Below, piece after piece: positions 1-64,000 of a DNA stretch of 64,000 bases; position 1 is the first letter of the stretch, and the number at the start of each line of letters is the position of its first letter. This DNA is from an uncultured Bacilli bacterium (GTDB lineage: Bacteria > Bacillota_I > Bacilli_A > RF39 > UBA660): the NCBI GenBank assembly GCA_910587325.1, contig CAJUKB010000001.1:53883-117882 (forward strand). The letters are read 5' to 3'. The translations under genes and the position numbers were made by a program. The notes under the pieces were generated by a model. That model searched no databases. It was given only the letters and a program-made list of their open reading frames with translations, and had not been told where the DNA came from.

Positions 1-230
1 CTTACTGCAGTCTTTGTATCATTATCATATGAATACCAAACATTTACATCGAAAGTACCATCAATATTTACTACTCCCCCATTATTTGCTCCATTAAATC
101 TATGATTAATTACCCAACATCCTAAAATAGTGTCAGGTCTTAATTCTGGAGTAATTGTAAATTCATTTGTACTGGTTTTTTTGGCTTTCCCAATGATTGC
201 TTTCGTCACAATTTCTTTAAAATTAGACAT
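1..230 (-). CDS. cotE: outer spore coat protein CotE, N-terminal ~76 codons (gene continues beyond window start)
   Basis: Not in ORF track because it runs off the edge. My translation from ATG at 230-228 gives MSNFKEIVTKAIIGKAKKTSTNEFTITPELRPDTILGCWVINHRFNG...DVNVWYSYDNDTKTAV. This is collinear with the B. subtilis CotE N-terminus as I recall it (MSEYREIITKAVVAKGRK...INVWYSYADNTKTEV). GAGGAGGG RBS at 237-244. Confidence 0.8.
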   Translation of the reverse strand, partial: MSNFKEIVTKAIIGKAKKTSTNEFTITPELRPDTILGCWVINHRFNGANNGGVVNIDGTFDVNVWYSYDNDTKTAV

Positions 231-344
231 TTGTAACCCTCCTCTAATTTAATGTATGCACCTATGAGGGTTTTTGTTCACTAAAAAATTGTATTTTTTC
301 TTTATTTATGGTAAAGTATATACTTAATTTAAGGGGTGTATTTT

Positions 345-1165
345 ATGGAGACAATTTATTTAACAAATGATGAAATCGCACAATATCCACTATTTGTAAA
401 CGATTCGCATACTGCAAATATTTTAGAATATAACGAGAAAGAACTTTTAAAAATATTTAGAGTAATGTCCAAAAATACGATCATTACCTTAGAATGGATA
501 GAAAAATCAGAGATGGAATTTATACTTGTTCCTGAATTATTAATATTCAAAAAATACGTTCATGATGAATTTAGCAAAGTTGGAACTCTTTTAGATAAAG
601 GATATAAAACCACTTTAAGTAAATTATCTTTATCAAATACCTCAATATCTGATTTAATACAAATTTATAAAAATATTGGAAAAGTTTTAGAAACCTTACA
701 ACATTTAAGAGAAAAAGAAAAAATTTTATCTACTTTTTTCATAGTGGATATGCACGAAGGGAATATTTTAGTTGATTTGCCTAGTAAAAAAATTCAATTT
801 ATTGATTTAGATAGTTGTAAAATTGGCGACAATCAAGCCTCTATCGCTAAATATTTGGGAAGTATAGCTCTTCGTAAACCTACATTATCTAAAAAATATC
901 CTTGGAATATAATTTAATACCCAACCACAATACGGACTTATATTGTTATATGGTTATGATTATACAAACTTTTTTTGGTAGAAGCATTACATTTTCAAAA
1001 GTAAATCATGTTTATCAAACCATTCATTATTTAAAAACACAAGAAGAATTACCTGAACCCTTATACCAGGCATTATTAAGATTATACACACCATTGGATA
1101 ATATTAATCCTTATCCTTATTTAGATGATTTAGAAGAAGTGTTAGAAAGAAAGTTAAATAAATAA
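345..1165 (+). pseudogene. protein-kinase-like fold protein (CotS/APH-like), split into two ORFs by a frameshift at an A6 run (891-896)
   Basis: ORFs 336..917 and 902..1165. The first has a D-x4-N catalytic-loop pattern (IVDMHEGNILV) and a metal-binding IDLD. The second continues kinase-like (NHNTDLYCYMVMIIQTFFG). Frame 2 is open from 893. One extra A in the run would fuse them. AAGGGG RBS before ATG 345. Confidence 0.5.
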
Positions 1166-1203
1166 TTTTTGTGTTATTATATAGTTAGGAGATGATTTTA
1201 ATT

Positions 1204-1560
1204 ATGGATTGTTTATTTTGTAAAATAGTAAAGGGAGAAATACCTTCTTATAAGATATATGAAGATGAAGTCGTCATTGCTTTTTTAGATATTCATCCTA
1301 AAAGTAATGGACATACGCTTATTATTCCTAAAAAACATTTTGTGGATTTTACAGAACTTGATAGTGAAACTATACTTCATATTAATATGGTAACCAAAAA
1401 CATAACCACTCTTTTAGAAGAAAAACTTGGGGCTACAGGATTTTGTATCAATACCAATTACTTAGATACACAAGAAGTTAAGCACTTTCATTTGCATATA
1501 GTTCCAAGTAGTAAAGAAAAAATAAAAAACGTAGAAGAAATTTATAACAAACTAAAATAG
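1204..1560 (+). CDS. HIT-family (histidine triad) nucleotide hydrolase
   Basis: HFHLHIVP histidine-triad motif near the C-terminus. CLFCKIVKGEIPS is a typical HIT N-terminus. The ORF opens at 1192, but AGGAG at 1187-1191 favours ATG 1204. Confidence 0.85.
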   Translation: MDCLFCKIVKGEIPSYKIYEDEVVIAFLDIHPKSNGHTLIIPKKHFVDFTELDSETILHINMVTKNITTLLEEKLGATGFCINTNYLDTQEVKHFHLHIVPSSKEKIKNVEEIYNKLK

Positions 1561-1583
1561 TAACCGAAAAAGTTACTGTTTTT
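1559..1583. terminator. hairpin plus T-run between convergent genes
   Basis: AGTAAC (1559-1564) pairs with GTTACT (1572-1577), followed by a T-run at 1579-1583. Confidence 0.5.
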
Positions 1584-1590
1584 ATATCTA

Positions 1591-2238
1591 CTAAAAACAA
1601 TTTTTCACTAAATTTATTTGTTGTAAATTGAAATACCATATTATAATACTAACCAAGAATAAAATAATAATATTTAATGTATATCCTTCTAAAAAATAGG
1701 CTATATTGATAATTCCTAGCAAAAGAATATATGTACAAGAAAATTTCCTGTTTTTATTTATGATATAGCAAAAAAATAATAGAAAACTACACAAAGTATA
1801 AACAATATCATTTATACATAATCCTAATGAAAAATCAAATCTATTTTCAATTACCAAATGAATCCAAATACTCATCAAAGCAATAAAAATTCTATATAGG
1901 AATAAAACAAAAAATACGGAAACTGTTTTTTCTAAAAACCATTTTTTTTCAGAAATTCTAGAAAAAATATTAGTTTTAGAATAAAGAAGTTCTTTGGAAA
2001 TTAAAAATGAAATTAAATATAAAGAAAAAAATATATAAAATAATTTTAATAGGATAATTAAAAAAGAAAAATCTTGAAAGTTACAATTTCCATACATCAT
2101 ATCGAAAAGAAAATAATTTCCGTTCTTATACATTACCCCTATCCAAAACAATAAAACAATTTCTAAAATTAAAAAAGTTATCAAAATTTTAGATTTGCTT
2201 TTTAAATCATACAAAGTTTTTAATAAAAAATATTTCAT
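1591..2238 (-). CDS. polytopic membrane protein (last gene of ABC-type cluster)
   Basis: 215-aa ORF dominated by hydrophobic segments. Its start abuts the stop of the upstream membrane gene at 2238. Confidence 0.6.
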   Translation of the reverse strand: MKYFLLKTLYDLKSKSKILITFLILEIVLLFWIGVMYKNGNYFLFDMMYGNCNFQDFSFLIILLKLFYIFFSLYLISFLISKELLYSKTNIFSRISEKKWFLEKTVSVFFVLFLYRIFIALMSIWIHLVIENRFDFSLGLCINDIVYTLCSFLLFFCYIINKNRKFSCTYILLLGIINIAYFLEGYTLNIIILFLVSIIIWYFNLQQINLVKNCF

Positions 2239-2981
2239 TATCCTATATCCCTCTTTACATAGTTTATTATTTGAAATAACACTAAATCAATTATCATTAT
2301 AATGATTATGGTTAGTAATGAAAATTGAATGTCCAATGTTATATTTTCAAATCGTGGTGCAAGAAGATAATAACCAAAAAACATTTTGAAATGTGTGACT
2401 ATTTCTAAAGATATAGGAGAAATTACTAAAGATAAAGAGAGTATGATAGAAATTAAAAAAGAAAAAAAAGAATTTAAAAATTTCCAACAATAAAAAATGA
2501 GTAATGATAATAATGATGAGATAATTATGAATCGAATAAAATGATAAATGGTATAAAATAAAATATTTACTCCATTAATGGTATTGCCAACTGAAAAGTC
2601 CCCTGCATACTTAAAAAAAAGAAATATACAAGTTATCATAAAAGACATTAAAATTACAATAGTATTTGTAATAATAATTATTTTTGATATTTCTTTTAAA
2701 TATTCTTTTTTTGTTTTGTTACGTATTATGATAGAATAATTTTTTTTATATAACTCACATATATTTAATGTATTTACAAATAAGCAAAAAAGTAGTATTG
2801 CGATTACCCATTGATTATTATAAATCATATATAATCCATAAAAAAAACCAGTTCTTATTGCAATATCAAAAACTCCATAAATACTCAATATAACCAATAT
2901 TAAAAATATCGCTTTAAATTTATAACTATTTAAGCTATTAGCAATAAAATGGAATTTATTCTCTAATTTTCTTTTCATCAT
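2238..2981 (-). CDS. polytopic membrane protein, putative permease partner of the ABC ATPase
   Basis: ORF 2238..3062 overlaps the ATPase 3' end. I prefer the internal start MMKRKLENK at 2981. Multiple hydrophobic helices. Confidence 0.6.
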   Translation of the reverse strand: MMKRKLENKFHFIANSLNSYKFKAIFLILVILSIYGVFDIAIRTGFFYGLYMIYNNQWVIAILLFCLFVNTLNICELYKKNYSIIIRNKTKKEYLKEISKIIIITNTIVILMSFMITCIFLFFKYAGDFSVGNTINGVNILFYTIYHFIRFIIISSLLSLLIFYCWKFLNSFFSFLISIILSLSLVISPISLEIVTHFKMFFGYYLLAPRFENITLDIQFSLLTIIIIMIIDLVLFQIINYVKRDIG

Positions 2982-3609
2982 ATTTCTCCAATTTACCATT
3001 TTCAAATTTATATACTTCATCACATAAATACTGGATGTCTTCTTTAATATGAGAAGCAACAATAATTAATTTTCCTTTTTTCTTTTCTTCTCTTAAATAA
3101 TCCCTAAATTTTTTAGCTGTTTCATCTTCTATTCCATTTAAGGGCTCATCAAATAATAAAACTTGGGGATTTTCCATAATTACTTGCGCTAAACCAAGTT
3201 TTTGTTTCATTCCTAATGAATATTTACCATATTTCTTATTTTTCGCTTCTAGGATATTTACAATTTGCATGGCTTTCATAATATCCTCATCTATAATTTT
3301 ATTTTGGATACTCGCTAGTAATTTTAAATTTTCAAATCCTGTTAATTCGGGAATAAAATCAGGACTTTCTATTAATGCTCTTACACTTGGAGGAAAACTT
3401 TTTTCGGCATTAAAATCTTTGTTATCATAAAATATTTTTCCTTCTGTTGGAAAATAAAAACCACATAATAACTTTAAAAATACACTTTTCCCTGATCCAT
3501 TTTGGCCAATTAAACCATAAACTTTTCCACTTTCAAATATAATATTAACATTATGAATAATATCTTTTCCATTAAAACTTTTTGATAAATTTTTCACTTC
3601 TATTTTCAT
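2956..3609 (-). CDS. ABC transporter ATP-binding protein
   Basis: Walker A GQNGSGKS, ABC signature-like YSLGMKQKLGLA, Walker B VLLFDEP. Confidence 0.9.
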   Translation of the reverse strand: MKIEVKNLSKSFNGKDIIHNVNIIFESGKVYGLIGQNGSGKSVFLKLLCGFYFPTEGKIFYDNKDFNAEKSFPPSVRALIESPDFIPELTGFENLKLLASIQNKIIDEDIMKAMQIVNILEAKNKKYGKYSLGMKQKLGLAQVIMENPQVLLFDEPLNGIEDETAKKFRDYLREEKKKGKLIIVASHIKEDIQYLCDEVYKFENGKLEKYDEKKIRE

Positions 3610-3612
3610 TTT

Positions 3613-4512
3613 TTACACCTCTTTAATCATTTCACAATCTATAATTGTTTTTTCCTTATTGTTATAACAGAAAAATACTATTAAAGTAGACAGGAACGCA
3701 CACATAAACCCCACTATTAAATATGGAAAAATGCCAAACACATATTTATAAGAATAAATATCATATATATTTAATAAATATTGTATTTCGATATGTAAAA
3801 TTTTATAAAAAAATGTTGTTATTATTACTTCATTAACTATTTCAATTCCTATAAATGTTAAATAAGCTTCTATAATTGCTACCACAATACTCTTGTTTTT
3901 CTTTACGTAAATTAAGCCAAGATTTGCATAAAAAATGCTAAAAAATAGTAAATTTAAAATAAAACTAATAAAAAATAAACCAAAATGGGATAAGTATTGC
4001 TCATCAAATGTAGAATAAGAATGTTCTAAAGCATAAAAATAATTAAAATTTCCTTTAGCTAAAAAACAAGATATAACAAAAACTATAATCATTACAACTG
4101 GCAAAATCCACACACACTTATATGCACTTTTCAATACATGCTTTAAATAATTTTTATAATTATCTCGTAAAGAATAATTTTTTATAAAAGAGTTTTTCAT
4201 TTCTTTAGACAAGCACCATATTGCCGGAATAAGTATAAAAAGTGGCCCAAATTCACACAATATACGTAAAGGTCCATCGACTACGATAGAAAAGAAAATA
4301 GTATATGTATCGAGTTTAGGAACTTCTAATTGTAAAATAGCATCACAATTGGATTTTGATTCCATATTTTGTCGACAATTTTCTTTTAAGTTTTCATAAT
4401 ATACTACCATTTTTTTATTATTGATACTATATTGTAAACAACTAAATAACGTAAGAGATACAACTATTAAAAACGAAATAACAATTGCTTTATTTTTTAA
4501 TACCTTTTTCAT
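3613..4512 (-). CDS. polytopic membrane protein
   Basis: ORF 3613..4518. ATG 4512 is preceded by GGAG. Several hydrophobic helices. Its stop lies 4 nt from the ATPase start. Confidence 0.6.
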   Translation of the reverse strand: MKKVLKNKAIVISFLIVVSLTLFSCLQYSINNKKMVVYYENLKENCRQNMESKSNCDAILQLEVPKLDTYTIFFSIVVDGPLRILCEFGPLFILIPAIWCLSKEMKNSFIKNYSLRDNYKNYLKHVLKSAYKCVWILPVVMIIVFVISCFLAKGNFNYFYALEHSYSTFDEQYLSHFGLFFISFILNLLFFSIFYANLGLIYVKKNKSIVVAIIEAYLTFIGIEIVNEVIITTFFYKILHIEIQYLLNIYDIYSYKYVFGIFPYLIVGFMCAFLSTLIVFFCYNNKEKTIIDCEMIKEV

Positions 4513-4556
4513 AACCACTCCTAAGCAAAAAAAGTAAAGAGAATATAGAATATATA

Positions 4557-4976
4557 TTATTTAAGTCGATCATCTATATACCAACCGCCAGAATGACTAG
4601 CAGTTGATATTGCAGATTTTTCTCTACGTAAAAGTAATGTATAGGTATCTCCTGCAAACATATTTACAGAATCACCCCAAGTTTTTGTTTCATTTTTTGA
4701 AACAGTAATATAGCTAGAATATATATTATCGCTACTTTTTGTTCTAGCTTTAATATTAACAGTTGCTGAAGTAAGATTATCTACTGCTCCTCCGCTATAA
4801 TAATACTGATAACTTTCACGTTCTTTATCATGAGTATAAGCAGCTACTTCATTGCCCCATGTAGGTAGAGTTATACCTACAATTGACTGATAACCATTAT
4901 TATAAGCAAAAGATGTTAATGCAGAAAACATACAAGAGATTGCAAATGCTAAAATAGTATATTTTAAATATTTCAT
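4557..4976 (-). CDS. small secreted protein (signal peptide, Cys-free, beta-rich mature part), function unknown
   Basis: ORF 4557..5000. ATG 4976 with GGAGTG RBS. MKYLKYTILAFAISCMFSALTSFA is a signal-peptide-like N-terminus. First gene of the co-directional cluster. Confidence 0.6.
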   Translation of the reverse strand: MKYLKYTILAFAISCMFSALTSFAYNNGYQSIVGITLPTWGNEVAAYTHDKERESYQYYYSGGAVDNLTSATVNIKARTKSSDNIYSSYITVSKNETKTWGDSVNMFAGDTYTLLLRREKSAISTASHSGGWYIDDRLK

Positions 4977-5198
4977 AAATTTCACTCCTTTTAGTTTCAT
5001 ATATTCTCTTTACTGATTTAAATATAGCAGCAAATATTAAATTATTAATAAAAATTTGAATAAAACTTCTTATAATTATATTTAAATATAAAATTCAATA
5101 AAATATTCAATTCAATATTTAATTTTAGAACATTTTTTAATTGTTTAAAACAATCACTTATTTAATTAATTATTTTTAACTTTGAAGATTAAATTTTT

Positions 5199-6977
5199 TT
5201 ATTCTTCAAACCAAATATTTTCTAAATTCACATTCGTACTTTTTGGAAGTGGATTTGGTAAATTTAATCTAGTAAGTAATGGAACACGAAAGGCACTTCC
5301 AAAGGCTAAAGCAGTTCCAGGTCTTAAGGTTTTTAATTTTTCTATTTCGGTGTTTGTTAAATTACTAGACATGGATACGACAATTTTTAAGTCTTCTGGA
5401 TGGAATATGCGATAGATTAAGAAATTGGAACATTGGGATAAACAAGTTGTAGATAACTCACTTGGTCTTTGCGTAACAAAACAAAGAATTAATCCATATT
5501 TTCTTCCTTCTTTGGTAATTCGATCAAATATATTGTATCCAATTACATCAATATCATTATCATTTTGGACGTAACGATGGGCTTCTTCTAAAATAACATG
5601 AATGGGAAAACTTGCTCTATTTGATAAAGAAGTTGCAAAATTAAAGAATAATTTCATATAAAGTTTTGTTAAAACTTTTGCAAAACGTTCCTCTACATAA
5701 TTAAAGTTCATATTGAGAAGTTGTGCATATTCGTTATTTGCTGTTAAGAACATACTTTTGACAAATTGTTCTTTTTCTATGTAACTTTTATTATATTCAA
5801 AATATTTACGCTCTGAACTATTTAAAATAGAGTGCATACGTACTCTTAGTTCATTTGCTTTTTCATAAAGACTCGCATTATTAAGCATACCTTCACTCAT
5901 TAAAGCAAACTCTAAAGCATTATATAAATCTTCTAAATCATAAACTAAACCAGCACGATTTACTTCAAATGTTTCTGTAGTTATAAAACCATTTAAAAAT
6001 TCTATGATAAATTGTAAAGCTCCCATTTTACCATTGGCATCAATATTTAAACATTGTTTTAGTGTTCTCGTATACCCTGGCTGTACAATTGGACTTTCTA
6101 AATTCAGTTCAGATGTATTGAATTTATTTAGGGTAGAAATGATTTGATCACTTAACTCTATAGAAGATTTTCCACTTCCAATTATATCTAATAAACTTTT
6201 CGCAATAATAGAATTTTTGTATTTGGTTGCATTTTCCCCTGCCCCTTTAAAAATAGCCACATACTGTAAAGTTTTTTCTAAAATGGGCAGTAAAGTGTGA
6301 TTGTTTACATTTAATAGAAGTGCTAAATCATCTACTTCTAAAAAATAAGCTGGTATACTTACAAGTTCCGTTGTTGCTTCCTCTACATCCGTTCTTGTTG
6401 TGTAGTATTTGACATTGATACCATTTAATTCATTTATTTTGGTTAATGAAGAATGGTATTCTCCATAGACATCAAATACTACCATATGAGCGTTTTTAGG
6501 CATCCTTTTGTTGTAATAAAATAAGTTTTGAATGAGACTTGCTACACCACATGATTTTCCACATCCAGAGTTACCAATAATCGCCATATGTTGTGTAAGA
6601 ATTTCATTAATTTTCGCTGTTACATGAAAACCTTCATACAAAGAAGAAGCACCAATTAAAAGTGTATCTTCACGATTATAATCTTGGGAGCCAATTATGT
6701 TTTCAAGTTCATTTTTGTATACAATACGACATTTACTTTTCATACCAGGATATTTCACGACTCCTGAAATAAAAGTATCTTCTCTTATTTCTCCCATTAA
6801 TAAAATTCGAATAATTTGCTCGTTCATTCCAAGGACTTGTCCTACTATTTTAGAAGATGTTCCTTCTTCATCACTTTCAAATATTACATGAAAATTAATC
6901 ACGTTTGATTGGATAGATTTTGTCAAATTTTCAATTTCCACTATTTTGTCTTCTATTTTTATAATTTTACCAAACAT
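5199..6977 (-). CDS. HerA/DUF87-like P-loop ATPase (FtsK-HerA superfamily)
   Basis: Barrel-like N-terminus (GKIIKIEDKIVEIENL...VGQVLGM). Walker A GNSGCGKS. ILEEAHRYV and CFVTQRPSELS motifs are typical of HerA-type ATPases, from memory. Confidence 0.7.
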   Translation of the reverse strand: MFGKIIKIEDKIVEIENLTKSIQSNVINFHVIFESDEEGTSSKIVGQVLGMNEQIIRILLMGEIREDTFISGVVKYPGMKSKCRIVYKNELENIIGSQDYNREDTLLIGASSLYEGFHVTAKINEILTQHMAIIGNSGCGKSCGVASLIQNLFYYNKRMPKNAHMVVFDVYGEYHSSLTKINELNGINVKYYTTRTDVEEATTELVSIPAYFLEVDDLALLLNVNNHTLLPILEKTLQYVAIFKGAGENATKYKNSIIAKSLLDIIGSGKSSIELSDQIISTLNKFNTSELNLESPIVQPGYTRTLKQCLNIDANGKMGALQFIIEFLNGFITTETFEVNRAGLVYDLEDLYNALEFALMSEGMLNNASLYEKANELRVRMHSILNSSERKYFEYNKSYIEKEQFVKSMFLTANNEYAQLLNMNFNYVEERFAKVLTKLYMKLFFNFATSLSNRASFPIHVILEEAHRYVQNDNDIDVIGYNIFDRITKEGRKYGLILCFVTQRPSELSTTCLSQCSNFLIYRIFHPEDLKIVVSMSSNLTNTEIEKLKTLRPGTALAFGSAFRVPLLTRLNLPNPLPKSTNVNLENIWFEE

Positions 6978-7029
6978 AGTCTCACCCTATTCTTTTATAA
7001 TGATAACATAGTTTTTTTAAAAATAAAAG

Positions 7030-7058
7030 TTGTGATTTTTTAAGATTTTGCTTATAAT
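7030..7058 (+). promoter_or_regulatory. sigma-A-type promoter for the GH3 gene
   Basis: TTGTGA (7030-7035), 17-nt spacer, TATAAT (7053-7058), 45 nt upstream of ATG 7104. Confidence 0.45.
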
Positions 7059-7103
7059 TTTTTTAACTATTACATACGCTTTATTATAGAAGGATTTGAT
7101 GAT

Positions 7104-8471
7104 ATGAATAAAAAGATAATCGGTATTTTACTACTTTGCTTTGTAGGAATTACAAGTATATTTTTAGTATTACATAAAAGTACCAAGGAAGAAAAAACAG
7201 ATGTAAATGAACTAAAAGCTAGTGTACTATCCGTTAATCAAGAGCAAGTAACGGTTACGGATAAAAATCAAGGTATCTATACATTCAGTATAAAAGATTT
7301 GAAAGCAAGTGTTGGAGACTCCATTGTCATTCGTTATGCAGGAGTTATCGACAAAGAAAAAGAATTACAAGAAAATGCTGTCATAGAGTATTCTACTCTT
7401 ACGTTAACAGATGATGAGTTACTTCCAACGGAATGGTTAGAAGAAGGATTGTTTCAAGATTACTACAAATTAGCTTATAAAAAATTAAAAACACTTTCTT
7501 TAGATGAAAAGATTGGACAATTGTTACTTGTGCGTTTCAACGAAAATACGGCGATTAAAGATTTAAATACATACCATTTTGGAGGATTTGTTTTCTTTGA
7601 AAAAGACTTTAAAAACAAAACAAGTGATTCTGTAAAAAGTATGATTAATAGTTTACAAAAAAATGCCACTGTTCCTCTTTTGACTGCTGTAGATGAGGAA
7701 GGCGGAAAAATCGTACGTGTAAGTAGTAATCCAAACTTAGTTTCTACTCCTTTTAAAGCTTCTAAAGAATTATATCAAGAAGGTGGATTTCCTAAAATTG
7801 CTAGTGACACTAAAGAAAAAAGTAATATTTTATATAAATTAGGTTTAAATTTAAATTTAGCTCCCGTTGTGGACGTTTCAACAAATTCAAGTGACTATAT
7901 GTATGAAAGAAGTTTTGGGCAGGATACCACTCTTACCTCTACTTACGCGAAAACTGTGATTGAAGCAAGCAAAGGAACCGGCGTTTCTTATACTTTAAAA
8001 CATTTCCCGGGATACGGGAATAATGCGGATACACATGTAGGAAGCGCAACTGATAATCGAACATATGATAGTATTTTAAATAATGATATTCCACCATTTG
8101 ATGCAGGAATTCATGCCGGTGCAGAAGCAGTATTAGTTAGTCATAACATTGTTACAAGTATAGATAATACAAATCCTGCTTCTTTATCTCCAAGTGTTCA
8201 TAATATTTTAAGAAATCGGTTGAATTTTAGTGGAATTATCATTACAGATGACTTAGCTATGGGTGCCACATCTAGTATTCAAAATTCTACTGTAAGGGCA
8301 TTACTTGCCGGAAATGATTTAATTATCACAACCGACTATGCCCAAAGTTTTTCAGAATTGAAAAGTGCCTTGAATGATGATACGATTTCAGAAGATTTAG
8401 TCAATCGCGTAGCACTTCGAGTACTTGCTTGGAAATATTACAAAGGTTTAATTTTTGAGAACGAAAAATAG
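7104..8471 (+). CDS. membrane-anchored glycoside hydrolase family 3 protein (beta-N-acetylhexosaminidase-like, NagZ/YbbD type)
   Basis: N-terminal hydrophobic anchor. KHFPGYG (compare KHFPGHG of NagZ) and ITDDLAMGA motifs. Confidence 0.8.
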   Translation: MNKKIIGILLLCFVGITSIFLVLHKSTKEEKTDVNELKASVLSVNQEQVTVTDKNQGIYTFSIKDLKASVGDSIVIRYAGVIDKEKELQENAVIEYSTLTLTDDELLPTEWLEEGLFQDYYKLAYKKLKTLSLDEKIGQLLLVRFNENTAIKDLNTYHFGGFVFFEKDFKNKTSDSVKSMINSLQKNATVPLLTAVDEEGGKIVRVSSNPNLVSTPFKASKELYQEGGFPKIASDTKEKSNILYKLGLNLNLAPVVDVSTNSSDYMYERSFGQDTTLTSTYAKTVIEASKGTGVSYTLKHFPGYGNNADTHVGSATDNRTYDSILNNDIPPFDAGIHAGAEAVLVSHNIVTSIDNTNPASLSPSVHNILRNRLNFSGIIITDDLAMGATSSIQNSTVRALLAGNDLIITTDYAQSFSELKSALNDDTISEDLVNRVALRVLAWKYYKGLIFENEK

Positions 8472-8497
8472 AAATATCGTTTTGGTATTTCTTTTTT
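8471..8497 (+). terminator. rho-independent terminator after the GH3 gene
   Basis: GAAATA (8471-8476) pairs with TATTTC (8486-8491), then T6. Confidence 0.5.
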
Positions 8498-8651
8498 CAC
8501 TTAAAAAGTTATTTTGTCATATAAGTTTCTAAATAACTTTTTCTAGATTGTTCCAAAATTTGCAAATTTAAGTTTCTTTTCTTTTATAATATCCTCCTAT
8601 TATTACTATTAATATAAAATAATTCTAACTTATTTACGAATATCTATATTT

Positions 8652-20009: not shown

Positions 20010-22238
20010 TTACTCTTCACTAGTCTCTTCTTTTAATTTTACTAAAACTTCTCTAGGTTTTGAGCCGTTTTGTGGTCCTATTATACCACGTTCTTCTAAT
20101 AAATCAACGATTCTTGCCGCACGATTATAGCCAAGTCTAAATCTTCTTTGTAATAAAGAAGCGCTCACCTTTCCTGTTTCAATGGCAAATTTAACAACTT
20201 CATCATAAATTGGATCGTCGATATCGTCATTAGTTGGAGCTGCTCCGCCACTACTTGAAGTTTCTACGTTTCCAATCATTAATGAATCATCATAACTTGC
20301 TTCTTGTTGTTTACTTACAAACTTAATGATTTTATTGATTTCATCATCGGAAATATAGCATCCTTGGATACGTGTTGGAAATGGTGCTCCCATTGGTAAG
20401 TAAAGCATATCTCCTTTTCCAAGTAATTTTTCAGCTCCAGGGGCATCCAAAATGGTACGAGAGTCAATATAGCTTGCAACAGAGAATGCTATACGAGATG
20501 GAATGTTCGTTTTAATAACACCAGTAATGATATCGGTAGAAGGTCTTTGGGTTGCAACAATCAAATGAATTCCGGCAGCACGAGCAAGTTGGGTAATACG
20601 CATGATGGAATCTTCAACTTCTTTTTTGGCAACAATCATTAAATCAGCCATTTCATCTACTATAACAACCAAATAGTTCATTTTTACCTCAGGACTTTCA
20701 GGGTGTTTTTTATTTTCTTCTTCTATCTTTTTGTTATAATCTGCAATATTTTTAACCCCTTTTGCCGCTAAAATTTTATAACGTTTGTCCATCTCGACAA
20801 CTACTTTTTGCAAAACTAAGGAAGCTTTTTTTGGGTCAGTCACTACAGGTGCAAGTAAATGAGGCACTCCATTGTAATTGGATAACTCTACTTGTTTTGG
20901 GTCCACAAGCACTAATTTTACTTCATCAGGACGATAATGCATCAATAAGGAAATAATAATACTATTGATACACACAGACTTACCACTACCTGTAGAACCT
21001 GCTACTAATAAATGGGGCATTTTAGAAAGGTCTGCATTAATCGTTTTCCCTGAAATATCTTTTCCTAAAGTAACGAGTAAACCTTTTTTTATTTGTTCGG
21101 GATTTGCATCCCCTATTACTTCTTTTATTTTGACAGAAGCCACTTCTTTATTAGGAATTTCAACACCTATTGTACTTTTTCCAGGAATCGGCGCTTCAAT
21201 ACGAACATCTTTAGCTGCAAGAGCAAGAGCAATTTCTTTATTAATAGAGCTTACTCTACTTAATTTTGTCCCAGTTGGTACAACCACTTCGTATTGAGTA
21301 ACAGCAGGCCCAACATGAATTTCCACAACTTTTCCTGAAATTTGAAAATCATTTAAAACTCTTTCCAAGCACTCTTTATTACTACGAATAAATTCTGTTG
21401 AATTTACTTTTTTATTACGGGTTGGTTCATCTAAAAGTGTAAGTGGTGGCAATTTATAAGAACTATTTACGACATTGTTTGCAGTAGAAATTTCATTTGT
21501 TTCAAGCATTTTAGGTTCTTCTTGATTTTCCATGTTATGGGCTTTTAACTCCTCTACACTTGTAATCACTATTTTATCGTCATCAACATCTGCTCCAGTA
21601 ATTGGAACCATATCAGCTTCTTCTTCCCCTTTTTTCTCTTTTGGTTTTTTCTCACGTTTTTTAAATATTTTGCCAAACAGATTTCCAACATTGATATTAA
21701 ATAACATAATTAAACCAAATATAGCTAGAATGGTAATTACAATATAAGTTCCTGTTAACCCAAACAAAGCAGAAACAACAAAGGATAGTGCTGCCCCTAG
21801 TATTCCTCCACCTATGACAATAGAAGTTTGACCGGTGGAAGTTAAAATATTGGCTTTATTAATAGAATCCATTCTATCCATATAATTATTAATCGTTTCT
21901 TGAAATATACTCACTGGTTTTTCACAACTTCTGACAAAGGTCATATGGGATAAAATTAAAATCACCGCAATAATAATATAAATTCCAATTAATTTTGAAG
22001 ATACAAAATTCGGTAGTTTTCTTTTGATTAGCATATGTACTCCTAAAATAAGAACTAAAATAAGGACACAAAACCACCATTCTCCAAGTAAAAACATGGC
22101 AAATTCTTTTAATATTGCCCCCACAGGACCGAATCCAAAACCAATTAAACCGATTAAAATTAAAATTAAACCTGTAAGTTCAACACTATATTCAAATTTA
22201 TTTGCACTTTCTTCTTTTGATTTTTTCTTCTTTGCCAT
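20010..22238 (-). CDS. ftsK: DNA translocase FtsK/SpoIIIE
   Basis: N-terminal TM helices. Walker A GSTGSGKS, Walker B VIVDEMADLM. C-terminal gamma winged helix LLQRRFRLGYNRAARIVDLLEERGIIG. MAKKKK start at 22238 preferred over 22286. Confidence 0.95.
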   Translation of the reverse strand: MAKKKKSKEESANKFEYSVELTGLILILIGLIGFGFGPVGAILKEFAMFLLGEWWFCVLILVLILGVHMLIKRKLPNFVSSKLIGIYIIIAVILILSHMTFVRSCEKPVSIFQETINNYMDRMDSINKANILTSTGQTSIVIGGGILGAALSFVVSALFGLTGTYIVITILAIFGLIMLFNINVGNLFGKIFKKREKKPKEKKGEEEADMVPITGADVDDDKIVITSVEELKAHNMENQEEPKMLETNEISTANNVVNSSYKLPPLTLLDEPTRNKKVNSTEFIRSNKECLERVLNDFQISGKVVEIHVGPAVTQYEVVVPTGTKLSRVSSINKEIALALAAKDVRIEAPIPGKSTIGVEIPNKEVASVKIKEVIGDANPEQIKKGLLVTLGKDISGKTINADLSKMPHLLVAGSTGSGKSVCINSIIISLLMHYRPDEVKLVLVDPKQVELSNYNGVPHLLAPVVTDPKKASLVLQKVVVEMDKRYKILAAKGVKNIADYNKKIEEENKKHPESPEVKMNYLVVIVDEMADLMIVAKKEVEDSIMRITQLARAAGIHLIVATQRPSTDIITGVIKTNIPSRIAFSVASYIDSRTILDAPGAEKLLGKGDMLYLPMGAPFPTRIQGCYISDDEINKIIKFVSKQQEASYDDSLMIGNVETSSSGGAAPTNDDIDDPIYDEVVKFAIETGKVSASLLQRRFRLGYNRAARIVDLLEERGIIGPQNGSKPREVLVKLKEETSEE

Positions 22239-22309
22239 ATCTATTCTCACCATCTTCATTATAGCAAGGACAAACTTTAAATGCATTAAAAAAGTACCTT
22301 TTTTGACAC

Positions 22310-22978
22310 TTATTTCCTTCTAGGATACCTTCTTCTTGTGATTACTTGATTTTCTTTTATATATTCTTTCATCTTTTGCAACTCTTCCTCTAAATTTATT
22401 GTTTTTAAATACTTTGCTATTTTTTCAGTTTCATAATTAAATCTTGGCATTAATGATTTTATGTATTCATAATATATTTCATATTCATCCCAACGTTGTT
22501 TTATAGTTTCTTTTTTTAATCCTTTTTTTATTATTTGTTCTGTCCAAAAAGTATTTTTAAAATAGCAATAGTCATTTTTTCTTAATGGATCTTGCCATAC
22601 TCCATTATGAGTAAAATCCACAACAAAACTATTTTGAAATAAGTTTTTTTCTATAATATATTCTGGTAAAGGCATATAATAACCTACTAAACTATCATCA
22701 TAATAGGTTTCTACATTGCCATAAAATCCATATTCTAATTTTGGAATAATTATACTAGGTAATTCAATTTTCGCTACAATAGGATTATTGTTTCTTTTCA
22801 TATAATACAAAGCATGATCTAAATATTTAAAAAAATGAATATACTCTTTACCTTCTTGGTAATTTGCTGAATTTTGCCCTTTAATCGTTGAACTAGAAAA
22901 AGTTTTAACTTCTTTATTTATTCTAGTAATTAATTCGCTACTAGACATTGTTCTATAAACATACATTTTTATCACCAT
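22310..22978 (-). CDS. hypothetical protein, last gene of the paralog cluster
   Basis: 222-aa ORF, no motif I recognise. Basic C-terminus RRRYPRRK. An alternative start at 22966 has a better RBS. Confidence 0.55.
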   Translation of the reverse strand: MVIKMYVYRTMSSSELITRINKEVKTFSSSTIKGQNSANYQEGKEYIHFFKYLDHALYYMKRNNNPIVAKIELPSIIIPKLEYGFYGNVETYYDDSLVGYYMPLPEYIIEKNLFQNSFVVDFTHNGVWQDPLRKNDYCYFKNTFWTEQIIKKGLKKETIKQRWDEYEIYYEYIKSLMPRFNYETEKIAKYLKTINLEEELQKMKEYIKENQVITRRRYPRRK

Positions 22979-22985
22979 TATTTTT

Positions 22986-23858
22986 CTATTTATTTTTTGC
23001 TAATTTTAAATTATAACTATTTTGGGAATGGCAATGTTCTAAATAATCTATTATTTTTTCCTCTTCTACTTGATGAAAATAAAAAGTTCCATCCATACCC
23101 TTTTCGTATACATAATAAAGAATTTGATTACTTAACTCTAAAGGATAAACCTCTACAAACTCGTTATTCTCTAAATTATAAAATTGCGTAGATATAAATT
23201 TTCTACCAGTTAGTTCCAATAAAATTTCAAAAATAGAATTTGTACCTGAACAATAACCAATAAAACATTTTCTTGGAAAGTTTATAATATCTGCTACCCC
23301 TTTAAAAACTTTTTGTAATATTTCATCACAGGATAAGTTATTATGAGAAAGTTCTTTTTTAATTAAGCAAATTGCTTCTTCAAATGTCATTTTTTGTTTA
23401 TATTTTATTTTTTTATCTATTTGGTCAAAAAAGACATTTGTAGGCTTTGAAAACCTCATATTTATAATTTCTTTTCCTAATTTAATGGCACTTAAATCGT
23501 AAAGGCCGAGCATTAAATCTGCAAATAAAACGCCATAGTTTTTTGTTGTAATTTCTACTAAACTATGTTGGAATTTGGCTATATTGCTTTTCAAAACTTT
23601 AGCTTCTATTCCAAACGCTTTTAATAAATCAACAAATAAATAGTTCAAAGTTTCACATACAATTTCAAATTCTTCTACATTTTCAATATTTATTCTTTTT
23701 TTAGCAAGTTCTTCTTTTTCTAACTTCTCTACAATATCAAAACGAGGGTCATAATCAAAAATTTGTCCTATTCTAATATATAAATAACGAATAATTTCTA
23801 ATTCATCCGTTAATTTTAAAGAAGATATTTCTTCTTGCATTTGTTTTAATAAATTCAT
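22986..23858 (-). CDS. transglutaminase-like fold protein, paralog 1 of 3
   Basis: Aligns along its whole length with the next two ORFs. Conserved Cys (IVCETLNYLFVDLLKAFGIEAKV), His (QHSLVEI) and Asp (FADLM). Confidence 0.6.
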   Translation of the reverse strand: MNLLKQMQEEISSLKLTDELEIIRYLYIRIGQIFDYDPRFDIVEKLEKEELAKKRINIENVEEFEIVCETLNYLFVDLLKAFGIEAKVLKSNIAKFQHSLVEITTKNYGVLFADLMLGLYDLSAIKLGKEIINMRFSKPTNVFFDQIDKKIKYKQKMTFEEAICLIKKELSHNNLSCDEILQKVFKGVADIINFPRKCFIGYCSGTNSIFEILLELTGRKFISTQFYNLENNEFVEVYPLELSNQILYYVYEKGMDGTFYFHQVEEEKIIDYLEHCHSQNSYNLKLAKNK

Positions 23859-23897
23859 ACCAAACCCCTCTTTTGTTAAAAAAATGTATATAAATTC

Positions 23898-24848
23898 TTA
23901 GGCAGATTTTTTCTTCTTGATTAATTTAAGATTTTTATTTCTTACCGTTACTGTTAACTCTAATTCAGAAATTTTATGAAATGAATAAAAGCTATCTTTT
24001 TCCTTTTGATAACTAAAATAAATAATATTGTTGTCTTTTTTTACTAGGAATAATTCCATTTCCAAACCATCCTCTTGATTTAAAAAATGAGTGTGGTTCA
24101 TTTCATATTGTTCAATAAAAAAATTTAATAAATAATATATATAAGTAACACCACTCACAAAGCCAATTGACTTTCTTTTAAAATTCATAATCATTTCAAT
24201 GATTTTAAATACTTGATAGGTATATTCTTCTTGGCTCCATTTTTCTTGTCTTTTTTTTAGTTCTAATTCCTCTTTTAAAAAGTTCAACCCTTCTTCAGTA
24301 GAAATCCCATTAATATAAATCATTTTATCAATTTCATCAAATGTCGTATCTTCTTTAGGAGCGATTGGATGGATTTGACGATTATAATTAGGTTTTAAAC
24401 CAAATTTAATTCTGGTAATGTCTTCATTTCCACTGGTTAAATCGGCTAGATAAGTTTTTTCATCGATATTATAAATAACGTAGACATGTGCTTTTGTATC
24501 TACCACTTTAGCGGGTATTCCAAAATGATTTAATAATTCAACATACATATAAGCATAAGAATCACAAATGATTGAAAAATCGGTAACATTTCTGATGTTT
24601 ACTCTTTTTCTTTTTAGCTTTTCTTTTTTTTCTTCGGTTGCGTATTCTAAACCAACATCATATTCAAATAATTCTCCTAATCTGATATAAATGTATCTGG
24701 CAATGGCATAGGAATTATTTTTTAAACCTAATAAATTGATTTCTTTTTCTAAAATACTTAATAAATCAAATGGCTCTTCTTTTTCTTGTAACTTATATAC
24801 TTCGTCTTTTAGTATTGTTCTTAATTTAAATCGAGTAATTGTTTTCAT
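23898..24848 (-). CDS. transglutaminase-like fold protein, paralog 2 of 3
   Basis: IICDSYAYMYVELLNHFGIPAKV, AHVYVIY, LADLT, in the same spacing as paralogs 1 and 3. Confidence 0.6.
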   Translation of the reverse strand: MKTITRFKLRTILKDEVYKLQEKEEPFDLLSILEKEINLLGLKNNSYAIARYIYIRLGELFEYDVGLEYATEEKKEKLKRKRVNIRNVTDFSIICDSYAYMYVELLNHFGIPAKVVDTKAHVYVIYNIDEKTYLADLTSGNEDITRIKFGLKPNYNRQIHPIAPKEDTTFDEIDKMIYINGISTEEGLNFLKEELELKKRQEKWSQEEYTYQVFKIIEMIMNFKRKSIGFVSGVTYIYYLLNFFIEQYEMNHTHFLNQEDGLEMELFLVKKDNNIIYFSYQKEKDSFYSFHKISELELTVTVRNKNLKLIKKKKSA

Positions 24849-24894
24849 AAAAACCTCTTCTAAAAAAATTATTATAAGAATGTTTTTCTATTTG

Positions 24895-25773
24895 TCAATC
24901 TTTTTGTCTTTTTAAACTTAAGTTAGAGCCACTAATAAAACTACATTTTTCTTTTAAATCGGCAATTACGGCTTCGTTTACTTCGTGCAGTTCATATTTT
25001 CCTGGTGCTACCTCTTGATACGCAAAATAACAATTCTTTCCATTTTTTAAAAAGGTATATACTTCTGCATAAAAGTTTTCTTCGTTATTCACAAAATGTG
25101 TATTGTGTGGCCTATTTTTTAATTTTAAAAATGTAAACATTAATTTATTAATGAATTGAATTCCAGTAATATAGTCTATATCAAATCCCCAAATGCTTGA
25201 ATTCAAACAACCTTCGATAAATTTAAATACGCGATAATTATACTCTTTATCACTTTTTGAATACTCTTTTTCTAATTTTTCTTTTGCAATCTCTAAAAAC
25301 TTTTCTAAACTTCTACCCTTTTTATTTTTTTCTTCAATATCTTTTTTTTCATCATCATTTTTAATTTGAATATTATACTGCGGTTCAAAGTTGAATTTTA
25401 TACGAATAATATCTTCAAATCGCGCCATTAAATCCATATAATATTTGTTTCCATTGATAATAGCCTCAACCCCAGCATGTTCTTTGCCATTTTCATTACA
25501 CATAATAACAACACGAGCGTCAATATTAAAAGAATGCAATAAATCTACAAAAGCATACGCCCATGAAAAACAGTTTAGGGAAAATTTTTGGACATTTCTT
25601 ACATCAATACGTTCCGCATTTAAAATTTGTCTTTCTTCATCGGTACAAAAAGCAGACTTTGGATCAAAAGTGAAAATCTGCCCGCTTCTTTTATATAAAT
25701 GGTCCTTAATCTCTTCTAAAGTTGTAATATTTTCTGATAGAATTTCTTTTTTCATTAATTCTACTAAATCCAT
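24895..25773 (-). CDS. transglutaminase-like fold protein, paralog 3 of 3
   Basis: LNCFSWAYAFVDLLHSFNIDARV, EHAGVEA, YMDLM, in the same spacing as paralogs 1 and 2. Confidence 0.6.
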   Translation of the reverse strand: MDLVELMKKEILSENITTLEEIKDHLYKRSGQIFTFDPKSAFCTDEERQILNAERIDVRNVQKFSLNCFSWAYAFVDLLHSFNIDARVVIMCNENGKEHAGVEAIINGNKYYMDLMARFEDIIRIKFNFEPQYNIQIKNDDEKKDIEEKNKKGRSLEKFLEIAKEKLEKEYSKSDKEYNYRVFKFIEGCLNSSIWGFDIDYITGIQFINKLMFTFLKLKNRPHNTHFVNNEENFYAEVYTFLKNGKNCYFAYQEVAPGKYELHEVNEAVIADLKEKCSFISGSNLSLKRQKD

Positions 25774-25824
25774 ACTAAAAACCCCTCTTACTTGTCATCA
25801 TTATAGCATAAAAAAAGATTTTTG

Positions 25825-26874
25825 TCAATTTCGTGTAAACTTTTGTCTTTTTAGACTTGCTTTTTTTAATTCTTTTTTTCGTACACCCTTTGTTAGCATT
25901 AAAGGATGGAACAAAAAATCAATAGAATCCGCTTTATCTACAAGCGTTAAAATCCAACTTTCTTTGTATTTTGGGATTTTTTTATTTAATGGAAACATAT
26001 GGGTACTAATCATACTCTCTATTTTTTCATTCATTAAATTTGGAAAAAACTTTAAAGCATTTTTTCGGGCATTCTCTGCATGAGTAAATCCATGTCTTTG
26101 TAGGATTGGTTTACGTTCAAAATCACTTTGCCAGGGTTTTTCATAAAAATCGTGTAAAAGTCCAGCAATTGCAAGGGCTTTATAATCCAAACCTCTTTTC
26201 TTTCCTATTTTATAACAATCAAAGGAAACTCTTAACGTATGTTCATAAACACTTTCGTTATAATGATGTGGATATTCTTTTCTCTTTAAAAATTCTTTGC
26301 TTTCTAAAATTGGTTTTACAATTTCATAGTATTCTTTATTGTCTTTTTTGACGTTTTTTTTTTGATTTTTGTTTACGATATAAGCGTTTACATACTGAAT
26401 TAAACTTGCAATTTGAAAAATGGCAGTTAAAATAACGAACAAATTCACCGGAATATTGATATTTTTTAGTAATATATTAATAAATCCTAAAATAATAGTT
26501 ATGAAAATCACCCAAGTTTTTATCTTTCCAATTAATAAGGAAGTAACAGTTTTACATTTATAAAAGGTATATATATTAAATAAAGCGATTATGCCTTCTA
26601 AAACAAGGACATAGAAAAAATAATGGTTATCAAAAATTAAAATAGCAAGTAAAGAAAATGCTAAACACTTATCTCCAATCGCATCCAATTTAGCTCCAAG
26701 CTCACTTGTAACATTCCAACGTCTTGCTAGTTTTCCATCTAAAAAGTCTGTTAAAGCAATAAAAATGGCAAGAATAACTAAGGCAAGAAATTGATTGTTA
26801 ACTCCTAAATAAATAACCAAAGGTGTAACCAAAAGACGAGATAAAGTTAAAATATCAGGTATTATTTTTTTCAT
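25825..26874 (-). CDS. pgsA: CDP-alcohol phosphatidyltransferase (PgsA-like) fused to a C-terminal HD-domain phosphohydrolase
   Basis: The N-terminal ~165 aa are polytopic with the full signature DG-x2-AR-x8-G-x3-D-x3-D (DFLDGKLARRWNVTSELGAKLDAIGDK). The C-terminal ~180 aa carry HD-type motifs (YEHTLRVS..., GLLHDFY). Confidence 0.8.
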   Translation of the reverse strand: MKKIIPDILTLSRLLVTPLVIYLGVNNQFLALVILAIFIALTDFLDGKLARRWNVTSELGAKLDAIGDKCLAFSLLAILIFDNHYFFYVLVLEGIIALFNIYTFYKCKTVTSLLIGKIKTWVIFITIILGFINILLKNINIPVNLFVILTAIFQIASLIQYVNAYIVNKNQKKNVKKDNKEYYEIVKPILESKEFLKRKEYPHHYNESVYEHTLRVSFDCYKIGKKRGLDYKALAIAGLLHDFYEKPWQSDFERKPILQRHGFTHAENARKNALKFFPNLMNEKIESMISTHMFPLNKKIPKYKESWILTLVDKADSIDFLFHPLMLTKGVRKKELKKASLKRQKFTRN

Positions 26875-26947
26875 ACTTGCTTCCTACTTTCTTTTTAATT
26901 ATACCAAAAAAACAATAAAAAAACATTAAATATTGTATTTAATGCTA

Positions 26948-27382
26948 TTATAAGTATATTTTTAAACCTTCAATATTATTCTTTAAAGAAGAAAGAAGTT
27001 TTTCTGCTAACTTAACGGCTTCTTCATCACTTTCATTATAAGAATTCATAGCGTTTTCTAATTTTACAATCCCTTTACTCGTTCCTTCTACCATCATCTT
27101 AGCAATCTCACTATCCTCTTTATTTTTCATAAGTTTTACTTCACTCATCACTTTACTATTTATTTTCACCATTTTTCCAAGTTCTTTTTCTTTTGCTCCG
27201 TAAGATGCAAAAATAGTTTCGCTTTCGTTTAAAATTTCGTCATATTCTTGTCTTTGGCTTTCTAAAAATGTACGAAATTCAGACTTTTTTACTTTATCAA
27301 TAACATCGTTAATGCCAATAACGCCCATTTCTACAATTTGATAAATCGTATTTAAAAATTCAATATTTTTGTTTTCTTTCAT
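26948..27382 (-). CDS. hypothetical helical protein
   Basis: 144-aa ORF, charged and helical in composition. No motif recognised. Confidence 0.55.
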   Translation of the reverse strand: MKENKNIEFLNTIYQIVEMGVIGINDVIDKVKKSEFRTFLESQRQEYDEILNESETIFASYGAKEKELGKMVKINSKVMSEVKLMKNKEDSEIAKMMVEGTSKGIVKLENAMNSYNESDEEAVKLAEKLLSSLKNNIEGLKIYL

Positions 27383-27423
27383 TTAAAAATCACCCATTAC
27401 TAGTATGAGTGATTTTTATGATT

Positions 27424-29058
27424 TTATACTTCTTGCACAACTGCAATAATCATTGGTTTGCATTCTGTTTCTTCGTATAAATACTTACTTAATTCGGTAC
27501 GAATTTCGGTTTTAATTTTGTTGAAATCCACAAAATTATCTACAATATTTCTAGTAATTACATCTTCCGAGATTTTTTTGATTTCATAAATAATTTCTTT
27601 AGAATCTTTGACATAAATAAATCCTCTTGTGGTGACTTCAGGACCAACAAGCAATGTTTTTGTTTTCTTACTTAATGTAGCACTAATTAAAACAATCCCA
27701 TTTTCACTTAACATTTCTCTATCTTTAATAACAAGCTCTCCTACATCGTCGCTACTTTTCCCATCAATTAAGATATCGTTTACTTTGATGTGTTCCATTT
27801 TCTCTATTAATTTTCCATCTTCAAAATTCACGACATCCCCATTTTGTTTTAGAATAATATTTTCTTTTGGTATGCCAAGAGAACTTGCTAAATCAGCATT
27901 TTCTACTAAATAGCGATATTCTCCTTTTACAGGCATATAATATTTTGGATTTGTAAGTTTTAACATCAACATTAAATCTTCACTAGAAGCATGGTGTAAA
28001 ATATTTTTGTCTTTTGGAATTCCAATAATACGGCAACCAAACATCGCAAGGTCATTTTCAATTTTCACAAGTAATTTTTCGTTGCTATCGTATCTTGGCT
28101 CTGCAAAAACAACTGTGTCTGTTGGTTTTAAATGAATGTATCTGTCGTAGCCATTTAGAACTTTACTTATAGAGGCATACGGATTTTCTTTGTCATCACT
28201 CATTAATAAAATGGCATCTTCCTCTTCAATGTTGGATAAATCTCCAAGTAAATCATCCGGAAATTTTAAATAGCCTTCTTTTTTAGAAAACATAACTACA
28301 TTTTGCAATTTTTTTCCCATTAAAACAATTTTACGATGTTTGTTTAACGCACTATTAAATATATCTTGAATGGTGTAAAGATGTGTTGGTAATACCAAAA
28401 ATAATAAACGTTTTTCATACTTATTGACAATATCTTTAAAAAACTCTTCTAAACGATGTGTTGGAGAAGTATGTCCTACTCTTTCGGAAAAAATAGATTC
28501 ACTCATCAAACAAAGAACTCCTTGTTTTCCTACATAAGCAATACGACCTAAATCCATATCATAATGCCCTGTCATTTTAGAATCAATGATAAAATCTCCA
28601 GTATAGCAAATAGCTCCATCTTTGGTATTTACAACAAACATAACAGAATCTGGACAACTATGCGATACAGTGATTGGGAAAATACTCACACTTCCAAAGT
28701 TTAGTTTCTTATGAGGAGTAATCTCCATAATGTTTTTTTCAGGAACTCCTGATTCGATTAACTCATATTTCGTAAACTTAGTAGCAAACAAACGAATTTC
28801 TGGAATGTTTTTTACGAGGTCACTCGCCCCACCCATATTTTCGTAATGTCCATGCGTTAAAAAAACACCTTTAATTCTTTTCTTGTTTTTCACTAAGTAA
28901 TCAAAATCCGGAATAATATAATCTATTCCTAACATGTTTCCACTTGCATATTTTAAACCACAATCAAAAACAAAGATACTTTTGTCAATTTCTAAGACAT
29001 ACGTATTTTTTCCATTTTCATCAAGCCCACCAAGGCTAAAAATTTTAATTTTACTCAT
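27424..29058 (-). CDS. rnj: ribonuclease J family protein with degenerate metallo-beta-lactamase motif
   Basis: IFSLGGLDENGKNTYVLEI...FDCGLKY N-terminus and overall length are typical of RNase J. Motif II reads THGHYENMGG instead of HxHxDH. Confidence 0.8.
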   Translation of the reverse strand: MSKIKIFSLGGLDENGKNTYVLEIDKSIFVFDCGLKYASGNMLGIDYIIPDFDYLVKNKKRIKGVFLTHGHYENMGGASDLVKNIPEIRLFATKFTKYELIESGVPEKNIMEITPHKKLNFGSVSIFPITVSHSCPDSVMFVVNTKDGAICYTGDFIIDSKMTGHYDMDLGRIAYVGKQGVLCLMSESIFSERVGHTSPTHRLEEFFKDIVNKYEKRLLFLVLPTHLYTIQDIFNSALNKHRKIVLMGKKLQNVVMFSKKEGYLKFPDDLLGDLSNIEEEDAILLMSDDKENPYASISKVLNGYDRYIHLKPTDTVVFAEPRYDSNEKLLVKIENDLAMFGCRIIGIPKDKNILHHASSEDLMLMLKLTNPKYYMPVKGEYRYLVENADLASSLGIPKENIILKQNGDVVNFEDGKLIEKMEHIKVNDILIDGKSSDDVGELVIKDREMLSENGIVLISATLSKKTKTLLVGPEVTTRGFIYVKDSKEIIYEIKKISEDVITRNIVDNFVDFNKIKTEIRTELSKYLYEETECKPMIIAVVQEV

Positions 29059-29191
29059 ACTAAATCTCTCTTTTCTAATTCAATTTAATTTTTTTTATTT
29101 TTTAAAAGTTTTTTGCAGCAGATTCATTATAGCAAAAAAAAAAAACTTTTTCAACCGATTTTGAAAGACAAAAAAACAACCAACAAAATGG

Positions 29192-29977
29192 TTATTTTTC
29201 AGAGATAAGTTCACTCAAGGGAATAATACTTAATCCTTTAAAATTAATTTCTTTTATTAACAATTTTAAATGTTCTAGATTCGCATTTTTCTTTATTAAA
29301 ATTATAGCCCCACTATCTATTTTTGCTTTGGCTTCAACAATATTATTACCACCTAAAGAAAACGTTTCTTCTACCAAATATTTTTGTTCTTTTATACAAT
29401 ATTCTTTTGCAATTTCTTTTATATAGCAAATATTTTTATTTTGATTGTTTTTATTAAGTAAACTTTCTACGTTTTTATACTTTTCTTTATCATTGTTAAT
29501 CTGTTCAAAGAAACTTCCATTTTCATAAGTGGATTCCAGAATTAACAAGTTAGCTTTGATTTTATTGTCTTTTAAATATTTCTTAATAGTTTCGTTACCA
29601 TCTTCTAATAAAAGCGTTACTGCCTTTTTGCTTTTATTTCCTTCTTTAATAACTTTGTCTTTATTATCTTCTAACGAAATATCCGGTTTTACATCATCAA
29701 AAATCAAATAATATTCATTAAAAATTCCAAATGCTTTCATATTCACATAACTTTTGGTTTTGTTAACCATTCTTCCCATAATACCTGGAACAATGTAATT
29801 GGAATCCACAGAAGCATTAGTAGCATTTACAACGTAACTTTCTTCTACCTCATTTATACTTTGCATAATTGGACTTTTATTTTGCATAATGCTAGCAATT
29901 TTCTCTGTATAATAGAAACTAAAAAGCATAATAGCCACTAGACCAATGGGTTTATATAATTTTTTCAAAAAAATCAC
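29192..29977 (-). CDS. membrane-anchored protein, weakly resembling divergent polysaccharide-deacetylase-family sporulation proteins
   Basis: N-terminal TM anchor. AVTLLLEDGNETIKKYLKDNKIKANLLI loosely parallels the deacetylase NodB core but lacks the catalytic residues. Function uncertain. Confidence 0.4.
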   Translation of the reverse strand: MIFLKKLYKPIGLVAIMLFSFYYTEKIASIMQNKSPIMQSINEVEESYVVNATNASVDSNYIVPGIMGRMVNKTKSYVNMKAFGIFNEYYLIFDDVKPDISLEDNKDKVIKEGNKSKKAVTLLLEDGNETIKKYLKDNKIKANLLILESTYENGSFFEQINNDKEKYKNVESLLNKNNQNKNICYIKEIAKEYCIKEQKYLVEETFSLGGNNIVEAKAKIDSGAIILIKKNANLEHLKLLIKEINFKGLSIIPLSELISEK

Positions 29978-29992
29978 CTAATAAACTATATG

Positions 29993-30340
29993 TTAATCAC
30001 TACTTTCTTTTTCCGAATTTTTATTACTTGAAGATAAAAATGTTACTTTTTCTGCAATAACTTCCATAATAAATTTTTTATTTTTTTCTTCATCTTCGTA
30101 ATTTCTAGTTTGTAATCTTCCTTTAATGCCTACAACATCTCCGGTATGGCAATACTCAAAAGTATTTAATGCAATGTTATTCCACAATACACAACGAATA
30201 AAATCGGTTTCGTAAATACCTTCACTATTTTTAAAGGGACGATTAACGGCAACCGTTATAACACTTCTTTGTTTTTCATTATCAATTGAAGATACTTCTG
30301 GTTCTGCACAAAGTCTTCCAACGAGTACGACTTGATTCAT
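29993..30340 (-). CDS. ssb: single-stranded DNA-binding protein, short form without acidic C-terminal tip
   Basis: MNQVVLVGRLCAEPEV OB-fold N-terminus. 115 aa. Ends ...NSEKESSD, with no DDDLPF-type tail. Confidence 0.8.
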   Translation of the reverse strand: MNQVVLVGRLCAEPEVSSIDNEKQRSVITVAVNRPFKNSEGIYETDFIRCVLWNNIALNTFEYCHTGDVVGIKGRLQTRNYEDEEKNKKFIMEVIAEKVTFLSSSNKNSEKESSD

Positions 30341-30518
30341 AAAAAGTCCTCCTTTCTGTAGGCATAGTAGCAGAAAGAAAAAGAGTAAGCAAATTGCAAA
30401 TTTCTAAAATTGTAGTGTAAAAAAGGCAAATTGAAGCTCTAATTTAGCAAAAGAAAAGTTCAATTGACTAAATCGAACTCCTTTTTAACAAAATTAGTAA
30501 AATTTTAATTTTTTGTAT

Positions 30519-31811
30519 TTATTCTTTCAATAAGCGATTTATCTCTACAGCATACTCCATAGGAAGTTCTTTCTTAAAGTCCGAAATAAATCCTGTAATA
30601 ATAAGTTCTTTCGCTCTATCTTCTGTTAAACCATTGCTCATAAGATAAAATAGTTTATCTTCCTCTACTTTGGAAACCGTAGCTTCATGAGAAATTTTAG
30701 AACTATTGTTTTCTACAATATTGGTTGGATAAGTATCACTTTTTCCGGTAGAATCTAACAGAATGGTATCGCATTTTACTTCTGCAACACTTCCATAAGC
30801 CCCTTTCGTGATTCTAGTTGTTCCGCGATAATTAGCAGTTCCTCCACTTTCTGCAATGGATTTACTGATAATATTACTTTTGGTATACTTGCCTAAATGA
30901 ATCATTTTAGCACCAGCATCTAAAGCTTGGCCATTCTTAGCATAAGCAACACTTATGGAATTTCCCGTTGCATAATCTCCTTTTAAAATACATGACGGAT
31001 ACTTCATCGTTACTTTACTTCCAATATTTCCGTCAATCCATTCCATTTTTCCATGAGACTCAACAAGTGCTCTTTTGGTAACTAAGTTATACACATCGGT
31101 ACTCCAATTTTGAATAGTAGAATAGCGCATGGTAGCGTTTTCTTTTACATAGATTTCCACAACTCCGGCATGTAGGGAATTACTAGAATAACTTTTGGCT
31201 GTACAACCTTCAATATATTCTAAAGAGGCTCCTTCATCAACAATAATAATTGTTCTTTCAAATTGTCCTAAACTTTCTGTATCTATTCTAAAATAACTTT
31301 GTAAAGGTCTATCAAGCGTTGTATTTTTAGGAATATAAATAAACGTTCCCCCACTCCAAACTGCTCCATTTAAAGCGGTGTATTTATTTTCATCGTACTT
31401 GACTAAATTATTAAAATATTCTTTAAAAAGGTCGGGGTATTGTTGAAGCGCTTCATCGGTACTTAAAAAAATAATATCTTTATTGGTATTTTTTTTGTGA
31501 TAGATAACTTCACTTTCATATTGATTGGAAACTCCATCTAAGTATTTATCCTCAGCATCAATTACCCCAAGATTACAAAAGGTATTTTTTACATTTTTGT
31601 CCACATTATTCCAATCATCTTTATATTTTGCATGCTCATTTTTATAATATAGAATTTCATCAAACGAAAAAGGAAGTTGAGGACCAAACTTTGGGTTTTC
31701 GAGTTCTAAAAATTTTTCATATGATTTCAAGCGGAATTCTAACATCCAATTCGGCTCTTTTTTACTTTTTGATAGTTCTATTATAAATTCTTTTGATAGA
31801 CTTTTTTTCAT
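30519..31811 (-). CDS. sufB: Fe-S cluster assembly protein SufB/SufD family
   Basis: About 430 aa with SufB-like blocks as I recall them (GGTFIYIPKN, GAKMIHLGKYTKSNIISKSIA..GG.ANYRG). ATG 31811 preferred, because a TATAAT box lies inside the longer ORF. Confidence 0.8.
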   Translation of the reverse strand: MKKSLSKEFIIELSKSKKEPNWMLEFRLKSYEKFLELENPKFGPQLPFSFDEILYYKNEHAKYKDDWNNVDKNVKNTFCNLGVIDAEDKYLDGVSNQYESEVIYHKKNTNKDIIFLSTDEALQQYPDLFKEYFNNLVKYDENKYTALNGAVWSGGTFIYIPKNTTLDRPLQSYFRIDTESLGQFERTIIIVDEGASLEYIEGCTAKSYSSNSLHAGVVEIYVKENATMRYSTIQNWSTDVYNLVTKRALVESHGKMEWIDGNIGSKVTMKYPSCILKGDYATGNSISVAYAKNGQALDAGAKMIHLGKYTKSNIISKSIAESGGTANYRGTTRITKGAYGSVAEVKCDTILLDSTGKSDTYPTNIVENNSSKISHEATVSKVEEDKLFYLMSNGLTEDRAKELIITGFISDFKKELPMEYAVEINRLLKE

Positions 31812-31911
31812 ACTAATCACAAGGAAATTATACACCAAAACGGGAGTTTAAACAATTGAAATCTATCCTCTTCTTTGCTATAATGTTTTTATAATACTAA
31901 GGAGGAGTTAC

Positions 31912-32223
31912 ATGAGTGGCAATAGCAATAAAGAAATTAATGCTGCTTATGTAGCATCTTGGAAAGAAAAAAATCCTAAATTATCTTTACTTGAGACTGA
32001 TGGAAATTATTTAAAGTATATGGAGGAAAAAATTGATATTCAAGATATCTATATGCAAGATGTTTTAATCAATTCAAATTTATTTCATAATATCCCCTAT
32101 ATAGATGCTAATAAATTATTTAATATCATTAAGCTTCATGTATATGCTATTCAAGTAAAAGAAAAAGAACTAAAGGAAAAAGTAAGGAGAATGAAAGAAT
32201 ATGATTATAGAACCAATGGATGA
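31912..32223 (+). CDS. hypothetical protein
   Basis: 103-aa ORF with AGGAGG RBS. Confidence 0.5.
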   Translation: MSGNSNKEINAAYVASWKEKNPKLSLLETDGNYLKYMEEKIDIQDIYMQDVLINSNLFHNIPYIDANKLFNIIKLHVYAIQVKEKELKEKVRRMKEYDYRTNG

Positions 32224-32608
32224 TTTAGTAACAGTAGAAGAATATTTTGCTATTTTAGCTCGTGAAGGGAATTTAACTCCGAAAGACATAATGCAAAAAA
32301 AGCGTTTTGAATGGTTTATTACAAATTGTGAAAAAAATCAAGATTTACTTTCTCCTGCTACTGAAGATATATATGCAAAGTATAAAAAATGTCTAGTCTC
32401 TCTATCTTTAAAAGAAAATCAAACACAAGCAGAAAAAGAGATAGTTATAGATTATCAAAGGAAGGTTTTGGAAATGGAAGAAGAAAAAGAACAAGAATAC
32501 ACAAGAAAATTAGTAGATAAAGCAGGATATGTAAATGCGACTATTATCTTAGTTATGATACTAAATATTGGTTTTATTATTGCTATGGCACTTTTAGGAA
32601 GTAAGTAA
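32201..32608 (+). CDS. hypothetical protein with C-terminal TM helix
   Basis: 135-aa ORF overlapping the previous one. C-terminal ATIILVMILNIGFIIAMALLG. Confidence 0.5.
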   Translation: MIIEPMDDLVTVEEYFAILAREGNLTPKDIMQKKRFEWFITNCEKNQDLLSPATEDIYAKYKKCLVSLSLKENQTQAEKEIVIDYQRKVLEMEEEKEQEYTRKLVDKAGYVNATIILVMILNIGFIIAMALLGSK

Positions 32609-32634
32609 GCATTCTAAAACGGAATGCTTTTTTA
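32607..32634 (+). terminator. rho-independent terminator
   Basis: AAGCATTC (32607-32614) pairs with GAATGCTT (32622-32629), then a T-run. Confidence 0.6.
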
Positions 32635-32653
32635 TTGCATGAAAAAAAGCCTA

Positions 32654-32914
32654 TTATTTGGCTTCTACAATTAATTTAATGGCGGTTTTTTGTTCCCCAT
32701 TTATCACAATATCACTAAATGCAGGGATTACGACTAAATTTTCACCACTTGGAGCAACAAAACCTCTCGCAATCGCTACGGCTTTAATGGCTTGGTTTAA
32801 ACTTCCTGCTCCAATCGTTTGTATTTCAACTGATTTACTTTCACGATAAATATTCGCTATCGCTCCCGCTACCTTACTAGGGTTTGATTTTGATGATACT
32901 TTTAATATTTCCAT
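32654..32914 (-). CDS. spoVS: stage V sporulation protein S
   Basis: 86 aa. MEILKVSSKSNPSKVAGAIANIYRE...IGAGSLNQAIKAVAIARGFVAPSG...IPAF...KLIVE is nearly collinear with B. subtilis SpoVS as I recall it. Confidence 0.92.
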   Translation of the reverse strand: MEILKVSSKSNPSKVAGAIANIYRESKSVEIQTIGAGSLNQAIKAVAIARGFVAPSGENLVVIPAFSDIVINGEQKTAIKLIVEAK

Positions 32915-32969
32915 AAATCCTCCTTCAATTTGTATAGTAAACTATATGAAAAAAGATGAGAAAAAATAC

Positions 32970-33479
32970 TCAAGATTCTTCAATAAAGTTTTTACTTTTA
33001 TGGGGTTCATCAAACAATAAATCAAGGTAATTTTGTTGTCTTAAGGCTTCATAAATCATAATCGCAACCGTATTGGAAAGATTTAGGGAACGCACCTTAT
33101 CGGTCATTGGCATACGCATGCAATTTTCTAGATATGGTTTTAAAATATGTGGTGGAATTCCTGTACTTTCCTTCCCAAAGAAAAAATAAATATTTTCATT
33201 TGTATTACTATAATTAAAACTAGTATGAGGTTTATGACCATATCTTGTTAGAAAATAGTAAGTTCCTTCATTTTTAGAAAAAAATTCTTCTATATTTTCA
33301 TACACAGTATAATCACAATGTTCTATGTAATTGACTCCACTTCTTTTAATGTATTTTTCATCTAGGGAAAAACCAAGTGGTTTAATCAAATGCAATTTTG
33401 TCCCTGTTGCGACACAAGTACGCATAATATTTCCTGTATTTCCTGGAATTTCCGGTTCAAATAAAACAACGTTTAACAT
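32970..33479 (-). CDS. trmL: tRNA (cytidine/uridine-2'-O)-methyltransferase TrmL (SpoU family)
   Basis: VVLFEPEIPGNTGNIMRTC and RSLNLSNTVAIMIYEALRQ motifs. Confidence 0.85.
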   Translation of the reverse strand: MLNVVLFEPEIPGNTGNIMRTCVATGTKLHLIKPLGFSLDEKYIKRSGVNYIEHCDYTVYENIEEFFSKNEGTYYFLTRYGHKPHTSFNYSNTNENIYFFFGKESTGIPPHILKPYLENCMRMPMTDKVRSLNLSNTVAIMIYEALRQQNYLDLLFDEPHKSKNFIEES

Positions 33480-33491
33480 ATATATCCTCCT

Positions 33492-33779
33492 TTATATAAG
33501 GTCATGGTCATCAAATCTTTTAATATCTTTCCAATCTCTTTTTAATAAAATACCATCTATGGTTTCCGTATTATAAAGTTCATCTAAATTTTTGAAAAAA
33601 ATCTCTCCACTTTGGTCTCCTTCGTTATCTCCAAATCTTTGAAAACTAACCATATTTTCAAATCCTATTATCATATATTTTTTACCATTCAACAAAAAAG
33701 GAATTTCTGGTTCCGCACCTGTTTTTACAATTTTTTCTAAATCTTCTTTAAATTCTAAATATGTTATTTTATTATTCAT
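33492..33779 (-). CDS. hypothetical protein
   Basis: 95-aa ORF, co-directional and tightly spaced. Confidence 0.5.
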   Translation of the reverse strand: MNNKITYLEFKEDLEKIVKTGAEPEIPFLLNGKKYMIIGFENMVSFQRFGDNEGDQSGEIFFKNLDELYNTETIDGILLKRDWKDIKRFDDHDLI

Positions 33780-33798
33780 AGCTTTTCGCTTCTCTCTT

Positions 33799-34134
33799 TT
33801 ATATAAATGGTTTTATTATTCCTAAAACATCCTGAAATAAAATACCCAATAAACTAAACAACAATGGCAAATAATACCGCATGAATATATCCACTTTTCT
33901 ACGATTATAATTTTTAATTCCTATTTTTTTAAACCACCATTCATAAAATTTAGTATTTTCTTTATCCTTATTCTTAAATTGATAATGTGATAAAAAACAA
34001 CCGTCGTTGGTTTCTAACATACAAATATGCATAAGTGATAATAAGGCTATATATTTCCAAGATAACCAAGTCCAAGATGTCCAAGCAATTATTGTAAGTA
34101 GAAAATGTACAATTATACTTAAAATTTTTAACAT
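33799..34134 (-). CDS. small membrane protein
   Basis: 111-aa ORF with hydrophobic N- and C-terminal segments. Confidence 0.5.
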   Translation of the reverse strand: MLKILSIIVHFLLTIIAWTSWTWLSWKYIALLSLMHICMLETNDGCFLSHYQFKNKDKENTKFYEWWFKKIGIKNYNRRKVDIFMRYYLPLLFSLLGILFQDVLGIIKPFI

Positions 34135-34178
34135 ATACTACTCACCCATTCCATTGTAACACATAAAGAAAAAAAGAC

Positions 34179-34553
34179 CTAGTAGCCTTTTTTCTTATAA
34201 TATTTATACAATTCTTTAAAACGATTAAAATGAATAATTTCTCTTTGTCTTAAGAATAGTAGTGGCCCTATAACGTCTTCATCGGTTGCAAGTTCTATTA
34301 AATTTTCATAAACCGCTCTTGCTTTTTCTTCTGCCGCCATATCCTCAGATATATCCGCAAGCACATCTCCTGTTACAGCAAAGTAGCTAGTTGTAAAAGG
34401 AACTCCACTTGCATTTGACGGATAAACTCCTAAAGCATGTTCAGAATACATATCTCCTAAACCTGCTTCCTTCATTTCTTCAACACTTGCGCCTTCTGTT
34501 AATTGTTTAATCATTGTAGCAATCATTTCCACATGCCCAAGCTCTTCTGTACG
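34179..34553 (-). pseudogene. cotJC: 3' two-thirds of spore coat protein CotJC (manganese-catalase family), truncated by prophage insertion
   Basis: The frame reads stop-RTEELGHVEMIATMIKQL...EDMAAEEKARAVYENLIELATDEDVIGPLLFLRQREIIHFNRF. Compare B. subtilis CotJC ...TDIGTEEFAHLEMIATMVYKL...EDIAAEEKARATYQWL...FLREREIVH. About 65 N-terminal codons are missing. Stop at 34554-34556. Confidence 0.8.
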
Positions 34554-34582
34554 TTAACGATAGAGATGTAAAACAGTTATAA

Positions 34583-36391
34583 TTAAAATCTAGGGTGTAT
34601 TGCTATTGAAAAGTTATTCTCGTAACCACGTCCGCCTTTTTCTTTCTTATAATCTACATAAGATATAACAGACTTTAAGAGTTTGTTTTTCTTTTCTGCT
34701 GTTTTTACTCTCCAATATGAATCAATTACTTTTTCTATTTTTGGAAGCAATTTCTCGATTTTATCTTTATTAAGTTTTGTCTGGTACTTAGATAGTTCTT
34801 TTGTTGTTGCATTTATTTTATCTTTTATTACTTTAGAGCGTTTTGTAAAATCTTCTGGAGTATATACCTCTTGTTCTAAGAGTTCGTATTGCTTATCTAA
34901 TTGTTTATTATATTTCTCTAAGTCTTTACATAATGCTTGATACATTATATTATCGTCTTCCTCGGCTGGATTATACGTCGTTAGGAGCTCTTTTTGTGTG
35001 TTTAGATACTCTCGTAACCCTTTTATAACTTCCGCCTCTACAAGCGATAAATTAGAGCCTATATTGGTACAATGTGCTTTCTGACATATCAAGGTATCTT
35101 CGTGAGGATCTATTGTGTTCTCCTCGAATGTTGTAATAGCCTTGTCAAACTCAGTAGTAGTAATGTTTAGTAGTTTCTTTAAGTCTTCCCATTTATCAGC
35201 ATAAGGCATAGTAAACTTATCTTGCGTAGAACTAAACCAATGATCTACGCTGCATTTACTAACTCCTAAAGCTGTGGCTATATCTCTTAGACTGTAATCG
35301 CCTTTATGTTCTCTTAGACATAGGCGTAGTTTTTCTTTATCTACTTCATACTTACGCCTTAGTTTAGGCTCTTGCTTTTTATTTTCATAATAAGGACGTC
35401 TTTGCATAGATCTTCCACAATCAGCACATCTAATTAAAGTAGCTAGTGGATTCTGTAATTCGGTACCATGTGTAGTACTTACTTGTTTAGGTTGGATTCC
35501 TTGAACTATATTGAATAGATCTTCTTCTATTATAGCTGGGTGCAATCCCTCGACAAGTATTATTTCGTCCTTAGTTCCTTTTTTACGTTTCTTCACAATT
35601 TGCCCGTTAACTAAGCTCTTATGTTGTTTGTTACTGTTCCACCTTATCTTACCTAGATAAACTGGATTAGATAGTATTCCTTTAATTGTGGACGGAGTCC
35701 ATACATCTGACTTTTTAGGACGAAACTCTAAAGTATTAAGCCAGTTGCATATAATATCGTGTCCCATGCCGTCAGCACGTTTCTTATACATCTCTTTTAC
35801 GACTTCTGCTTCTTCTGGTATTGGTTCTAGTGTAAAACCTTTGTCATATTTTAATTTTACCTTTTTATACCCAAAAGGAGGCTCTGACGCACAATATTTA
35901 CCAGCTAGTACGTTTGCTAACCTTTGGCGTTGCATACGTCTGTTAATAGCTTTATATTCACGCCTAGACATAAATAAACCGAACTCAAAGTATTCTTCGT
36001 CGTCGTCGCTGTTTGGATCATATATTTTATTAAGAGTAATAATTAAAGTATTTGAATACTTAAAAGCCTGTGAAATAGTACCTTGATCTTTAGAATCTCC
36101 ACGAGTAAGACGTTCTACTTCTACAACTAAAATTCCGTCAACAGTTCCAGTCTCAATGTCTTTTAAGACCTTTTGTATTTCTGGTCGTTCTTGGATTGAT
36201 TCTCCCGAAACTACTTCACGATATATATGTCGTATCTTTATACCAAGTTGTTTAGCTCTATCTTTTAAAAACTTCTCATGTTGTTTTAGCGTATCGAATT
36301 TTTTAAGTCTTTCTAGTTCCATATCGGCTCTTGATTTTCTTAAATATGCGTCATAGATCCCGTTAGGATCCAGCGTGATTACATTATACAT
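34583..36391 (-). CDS. large serine recombinase (phage integrase)
   Basis: 602 aa. Resolvase-type N-terminus AYLRKSRAD...REVVSGES. Recombinase region and zinc-ribbon CADCGRSM. Coiled-coil C-terminus. Adjacent to the cotJC junction. Confidence 0.9.
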   Translation of the reverse strand: MYNVITLDPNGIYDAYLRKSRADMELERLKKFDTLKQHEKFLKDRAKQLGIKIRHIYREVVSGESIQERPEIQKVLKDIETGTVDGILVVEVERLTRGDSKDQGTISQAFKYSNTLIITLNKIYDPNSDDDEEYFEFGLFMSRREYKAINRRMQRQRLANVLAGKYCASEPPFGYKKVKLKYDKGFTLEPIPEEAEVVKEMYKKRADGMGHDIICNWLNTLEFRPKKSDVWTPSTIKGILSNPVYLGKIRWNSNKQHKSLVNGQIVKKRKKGTKDEIILVEGLHPAIIEEDLFNIVQGIQPKQVSTTHGTELQNPLATLIRCADCGRSMQRRPYYENKKQEPKLRRKYEVDKEKLRLCLREHKGDYSLRDIATALGVSKCSVDHWFSSTQDKFTMPYADKWEDLKKLLNITTTEFDKAITTFEENTIDPHEDTLICQKAHCTNIGSNLSLVEAEVIKGLREYLNTQKELLTTYNPAEEDDNIMYQALCKDLEKYNKQLDKQYELLEQEVYTPEDFTKRSKVIKDKINATTKELSKYQTKLNKDKIEKLLPKIEKVIDSYWRVKTAEKKNKLLKSVISYVDYKKEKGGRGYENNFSIAIHPRF

Positions 36392-36663
36392 CTTGCACCT
36401 CCTTATCTTTCATAATTCTATCAACCTCTGCTTCATACTCGGCGATTTTATTCTTATCAAAGTTTTCTAAATGTCCTAGTTTGTAGTGTAACATTTCATG
36501 TATGAAACGCTTTTTCTTTTTCTATGTCAGAAAGTGAATCATTTACGATTATATAAGTACCGTTCTCGGCTTTCATAATAAAAGCTCGTACTTTAGCTGG
36601 TGCTTTTATAAACAAAAGAGTCAAATTGTCTTTTTCGGCAATTTTCGCCAACTTTCCATACAT
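36384..36663 (-). pseudogene. ImmA/IrrE-like HExxH metallopeptidase, frameshifted in an A-run
   Basis: Below the ORF-track cutoff. ATG 36663 (GGAGG RBS) reads MYGKLAKIAEKDNLTLLFIKAPAKVRAFIMKAENGTYIIVNDSLSDIEKEKAFHT-stop at 36496. The neighbouring frame reads KKKKRFIHEMLHYKLGHLENFDKNKIAEYEAEVDRIMKDKEVQDV-stop, overlapping the recombinase ATG. The switch point is GAAAAAGAAAAAG at 36509-36521. Confidence 0.55.
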
Positions 36664-36720
36664 AGGCAATACCTCCTAAGAACACGGGTACTGCTTAACT
36701 TTGTGTCTTTTTATTCCTTT

Positions 36721-37095
36721 CTATTTCTTTTCTTTTGTTTTATCAATCTTTGTAACTATATCAACAATATCAGCTACTTGGTTTAGTTCTTCGTCGTCTA
36801 ACTCTCCAAGTTTATCAAAAAGAAGACTGATCCGCTTATTTTCTATTAACTTGTTGTACTTCTCGATATTCTCTAAATTATAGGGTGTTACTTCTTCTTT
36901 TCCTAAAAGGTAGTCTGTTGTTGTATTTAGAGCTGTTGCTATTTCTGATAAGATGTCTGGTCGTGGCATTTGCAAGTTATTTATATATCTTGAGACTGCT
37001 GCTTCTGTAACACCAATTTTAGTAGCGAGTTTTCTTTGTGAGATCTTATTTTTCAATAATAGACTCTGTAACTTTCTTCCAAAATCGTTTTCCAT
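36721..37095 (-). CDS. XRE-family phage repressor (CI-like)
   Basis: HTH ISQRKLATKIGVTEAAVSRYINNLQMP. ATG 37095 with GGAGGGG RBS. Divergent from the cro-like gene. Confidence 0.85.
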   Translation of the reverse strand: MENDFGRKLQSLLLKNKISQRKLATKIGVTEAAVSRYINNLQMPRPDILSEIATALNTTTDYLLGKEEVTPYNLENIEKYNKLIENKRISLLFDKLGELDDEELNQVADIVDIVTKIDKTKEKK

Positions 37096-37173
37096 AATGT
37101 CCCCTCCAATTACCGATATTATAACACTTTTTGTCAAAAAAGAAAGAAAACTTACTAAAATGATAAAAAAGTG

Positions 37174-37202
37174 TTGACTATCTTTCCAAAATGATATACA
37201 AT
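37174..37202 (+). promoter_or_regulatory. early rightward promoter
   Basis: TTGACT (37174-37179), 17-nt spacer, TACAAT (37197-37202), directly followed by an operator repeat. Confidence 0.55.
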
Positions 37203-37210
37203 TTAGACAT

Positions 37211-37231
37211 AACTTACCGAAATAATAAGTT
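37211..37231. promoter_or_regulatory. operator-like inverted repeat AACTTACCGAAATAATAAGTT (copy 1)
   Basis: 6-bp arms AACTTA/TAAGTT around a 9-nt spacer, 9 nt downstream of the -10 box. An exact 21-bp copy lies at 37458-37478. Confidence 0.6.
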
Positions 37232-37255
37232 TCGGAGAGATTAAGGAGGTCAAAA

Positions 37256-37456
37256 ATGAATACATTGTTACTTGTGTCGAAAAGAAACCTTAAAGGGTAT
37301 TCTCAAGAGCAGACTGCTAAACTACTTAATCTGTCTAGTGTTCAATATGGAAAAAAAGAACGAGGAGAAAAAGACTTCAAAACTGGGGAGATTAAAAAAT
37401 TGAAAATACTTCTTGACTTGTCGGATCAGGACATTTTAGATATTTTTTTTAAATAA
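37256..37456 (+). CDS. Cro-like XRE-family HTH protein
   Basis: 66 aa. YSQEQTAKLLNLSSVQYGKKERG HTH. AAGGAGG RBS. Confidence 0.8.
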   Translation: MNTLLLVSKRNLKGYSQEQTAKLLNLSSVQYGKKERGEKDFKTGEIKKLKILLDLSDQDILDIFFK

Positions 37457-37457
37457 A

Positions 37458-37510
37458 AACTTACCGAAATAATAAGTTAATAAGTAAATAACTTACCGAA
37501 TAAATTTAAC
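37458..37510. promoter_or_regulatory. operator-like repeats (exact copy 2 at 37458-37478 plus half-matching copy at 37490-37510)
   Basis: AACTTACCGAAATAATAAGTT is repeated exactly. AACTTACCGAATAAATTTAAC shares the left arm. Confidence 0.5.
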
Positions 37511-37522
37511 TAGGAGGTGCCT

Positions 37523-37744
37523 ATGAAAAAGGAAAACGAAAAACCAGAAATAAAACCTAAAGTAACAATCGTTTTAGATTGTGTTCCCACTAATATTGAG
37601 GAACGCAAGAACAATATACGCAAGTTCTATGATGTATGTAACGAAGTAATAGACGATCCTAGCTGCTTTTATACAGAGCAGGAAATCGAAGAATTGAAAA
37701 ACAATCCTAAGAAACAAAAGGAATTGAATATAAAGTTTATCTAA
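37523..37744 (+). CDS. hypothetical phage protein
   Basis: ORF 37517..37744. ATG 37523 after TAGGAGG. Confidence 0.55.
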   Translation: MKKENEKPEIKPKVTIVLDCVPTNIEERKNNIRKFYDVCNEVIDDPSCFYTEQEIEELKNNPKKQKELNIKFI

Positions 37745-37764
37745 AAATATGGAGGGAAATAAAT

Positions 37765-38013
37765 ATGGAAACTAAAATCAAAGAAATATTAAAAAAATAC
37801 AATTACACTTATCAAGGATTTTATAACTTGATAGTACAAAAACACGGAGAGAGCTATATCATTGTCGACGAGTTTGAGGAGTTTTACTACGGAAGCCAAG
37901 ACTTTGATAATTTACTAGAGGATCTAACATCAGACTTAAAAAAACTTTTTGAAAATGATTCTCTTTACTTAGAGTGCGAATGTCCCGGACGTTGGGAAAT
38001 TGCTTTTATGTAA
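37765..38013 (+). CDS. hypothetical phage protein
   Basis: 82-aa ORF with GGAGGG RBS. Confidence 0.55.
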   Translation: METKIKEILKKYNYTYQGFYNLIVQKHGESYIIVDEFEEFYYGSQDFDNLLEDLTSDLKKLFENDSLYLECECPGRWEIAFM

Positions 38014-38084
38014 TAAGGATTATTAAAGGAGGTGGTCTTATGTGAAGATTAAAGTTTTAAGAAGCTAAAAAAGGAGGTGGAAAA

Positions 38085-38330
38085 ATGAGAGCTTTAAAAA
38101 GGATTAAGTGGTTAAATGTATTGGAAATTGTAGGATTTATCGGTTGTTTAGCCTTAATAGTTCACGATTTATTTATGGTTACGATTTATAGTTGGATTAC
38201 TTCTAATATGGTTGGTTGGACTTGGTTCGGATTCGTTACGTTTGTTGTAGCAATCATGATAGCAAGTATAACATTCGACGATTTAGAGGAACAATGGAAC
38301 GCAATCGAAACAAAAAAAGAGAGAGCCTAG
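38085..38330 (+). CDS. small phage membrane protein
   Basis: 81 aa with two hydrophobic helices. AAGGAGGTGG RBS. Confidence 0.6.
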   Translation: MRALKRIKWLNVLEIVGFIGCLALIVHDLFMVTIYSWITSNMVGWTWFGFVTFVVAIMIASITFDDLEEQWNAIETKKERA

Positions 38331-38405
38331 GCAAGACCTCTCAATGGAATATTTTGTTAAATATTCACTCCACTATTATAGCAAAAAGTGGAGTTCTAGT
38401 CAAAG

Positions 38406-39122
38406 GTGGTGGTAAGTATCAATGGAAATTGGATTAAGCTCTTTACTAAGTTTACAACTTGGGAATGGTATAAAGATCAGAATACGAAATCATTGTTTAT
38501 ACACTGCCTACTAAAAGCTAATTGGAAAGAAGCAAAGTTCATGGGAGAGATAATCCCTAGAGGTAGTTTTGTAACTTCTTTAGATTCACTAGCTAAAGAA
38601 CTAGGTTTGTCAGTCCAAGAGATTCGGACAGCACTAAAACACCTAATTTCAACAGGCGAATTAACAAGCAAAAGTACTAATAAATACCGCATAATTACTG
38701 TGGTAAATTACGAAATGTATCAGCAAGTTAACAAGCAACCTAACAGTCCATTAACAGGCAATCAACAAGCAACTAACAATCAACTAACAACAATAGAAGA
38801 ATATATAGAATATAAGACTAATACAGAATATAAGAATAATAGTGTGTGTAATAATACGCCCGAGGAAAACTTTTCTTGTCATTTAGGCTGTATCTATAAA
38901 ACTCTTGATTGTAAAAATTGCATGAAGAAATGGAAATGTCCTTTACCAGACGAGCCTACCTTTAAAGGACTCCATGGTAAGACATTTTACGAATATGTTG
39001 CGGAGATTGAACTTAGGAAGTTAGAAGTTGCTAGAGAACTAGAAGCTATGGAAGCTATGCGAGGCGACTCTCCTCCAGAACTTACCGATTATGATTGGCT
39101 TAACGATAAGGGGGACGAATAA
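38406..39122 (+). CDS. putative phage replication/DNA-binding protein (winged-helix-like N-terminal domain)
   Basis: 238 aa. N-terminal region WIKLFTKFTTWEWYKDQNTKSLFIHCLLKANW...SLDSLAKELGLSVQEIRTALKHLISTGEL resembles phage replisome-organizer-type proteins by memory. GTG start uncertain. Confidence 0.5.
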   Translation: MVVSINGNWIKLFTKFTTWEWYKDQNTKSLFIHCLLKANWKEAKFMGEIIPRGSFVTSLDSLAKELGLSVQEIRTALKHLISTGELTSKSTNKYRIITVVNYEMYQQVNKQPNSPLTGNQQATNNQLTTIEEYIEYKTNTEYKNNSVCNNTPEENFSCHLGCIYKTLDCKNCMKKWKCPLPDEPTFKGLHGKTFYEYVAEIELRKLEVARELEAMEAMRGDSPPELTDYDWLNDKGDE

Positions 39123-39769
39123 TGAATCGAGAACAATGGCTAGAGGAACGTAAAAAAGGTATTGGCGGCTCTGATGTTGCTTGTATCTTAGGTATGAGTC
39201 CTTATAAAACTAACGTGGCATTATGGGAAGAAAAAGTCGGTATAAAAGAACCAGAAGACATCTCCCAGAAAGAATACGTTAAAAACGGTACTGACAGCGA
39301 GGATCCGTTAAGAAAATTATTCGCTGTGGATTATAAGCAATATGAAGTTTTACACGAAGAAAACGAAATAATCCATAACAAAGAATACCCATTCATACAA
39401 GTTAGCCCAGATAGTAGGCTTGTAGAAAAGTCCACAGGACGTAAGGGATTCTTAGAAATCAAACGTTGTGAAATTATGAATCACAAAATGTATGAAAAGT
39501 GGAAAGACGGCAATATTCCACAAAACTACTATCTACAAACGTTACAGTACTTCTTAGCTGACGAAGATATGGACTTTGGTTATTTAAGAGCCTATCTTAT
39601 CAGACACTTAGCTGACGGTACTGTTATTCGAGAAGTCAGAGACTATGTAATTGCTAATAGTCGGACAGAAGTCCAAGACGATCTCGATTATTTAAAACCA
39701 AAAGAAATAGAGTTCTGGCAATACGTCGAAACAAAGACTAAGCCACCACTACTATTACCACAGATTTAG
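39122..39769 (+). CDS. YqaJ-type viral recombinase exonuclease
   Basis: ERKKGIGGSDVACILGMSPYKT N-terminus is typical of the YqaJ/lambda-Exo family. Positioned upstream of RecT. Confidence 0.8.
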   Translation: MNREQWLEERKKGIGGSDVACILGMSPYKTNVALWEEKVGIKEPEDISQKEYVKNGTDSEDPLRKLFAVDYKQYEVLHEENEIIHNKEYPFIQVSPDSRLVEKSTGRKGFLEIKRCEIMNHKMYEKWKDGNIPQNYYLQTLQYFLADEDMDFGYLRAYLIRHLADGTVIREVRDYVIANSRTEVQDDLDYLKPKEIEFWQYVETKTKPPLLLPQI

Positions 39770-39782
39770 AGGAGGAAATAAT

Positions 39783-40676
39783 ATGGAAAAAAATCTGGAA
39801 ACAGTAGAACAACCACAAGTTGTTAATAGTTTAAGACTTGTTATCAGTCCGTTACAAAAAATGGAAGCTATCAAGTTCAATTATGAAGAATTAAAAGGAG
39901 GACTTACAGCAAGTTTAGAGAAGTATCAGAACCTTGTCTATACACCAGAGAATATCAAAGAAGCTAAAGACGACCGTGCTACTCTTAATGCACTAAAGAA
40001 ATCCTTAAATGACGAAAAAATTAAAATCAAAAAGGAGTTTGAAGTTCCTTACAAGGACTTTGAAGAAAAAATCAAGGAACTTATGGAACTTGTAGATAAA
40101 CCTGCGAGTGAGATTGATAAACAGGTTAAAGCCTTTGAGGAACAAGAGAAAGCTAAAAAGCGTGAAATAATCAATACTATCTATTCTGAGAATATTGGTT
40201 CATACGCAGAACTTATCTCTTTAGAGAAATTATATGATCCACGTTGGGAAAATAAAACCTATAAAGAGACAGATATTAAAAAAGAGATTCAAGATGTTGT
40301 TAAAAAAGCTGATAGCGACATCAAAATTATTGAGGATCTAAAGTCTGAATTTGAGTTTCAAATTAAAGATACATACTTTAAGACTCTTGATTTAGGACAA
40401 GCTCTTGTCGAGAATCAAAGACTAGAAAAACAAAAAGAACTACTTGCTAAACCACAAACAACCGAAGTAAAAGTTGATCCAGTTAATAGTATTCATGACG
40501 ACGACGCTGTGGACGCTATGAAGTATGCGGTTGGTGTAGATACTTCTAACGAAGAATCTAAGCAAGAAGAACAAGAAATGTGTTCCGTAGTATTTAGAGT
40601 AAATTGTACTCCAGAACAATTAAAAGCTCTGGGAGAATATATGAGAGCTAACGGAATTGAATATGGGAGGGCTTAG
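39783..40676 (+). CDS. phage protein, DUF1351-like by position (between Exo and RecT)
   Basis: 297 aa, coiled-coil rich. The assignment is positional and from memory of similar modules. Confidence 0.45.
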   Translation: MEKNLETVEQPQVVNSLRLVISPLQKMEAIKFNYEELKGGLTASLEKYQNLVYTPENIKEAKDDRATLNALKKSLNDEKIKIKKEFEVPYKDFEEKIKELMELVDKPASEIDKQVKAFEEQEKAKKREIINTIYSENIGSYAELISLEKLYDPRWENKTYKETDIKKEIQDVVKKADSDIKIIEDLKSEFEFQIKDTYFKTLDLGQALVENQRLEKQKELLAKPQTTEVKVDPVNSIHDDDAVDAMKYAVGVDTSNEESKQEEQEMCSVVFRVNCTPEQLKALGEYMRANGIEYGRA

Positions 40677-40678
40677 TT

Positions 40679-41575
40679 ATGGCAGTAAGTAATAAACTAG
40701 CCCCTGTTGCTCCTACTAAACCAGCAGCTCCAAAACAGACCTTTACTGACTACATTACACAGGAAAAAATTAAAACTAAAATCAAAGACATGGTTGGGGG
40801 TAAAAACAGTCAGAGATTTATAACAGCTATTGTAAGTGCTGTATCTAGTAATGGAGATCTAGCAACTTGTACTTTCGGGACTATAATTGCTGGAGCCCTA
40901 CTTGGAGAAAGTTTACAGCTCTCTCCCTCTCCACAACTAGGACATTACTACTTAGTTCCGTATAACATCAAAAAGAAAGACGCTAACGGGAATGAGTATT
41001 GGGAAAAAGTTGCTCAGTTCCAACTAGGTTATAAAGGCTATATTCAATTAGCTGTTAGAAGTAATTTCTATCGTGATATAGACGTTTTAGAGATTAAAGA
41101 GGGAGAATACCTTGGACGAGACCAAAATACTGGGAAACACTGTTTTAAGTTTATTAGCGATTGTGAAGAACGCAAAAATAAAAGTACGATTGGTTATTTG
41201 GCATACTTTGAATATCTAAACGGATTTACTAAACATATCTACTGGACTAAAAAAGATATGGAAGATCATGCAATAACTTATTCTAAGGCTTATAGAGGCG
41301 ATAAGGAAAAAGGTACATCTTACTCTTTCTGGACTACCAAGTTTGACGATATGGCATTTAAGACCATGATAAGACAGTTAATATCTCGTTGGGGAATTAT
41401 GTCTATCGAATTACAAACAGCTATTGAACGTGATATGGCAGTTATTGAGGAGAACGAAAGCTACGAATATGTAGATAACGACGAACCAGTAATTCCTATC
41501 GCTCCAGCTGTCGAAAAACCAGTACAAGAAAAAGATCCAGCTGACAACGCTGTGGATCAATTCTTTAACCAATAG
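40679..41575 (+). CDS. recT: RecT-family single-strand annealing recombinase
   Basis: QFQLGYKGYIQLAVRS and surrounding blocks are typical of RecT. Adjacent to Exo and SSB. Confidence 0.8.
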   Translation: MAVSNKLAPVAPTKPAAPKQTFTDYITQEKIKTKIKDMVGGKNSQRFITAIVSAVSSNGDLATCTFGTIIAGALLGESLQLSPSPQLGHYYLVPYNIKKKDANGNEYWEKVAQFQLGYKGYIQLAVRSNFYRDIDVLEIKEGEYLGRDQNTGKHCFKFISDCEERKNKSTIGYLAYFEYLNGFTKHIYWTKKDMEDHAITYSKAYRGDKEKGTSYSFWTTKFDDMAFKTMIRQLISRWGIMSIELQTAIERDMAVIEENESYEYVDNDEPVIPIAPAVEKPVQEKDPADNAVDQFFNQ

Positions 41576-41586
41576 GAGGAAATATT

Positions 41587-42039
41587 ATGAATCGAGTTGA
41601 ATTAGTTGGACGTTTAACTAGGGATCCTGTTTTAAGGTACACCCCTAGTAATCGACCAGTTGCACAATTTACCCTAGCAGTAAATAGACGCTACGCAAAA
41701 GAAACAGACGAAATAAAAGCTGACTTCTTTACTATCATAGCATGGGGAAAACAAGGAGAAAATTGTAAAACCTATCTATTTCAAGGAAGCCAAGCTGGAG
41801 TTACAGGAGAATTAAGGAATCGAAGTTATACAGATAGAGACGGTAATACACGATATATTACAGAAATTTTGGCAGATAACGTCGAGTTCTTGTCTTCTAA
41901 AAAGCCAGAAAACACTACTCCAAGTAACGAATCTATACCATCACAAGTGGAAGAACCTACACCTTACTCTTTCCAAGGAGAACAAAGTTCGCTATATGAC
42001 GAAGAATATACACTTAGCGACGACGATTTACCGTTCTAA
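41587..42039 (+). CDS. ssb: phage single-stranded DNA-binding protein
   Basis: MNRVELVGRLTRDPVLRYT OB-fold N-terminus and canonical acidic tip DDDLPF. Confidence 0.9.
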   Translation: MNRVELVGRLTRDPVLRYTPSNRPVAQFTLAVNRRYAKETDEIKADFFTIIAWGKQGENCKTYLFQGSQAGVTGELRNRSYTDRDGNTRYITEILADNVEFLSSKKPENTTPSNESIPSQVEEPTPYSFQGEQSSLYDEEYTLSDDDLPF

Positions 42040-42383
42040 TGGTTAAGAGCGATTTTGAAAATTACGCAGAGATAAAAGAAGACTGCGAGTTATACAGAGA
42101 TTTAGCTAGAAGATATTTAGCTTTAGACTTAGCAGATCCTAACTTATGTTTTGATGTTAAGAAAGAAGCATGGGCTCTGGCACAACGTTGGAGCGATATA
42201 GCTAGTATGGCTAGTAAAATAGCACGACTACACGACGCTTCTAAGACAGATTTTAGAGATTGGGCTTATCAGAGATATAGACAGCTCCAATATATGCACG
42301 AAGACGCTCGTATGATGTGGAATCGAGCTGAGGAAGAATTGAAGTTTATTACTCGATTCGAGAAGTACGGAGTTGTAAGTTGA
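42039..42383 (+). CDS. hypothetical phage protein
   Basis: 114-aa ORF, start overlapping the ssb stop. Confidence 0.55.
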   Translation: MVKSDFENYAEIKEDCELYRDLARRYLALDLADPNLCFDVKKEAWALAQRWSDIASMASKIARLHDASKTDFRDWAYQRYRQLQYMHEDARMMWNRAEEELKFITRFEKYGVVS

Positions 42384-42736
42384 TTCATACTAGAAAATTA
42401 AAGTCTAAACGAGCTAAAGCTACTGATATAACTAAACAAGTAAAACTCGAAGTATGGGAACGCGATAAGGGGCGTTGCGTATATTGTGGAAACACTTACA
42501 ACGTAATGCCTAACGCTCACGTTGTACCTCGAAGTAAAGGCGGTATGGGAATAGTTACTAATGTAGTTACATTATGCACGAATCTTACAGACAATAAGTG
42601 CCACCACTACTACGATAACGGAACTAAAGAACAACGAGAAAAAATTGACGCCAAAATCGTTGCGTATATGAAACGGCACTATGGCGAGGACTGGTGCAAA
42701 GAAGATCAGATTTATAAAAAATATGGAGGTAAATAA
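42380..42736 (+). CDS. HNH endonuclease
   Basis: CVYCG...NAHVVPRSKGG...NVVTLC...KCHH pattern. TTG start. Confidence 0.75.
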   Translation: MIHTRKLKSKRAKATDITKQVKLEVWERDKGRCVYCGNTYNVMPNAHVVPRSKGGMGIVTNVVTLCTNLTDNKCHHYYDNGTKEQREKIDAKIVAYMKRHYGEDWCKEDQIYKKYGGK

Positions 42737-42737
42737 T

Positions 42738-43115
42738 ATGGAAAAAGTACACTATCTAAGTGTTGAGATAAGATCCAACGGAGAAAATGAGATATACTCA
42801 TGGGATTATGACTTAATGTTAAAAACAGACAATTATCTTTGTATCAAAAAAGACGAAAATCTAAGACTTTTAAAGAGAGAAAAAGATAAAAACGATATTG
42901 AAAGTTGTATCGAAGATATATGCGTATGGTTTCAAGATTGGAAGTTTGTTGATTATAAAGCAGTTCATTGTAGCCTTTATACAACTGAGGATCCGATTAT
43001 AGCACTCGGAAAAATGAAAAAGAAAATAGTCAGATTTATTAAAAAAGAATATTCTTGGCTATTCGAGGGGGATTTAGAAAAACGTTTGGAATCCATAAGG
43101 ATTGATAAAGAATGA
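42738..43115 (+). CDS. hypothetical phage protein
   Basis: ORF 42681..43115. ATG 42738 after GGAGGT. Confidence 0.55.
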   Translation: MEKVHYLSVEIRSNGENEIYSWDYDLMLKTDNYLCIKKDENLRLLKREKDKNDIESCIEDICVWFQDWKFVDYKAVHCSLYTTEDPIIALGKMKKKIVRFIKKEYSWLFEGDLEKRLESIRIDKE

Positions 43116-43414
43116 ATCCAGAATCAATAGACAGAATGACTGAGGCTTTTAGGAAGTTCGGAGAAGCTATGGGAGATGTTGCTCGATCAATCGTCGAAGT
43201 GTTTGGCGAGGTATTTAATAACGCATGGTTACAGATAAAAGAGATAACTAAAGGCTTAGATAAAAATATATCAAGAAAGCGATTCGTTAAACTCTTAATG
43301 AGTCAAGGAATCCAAAGAAACGAAGCTAATAAAATAGCGTGGAAAGTACACGCTGAAAAAGGAAAATATACTTTACTAGATTATGCACTAACGATTAAAA
43401 ATAAGGAGGAATAA
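43112..43414 (+). CDS. hypothetical phage protein
   Basis: 100-aa ORF, ATGA-type overlap with the upstream gene. Confidence 0.55.
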   Translation: MNPESIDRMTEAFRKFGEAMGDVARSIVEVFGEVFNNAWLQIKEITKGLDKNISRKRFVKLLMSQGIQRNEANKIAWKVHAEKGKYTLLDYALTIKNKEE

Positions 43415-43416
43415 TT

Positions 43417-43635
43417 ATGTTAGAAGAAATAGTTAAAGAACAAAGGGAGTTACAGGTTGATTCAATAGGACGTTTATTGGAATTGGGAGGATTTTTAACC
43501 AATGCTAAACCCGAACCAGTCGAAAGAGTTGAGGAAAGCTGTTTTATCGATATAGCAAAAAATAGCTTAGAACAATCAAGATTGATTCACGATTTAATAA
43601 TTAACATATCAGAAGTGATTAAAGGAGGAAGATAA
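43417..43635 (+). CDS. hypothetical phage protein
   Basis: 72-aa ORF with AAGGAGG RBS. Confidence 0.55.
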   Translation: MLEEIVKEQRELQVDSIGRLLELGGFLTNAKPEPVERVEESCFIDIAKNSLEQSRLIHDLIINISEVIKGGR

Positions 43636-43636
43636 T

Positions 43637-43816
43637 ATGTCCTCTATTGCTAGAAAAATAAAAAGGAATCAAGAACGAGACACTATGCTAAAACAATATG
43701 GTAAGAAGCCTAAGAAAAAGTGTCCTAACTGTGGAAAACTTACTCTATTCTGTTATAAGAATAAGCATGGTAAAGAAATTATCTGCGTTCAATGTGGGGA
43801 GGTAGTTAACAAATGA
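43637..43816 (+). CDS. small zinc-ribbon protein (59 aa, below ORF-track cutoff)
   Basis: My translation: MSSIARKIKRNQERDTMLKQYGKKPKKKCPNCGKLTLFCYKNKHGKEIICVQCGEVVNK. Two CxxC pairs. AGGAGG RBS. The stop overlaps the next ATG. Confidence 0.55.
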   Translation: MSSIARKIKRNQERDTMLKQYGKKPKKKCPNCGKLTLFCYKNKHGKEIICVQCGEVVNK

Positions 43817-44088
43817 AATGGTTAAGTAACTTCCGAGAAAATATGCAGCTTAGAAAAGAGCGTAATACATTCGAGAATAAGTATCATACAGTACAAGATA
43901 AATACGTCGCTCTACTCGAGAGTAAGGTAGATCAGACAGAAGAATTACAAAAGTATAAGGATCTGTGCATAGAACAAAAGAAACAGATCCGTGAACAGAA
44001 AAGTACTATTGCTGACTTAGAATTGAAAGTCGAAAAATTAGAATCAAAAGGAGGAAAACAAAATGGAAAGACTAAAGAAAATATTTAA
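43813..44088 (+). CDS. hypothetical coiled-coil phage protein
   Basis: 91-aa ORF. Confidence 0.5.
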   Translation: MKWLSNFRENMQLRKERNTFENKYHTVQDKYVALLESKVDQTEELQKYKDLCIEQKKQIREQKSTIADLELKVEKLESKGGKQNGKTKENI

Positions 44089-44359
44089 TCCTATCATAAT
44101 TGTTATACAAAGTGAGTTATTTAAGTTTTTCCTTATTGCCGCCTCTTTGATAGTTGCTATTATTGCTGTTAGCTGGGGAGCTCTTATGACAGTTCTAACA
44201 GAAGATCTAAAAAATGTAGTTATAACTAAAGACCAAAAAATCGCCAATTTTAAAAGCAGTAACGAATACTTAAATAGTGAAAACGTTAGGCTAAGAATTA
44301 TTAACGACGATTTATACAGAATCATAGAGGACAACCAAGATTGTGCCTGTCAAGACTGA
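44063..44359 (+). CDS. hypothetical phage protein with one TM helix
   Basis: 98-aa ORF. FLIAASLIVAIIAVSWGALMTVL. Confidence 0.5.
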   Translation: MERLKKIFNPIIIVIQSELFKFFLIAASLIVAIIAVSWGALMTVLTEDLKNVVITKDQKIANFKSSNEYLNSENVRLRIINDDLYRIIEDNQDCACQD

Positions 44360-44927
44360 AAAACAACTTAATATTTTTGGCGATTCAATAGATGTTAAAA
44401 AGATTTATGAAGAAGATAAGAAAACTAATAAAGATCATGTTGCTACTCCACGTTGGGTAGTAGAAAACATATACGACATTATTGATATAAAAAAATATAA
44501 GAATATATGGTTCCCTTTTAACAATTATGATTCACACTTTAAGCTAAAAGCTGACGAATTGAATCTTAAATATAAAGCTACTCATATATTCGACGATTTA
44601 GGGAATGACTTTTTCACTACATTACCACCTAAAGACTGCGATTTACTTATTAGCAATCCACCATTTAGCCAACAGAACGATATTATAAAAAGAACGTTTG
44701 AATTGGTCGATATGAGACTGATTAAGTCATTCTGTTTACTTCTCCCTCTTTCCACTTTAGAAACTCCAGCACGGGCTGAAATGTGGGAAAAGTATGTTGA
44801 TAAATTATCTGTTCTTATCTTTAAAAAAAGAATCCAGTTTCTTGGTTGTACTACCGGATTTAATAAGGCTTGTTGTTGGGTATGTTACAACATAGATTCA
44901 CTAAAGGAGAAGTTGGTATGGATTTAA
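44343..44927 (+). CDS. small putative DNA N6-adenine (or N4-cytosine) methyltransferase, no cognate nuclease seen
   Basis: LLISNPPFS (NPPF motif IV), preceded by ATPRWVVENIYDII. 194 aa. GTG start. Confidence 0.5.
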   Translation: MPVKTEKQLNIFGDSIDVKKIYEEDKKTNKDHVATPRWVVENIYDIIDIKKYKNIWFPFNNYDSHFKLKADELNLKYKATHIFDDLGNDFFTTLPPKDCDLLISNPPFSQQNDIIKRTFELVDMRLIKSFCLLLPLSTLETPARAEMWEKYVDKLSVLIFKKRIQFLGCTTGFNKACCWVCYNIDSLKEKLVWI

Positions 44928-45109
44928 AGAAAAAAGAGTATGCCCTTTATAAAGGCGAAAAATTAGTTATGATTGGTACTTTAGACGAGATTGCTAAAGC
45001 ACAAGGCGTTAAAAGAAGAACGATATTGTTTTATCAAAGCCCAGCATATCTAAAAAGACACGAAAAATCTCATATAGGAAATTATAAAGTTTTAGTTAAA
45101 TTAGATTAG
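44918..45109 (+). CDS. hypothetical small phage protein
   Basis: ORF 44870..45109. ATG 44918 after AAGGAG. Confidence 0.5.
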   Translation: MDLKKKEYALYKGEKLVMIGTLDEIAKAQGVKRRTILFYQSPAYLKRHEKSHIGNYKVLVKLD

Positions 45110-45124
45110 ATTAGAGGAGGAAAT

Positions 45125-45433
45125 ATGAAACCAAGGAATTTTCAAGAAATAGCAGATAAGATAATTAAGATTATAGAAGAAGAATGTACTTTCAATGAGG
45201 AAAGAATTGCTAACATCATAGAACAGATAGAAAATGCCAAAAAAAGTAATTGTTATAAAGCTCCAGAGCTTCAATACGAAAGCTGGGACGAATTATCTAG
45301 TATATTATCCAAAAACTTTGTTCCTAGTAATTCTAAGTGGGAAACAAAGTTAATGATTGTATTCAATAATTTAAAAGGATCCATTGAAGACTATTGGGAC
45401 GACGATAACAACGAGTTAAGGAGGTGCGAATAA
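45125..45433 (+). CDS. hypothetical phage protein
   Basis: 102-aa ORF with GAGGAGG RBS. Confidence 0.55.
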   Translation: MKPRNFQEIADKIIKIIEEECTFNEERIANIIEQIENAKKSNCYKAPELQYESWDELSSILSKNFVPSNSKWETKLMIVFNNLKGSIEDYWDDDNNELRRCE

Positions 45434-45684
45434 TGGAGTTAATAAGAAAAGAAGATCATAAGTTAATGATGTCAAATTATGTGGGGACTGGTACTGAGAA
45501 AGCAGAATCTGGAGAAGATCTTACTTATGAGTTTAGAACTACTATACACTACGCTCCTATAATTGAGTTTCCAAACGGAGATATTGTTGTTATGAATTGG
45601 GAAGATATTGTAAAAATAGCTAAAGATTATAAAGCAAAATGCGATAAGGAGATATCAGACAATGAATCAATACAAGATAAATAA
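45433..45684 (+). CDS. hypothetical phage protein
   Basis: ORF 45424..45684. ATG 45433 after AAGGAGG. Confidence 0.5.
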   Translation: MELIRKEDHKLMMSNYVGTGTEKAESGEDLTYEFRTTIHYAPIIEFPNGDIVVMNWEDIVKIAKDYKAKCDKEISDNESIQDK

Positions 45685-46027
45685 TTATAACGAGGTTATA
45701 AATGATATGGGAACTTATAGAGTAATAGCTGGTAATTTAAAACGAGGTTTTAGTACTTTTATTGGTTGGACTGATAGTGATTCTACTCACTATGACATAT
45801 TGTTTACTTATGGTTGTACTGGCGAGGGTTGCTACCAACGAGGGCTAAGAATTACAGATCTATTCGTAAGCATTATGAGTATAGGAAGTTTTGGTTTTAA
45901 GGCAGATAGTCCTAAAGATGTCGCTTATATAGCTGAAAAATTATTCAATGATCGTATAGACGATAGTGTTGAGAGAGTTACACAACTTATAAATGGAATC
46001 ATATACGCATTACAGGAACAAGAATGA
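45662..46027 (+). CDS. hypothetical phage protein
   Basis: 121-aa ORF. Confidence 0.5.
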   Translation: MNQYKINNYNEVINDMGTYRVIAGNLKRGFSTFIGWTDSDSTHYDILFTYGCTGEGCYQRGLRITDLFVSIMSIGSFGFKADSPKDVAYIAEKLFNDRIDDSVERVTQLINGIIYALQEQE

Positions 46028-46239
46028 AATATCAATATTTTATAAGTTTTGTAGCTGTTAAAAAAAATGGTTATGAGTTTGGAAATATAGACATCACTTT
46101 TCCTTGTAATATTGAAAACATTACAGAAATAAGGTGGGCTGAACTAAGGATCAAAGAAAAAATAAAAGTAAACCAAGTTATTATTTTAAACTATCAGTTA
46201 TTAAGAAAATGGGAGGTGTCAGATAATGTGGTTATTTAA
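46024..46239 (+). CDS. hypothetical phage protein
   Basis: 71-aa ORF, ATGA overlap with the upstream gene. Confidence 0.5.
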   Translation: MKYQYFISFVAVKKNGYEFGNIDITFPCNIENITEIRWAELRIKEKIKVNQVIILNYQLLRKWEVSDNVVI

Positions 46240-46387
46240 AGCTATTGGAATACTTGTACTACTTATTATCGCCTTTCTACTGTTTGCGTTCTTATTATGC
46301 GTTATAAAGTCAATTTATATATGCCATTTTTCAAGAAAGAAATATCGTAGGAGGATTAAAAATGATAGATACAAGGGACTTAGATAG
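46226..46387 (+). CDS. possible 53-aa single-pass membrane peptide (below ORF-track cutoff)
   Basis: My translation: MWLFKAIGILVLLIIAFLLFAFLLCVIKSIYICHFSRKKYRRRIKNDRYKGLR. GGGAGG RBS at 46211-46216. Confidence 0.35.
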   Translation: MWLFKAIGILVLLIIAFLLFAFLLCVIKSIYICHFSRKKYRRRIKNDRYKGLR

Positions 46388-46697
46388 TTATTACCCGGGG
46401 TATGACGAATATTGCGAACCACGGGAAGTTCGGGGGGACGAGGATTTTGATATAGACGCCATTATTGACGAGAGGAGACTTCAAGAAATGGAAGCAGAAG
46501 AAAAAAAAGAGAACGAATTATTTAAAGTAATATATTCGCAAGGTACAGTTAGTGGTAAGTTCGATATTATATCGTATCATACTCCACTACTAGAGTATAT
46601 ATACAAAAACGATAAGTCCACATATTTAGCAATAAAAAATACTGTTATACAAAGTTTTGAAAATATAGAGAAAATGATAAAGGAGGAATCAAAATGA
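46362..46697 (+). CDS. hypothetical acidic phage protein
   Basis: 111-aa ORF with AGGAGG RBS. Confidence 0.55.
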   Translation: MIDTRDLDSYYPGYDEYCEPREVRGDEDFDIDAIIDERRLQEMEAEEKKENELFKVIYSQGTVSGKFDIISYHTPLLEYIYKNDKSTYLAIKNTVIQSFENIEKMIKEESK

Positions 46698-46957
46698 GTA
46701 AAAATGAAACCAAAGAACCAAAGATATTCGATTTAATGGTGGTATGTGCAGAAATAGTACCACAAGGAAATGGAACAGCAAAGGTACGATTCGGATCTCA
46801 AATGAACGAAGAAGTACTTATAAGAATGTGTAAAGAAGATAACGACTCATGGGAATTAGTAAAGAAAGTTATATTCGACTCACTAGATAAAATCGAGACA
46901 GCTTGTGGTTATAGATTGAATGACGACGGTACAGAAGTTGTAAGACCAGAAGAATAA
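46694..46957 (+). CDS. hypothetical phage protein
   Basis: 87-aa ORF, ATGA overlap. Confidence 0.55.
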   Translation: MSKNETKEPKIFDLMVVCAEIVPQGNGTAKVRFGSQMNEEVLIRMCKEDNDSWELVKKVIFDSLDKIETACGYRLNDDGTEVVRPEE

Positions 46958-46966
46958 GGAGGTACT

Positions 46967-47434
46967 ATGGATAACTATTATAGACAAATAGCTGATCTAC
47001 AATGTGCAGTAGAACGTCTAAGAACCTTACAGGAAAAACAAGGAACCATATTCGATAAATACTTCCCTGTTACTGTAAGATATAAGCCTAGTTCTTCTAC
47101 TACTGGTAGTGTCGGCAAAGATAAAATGGTTTCTTACTTGGAGGAATTAGAAGAAACTGGAATCGCTAAAGAACTGGAAGAAGCTATCAAGAACGTTAAT
47201 ACAATCCAGAATCGTCTAAGACGTATGGAGGTTATACTCCAAGGGGTTGAGGACATATCTGGTAACGATAGTTTAGAATATAAGGTAATAAGTTTAAAGT
47301 ATTTTGAGGAAAGAACTTATACATTACAACAGATAGCTGACAGACTCCACTATTCGATAGATAGAATCAAACAAGTAAGTGCTGATATTGAAAGAAAAAT
47401 AAAAGAAAACTATTACACCAAAATTACACAGTAA
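46967..47434 (+). CDS. putative late-gene transcriptional activator (sigma-70 region-4-like HTH; ArpU/RinA-type by position)
   Basis: C-terminal YKVISLKYFEERTYTLQQIADRLHYSIDRIKQVSADIERKI resembles a sigma region 4 HTH. Last gene before the packaging module. Confidence 0.5.
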   Translation: MDNYYRQIADLQCAVERLRTLQEKQGTIFDKYFPVTVRYKPSSSTTGSVGKDKMVSYLEELEETGIAKELEEAIKNVNTIQNRLRRMEVILQGVEDISGNDSLEYKVISLKYFEERTYTLQQIADRLHYSIDRIKQVSADIERKIKENYYTKITQ

Positions 47435-48309
47435 TAGTGGTAAAATGGTATTGTGGAATAATTAAAAAGGCTCGTAGATTGCCCCCGAAAAAGAAAAATC
47501 TACACTACATCTCGGTAGCGGTGTGATGGTCGCATAAGGGTTCCATATTCCCGAGGTTAGGTTCGAGTCCTACTACCGAAACCAATAAGTTATTATTCAT
47601 TATTCGTATATAGACCTAAGAGTCAGTAAGGAGAGAGACCTTACATCACTTCCTTTCTATAAAGACACCCAGTAAATGGCTCGTATAATAAATAAATCGA
47701 GAAGCCTAGAACTCGAAATTCTAGGTATGGAAGTCGGAGACAGCGATACTATGACTTTAAGTTAAGGATTCACTATATTTTACTTGAAAAAGGTTTTCAT
47801 ATAGTTGGTGCCGTATCAGAACGTGATTATAATTGGGAGATTTTTAGCTTGATTGCACCCATTGACAAAGTATTAAAGCAGTTCGTTTAGCTATCAAAGG
47901 AAGAACTTAAAAATGTAGAATAGCCGTTTTTGCAAGTATTGTATGTTAACAATTATAGTATGTTCACGTGGACGAACAGGGAGCCACGTTGGTTACGACC
48001 ACCGTACGCTAAGCTATTAGTCGTAATTCTAAGTAAGTTGTCGTAATGGGCAACCACGGTTATTGCTTAGAGAAATAGCTATACATGGGAAACTAAAGGT
48101 ATAAGTCTTTTCTTTCCCGCCACGCTAGTATCACACTAGCCAACCCCTTTTTATTCTTTTTAGATAAACTAAAAGCACTACTTATCTTAGGTAGTGTACT
48201 GATAATATGTAAGAAGTGGCGGTGCAATTCCCCTAACGACAAGATCGTCCTAGAGGCAATATTATCGGTACAGTATCTATGATACAATATTGTTATTGGA
48301 GGTATTATT
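47435..48309 (+). ncRNA. candidate large structured non-coding RNA region (ORF-free 875 nt; strand assumed from context)
   Basis: No + strand ORF of 60 aa or more. Locally about 43-45% GC at 47941-48060 by my count. tRNA-like T-arm GGTTCGAGTCC at 47560-47570. Local hairpins at 47626-47644, 47705-47725, 47966-47989, 48124-48140 and 48176-48196. Confidence 0.4.
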
Positions 48310-48513
48310 ATGGATCAGAATACTTTTATAGGTAAAGTCCAAAGTAAGGAAATCAAAAACGGAACAAAGTTTAAGGTATATAATCAAGATAGACTCTTGA
48401 TAGGTACTGTTGGAGTCATAGACACAACAATAGTATATTTAGATATGCCAGTAATTCCAGACGATATACTCGTAGGTAGTTACATCTTTGAGGAAGTTAA
48501 AGAAGAACAATAA
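48310..48513 (+). CDS. hypothetical phage protein
   Basis: 67-aa ORF with GGAGGT RBS. Confidence 0.55.
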   Translation: MDQNTFIGKVQSKEIKNGTKFKVYNQDRLLIGTVGVIDTTIVYLDMPVIPDDILVGSYIFEEVKEEQ

Positions 48514-48554
48514 CAAGAGTAGATACTACTCCTCTAATCATATAGAGAAACTAT

Positions 48555-48588
48555 AAGACATTACATTCCAGAGCGTGATGTCTTTTTT
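48555..48588 (+). terminator. hairpin plus T-run
   Basis: AAGACAT (48555-48561) pairs with ATGTCTT (48578-48584), then a T-run. Confidence 0.45.
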
Positions 48589-48628
48589 CGTTTTATAAGG
48601 AGGCGTTGCGTATGAGAGCAGCAGATAC

Positions 48629-48892
48629 ATGAACTTAGATAAGTATATAAAGCAGTTCTTTATTAGTCTGTCTAAGTTTAGTCAATATTACGATATAACC
48701 ATTACTACCTTTGAGAAGTACAACGAGGAATATAATTGTATTTCCAAGAGTATGTTACTTCAATTCAAAGAACCACAGACAAAAGATACTTATATACAGT
48801 ATAAGGAATGGTATAAGAACAAGCAGGAGCTTGTAGTTAGGTTGAATGAGTTATGGCAAAGCCGAAAACAGACAAAGAACAAAAAGAAATAG
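48629..48892 (+). CDS. hypothetical phage protein
   Basis: 87-aa ORF overlapping the terS start by 40 nt. Confidence 0.45.
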   Translation: MNLDKYIKQFFISLSKFSQYYDITITTFEKYNEEYNCISKSMLLQFKEPQTKDTYIQYKEWYKNKQELVVRLNELWQSRKQTKNKKK

Positions 48893-49365
48893 TTGCCTAT
48901 TTCCTAGAATGTAATAATTATAGTGAAACGGCTCGTAAGTTTGGTATGTCTGATACTGGTGTAAGAAAAATAATAAAGAGACACGCTGGTACAGAGAGTA
49001 CGAAACAGTTAGAGGAGAAAAAAAATAATAATACACAGGAAGTCATAAAAGATATGGACGACCGTAAGGAAACGGTTAAGCGTGTATTAGGTAAATTGAT
49101 AAAGAATATTGAAGACAAATGCGATAATATTGATATGTTTACCAGTATAAGAGACTTAGCTATGGCGTATGGTACACTCGTAGATAAAGAGTTCAAACGT
49201 CAAGAGTTAGAGTTAAAGAAGAAAGAACTAGAACTTCAAGCAAAGGAACTAGAGGGCGACGAAAACTTGAACGGATCTATTATTCAAGCGATTACTGGAA
49301 ATATGTCTTCTATATGGGACGACGAGGATCCAGATGTTCAAGATAAAGAAGAAAAGACACAGTAA
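48853..49365 (+). CDS. terS: terminase small subunit
   Basis: N-terminal HTH IVAYFLECNNYSETARKFGMSDTGVRKIIKRH, a coiled-coil middle, and position immediately upstream of terL. Confidence 0.7.
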   Translation: MAKPKTDKEQKEIVAYFLECNNYSETARKFGMSDTGVRKIIKRHAGTESTKQLEEKKNNNTQEVIKDMDDRKETVKRVLGKLIKNIEDKCDNIDMFTSIRDLAMAYGTLVDKEFKRQELELKKKELELQAKELEGDENLNGSIIQAITGNMSSIWDDEDPDVQDKEEKTQ

Positions 49366-50677
49366 GCCTTTTGTATGGGCTCCGCTCTCTAAGAAACAGT
49401 TAAAGATATTGTCGTGGTGGGCTGACGGTAGTCCTTATAAGGATTATGACGGCGTTATAGCTGACGGTGCTGTTAGATCTGGTAAAACAATCTCTATGGC
49501 TCCCTCTTTCATATTATGGGCTATGACAAACTTTGACGGTGTAGATTTCGCACTATGTGGTAAGACAATAGGTTCTTTACGACGTAATGTTATCAATACT
49601 CTAAAAAAACAGATTCTAACTTTAGGTTATAAGTACGAAGAACGTCGTACAGATAACTTAATTATAGTTTATAAAGGAGATTCATATAACAACTTCTACT
49701 TATTCGGTGGTAAGGACGAATCTTCACAGGATTTAATCCAAGGTATGACACTAGCTGGTGTCTTTTTTGATGAAGTGGCACTTATGCCTTACTCTTTCGT
49801 AGATCAAGCTATGGCTCGTTGTTCTATTGAGGGTGCGAAGTATTGGTTTAACTGTAACCCTAAGAATCCGAACCATTGGTTCAAGATAGACTTTATAGAT
49901 AAAGCTAAAGAAAAGAGATTCTTATACTTACACTTTACTATGGACGATAATCTTACCCTATCTGAAAAGGTTAAGCTACGTTATAAGAGAATGTTTGCTG
50001 GTGTTTTCTATAAGCGTAATGTTGAGGGATTATGGGTTACTGCTGAGGGACGTATTTATACAACCTTTGACGATAGCCGAACTATTACTTACAAGGAGTT
50101 TTTAGAAAAATACAGTAAAGATATTATTGCTGCTTATATTGGTGTTGACTTTGGAGGAAATAAGTCCGCTACTTCCTTTACTCTTACGCTAGTAACAAGA
50201 GGATTCAAGGAAGTTATTATTGTTGACGAATGGTATCACAAAGAAGAACTAACTCCTAAACAGTTAGAGACAAACTTTGTAGAGTTCGTTACCAATTCTT
50301 TTCATAAGTTCCCACAGCTGCATGATGTATATTGCGATAGTGCCGAACAGATCCTTATTAGTGGATTGAAAACAGCACTCCTAAAAGCGAGATACACAGA
50401 CGCTAAGGGTATTTTAAGAGGTTACCCTATAATGATTCATAATGCGTTAAAAAAGGAAATTATAGACCGTATCAGATTCACTACTGCTATGTTCGGTCAA
50501 GATAGATTATGGGTTGTTAAAGAAAAATGTCCGAATACTATATCTGCCTTTGATAATGCAGTATGGGACGAAGAAGAAATCGACGACGTTCGTTTGGACG
50601 ACGGTAACTACAACATAGACTCTCTCGATAGTTTCGAGTATTCAATAGAAAAACAGATAAAATTGATTTTAAGATAA
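49334..50677 (+). CDS. terL: terminase large subunit (PBSX-like family)
   Basis: Walker A GAVRSGKT. Walker B-like VFFDEV. C-terminal nuclease-like region. N-terminal FVWAPLSKKQLKIL is typical of this family, from memory. Confidence 0.88.
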   Translation: MFKIKKKRHSKPFVWAPLSKKQLKILSWWADGSPYKDYDGVIADGAVRSGKTISMAPSFILWAMTNFDGVDFALCGKTIGSLRRNVINTLKKQILTLGYKYEERRTDNLIIVYKGDSYNNFYLFGGKDESSQDLIQGMTLAGVFFDEVALMPYSFVDQAMARCSIEGAKYWFNCNPKNPNHWFKIDFIDKAKEKRFLYLHFTMDDNLTLSEKVKLRYKRMFAGVFYKRNVEGLWVTAEGRIYTTFDDSRTITYKEFLEKYSKDIIAAYIGVDFGGNKSATSFTLTLVTRGFKEVIIVDEWYHKEELTPKQLETNFVEFVTNSFHKFPQLHDVYCDSAEQILISGLKTALLKARYTDAKGILRGYPIMIHNALKKEIIDRIRFTTAMFGQDRLWVVKEKCPNTISAFDNAVWDEEEIDDVRLDDGNYNIDSLDSFEYSIEKQIKLILR

Positions 50678-50688
50678 GGAGGTATTTT

Positions 50689-52035
50689 ATGAATGTAATT
50701 ATTGAATATTTAAGAAGCCTAGGCTATAATATAGATTCCGATTATTACGGCTATATCAATACATGGCGAGAGTGGTACGCTGGTAAAGTAAAGAAGTTCC
50801 ACTCTTACAAACAGTATAATGGTAAAAAGCAAGTACCAAGAGAACGTTATACTCTAGGTATGGCTAAAAAAGGTTGTGAGGATTGGGCTAATAAGCTCAT
50901 GAGTGAAAAAGTAACTATCTCTACTACCGACCAGAATACTTTAGACGAGATACTAGAAAGGAATAACTTTTGGCTTAATTCTAACCAATTAGTTGAGGAA
51001 ACCTTTGCTTTAGGTACTGGTGCTTTTGTTGAGTATAAAGCTGGAGACCAACCTGTTATTGATTATGTAATAGCTCCTATGGTATTCCCTCTTAGGTGGA
51101 AGAAAGGCGAAATACTAGACTGTGCCTTTGCTAGTATCATTGAATCTGGAGAACAAAAGACATTCTACATCAATATACATAAGCAAGTTGGTTCTAGGTT
51201 CTGTGTAGAAAATAAAATCATAATAGCTAATAACGACGGTACGTTCCAAGAGGGAGCACTACCTAAGAATGTTATGCCAGTAGTATGGAATGATGTTAAA
51301 ACGTTCCAGATCATAAAGCCTAACATAGTTAATAATATCGACATGGGTAATCCTATGGGAATGGCTATCTTTGCTAACGCTATTGACGAAATGAAGACAA
51401 TAGATCTTATCTATGACAGTTATAAAAACGAGTTTAATCTTGGTAAGAAGCGTATCTTTGTTAAAAGTGGTGCTCTTAACGTTGATTTAGACAATGGAGA
51501 CGCTGTTCCTGTATTCGACGAGAACGATATAGAGTTCTATGCTATGCCAGACGAAGACGGTACAGAAATGATAAAAGAATCTAAGTTCGACATACGAGCT
51601 GAACAACACGATACAGGATTACAAACGAATCTTAACTTATATGGTAAGAAGATCGGATTCGGAGATAATGGCTATAAGTGGGAAAAAGGACAAGTCAAGA
51701 CAGCTACTGAAACTATTAGCGATAACTCTGAGATGTTTAGGAACATTCAAAAACACGAGGTTATCTTAGAACCTGCTTTAATTGGTATGGTAGAAGCTGT
51801 TATGTACTTAAAGACTGGTAAAGTCTATACTGGCGATACTACTATTAACTTTGACGATTCTATTATCGAAGATATGGCAGAAGTTAAGCGTCAAGCTATG
51901 ATCGAGTATAATGCTGGAATCATTGATAAGGTAGAATATTATGTTCGAGTATATAAGATTACTGAGGACGAAGCTGTTAAGAAAATCGAACTCATGGAAT
52001 CAAGAAAGCCTAAAGAAGTTACATACGAGGTATAG
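50689..52035 (+). CDS. portal protein
   Basis: 448 aa directly after terL. SPP1-gp6-like size and order. Confidence 0.75.
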   Translation: MNVIIEYLRSLGYNIDSDYYGYINTWREWYAGKVKKFHSYKQYNGKKQVPRERYTLGMAKKGCEDWANKLMSEKVTISTTDQNTLDEILERNNFWLNSNQLVEETFALGTGAFVEYKAGDQPVIDYVIAPMVFPLRWKKGEILDCAFASIIESGEQKTFYINIHKQVGSRFCVENKIIIANNDGTFQEGALPKNVMPVVWNDVKTFQIIKPNIVNNIDMGNPMGMAIFANAIDEMKTIDLIYDSYKNEFNLGKKRIFVKSGALNVDLDNGDAVPVFDENDIEFYAMPDEDGTEMIKESKFDIRAEQHDTGLQTNLNLYGKKIGFGDNGYKWEKGQVKTATETISDNSEMFRNIQKHEVILEPALIGMVEAVMYLKTGKVYTGDTTINFDDSIIEDMAEVKRQAMIEYNAGIIDKVEYYVRVYKITEDEAVKKIELMESRKPKEVTYEV

Positions 52036-52038
52036 TGT

Positions 52039-53595
52039 ATGCAAGACGACAAGTACTTACAAGAGTTATACGAGAATATCGAAGCTGAACTCTTACGTAA
52101 TATTGCCAGTCATTTAGATATAGACGAGATTGACGGTGGCACAGTTGAATGGCACACTAGGAAACTTAATGAACTTGGAATGTTACATTCTGAGAACATC
52201 AAAGTATTAGCCAAGTACTCTGGTAAGACAGAATCAGAAATAAAAGCTATGTTAAAGAAAGCTGGTTATGGTAATATAGAAGAATCTGCTTTTAAGGAGG
52301 CTTACTCTAAGGGTACATTAGCTAATAAGGCTGTTCCTTTAATGAAGTCAGAAGATTTAAAAGCAATTCTTAATACTTCTATCACTAACTCAGTTGATTC
52401 ATTTAATCTAGTCAATACTACGGCTTTAGAAAGTGCTAACGAGGAATACTTAAAGATTATTAACCAAGTGTATCTTGAAACAGCACAAGGTATCTATGAT
52501 TATAATACCTCTATTCGTAAAGCTACTACTCGTTTAGCTGAAAAAGGTATCAAGGGTGCTAGTTATATGAGAAATGACGGTACTAAGATCATTAGAACCC
52601 TAGAAAGTGCTGTTCGTATGCAAATAATAACAGCTAACAATCAATGCATGTCTGCTATGCAAGAACAACGTGCTAAGGAATGGGGATCTAATCTTGTAGA
52701 AGTATCTTCTCACATGGGAGCTCGTCCTAGCCATGCTGTTTGGCAAGGTAAGATTTATATGCTAGAGGGTTCTAGTGATAAATACCCTAACTTTTACGAG
52801 GCTACTGGTTACGGTAAGGTTGACGGATTGGCTGGAGTTAATTGTCGCCATACTTTCTACCCCTATTTAGAGGGCGTAAGCGAAAAAACATATAAACATT
52901 ACAATCTTAACGAGAATAAGCAGCAATACGAGCTAGAACAGACACAACGTAAGTTAGAACGTAAGATTCGTATTGAAAAGCAAAAGATTGTTGTTGCCGA
53001 AGAAACTGGCGATAAACTCATGTTAGAAAAAGCTAGTATAAAATTAAAAGAACGAAGACAGGCACTAAAAGACTTTATCGAAGATAATAACCTTATGCGT
53101 GATACCTCCAGAGAGTTTACTCATGGATTCGGACGTTCTACATCTCAAAAAGCCACTATTACAAGTAAGAGCGTTGAAAATAAGGCTAACAAGATGTATA
53201 ATCTAGGTAGTACGGAGAATAATGTAAAAGAATACTTACGGGACGCTCCTATTCGTGAGAAAATTAGCAAAGATTATGAGCTAGACAAGTATGTTGAATC
53301 TAAGTGGAATAAACATGATCCTACATCTAAAACTTATGACGGTATGTCTAGTCAAGTAACAGTATCTAAACAAGAAGCAGTTGATCTGATTAAAAAATAT
53401 GCTGGTACTGGTAAATTAGAACGTAATCTTAAAGACGGTGTATGGAAGCATAAAGAAGTTATAGTCTCTGATAAGGTTATTGGTAAAGTCTTAGATTTAG
53501 ATAACAACTGGGTAGATACTAACACATTTAAAATACATTACTCTAAACGTGGAGTACATATTGTACCTACTCTGAAAGGAAGTGATAAGAAATGA
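52039..53595 (+). CDS. MuF/SPP1-gp7-family head morphogenesis protein with ~220-aa C-terminal extension
   Basis: GARPSHAVWQGKIY and NCRHTFYPY blocks (aa ~225-276) are typical of the Phage_Mu_F family. They are followed by a coiled-coil linker and a terminal globular part ending KIHYSKRGVHIVPT. Confidence 0.75.
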   Translation: MQDDKYLQELYENIEAELLRNIASHLDIDEIDGGTVEWHTRKLNELGMLHSENIKVLAKYSGKTESEIKAMLKKAGYGNIEESAFKEAYSKGTLANKAVPLMKSEDLKAILNTSITNSVDSFNLVNTTALESANEEYLKIINQVYLETAQGIYDYNTSIRKATTRLAEKGIKGASYMRNDGTKIIRTLESAVRMQIITANNQCMSAMQEQRAKEWGSNLVEVSSHMGARPSHAVWQGKIYMLEGSSDKYPNFYEATGYGKVDGLAGVNCRHTFYPYLEGVSEKTYKHYNLNENKQQYELEQTQRKLERKIRIEKQKIVVAEETGDKLMLEKASIKLKERRQALKDFIEDNNLMRDTSREFTHGFGRSTSQKATITSKSVENKANKMYNLGSTENNVKEYLRDAPIREKISKDYELDKYVESKWNKHDPTSKTYDGMSSQVTVSKQEAVDLIKKYAGTGKLERNLKDGVWKHKEVIVSDKVIGKVLDLDNNWVDTNTFKIHYSKRGVHIVPTLKGSDKK

Positions 53596-53795
53596 CAGAA
53601 CTAGAGTTTTTAAAGTTTTATGATAAAAATGTAAGAGTTATACTTAACGACGGTACATCTATAACAGGCTATGTATATACTTTTACACGTTCTGTTGATA
53701 GTGATACTGGTATCGCTTCTATCTCGTTAGAATCTAGCGAGGGTTATATCGAAATAATGCAGAATGATGTTAAAAAAATTACTATTACACCTTGA
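53592..53795 (+). CDS. small Sm-like (LSm-type beta-barrel) protein, candidate partner of the MuF C-terminal module
   Basis: 67 aa. VRVILNDGTSITGYVYTF resembles an Sm1-like motif. ATGA overlap with the MuF gene. Confidence 0.5.
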   Translation: MTELEFLKFYDKNVRVILNDGTSITGYVYTFTRSVDSDTGIASISLESSEGYIEIMQNDVKKITITP

Positions 53796-53843
53796 TTACA
53801 CTTTATTAGTGTTATTATGGTATCGTGATAATTTACAATGAAA

Positions 53844-53865
53844 ACTAGCTACGGCTGGTTTTTTT
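53844..53865 (+). terminator. rho-independent terminator inside the structural module
   Basis: ACTAGC (53844-53849) pairs with GCTGGT (53854-53859, one G-U pair). A flanking A-run and T-run extend the stem. T6 follows. Confidence 0.6.
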
Positions 53866-53962
53866 AGTTGATTATACGCTTACTCGATTACAAGAGAATA
53901 AAACGGTTGGTTCGACTTTACTGCCTACAAGCAGAATAAAAACTGAGAGGAGAAGATAATAT

Positions 53963-54526
53963 ATGGATTGGTTAAAAGAGATTTTAACAAACGCAGGAGT
54001 TGAAGAAGAAAAAGTATCTAGTGTTGTAGAAAGTGTTAAAAAGGAAGTTCCTAAGTACTATGTACCTAAGAATGACTTTAACGAAAAAGTAACAGAGGTT
54101 AATACTCTTACTACTGAAAAGACTACACTTACTAAACAGCTAGAAGATTTAAAGAAAGTGGATCCTACTAAGTTACAAGAAACTATTGACGAGCTACAAA
54201 AAGCTAATAAAGAGTTAGAAGATAATAGCAAGAAAGAAATAGCTGACGTTAAGCGTATGAGTGCTATTGATTTAGCAATCGCTAATTCTAAAACTATTGA
54301 TTCTGTATCTTTAAAGGCTCATTTGAACCTAGACAATATTACTTATGACGAAAAAACAGGAACACTTAAAGGAATCGACGAACAAATTAGCTCGATTCGT
54401 GAATCTAAAAAATACTTATTCGAGGAAGCTCCTACTGACGGAGGTATGCCACAAGGTGCAATACCACCAAAAGAAAAAACTATTGACGACGAAATCCGTG
54501 AGAATATTTACGGCGAGTCAAAATAA
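53963..54526 (+). CDS. scaffolding protein
   Basis: 187 aa, helical and charged, immediately upstream of the major capsid gene. Confidence 0.65.
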   Translation: MDWLKEILTNAGVEEEKVSSVVESVKKEVPKYYVPKNDFNEKVTEVNTLTTEKTTLTKQLEDLKKVDPTKLQETIDELQKANKELEDNSKKEIADVKRMSAIDLAIANSKTIDSVSLKAHLNLDNITYDEKTGTLKGIDEQISSIRESKKYLFEEAPTDGGMPQGAIPPKEKTIDDEIRENIYGESK

Positions 54527-54542
54527 TTAAGGAGGAATATTT

Positions 54543-55520
54543 ATGGCTATTACATTAGCACAAGCACAAAACTTATCTCAAAGTAAGTTAACAAACAAGA
54601 TCGTTGACGAGTTTAGAAAGTGTCCTTTATTAGACGCTATTCCATTCGACAACACAGTAAAACCACAAGGTGGTAAAACTCTAGCTTATGTGTTCAATAA
54701 AATTACTACACAACCTAAAGCTGGAGCTCGTAAAATTAACGGAGAATACACTTCTCAAGAAACTGTAACTACACCAGAAACAGTAGTTTTAAAAGTTATG
54801 GGTGGAGCTTATGAGTTAGACCGTGTAATTGCTGCGGACGAAAAACAAGTTGTTGATCATGTACAATTCCAATCTACTCAAAAAGCTAAAGCTACAAGAG
54901 CTTATTTCTTGGATCAATTCATTAACGGAGATGTTGCTGTTGACGCAGACGGATTCGACGGAATTGATAAAGCTGTAAAAGGCACTATTACTGAACGTAA
55001 TACAGAGAATACTTTAGATTTATCTAACTCTGCTGCTATCGACAGTAATTATAAGACATTCTTATATGAACTTCGTAGAATGGAAGCTAAAATGGTTGAA
55101 AAACCTACTCACTACTTAATGAATAGTGATATGTACGCTGTTTTCCAAACTATCGCTGATAGAGTTCCTAATATTCGTTATGATAAAGACGCTTTCGGAG
55201 AAGAAATTATCAAATACGGTAAGGCTGTATTAGTTGATATGGGAGATAAACCGGGTTCTGACGATACAACAGGAGAAACTAATCCTATCGTTGTTAATAA
55301 CGCTGCTGGAGAAACTTCTTTATATGCTGTTGTATTGGGAGAAGATAAAGTTCATGGTGTAAGCCCAGACGGTAACGATATTATCAAGCATTACTACCCA
55401 GACTTTAAGACTGCTGGAGCAGTTAAAAAAGGCGAAGTTGAAATGGTTGGAGCTATCGCTGTTGAAACTACAAGAGCTGTTGGGGTTATCAGAAAAATCA
55501 AAGTTGTTGAAGCTAACTAA
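54543..55520 (+). CDS. major capsid protein
   Basis: 325 aa. Strong AAGGAGG RBS. Followed by a terminator. Canonical position after the scaffold gene. Confidence 0.75.
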   Translation: MAITLAQAQNLSQSKLTNKIVDEFRKCPLLDAIPFDNTVKPQGGKTLAYVFNKITTQPKAGARKINGEYTSQETVTTPETVVLKVMGGAYELDRVIAADEKQVVDHVQFQSTQKAKATRAYFLDQFINGDVAVDADGFDGIDKAVKGTITERNTENTLDLSNSAAIDSNYKTFLYELRRMEAKMVEKPTHYLMNSDMYAVFQTIADRVPNIRYDKDAFGEEIIKYGKAVLVDMGDKPGSDDTTGETNPIVVNNAAGETSLYAVVLGEDKVHGVSPDGNDIIKHYYPDFKTAGAVKKGEVEMVGAIAVETTRAVGVIRKIKVVEAN

Positions 55521-55538
55521 GATTTTGAATAATTAAAG

Positions 55539-55564
55539 CCTTTCTCTTAATCGGGAAAGGTTTT
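55539..55564 (+). terminator. hairpin plus T-run after the capsid gene
   Basis: CCTTTC (55539-55544) pairs with GAAAGG (55555-55560), then TTTT. Confidence 0.5.
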
Positions 55565-55592
55565 AAATTTTATTATTTATGGGAGGAATATT

Positions 55593-56054
55593 ATGTTTAA
55601 AATAAACGCACCAGAAAAGAATTATAAGGGTGTAACAAGTGGAATCGCATTTTCTAACGGAACTGCTACCGCTGAGTTAGACGCTTTTACTAAAGACTGG
55701 TTTTTAAGTAAAGGTTATACTTTAGAAGAAATCAAAAGTACACCTGTTGCTAATAATGGAGCACCTGTTACGGATCCAGAAGCTGGTAAGAATACTGGCG
55801 ACCAAGAAAAGCCTATCACTAAAGCTGAACTTGTAAAAAAAGCTAAAGAGTTAGGTATTGAGGTTAAAAGTAAAGCTACAAACGCTGAACTTGAAAAACT
55901 AATTGCTGATAAGGAAGCAGAGATTGCAGCTGCTGCATTAAAGGCACAAGAAGAATTAAAGAACTCTGGGACTGAGGATCCAGAAGCTGGAGCACCTGTT
56001 ACGGATCCAGAAGCTGGAGCACAAGGAAACGGAGATTCTGAGAAAGGAGAATAA
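55593..56054 (+). CDS. head-associated protein with Rho-N/SAP-like HeH motif and APVTDPEAG repeats
   Basis: KAELVKKAKELGIEVKSKATNAELEKLI resembles a Rho_N/SAP-like motif. GAPVTDPEAG occurs twice exactly, plus a partial copy. Confidence 0.55.
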   Translation: MFKINAPEKNYKGVTSGIAFSNGTATAELDAFTKDWFLSKGYTLEEIKSTPVANNGAPVTDPEAGKNTGDQEKPITKAELVKKAKELGIEVKSKATNAELEKLIADKEAEIAAAALKAQEELKNSGTEDPEAGAPVTDPEAGAQGNGDSEKGE

Positions 56055-56056
56055 TT

Positions 56057-64000: not shown

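Follow-up and report, generated by a model that had tools for sequence, protein, structure and literature searches.

The spore-coat manganese catalase gene cotJC is occupied by a temperate siphovirus of about 37.4 kb, and this prophage almost certainly splits the gene reversibly. The arrangement is of a known kind between phages and sporulation genes, here applied to cotJC. The window (the whole stretch of 64,000 nucleotides that we analysed) holds the recombinase-side junction, and the far junction was taken from contig L001 of the same assembly. L001 and the window had 0 mismatches over 12,223 bp, which is our basis for taking both junctions from the same genome. Feature coordinates are collected in Table 1.

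Table 1. Features of the split cotJC locus and its prophage. Positions are those of the window unless L001 is named.
Feature	Position	Strand	Basis or content
cotJC 3' fragment	34179..34550	-	Codons 63-185 and stop codon; host DNA; starts with the 8-bp core
Recombinase-side junction core	34543..34550	-	ACAGAAGA read on the minus strand; conserved in relatives
Phage arm, core to recombinase stop codon	34551..34582	-	Contains a GTTAACG half-site
Large serine recombinase (LSR, int), 602 aa	34583..36391	-	Pfam domains, SprA homology
ImmA/IrrE-like (M78, HEMLH) gene in two reading frames	36384..36669	-	ORF1 36496-36669; ORF2 in the +1 frame
CI/ImmR-like HTH repressor	36721..37137	-	Pfam HTH_3 2.2e-13; co-oriented with int and the ImmA-like gene
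Cro-like HTH, opens the rightward early operon	37256..37456	+	PHROG transcriptional repressor 4.8e-6; HTH_3 weak
Small conserved protein, 72-75 aa; candidate recombination directionality factor (RDF)	37517..37744	+	Function inferred only
Replication/recombination module	38406..42039	+	DnaD-like loader, YqaJ exonuclease, DUF1351, RecT, SSB
ArpU/sigma-70 region 4-like late regulator	46967..47434	+	Sigma70_r4 E 4.5e-5, 23.3 bits (cut-off 24.1)
Packaging/head module	48853..55520	+	Small terminase-like HTH, large terminase, SPP1-type portal, minor capsid, scaffold, likely major capsid
Connector/tail module	55593..64000	+	Prophage continues past the window end
780-aa ORF in tape-measure position	59424-61766	+	Size and position
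Second core copy, beyond the window	L001 20147-20154 (window-equivalent 71924-71931)		ACAGAAGA

The minus-strand open reading frame at 34179..34532 was listed with a GTG start. Upstream of this GTG the frame remains Mn-catalase-like, as R-TEELGHVEMIATM, and ends at an in-frame TAA (34554-34556) that is derived from the phage. The initial annotation had read this frame as the C-terminal ~120 residues of CotJC, with about 65 N-terminal codons missing beyond the stop, and both points were borne out. The Pfam Mn_catalase profile matched the 3' fragment (E 7e-30) over profile positions 64-190 only, so residues 1-62 are missing at the recombinase side, and a tblastn search of the window with the joined CotJC returned residues 63-185 at 100% identity. 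The 5' 65 codons were recovered on L001 past the phage lysin, with cotJB before them, as had been anticipated for the far prophage end. Between lysin and cotJB they form a 68-aa Mn_catalase fragment, made up of 65 native codons followed by S-V-C. Reduction of the 5' part to this stub, together with a 3' fragment that lacks a promoter, leaves the locus without a functional cotJC in the lysogen.

Joining the two flanks in silico gave a single open reading frame of 185 aa, close to the ~190 aa that had been predicted. Residues 2-175 of the joined protein aligned with the Mn catalase structures 6j42 (E 1.6e-24) and 1jku (E 4.9e-17), and the junction was located at DIATEELGH, opposite DIAIEEFSH of 6j42, EELGH corresponding to EEFSH. 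T63-E64-E65 belong to the conserved E-x-x-H stretch, which in Mn-catalase structures is part of the metal site. By its full-length fold, conserved E-x-x-H stretch and pairing with cotJB, the joined protein is a CotJC / manganese catalase (PF05067). CotJB (PF12652, E 8e-26) is encoded directly upstream with an 8-nt overlap, and no separate cotJA was seen beside cotJB-cotJC. The insertion therefore sits in the coding region at cotJC codons 63-65, downstream of cotJB. Upstream of cotJB we observed CATACAATA, which equals the -10 consensus of B. subtilis sigma-E and sigma-K; the CATACA.T motif occurred only 6 times on both strands of 74.8 kb of phage sequence. Judging from B. subtilis cotJ and this -10 element, cotJB-cotJC would be expressed in the mother cell.

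No second cotJC was found within the window. Sporulation-related genes in the window and flanks comprised cotJB, cotJC, spoVS and an FtsK/SpoIIIE-family gene only, and NCBIfam and Pfam searches of the host ORFs of the window returned no further sporulation genes. Endospore formation by this uncultured lineage is only predicted; for related orders of uncultured Bacilli, the prediction is that some species sporulate and others do not (PMC10868615). The change in base composition described at the border was real but modest: GC was 0.275-0.317 on the host side against 0.33-0.37 within the prophage. Because host rpoB/rpoC also reach 0.35, the border is not definable from composition alone. GC skew changed sign near 37 kb, at the point at which the genes switch orientation.

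The stop codon of the large serine recombinase and the in-frame stop of the cotJC fragment are 26 nt apart, the spacing given by the initial annotation, and the N-terminal catalytic domain of the recombinase agreed with the proposed class. Pfam Resolvase (E 1.5e-12) covered residues 15-165, which hold a YLRKSRAD motif with Ser21 as the N-terminal catalytic serine, and the Recombinase domain was matched with E 7.7e-23. The Zn_ribbon_recom score stayed below its cut-off (19.2 bits against 25.3) because an insert of ~85 aa interrupts the zinc ribbon between its cysteine pairs, CADC and C..HC, both of which are present; HTH_23 matched weakly within this insert (E 0.004). The C-terminal region (472-585) gave weak matches only (DUF7809, Snf7). 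The best solved relative was SPbeta SprA/YokA (9dxh, E 2.4e-35, aligned over residues 15-392), and the LSR was 36% identical to the PhiS63 integrase over about 80% of its length.

Both junctions share the same 8-bp core, ACAGAAGA, which settles the core identity that the initial annotation had left to be defined. The reconstructed attP has dyad symmetry at 17/22 positions centred on GA within this core, and GA is the likely crossover dinucleotide. The attB is only weakly symmetric, with no repeat beyond the 8-bp core. Short sites, a central dinucleotide and an attP dyad follow the pattern of large serine recombinases, and the LSR used an attB on codons T63-E64-E65 of cotJC. Recombination between the two cores in silico removed the phage and regenerated the 185-aa gene exactly. 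Any site-specific excision restores the reading frame, however, so restoration is in itself no evidence of developmental control.

The temperate-phage gene order that had been proposed up to the window end was recovered in full, from the repressor through the tail modules. HNH and methyltransferase genes lie between SSB and the ArpU-like regulator. Within the packaging and head module, Terminase_6N (2.6e-13), portal, Phage_min_cap2 and Phage_scaffold were matched, and the likely major capsid protein, which had no Pfam match, was assigned from gene position only. The tape-measure and connector assignments follow size and position, with few or no Pfam matches. Past the window end we observed tail proteins, a DGR, a 41-aa ORF and the lysin, followed by the second core. 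All modules were present, all long structural ORFs were intact, and the DGR showed adenine-specific differences from TR to VR. Since the modules are complete, the DGR carries this adenine signature, a second host flank exists and lysins differ among lysogens, the phage looks active rather than decayed. When 23 kb of the prophage were compared by megablast with sequenced phages, nothing matched, and the exact attP 45-mer was absent from IMG/VR. Rfam (at gathering thresholds) and ARAGORN returned nothing across the whole window, and the ORF-free stretch at 47435-48309 had no significant folding signal (z -1.7 and -0.6).

The ImmA-like gene was observed in two frames, with its second ORF, in the +1 frame, overlapping the int start codon. 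The split is conserved among relatives and both frames vary in a coding manner, which argues against a recent lesion. A candidate site for a +1 frame change is GAAAAAGAAAAAGCGTTTC, and a fused product made across it would have about 92 aa; if true, an ImmA-type anti-repressor protease made through a conserved +1 frame change would be a new way to set an induction threshold.

The exact joined 185-aa protein was present on 27 public contigs. In ten prophage-free contigs cotJB-cotJC were followed by the same neighbours as in the window, and these contigs were colinear with the in-silico join at 98.8-99.7% identity. All ten carried the predicted 70-bp attB exactly, and two had deletions in variable genes immediately downstream of cotJC. 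The fragment is thus not the decayed remnant that the initial annotation had named as a refuting outcome, because strains lacking the prophage carry precisely the joined allele. Thirty of the 106 cotJC-bearing contigs listed for the species cluster (about a quarter) had the split form. Eight related LSR loci from other assemblies were 77-100% identical, and each of the seven that reach past the recombinase gene had the same cotJC junction, in several different cotJC backgrounds (L029 stops inside the recombinase gene). In six of these seven the cotJC 3' fragment could be read, with 62-83% identity to that of the window where scored, and L028 stops right after the core. Core and phage arm were conserved in L010-L014 and L027-L028. 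Both junctions recurred in independent assemblies from other samples, and phage DNA 98.6-100% identical, with an identical LSR, was found adjoining a different host flank. Two different lysin genes occur among lysogens of the species, each lysogen having one or the other. None of the samples listed contained both forms (attL/attR together with an identical attB).

We consider the chance that excision of this prophage from cotJC is coupled to sporulation to be close to even, if slightly below it. Because the repressor, ImmA-like gene and int are encoded on one strand, the lysogen probably produces int, and the direction of recombination would then be set by an RDF, for which the 72-75-aa early protein is the candidate. 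The RDF would most likely also be made in the sporulating mother cell, and the prophage would excise there. Excision would let the sigma-E/K-type cotJB-cotJC operon make CotJC for the coat, while the prophage would stay in the forespore. SPbeta/spsM and skin/sigK work in this way. The candidate RDF was 79-99% identical in all six LSR relatives compared, including those with differing CI and Cro genes, and it is located in the early lytic operon behind operator-like repeats. It had no Pfam, PHROG or PDB match and no similarity to any known RDF, and the SprA-SprB fusion chains were not matched in the PDB sequence search. PHROGs and Pfam identified no excisionase or RDF among 20 small early proteins.

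The initial annotation had proposed searching the prophage for an RDF with a sigma-E/K-type promoter. In a consensus scan with shuffle controls, prophage matches were at or below shuffle expectation; none preceded the repressor, the 75-aa ORF, int or the ImmA-like gene, and a -10-only scan gave nothing before int or the RDF candidate. CATACATG, inside the ImmA-like gene, was considered as a sigma-E promoter for int and rejected, as its -35 spacing is off and it is not conserved in L013/L014. The scan could miss a real promoter because it relied on the B. subtilis consensus and a strict -35 spacing, which may not be those of the host. Of the developmental switch on cotJC that had been claimed, the structure thus stood (both halves, exact rebuild, recurrent site), while mother-cell excision gained no sigma-E/K promoter and no listed sample with both forms.

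Plain lysogeny with insertional inactivation is the main alternative, and we regard it as quite plausible while short of an even chance. Here excision would occur only on lytic induction, with no developmental control. The site would have been chosen for its highly conserved metal-site codons, which give a broad host range, in a gene unneeded in growth, and spores of the lysogen would lack this CotJC or use a paralogue instead. The lack of a sigma-E/K promoter standing out at any relevant place agrees with this, as does the position of the RDF candidate in a repressor-controlled early operon, yet the strict-spacing scan might have overlooked a promoter. Placement of the core on conserved EExxH codons would be enough to explain why the site recurs in different hosts. 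Mobility of the phage is evident, only some strains carry it, and the two forms were together in none of the samples listed. Mutants of C. difficile in cotCB and cotD had lower catalase activity and no significant coat defect, according to the passage citing them in PMC11222575, where cotJC-type catalases of this species are reported as dispensable for coat formation. The cotJC gene is perhaps dispensable, so selection for developmental excision may be weak. Against plain lysogeny, the experimentally tested LSR elements in mother-cell genes all excised at sporulation (PMC4191935, PMC5595907, PMC5025042, PMC10747680), a record in which publication bias is possible. The frequency of lysogeny among the listed contigs implies a low carriage cost, yet plain lysogeny predicts a low cost too.

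A domesticated, defective skin-like element that forms no particles and is kept only as a developmental switch is very improbable. The ImmA-like anti-repressor in two frames could mean lost inducibility, and neither a close relative among sequenced phages nor the attP in IMG/VR was found. However, the split of the ImmA-like gene is conserved with both frames varying in a coding manner, the long structural ORFs are all intact, and the adenine-specific DGR signature indicates recent activity. The identical LSR with near-identical phage DNA in a different host background, and the presence or absence of the prophage among strains nearly identical in their flanks, also argue against such an element. 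A chimeric assembly or a decayed cotJC pseudogene merely beside a prophage can be dismissed: the window does come from a metagenome-assembled genome, but both junctions were found again in other samples, the fragments join into a protein present exactly on public contigs, and the flanks are colinear with empty sites.

The fullest reading combines a lineage of active, DGR-carrying temperate phages in gut Bacilli that are uncultured and have small genomes, an LSR specialised for the cotJC E-x-x-H codons, mother-cell excision, and an ImmA protease made only through a +1 frame change; taken jointly, it is rather unlikely to be right in all its parts.

Known elements place the cotJC phage among related systems. 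SPbeta in spsM of B. subtilis, with SprA and the RDF SprB, is likewise a complete temperate phage whose LSR gene lies at one of its ends, its target is a non-essential mother-cell gene of the spore envelope, its excision restores the ORF precisely, and SprA is homologous to the LSR described here and its best PDB match. The two differ in target and in size, SPbeta being about 134 kb and the cotJC phage 37 kb, and no SprB-like protein or sporulation promoter was detected in the latter. Excision of SPbeta during sporulation was demonstrated (PMC4191935), whereas that of the cotJC phage is predicted from the in-silico join. The skin elements and PhiS63 in sigK (B. subtilis, C. difficile, C. tetani, C. 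perfringens) are also LSR-bearing prophages or prophage-like elements that split a sporulation gene, and differ in their att sites. PhiS63, like the cotJC phage a siphovirus, is functional and 33.6 kb long (PMC3442830). Excision from sigK is obligatory because sigK is essential for late sporulation, whereas cotJC is probably not essential. The elements vfbin (spoVFB), vrin (spoVR), gin (gerE) and yin (yabG) share a serine recombinase, a mother-cell target gene and its reconstitution on excision (PMC4191935, PMC5595907, PMC10747680). They are mostly defective or minimal and reside in cultured Bacillus, Geobacillus or Clostridium, whereas here a full DGR phage is found in uncultured gut Bacilli with several cotJC backgrounds.

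Whether cotJC had been reported as a target, which the initial annotation could not say, is answered in part. A statement in Kohm et al. (bioRxiv 10.1101/2021.11.22.469490) cites Abe et al. 2013 (Mol Microbiol 90:415) as listing cotJC among integration targets, and our literature search found no experimental study of a cotJC-inserted element. Two candidate precedents were rejected: the CotJC-like gene adjoining phi027 (C. difficile) is intact (678 bp) and unsplit, and for PhiS9 cotJC is mentioned merely as a nearby gene.

The LSR, an attP of ~50 bp and a well-defined attB form a ready recombinase/att pair, and the many natural attB variants document the sequence tolerance of the enzyme. Without developmental excision, the phage would act as a common lysogenic-conversion factor, depriving the spores of gut commensals of a coat catalase, a loss that could affect oxidative-stress resistance and transmission. 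If excision is sporulation-coupled, cotJC would join sigK, spsM, spoVFB, spoVR, gerE and yabG, elements in which excise during sporulation (PMC4191935, PMC5595907, PMC5025042, PMC10747680), as a phage-switched gene. The phenomenon would then extend to uncultured Mycoplasma-related gut Bacilli, in which sporulation is predicted, and coat catalase would be a phage-switched trait across many species, the first such switch outside cultured Bacillus and Clostridium.

By its profile match, the cotJC fragment in the window is a CotJC-type protein that lacks its N-terminal third: its 124 codons matched Pfam Mn_catalase (E 7e-30), at profile positions 64-190 only. Upstream of the ORF the frame remains open, as R-TEELGHVEMIATM..., until an in-frame TAA stop at 34554-34556, which lies 26 nt from the stop codon of the neighboring 602-aa ORF, so both the truncated reading frame and the adjoining recombinase described in the initial annotation were confirmed. 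The 602-aa ORF was assigned as a large serine recombinase (LSR, the product of int) because Resolvase and Recombinase domains were identified in it, along with a weak match to the zinc ribbon. An insert of ~85 aa was observed between its zinc-ribbon cysteine pairs (residues ~340-425), with a weak HTH_23 match inside (E 0.004); owing to this insert, tblastn matched every phage LSR in two pieces and Zn_ribbon_recom fell below the cut-off. In the lysogen the 5' part of cotJC ends ...ATEE-SVC-stop, and no phage sequence substitutes for the 120 residues lost, which leaves the gene truly inactivated. No other Mn-catalase gene was observed in the 64-kb window.

Between 36.4 kb and the end of the window, the gene order was that of a temperate siphovirus, bearing out the earlier reading. 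It comprised an ImmA-like gene, a CI-like repressor and a Cro-like protein; a DnaD-like loader, YqaJ, RecT and SSB; a methyltransferase and an ArpU-like regulator; a terminase, SPP1-type portal, scaffold and likely capsid gene; and, where the tape-measure gene would lie, a 780-aa ORF. The shift noted at the phage border was also observed in base composition, as a rise in GC from ~0.28-0.31 to 0.33-0.37, and the strand skew flips near 37 kb. We located the far prophage end by looking up a 147-aa tail protein, which led to the NCBI MAG contig CATMXB010000001.1 (GCA_950079075.1; L001). Window and contig were identical across 12,223 shared bases and were therefore taken to come from the same genome. 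Beyond the window, L001 carries two tail proteins of ~690 aa each, a diversity-generating retroelement (DGR) in which 8 of the 9 internal differences between variable (VR) and template (TR) repeats fall at TR adenines (adenine-specific), and, at the terminus, a 41-aa ORF and an M23/CW_7 lysin. The lysin is immediately followed by a 68-aa Mn_catalase fragment and cotJB, both on the minus strand, the arrangement predicted for this end. The element measures ~37.4 kb from core to core.

Features of the prophage, its flanks and the empty site (window positions unless a contig is named)
Feature	Position	Strand	Description
Variable 111-aa ORF	33799-34134	minus	directly downstream of cotJC; no family match
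cotJC 3' fragment	34179..34532 plus upstream extension	minus	Mn_catalase match
LSR (int)	34583..36391	minus	602 aa
ImmA/IrrE-like metalloprotease gene	36384-36669	minus	HEMLH; between repressor and int
Hairpin	36666-36694	minus	encloses ImmA-like ORF1 ribosome-binding site
Repeats	37457-37516	plus	just upstream of conserved 75-aa ORF
Candidate RDF	37517..37744	plus	72-75 aa
ORF-free stretch	47435-48309		~870 bp
tRNA-like element	47512-47580	plus	
Sigma-K-like motif	47937-47964	minus	in ORF-free stretch
Tail protein	61778..62221		147 aa
DGR	L001 15114-18542 (window-equivalent 66891-70319)		prophage-borne; past window end
DGR target	L001		588-aa Mtd_N protein
DGR VR	L001 16762-16869		108 nt; VR/TR 90% identical
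DGR TR	L001 17248-17355		108 nt
DGR reverse transcriptase	L001 17484-18542		
cotJB gene region	L018 5470-6008		empty-site contig, same species; CotJB 154 aa, domain at residues 73-146 only

Read on the minus strand, the far junction is ...GATATTGCA-ACAGAAGA-ATCAGTATGTTAACGTTAG and the window junction ...TCGTTAACGT-ACAGAAGA-GCTTGGGCATGTG, which defines the identity of attL and attR as a common 8-bp core, ACAGAAGA. The reconstructed attP has dyad symmetry at 17 of 22 positions about a GA dinucleotide inside the core, a pattern expected of an LSR attP. Recombination at the core in silico gave ...DIATEELGHVEMIATM..., an uninterrupted 185-aa ORF where an intact one of ~190 aa had been anticipated. 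The joined protein aligned end to end with the solved Mn catalases 6j42 (E 1.6e-24) and 1jku (E 4.9e-17), and in this alignment the junction falls on a conserved E-x-x-H stretch, which we take to be part of the di-manganese site. At the level of sequence, these data establish a reversible split of cotJC by the LSR.

The repressor, ImmA-like gene and int are encoded on the same strand, overlapping or with only short gaps between them, so that int is plausibly expressed in the lysogen. Were int made there, the direction of recombination would be set by a recombination directionality factor (RDF), on which LSRs generally depend (PMC5499854, PMC12286644). We propose as candidate RDF a small protein that is 79-99% identical in all LSR relatives, even where repressor and Cro differ, and is the only small protein to follow the LSR through all of them; PHROG/Pfam and PDB sequence searches returned no similarity to known RDFs. 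Repeats of ACTTACCGAA(A)TAA precede its gene, one of them contained in the inverted repeat ACTTACCGAAATAATAAGT; they resemble operator sites, and recur in two related loci (L014 and L038).

In the empty-site contig L018, CATACAATA precedes the ribosome-binding site of the host cotJB-cotJC operon by ~20 nt and fits the -10 consensus of both B. subtilis sigma-E (CATACAnT) and sigma-K (CATAnnnTA). CATACA.T was counted only 6 times in 74.8 kb of phage, both strands included. Given this match and the rarity of the motif in the phage, cotJB-cotJC is probably a mother-cell operon, and the B. subtilis-type consensus seems usable in this lineage. No separate cotJA gene was called in L018, where a P-type ATPase gene lies upstream. 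Sigma-E/K promoters were not in excess in the prophage when it was scanned with the B. subtilis consensus, and none preceded int, the ImmA-like gene, the repressor or the candidate RDF, the last being where such a promoter had been suggested. A sigma-K-like AC-N16-CATACAATA was observed in the ORF-free stretch that separates the ArpU-like regulator from the small terminase region. This stretch also holds a tRNA-like element just under the Rfam threshold (27.3 bits vs 29), at which ARAGORN called no tRNA, and its folding z-scores were not significant.

The ImmA-like gene occupies two frames, a 55-aa ORF1 and a +1-frame ORF2, split within GAAAAAGAAAAAGCGTTTC. The split was kept in all six aligned lineages (window, L013, L014, L027-L029; LSR 77-84% identical), and ORF1 stood alone in 12 of 13 database clusters, the other holding an 89-aa variant fused by an earlier indel. 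The alignment runs without gaps through the switch point; ahead of it, third codon positions vary most in the first frame, and beyond it they do so in the +1 frame. ORF2 lacks a start codon conserved among the aligned lineages, and the conceptual fusion passes the Peptidase_M78 cut-off (23.7 bits vs 22). The split thus looks like conserved recoding rather than decay, with a programmed +1 frameshift or slippage as possible mechanisms. Around the ORF1 ribosome-binding site lies a conserved hairpin, GCAGTACC...GGTATTGC, with a compensatory change in L013 (GTAGTACC...GGTATTAC, by eye from the alignment).

Sporulation-gene intervening prophages are a known class, and the cotJC arrangement falls within it. 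Its closest functional analogue is SPbeta in spsM, where a complete phage with a homologous integrase occupies a non-essential envelope gene. Elements of this class occupy sigK, spsM, spoVFB, spoVR, gerE and yabG, and all those tested excise in sporulation (PMC4191935, PMC5595907, PMC5025042, PMC10747680). The initial annotation had proposed such a developmental switch for cotJC; the LSR-mediated split and its restoration in silico stood, while the sporulation promoter did not appear under the B. subtilis consensus. With no sigma-E/K promoter found, sporulation-specific excision is argued by analogy, from the tested elements and from the homology of the LSR to SprA and the PhiS63 integrase, and we give it close to an even chance. 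Plain insertional inactivation without a switch is only slightly less likely, as cotJC is likely dispensable and the conserved E-x-x-H codons of a gene not used during growth would make an attractive attB even without a switch. A secondary citation of Abe et al. 2013 names cotJC as a target; apart from that paper, known here through the citation, we found no experimental studies of a cotJC element. What this analysis newly contributes is documentation of the far end, a definition of attB and attP, alleles of the empty site, site specificity that holds across the LSR lineage, and an unusual group of hosts.

The exact 185-aa joined sequence was observed on 27 contigs in public assemblies. Ten of these share cotJB-cotJC followed by the left-flank genes of the window (111-aa ORF, 95-aa ORF, SpoU methylase, SpoVS, SufB and so on); the 4,840-bp in-silico join was colinear with them at 98.8-99.7%, and the 70-bp attB was exact in all ten. 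The prophage is thus a clean insertion of strain-variable presence. A decayed cotJC remnant unrelated to the integration site is ruled out by the joined allele and the intact attB in prophage-free contigs, and an assembly artefact by the exact allele and colinear flanks. The ORF slot just downstream of cotJC is variable, with products of 65, 70, 71, 88 or 111 aa called among strains otherwise 98.8-99.7% identical and deletions in two of the ten contigs.

Other assemblies and MAGs, labeled as uncultured 'Mycoplasma', Bacilli and 'Melainabacteria' and including IMG/VR contigs, contained LSRs 77-100% identical to that of the window. Of eight related loci examined, one ended inside the recombinase gene; the seven extending past it all had the phage arm and the core (A/T)C(A/T)GAAGA in common. 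Six had a readable cotJC 3' fragment that begins at the same codon of the gene (62-83% identical to that of the window, where scored), and the other ended right after the core. By these sequences the LSR lineage is dedicated to the cotJC site. In one locus, L010, phage DNA was 98.6-100% identical to window 34180-46627 and the LSR identical, with a different host flank, a cotJC fragment of 69% protein identity and a different downstream gene, which suggests recent spread of the same phage across host species. Lysogens of the window species carry an M23+CW_7 or a CHAP+CW_7 lysin (L030-L033), indicating module exchange, and one cotJC 5' fragment ending ATEELTQ, unlike the others, suggests a second phage type at this site.

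The closest relatives of the CotJC, RpoB and LSR loci were uncultured MAGs ('Bacilli bacterium', 'Candidatus Ventrenecus avicola', 'uncultured Mycoplasma sp.'), and a host HIT-family protein best matched a Mycoplasma-type HinT model. These affinities suggest that the host belongs to RF39, RFN20 or ML615J-28, Bacilli orders with small genomes in which sporulating species are predicted alongside non-sporulating ones (PMC10868615). Split forms made up 30 of 106 contigs among the cotJC variants listed for the species cluster. Together with reuse of the site by the LSR, the L010 flank, the lysin variety and the adenine bias of the DGR, this argues for a phage group that is active and spreading, and against a domesticated relic.

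Follow-up and report, generated by a model that had tools for sequence, protein, structure and literature searches.

An ORF-free island ahead of the packaging genes

The window, the whole 64,000-nt stretch of DNA from an uncultured Bacilli bacterium that was analysed, contains a prophage whose end is marked by a large serine recombinase gene (34583-36391) inserted into a truncated Mn-catalase gene. Between the gene for a late, sigma-like regulator and the packaging genes lies an island that is the only long ORF-free gap in this prophage (Table 1). The initial annotation had described this gap as exceptional among tightly spaced genes, and this description was borne out: the island contains zero + strand ORFs of at least 60 aa, while from 38406 to ~62200 the only other + strand gaps of at least 150 nt without such an ORF measure 177 and 167 nt. 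An ORF search of the island also confirmed that the single ORF originally listed there, which is antisense and has a TTG start (48093-48287), is its sole ORF of at least 60 aa. Searches with the island ORFs returned zero family matches in Pfam and a single weak match in PHROG (phrog_6679, E = 0.03), and blastn with the island found no match among GenBank phages. The GC content is 37.4% in the island and 35% in the prophage; at 47941-48060, where a local rise to about 43-45% had been reported, we measured 44.2%.

Table 1. Features of the island, with window coordinates and the basis or context of each
Feature	Position	Strand	Basis or context
ORF-free island	47435-48309	+	between late (sigma-like) regulator gene and packaging genes
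Motif P, promoter-like, GTAAAATGGTATTGTGGAATAATTAAAA (TGn + AATAAT, extended -10 look-alike)	47440-47467	+	directly after sigma-like regulator gene
Leader hairpin, GTAGAT ... ATCTAC, 18-nt A-rich loop	47474-47503	+	covariation
T1, tRNA-like cloverleaf, anticodon-like CAU loop, 3' ...CCGA-A-ACCA end	47512-47584	+	tRNA model, covariation
Cassette M1, T-arm-like hairpin at 47626-47644	47590-47665	+	common to L005, L007, L152, L154, L157
Cassette M2, ~170-nt non-coding module, hairpins CTCG..CGAG and CCTAGAA..TTCTAGG	47661-47833	+	nine homologues
Variable spacer/cassette	47834-47954	+	closest relatives only
C motif, ~120-nt structured RNA, five helices	47962-48080	+	covariation, 29 distinct sequences
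T2, tRNA-derived minihelix, acceptor GGGAAA/TTTCCC, T arm AAAGG-TATAAGT-CTTTT, then G-CCA-C	48087-48123	+	covariation
S, copy of host small RNA core: hairpin GCTAGT-ATCAC-ACTAGC and single-stranded CAACCCCTTTTTATTCTTTTT	48124-48166	+	identity to host consensus
H, hairpin CACTAC..GTAGTG	48176-48196	+	conserved
X:X' helix, 48197-48208 with 48259-48270, enclosing a variable 50-nt insert	48197-48270	+	covariation
Conserved AGTATCTATGATAYAAT, TGnTAYAAT extended -10 look-alike at 48280-48288	48271-48309	+	directly after X'
Ribosome-binding site (RBS) GGAGG	48298-48302	+	of the 67-aa ORF opening the packaging operon

Comparison with ~27 unique related phage islands, all of which have the same gene context, upheld the earlier view of a non-coding region and showed its conservation among related phages, with no ORF preserved among homologues and indel lengths that are not multiples of 3. 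Genome GCA_011262095.1 (contig JAAGKN010000723.1) is one example of another carrier of this prophage. The homologous islands range in length from 484 to about 1300 nt, and their cassettes are present, absent or reordered from phage to phage. The island is a modular + strand array of separable cassettes of about 30-170 nt each. A covariation check on the homologues found compensatory changes on the coding strand in most cassettes, whose structure is maintained in this way as + strand RNA. Folding energies gave z-scores of -2.09 for the + strand of the island, -0.91 for its - strand and -1.42 for a terminase coding control of equal length; this thermodynamic signal is weak and the z-scores are too feeble to discriminate. 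The structures are judged real because of covariation, not folding energy.

The five hairpins and both 7-mers that had been picked out in the island were located exactly where they had been placed, and each of these hairpins is a conserved element in homologues: the M1 hairpin (47626-47644), an M2 hairpin (47705-47725), helix P1 of the C motif (47966-47989), a hairpin corresponding to hairpin 2 of a host small RNA (48124-48140) and hairpin H (48176-48196). The junction that CCGCCAC and GTGGCGG had been suggested to enclose is not conserved across relatives, in that the segment bearing GTGGCGG is unique to the window and relatives that keep CCGCCAC lack the partner.

These hairpins had been taken together as one ornate RNA of ~0.8 kb, belonging to the GOLLD or ROOL class or to an unclassified analogue. 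GOLLD and ROOL are structured, non-coding RNAs of Bacillota prophages that typically adjoin tRNA genes, and ROOL, of about 581 nt, contains six multistem junctions together with three pseudoknots (PMC5737381). The island resembles these families (RF01998, RF03087; PMC5737381, PMC12286853) in being non-coding, structured and situated, as had been claimed, in a prophage beside tRNA or tRNA-like genes, but a setting of this kind does not define them. A single RNA would suit 875 nt of ORF-free prophage DNA with adjoining tRNA-like elements and several real, conserved hairpins, on a + strand that folds slightly better than shuffles. However, the coding control of equal length has a z-score of -1.42, and an Rfam covariance search of 47200-48700 on both strands, with permissive filters and E up to 10, gave no GOLLD or ROOL match; no Rfam family reached its gathering score anywhere in the window. 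An unclassified single-RNA analogue is contradicted by the spread of homologue lengths and by the turnover and changed order of the cassettes, which are separable units rather than one fixed large architecture, and the proposed long-range closing helix is unconserved. The single-RNA reading is already largely refuted, and we regard it as highly improbable. No c4-2 RNA (Rfam gathering score 41 bits) is listed for the window island, and a cassette in L007 and L008 reaches only 24-25 bits against that model (E about 0.5-0.8).

tRNA-like elements and the C motif

Motif P is almost invariant in the homologue alignment A1, with its TGTGnAATAAT core at +9 to +18 past the gene stop in 27 of 27 unique islands, and a second, diverged copy occurs at about 53807-53836 in the window and also in relatives. 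It is a putative promoter. In the leader hairpin that follows, three of six pairs vary on both sides (GTAGAT/ATCTAC, GTAGAG/CTCTAC, GCTGAT/ATCAGC) and 99% of alignment cells are paired. Pairing of its loop with the seed of S was considered and dropped, since the loop is not conserved.

At the start of the island, the initial annotation had recognized a tRNA-like T-arm/acceptor element. The tRNA-like element is real, but it comprises a whole cloverleaf-like structure (47512-47580), present in 26 of the 27 unique islands. T1 scored 27.3 bits with the Rfam tRNA model (E = 0.004), just below the gathering score of 29, and ARAGORN called neither T1 nor any other tRNA in the window or in L001, L005, L007 and L008. 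Covariation was seen in the acceptor stem (U-A to C-G) and at two pairs of the anticodon stem, and T1 together with the leader hairpin had 91.9% of cells paired, compared to no more than 50% in slid controls. The anticodon-like loop is invariant, yet T1 departs from tRNA universals in C8, C33 and a T stem of 3-4 bp, and in most relatives its D loop is GAUAGUC, without GG. T1 is an element with covarying cloverleaf helices of tRNA type that nevertheless falls below the canonical tRNA detector and universal-position criteria. We also examined T1 as a mimic of initiator tRNA (CAU, GGG:CCC, a possible C1xA72); this was rejected, as GGG:CCC is unconserved in relatives and both the D and the T junction are disrupted once the register is shifted.

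The next cassettes also retain their helices through sequence change. The M1 stem TAAGG/CCTTA becomes GAGGG/CCCTT in homologues and, in M2, CTCG/CGAG becomes CTCA/TGAG. The nine homologues of M2 do not conserve a 29-aa ORF and contain indels whose lengths are not divisible by 3, and the module, which precedes C in the window, follows C in L159 and L169. A resemblance of M2 to purine riboswitches (CGUAUAAU ... ACUAUG) was dismissed, its flanks being unpaired and Rfam giving no match. By blastn, the variable spacer is shared only with L001/L193 and, in part, L150; a sigma-70-like match, TTGCAA-18-TATAGT at 47930-47959 (9 of 12 positions), lies just upstream of C.

In the C motif, 97.3% of cells are paired across 29 distinct sequences drawn from several lineages of phages, and 18 of 32 pairs have changed on both sides, giving a covariation score of 0.459 compared to at most 0.085 in slid controls, with none of 500 shuffles as high, while many unpaired bases (CGAAC, GUAAUGG, GGUUAUUGC) are invariant. 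No Rfam family, including any ribozyme family, matched the motif. In several phage lineages C precedes a real tRNA or a tRNA-like element by 6-8 nt: in the window this element is T2, and in L154 and L195 C lies about the same distance upstream of real tRNAs. It also occurs beside tRNA arrays located away from terminase genes (L183, L195, L186). ARAGORN placed tRNAs in the same slots or beside C in L154, L183, L195, L186 and L187. Two of the window's cassettes, T1 and T2, are tRNA-like, with real tRNA genes in the same slots in relatives. We suggest that the C motif may be a new structured-RNA class functionally coupled to phage tRNA arrays, either as a candidate leader that may control or catalyse maturation of the following tRNA or as an RNA that is released and active in its own right.

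The C motif alone turned up outside this phage lineage, an observation that counts against the overall explanation favoured below.

Theta (HDV-like) ribozymes likewise adjoin the tRNAs of gut Caudoviricetes infecting Bacillota, where they are proposed to process the tRNA 3' trailer and aid maturation (PMC10879173). C resembles them as a small structured RNA coupled to gut phage tRNA genes, but differs in its place upstream of the tRNA 5' end, in its five-helix fold and in matching no Rfam ribozyme.

A copied host small RNA core and the 3' end of the island

The second tRNA-like element, T2, covaries at three of five pairs in its T arm, and its acceptor strands change in step (GGGAAA/TTTCCC, GAGGAA/TTCCTC, GGGGAA/TTCCCC, GGGTAG/CTACCC). 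A longer version in L001 scored 35.3 bits with the Rfam tRNA model, and the T2 slot in L154 holds two real tRNA-Ile genes. In L152, T2 carries the D-arm sequence GTGGCGGAATTGGTAAACGC, which we take to be close to that of bacterial tRNA-Leu, and we judge T2 to be probably tRNA-Leu-derived. The base preceding T2 was U in every homologue read by eye, and U at -1 suits RNase P; together with the acceptor-T-arm minihelix, the steady 6-8 nt spacing between C and T2 and the real tRNAs placed directly 3' of C in L154 and L195, this gives indirect support to a putative cleavage by RNase P or RNase Z at the tRNA-like elements. Some phages encode CCA in T2, and since Bacillus subtilis RNase Z is inhibited by an encoded CCA, the 3' cut may need another nuclease.

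Fused directly to T2 is S, whose first 38 of 43 nt (48124-48161) match a host small RNA consensus exactly, the remainder (48162-48166) lying where this consensus varies. S has the hallmark of the host family, the hairpin GCUAGU-AUCAC-ACUAGC followed by invariant CAACCCCUUUUUAUUCUUU, and its C/U-rich seed, AACCCCTTTTTATTCTT, is invariant in all phage copies. The shared 22-mer is present without mismatch in the genomes of more than 120 species of gut and rumen Bacilli. The host unit combines a promoter (TTGACA-17-TAnnAT) with three hairpins and a terminator that covaries, and in about half of the loci lies between recG and a pyruvate:ferredoxin oxidoreductase gene; its stand-alone features include a 5' hairpin, ACCAAUUC..GAAUUGGU, and an intrinsic terminator whose loop is CAGGGGG. 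Rfam contained no match to it, and the S and seed strings were absent from the first 200 of the 408 supplementary files of a catalogue of unnamed candidate RNAs (PMC10690425 or PMC8040213). The host small RNA is probably uncatalogued.

In the phage, the T2 minihelix replaces the host 5' hairpin, and H and X:X', which lack a U tract, replace the terminator; with these stand-alone gene features replaced, S is a chimeric copy of the core and not a complete member of the host family. T2-S may represent a phage-borne copy, on a tRNA scaffold, of the seed of a core host small RNA. Neither the window nor ~1 Mb of host flanks contained a site complementary to the host small RNA, and sequence identity is therefore the sole basis of the putative mimicry by S. 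The two commonest neighbours of the host small RNA were identified, and no toxin gene family was prominent among its commonest neighbours. L150 retains only the seed of S, and S is dispensable for this phage type, since L154 lacks it entirely. As an attachment site, many phages harbour the 3' portion of a gene for a tRNA or small RNA, and S was considered in this light; this was rejected because the prophage ends at the serine recombinase in the Mn-catalase gene and S lies mid-genome in all relatives.

The presence of intact tRNAs in the corresponding slots of relatives, the absence of ARAGORN calls and the violation of canonical tRNA rules by T1 and T2 would also be expected of a degenerating tRNA cluster, or a gene remnant, without present function. 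However, T1, C, S and H remain 80-100% identical and show compensatory changes across islands in which the neighbouring regulator protein has diverged to 59% identity, and neither the anticodon-like loop of T1 nor the S seed varies. We therefore think decay very unlikely.

Downstream of S, hairpin H is paired in 100% of cells over 17 sequences, its closing pair being C-G in nine and U-A in eight, and in other phage lineages it is found again downstream of C. The X:X' helix is Watson-Crick or G.U at 11 or 12 of 12 positions in 16 independent versions, with no more than three G.U pairs each, and its strands covary (GATAATAT/ATATTATC, GACAACAT/ATGTTGTT, GATATTTA/TAAATATT), scoring 10-11.5 compared to 8.4 +/- 0.8 for the best-partner control. 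Because of the G.U pairs, X:X' can be functional only as + strand RNA. The CUGAUGA that follows H had suggested a hammerhead ribozyme; this candidate was discarded, as this stretch, CUGAUAA in the window, forms one side of the covarying X:X' helix, and Rfam reported no ribozyme.

This evidence bears on whether the island is a site in DNA instead of RNA, such as a protein-binding site, a pac/cos site or operators for the neighbouring sigma-like regulator. Pac/cos sites typically lie just upstream of terS, as the island does; X and X' form inverted repeats, the phage has two copies of motif P, and several contigs stop inside the island. Against this, the helices accept G.U but not C.A, which points to one strand only, covariation keeps pairing rather than sequence, and some cassettes are relatives of tRNAs. 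The stops, in six Logan contigs, all fall 28-29 nt into S, the segment shared with the host, as a repeat rather than genome termini would predict; in a 31-mer assembly graph, a repeat in common with host DNA of the same sample would give such ends. A DNA-level function is, in our estimate, improbable.

Directly past X', the AGTATCTATGATAYAAT motif and the RBS region were found in all relatives examined, and the TGnTAYAAT motif (48280-48288) is a putative promoter. No + strand intrinsic terminator was detected within the island, so the array could simply be the 5' leader of the late mRNA, a structured UTR of the packaging operon whose hairpins would tune read-through, stability or translation. 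Such a cis-acting leader would also be consistent with the promoter-like motif at the start of the island, a second copy of which precedes the next late gene block, with X' and the following motif abutting the RBS, and with the C-H-X:X' unit of an unrelated phage lineage (L187, L198), which sits directly upstream of a small ORF, TerS and TerL. Against it are cassettes that are reordered, lost or swapped for real tRNA genes while the flanking genes are unchanged, a separate, well-conserved extended -10-like motif between the array and the first ORF, and C at tRNA arrays away from terminase genes; nor does it account for the seed of a host small RNA. We consider a leader function rather unlikely.

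A proposed remodelling of a tRNA-cluster locus for small RNAs

Taken together, our results give about an even chance that the island is the tRNA-cluster locus of the phage, refashioned as an operon that encodes small structured non-coding RNAs. Its tRNA-like elements would probably serve as processing signals, and one of its products would mimic a host small RNA. The array would be transcribed rightwards from the extended -10-like motif at 47440-47467, possibly with internal promoters too, and the host's RNase P and RNase Z, or 3' exonucleases, would cut at T1 and T2, releasing C with a defined 3' end and S with H as a small RNA of ~70-110 nt. The RNase P cut at T2 and the hairpins H and X:X' would then substitute for the 5' hairpin and terminator of the host small RNA. 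Since it carries the host seed, the phage S RNA would engage the same mRNAs or protein as the host small RNA, and could impose or saturate host small-RNA regulation during the late phase. H and the X:X' helix may protect the 3' end or provide a double-strand RNase site, and would separate the RNA array from a late mRNA starting at TGnTACAAT (48280-48288). That both specific proposals hold together, with C a new RNA class coupled to tRNA arrays and T2-S a seed capture of a host regulon, we put forward only tentatively.

Parts of this proposed arrangement have precedents. The tRNA region of phage T4 contains a tRNA cluster with small stable RNAs, 'species 1 and 2' or rnaC and rnaD, whose function is unknown and which are co-transcribed with the tRNAs and matured by host tRNA-processing enzymes. 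The island similarly belongs to a phage tRNA-type cluster, with real tRNAs in the same slots in its relatives; unlike T4, it lacks a canonical tRNA, C, M2 and S are unrelated to the T4 RNAs, and S copies a host small RNA. In the tRNA-miRNA units of murine gammaherpesvirus 68, in MALAT1-mascRNA and in the 3' external transcribed spacer of E. coli glyW-cysT-leuZ, an RNA end is set by RNase P or RNase Z at a fused tRNA or tRNA-like fold. The direct fusion of T2 to S, read here from the DNA, is comparable, but what it carries is the copied seed of a host small RNA, neither a miRNA nor a sponge.

Phage PhiTE carries pseudo-ToxI repeats that imitate the ToxI antitoxin RNA, and S is similarly a phage-held sequence copy of a host-encoded small RNA, presumably serving to usurp its interaction. 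Unlike ToxI, the host RNA copied in S is chromosomal and syntenic with recG and pyruvate:ferredoxin oxidoreductase, and to our knowledge the capture by a phage of a chromosomal regulatory small RNA, as opposed to an antitoxin, has not been described. RsaE/RoxS, C-rich small RNAs of Bacillota, pair with G-rich ribosome-binding sites. The host small RNA shares with them an unpaired CCCC-U-rich stretch, located between its hairpins and terminator, but differs in that it had no Rfam match and the target search found none.

The island is a compact set of independently evolving RNA cassettes at a tRNA locus of uncultured gut and rumen phages, and not another GOLLD or ROOL. T1 and T2 are scaffolds that have lost the decoding features of tRNAs yet are still under selection. 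The C motif, with its very strong covariation and its tie to phage tRNAs in several lineages, is a testable object, as are these scaffolds and the host small RNA, which is conserved in more than 120 Bacilli species and has had its seed copied by a phage. If the phage copy acts via this seed, it would offer a clear example of a virus that rewires the post-transcriptional control of its host, and would provide a handle on the function of the host RNA.

Gene setting and homologues of the island

Between a 155-aa regulator (46967-47434; sigma-70 region 4 match, PHROG 36) on its 5' side and a 67-aa ORF on its 3' side, the prophage carries an island that is real and interesting but was mislabelled in the initial annotation. 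Further 3' come an 87-aa ORF, a small-terminase-like gene with an HTH, and the genes for the large terminase and the portal. As claimed there, no plus-strand ORF of at least 60 aa lies in 47435-48309, and from 38406 to ~62200 only two other plus-strand gaps of this kind occur, of 177 and 167 nt. The coordinates, hairpins and local GC rise reported for the island were likewise all correct (44.2% GC at 47941-48060). The folding-energy z-score was -2.09 for its plus strand and -0.91 for its minus strand, while coding sequence of the terminase, used as a control, gave -1.42; folding energy is thus unconvincing by itself as evidence for structure.

Towards the right edge of the window (62222-63900), two more plus-strand stretches of 680 and 801 nt lack an ORF of at least 60 aa; minus-strand genes or ORFs running off the window may cover them. 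At the left end of the prophage, a large serine recombinase (602 aa, minus strand, within 34179-36391) adjoins a 117-aa Mn-catalase gene fragment (profile positions 70-190 of 284), and the phage therefore appears to be integrated into the Mn-catalase gene. We considered the S element of the island as an attachment site and rejected it, since the prophage boundary is the serine recombinase in the Mn-catalase gene.

The island is not a member of the GOLLD or ROOL class, as had been proposed: an Rfam search of the whole 64-kb window returned no family at its gathering score. When permissive filters were applied to both strands of 47200-48700 (E up to 10), the sole meaningful match was the tRNA model at 47512-47580, whose 27.3 bits fall short of the gathering score of 29. 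ARAGORN called no tRNA in the window, and no DNA similar to the island was found in GenBank phages. GOLLD and ROOL occur in prophages near tRNAs (PMC5737381), and this context alone is what the island has in common with them.

Using the large terminase and regulator proteins against IMG/VR, together with the contigs of 31 regulator homologues, we collected ~27 distinct homologous islands, all located between the regulator gene (5') and the packaging genes (3'). These range from 484 nt (L155) to ~1300 nt (L159) and are mosaics: the block at 47609-47825 lies 5' of the C motif in the window and 3' of it in L159 and L169, and other blocks are found in only a subset of homologues. Small island ORFs are not kept among homologues, indels are not multiples of three, and island ORFs matched no Pfam family. 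A PHROG search of these ORFs gave a single, weak match (E = 0.03) to phrog 6679, of unknown function; it involves a 34-aa ORF lying antisense to the C motif (47953-48057, minus strand) and may reflect ORFs miscalled across C-type RNA in other phage annotations.

The expectation of covariation among homologues held, with compensatory changes in most cassettes, and a decaying remnant is a less likely reading of the island. What did not hold was a fixed architecture, given that blocks are reordered or present in subsets only. A single large RNA, including an unclassified analogue of GOLLD or ROOL, is disfavoured by the modularity of the islands and is also less likely. Instead, our results show a modular array of conserved, structured RNA elements on the plus strand, located in the tRNA locus of a phage group. 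Two of the elements derive from tRNAs, another is a new motif coupled to tRNAs, and a further one copies the core of a host small RNA in chimeric form.

Features of the island and a related downstream motif (window coordinates)
Feature	Position	Strand	Description
Motif P	47440-47467	+	nearly invariant; TGn-AATAAT extended -10 look-alike
Second, diverged copy of motif P	~53807-53836		TTACAC...TAGTGTTATTATGGTATCGTGATAATTT; at 3' end of small ORF
Leader hairpin	47474-47503	+	scored jointly with T1
T1	47512-47584	+	tRNA-like; tRNA model 27.3 bits plus covariation
M1		+	conserved non-coding module; hairpins maintained through sequence changes
M2		+	conserved non-coding module; hairpins maintained through sequence changes
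C motif	47962-48080	+	five helices, many invariant unpaired bases
T2	48087-48123	+	acceptor and T-arm minihelix, G-CCA end
S	48124-48166	+	copy of host small RNA core
H	48176-48196	+	hairpin
X:X'	48197-48208 with 48259-48270	+	12-bp helix around variable insert
Exit motif	3' end of island		conserved AGTATCTATGATAYAAT (TGnTAYAAT) and RBS of 67-aa ORF

tRNA-like elements, the C motif and X:X'

Across 17 distinct sequences of the leader hairpin and T1, 91.9% of cells were paired, compared to at most 50% when helix partners were slid, with both-side changes in six pairs and a covariation score of 0.174 (at most 0.063 slid). T1 is tRNA-like and not a canonical tRNA: its anticodon-like loop (CAU) is invariant, and it departs from tRNA in C8, C33, a T stem of 3-4 bp and the usual absence of G18-G19. 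In T2, the T arm covaries and both sides of the acceptor change together between phages (GGGAAA/TTTCCC, GAGGAA/TTCCTC, GGGGAA/TTCCCC, GGGTAG/CTACCC). Longer versions carry a D arm, which in L152 presumably resembles that of tRNA-Leu closely, and the tRNA model gives the T2 of L001 a score of 35.3 bits.

The C motif had 97.3% of cells paired over 29 distinct sequences, both-side changes in 18 of 32 pairs and a covariation score of 0.459, compared to at most 0.085 with slid partners; none of 500 shuffles equalled it. The Rfam search gave no family for this motif. Its closing helix is separated from T2 by a constant 6-8 nt, with U at position -1 in every case read. A pattern scan also found the motif in other phage-like contigs without T1 and S.

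The island locus is the tRNA locus of this phage group. In L154, which is closely related to the window's phage, the T2 and S slot is occupied by two real tRNA-Ile genes. Beside the C motif in other contigs, ARAGORN called real tRNAs: tRNA-Leu(UAG) ~7 nt 3' of C in L195 (estimated from coordinates and an alignment), Trp, Thr, Thr and Val after a tRNA-like element in L183, nine tRNAs in L186 and, in L187, Ile(UAU) together with Met(CAU). Four related phage arrays carry tRNA-Ile(UAU) (L154:3980-4136, L186:3804-4686, L187:4581-4734, L195:82-157), adjoined in two of them by tRNA-Met(CAU), and the CAU-bearing T1 may descend from a gene of such an array.

In 16 independent versions of X:X', 11 or 12 of 12 positions pair, with at most three G.U each, and the sequences covary. 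Because G.U pairs are tolerated, X:X' works only as plus-strand RNA; a site acting solely as DNA, for which such paired repeats might be taken, is less likely. L188, L190 and L191, which are phage-like contigs, have two or three tandem H and X:X' units with the C motif present or absent, which suggests that these units are repeats of one structural element and may be the means by which cassettes are shuffled. A further cassette (GGTGGAAAAGAGACACGCCAG..GGGTAATCCGAAAGGAACCC..) is found at L007:1189-1269 and L008:2292-2366, and in L155 and L175; it is weakly like c4-2 antisense RNA (24-25 bits, where the gathering score is 41), and for the window island no matching hit to that model was listed.

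The S element and its host small RNA counterpart

The 22-mer TAGTATCACACTAGCCAACCCC (48126-48147) occurs exactly in the genomes of more than 120 species among the matches listed, all of them MAGs from gut or rumen that carry the label Bacilli, Tenericutes, Mollicutes or Erysipelotrichaceae. There it lies in a stand-alone unit of ~105 nt (for example L041:2610-2735), with a strong sigma-70 promoter (TTGACA-17-TAnnAT) and three hairpins, among them hairpin 1 and hairpin 2 (GCUAGU-AUCAC-ACUAGC). The unit also has an invariant single-stranded CAACCCCUUUUUAUUCUUU and a terminator, in which the stem shows heavy covariation and the CAGGGGG loop is conserved; this loop could base-pair with the unit's CCCC stretch. 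Among 120 loci listed, recG neighbours the unit in 56 and a pyruvate:ferredoxin oxidoreductase gene lies on the other side in 51. The unit matched no Rfam family, and the gene is apparently uncatalogued.

Phage positions 48124-48161 equal the host consensus exactly through hairpin 2 and the C/U-rich seed, and the last 5 nt of S (48162-48166) are at positions where the consensus varies. The phage element is a chimera in which T2 replaces hairpin 1 and H/X:X' replaces the terminator. The seed is invariant in all phage copies, the hairpin and junction being slightly variable, and in L150 the seed ACCCCTTTTTATTCT alone is retained after C. Six independent Logan contigs (L151, L160, L170, L172, L178, L182) end 28-29 nt into S, as would fit assembly branching at a 31-mer that the phage has in common with the gene for the host small RNA, both being present in one sample.

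Proposed function and parallels

We propose that transcription starts from the conserved extended -10-like motifs and that RNase P and RNase Z, or exonucleases, would process the transcript where T1 and T2 lie. S and H, once released, may serve as the phage's own version of the host small RNA and act via the common seed, with H/X:X' as a putative RNase III-type element or one that protects the 3' end. As the main rival, the island may be a cis-acting leader of the late operon and nothing more: in another phage lineage (L187, L198), C-H-X:X' lies just 5' of a small ORF, TerS and TerL. The replacement of cassettes by real tRNA genes in relatives and the presence of the host RNA core count against this rival. 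At 53780-53867, an intrinsic terminator (AAACTAGCTACGGCTGGTTTTTTT) directly follows the second motif P copy and precedes the head-gene block, an arrangement also present in L005, L007 and L008 that could indicate antitermination control.

Among the nearest functional parallels are the tRNA cluster of phage T4, with its embedded stable RNAs, and the tRNA-linked small RNAs freed by tRNA processing (MHV68 tRNA-miRNA units, mascRNA and the leuZ 3' spacer), as S and H would be here. Pseudo-ToxI, a phage mimic of host RNA, is another, the mimicry here being suggested by sequence identity. Theta ribozymes associated with tRNAs in gut phages (PMC10879173) also belong among these parallels. Candidate RNAs without names, from phages and microbiomes, have been compiled in large catalogues (PMC10690425, PMC8040213). 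We rate the island as a new version of a known kind, the phage tRNA and small-RNA cluster, in which two components look new: the C motif, judged against Rfam, and the host small RNA seed copied onto a tRNA scaffold.
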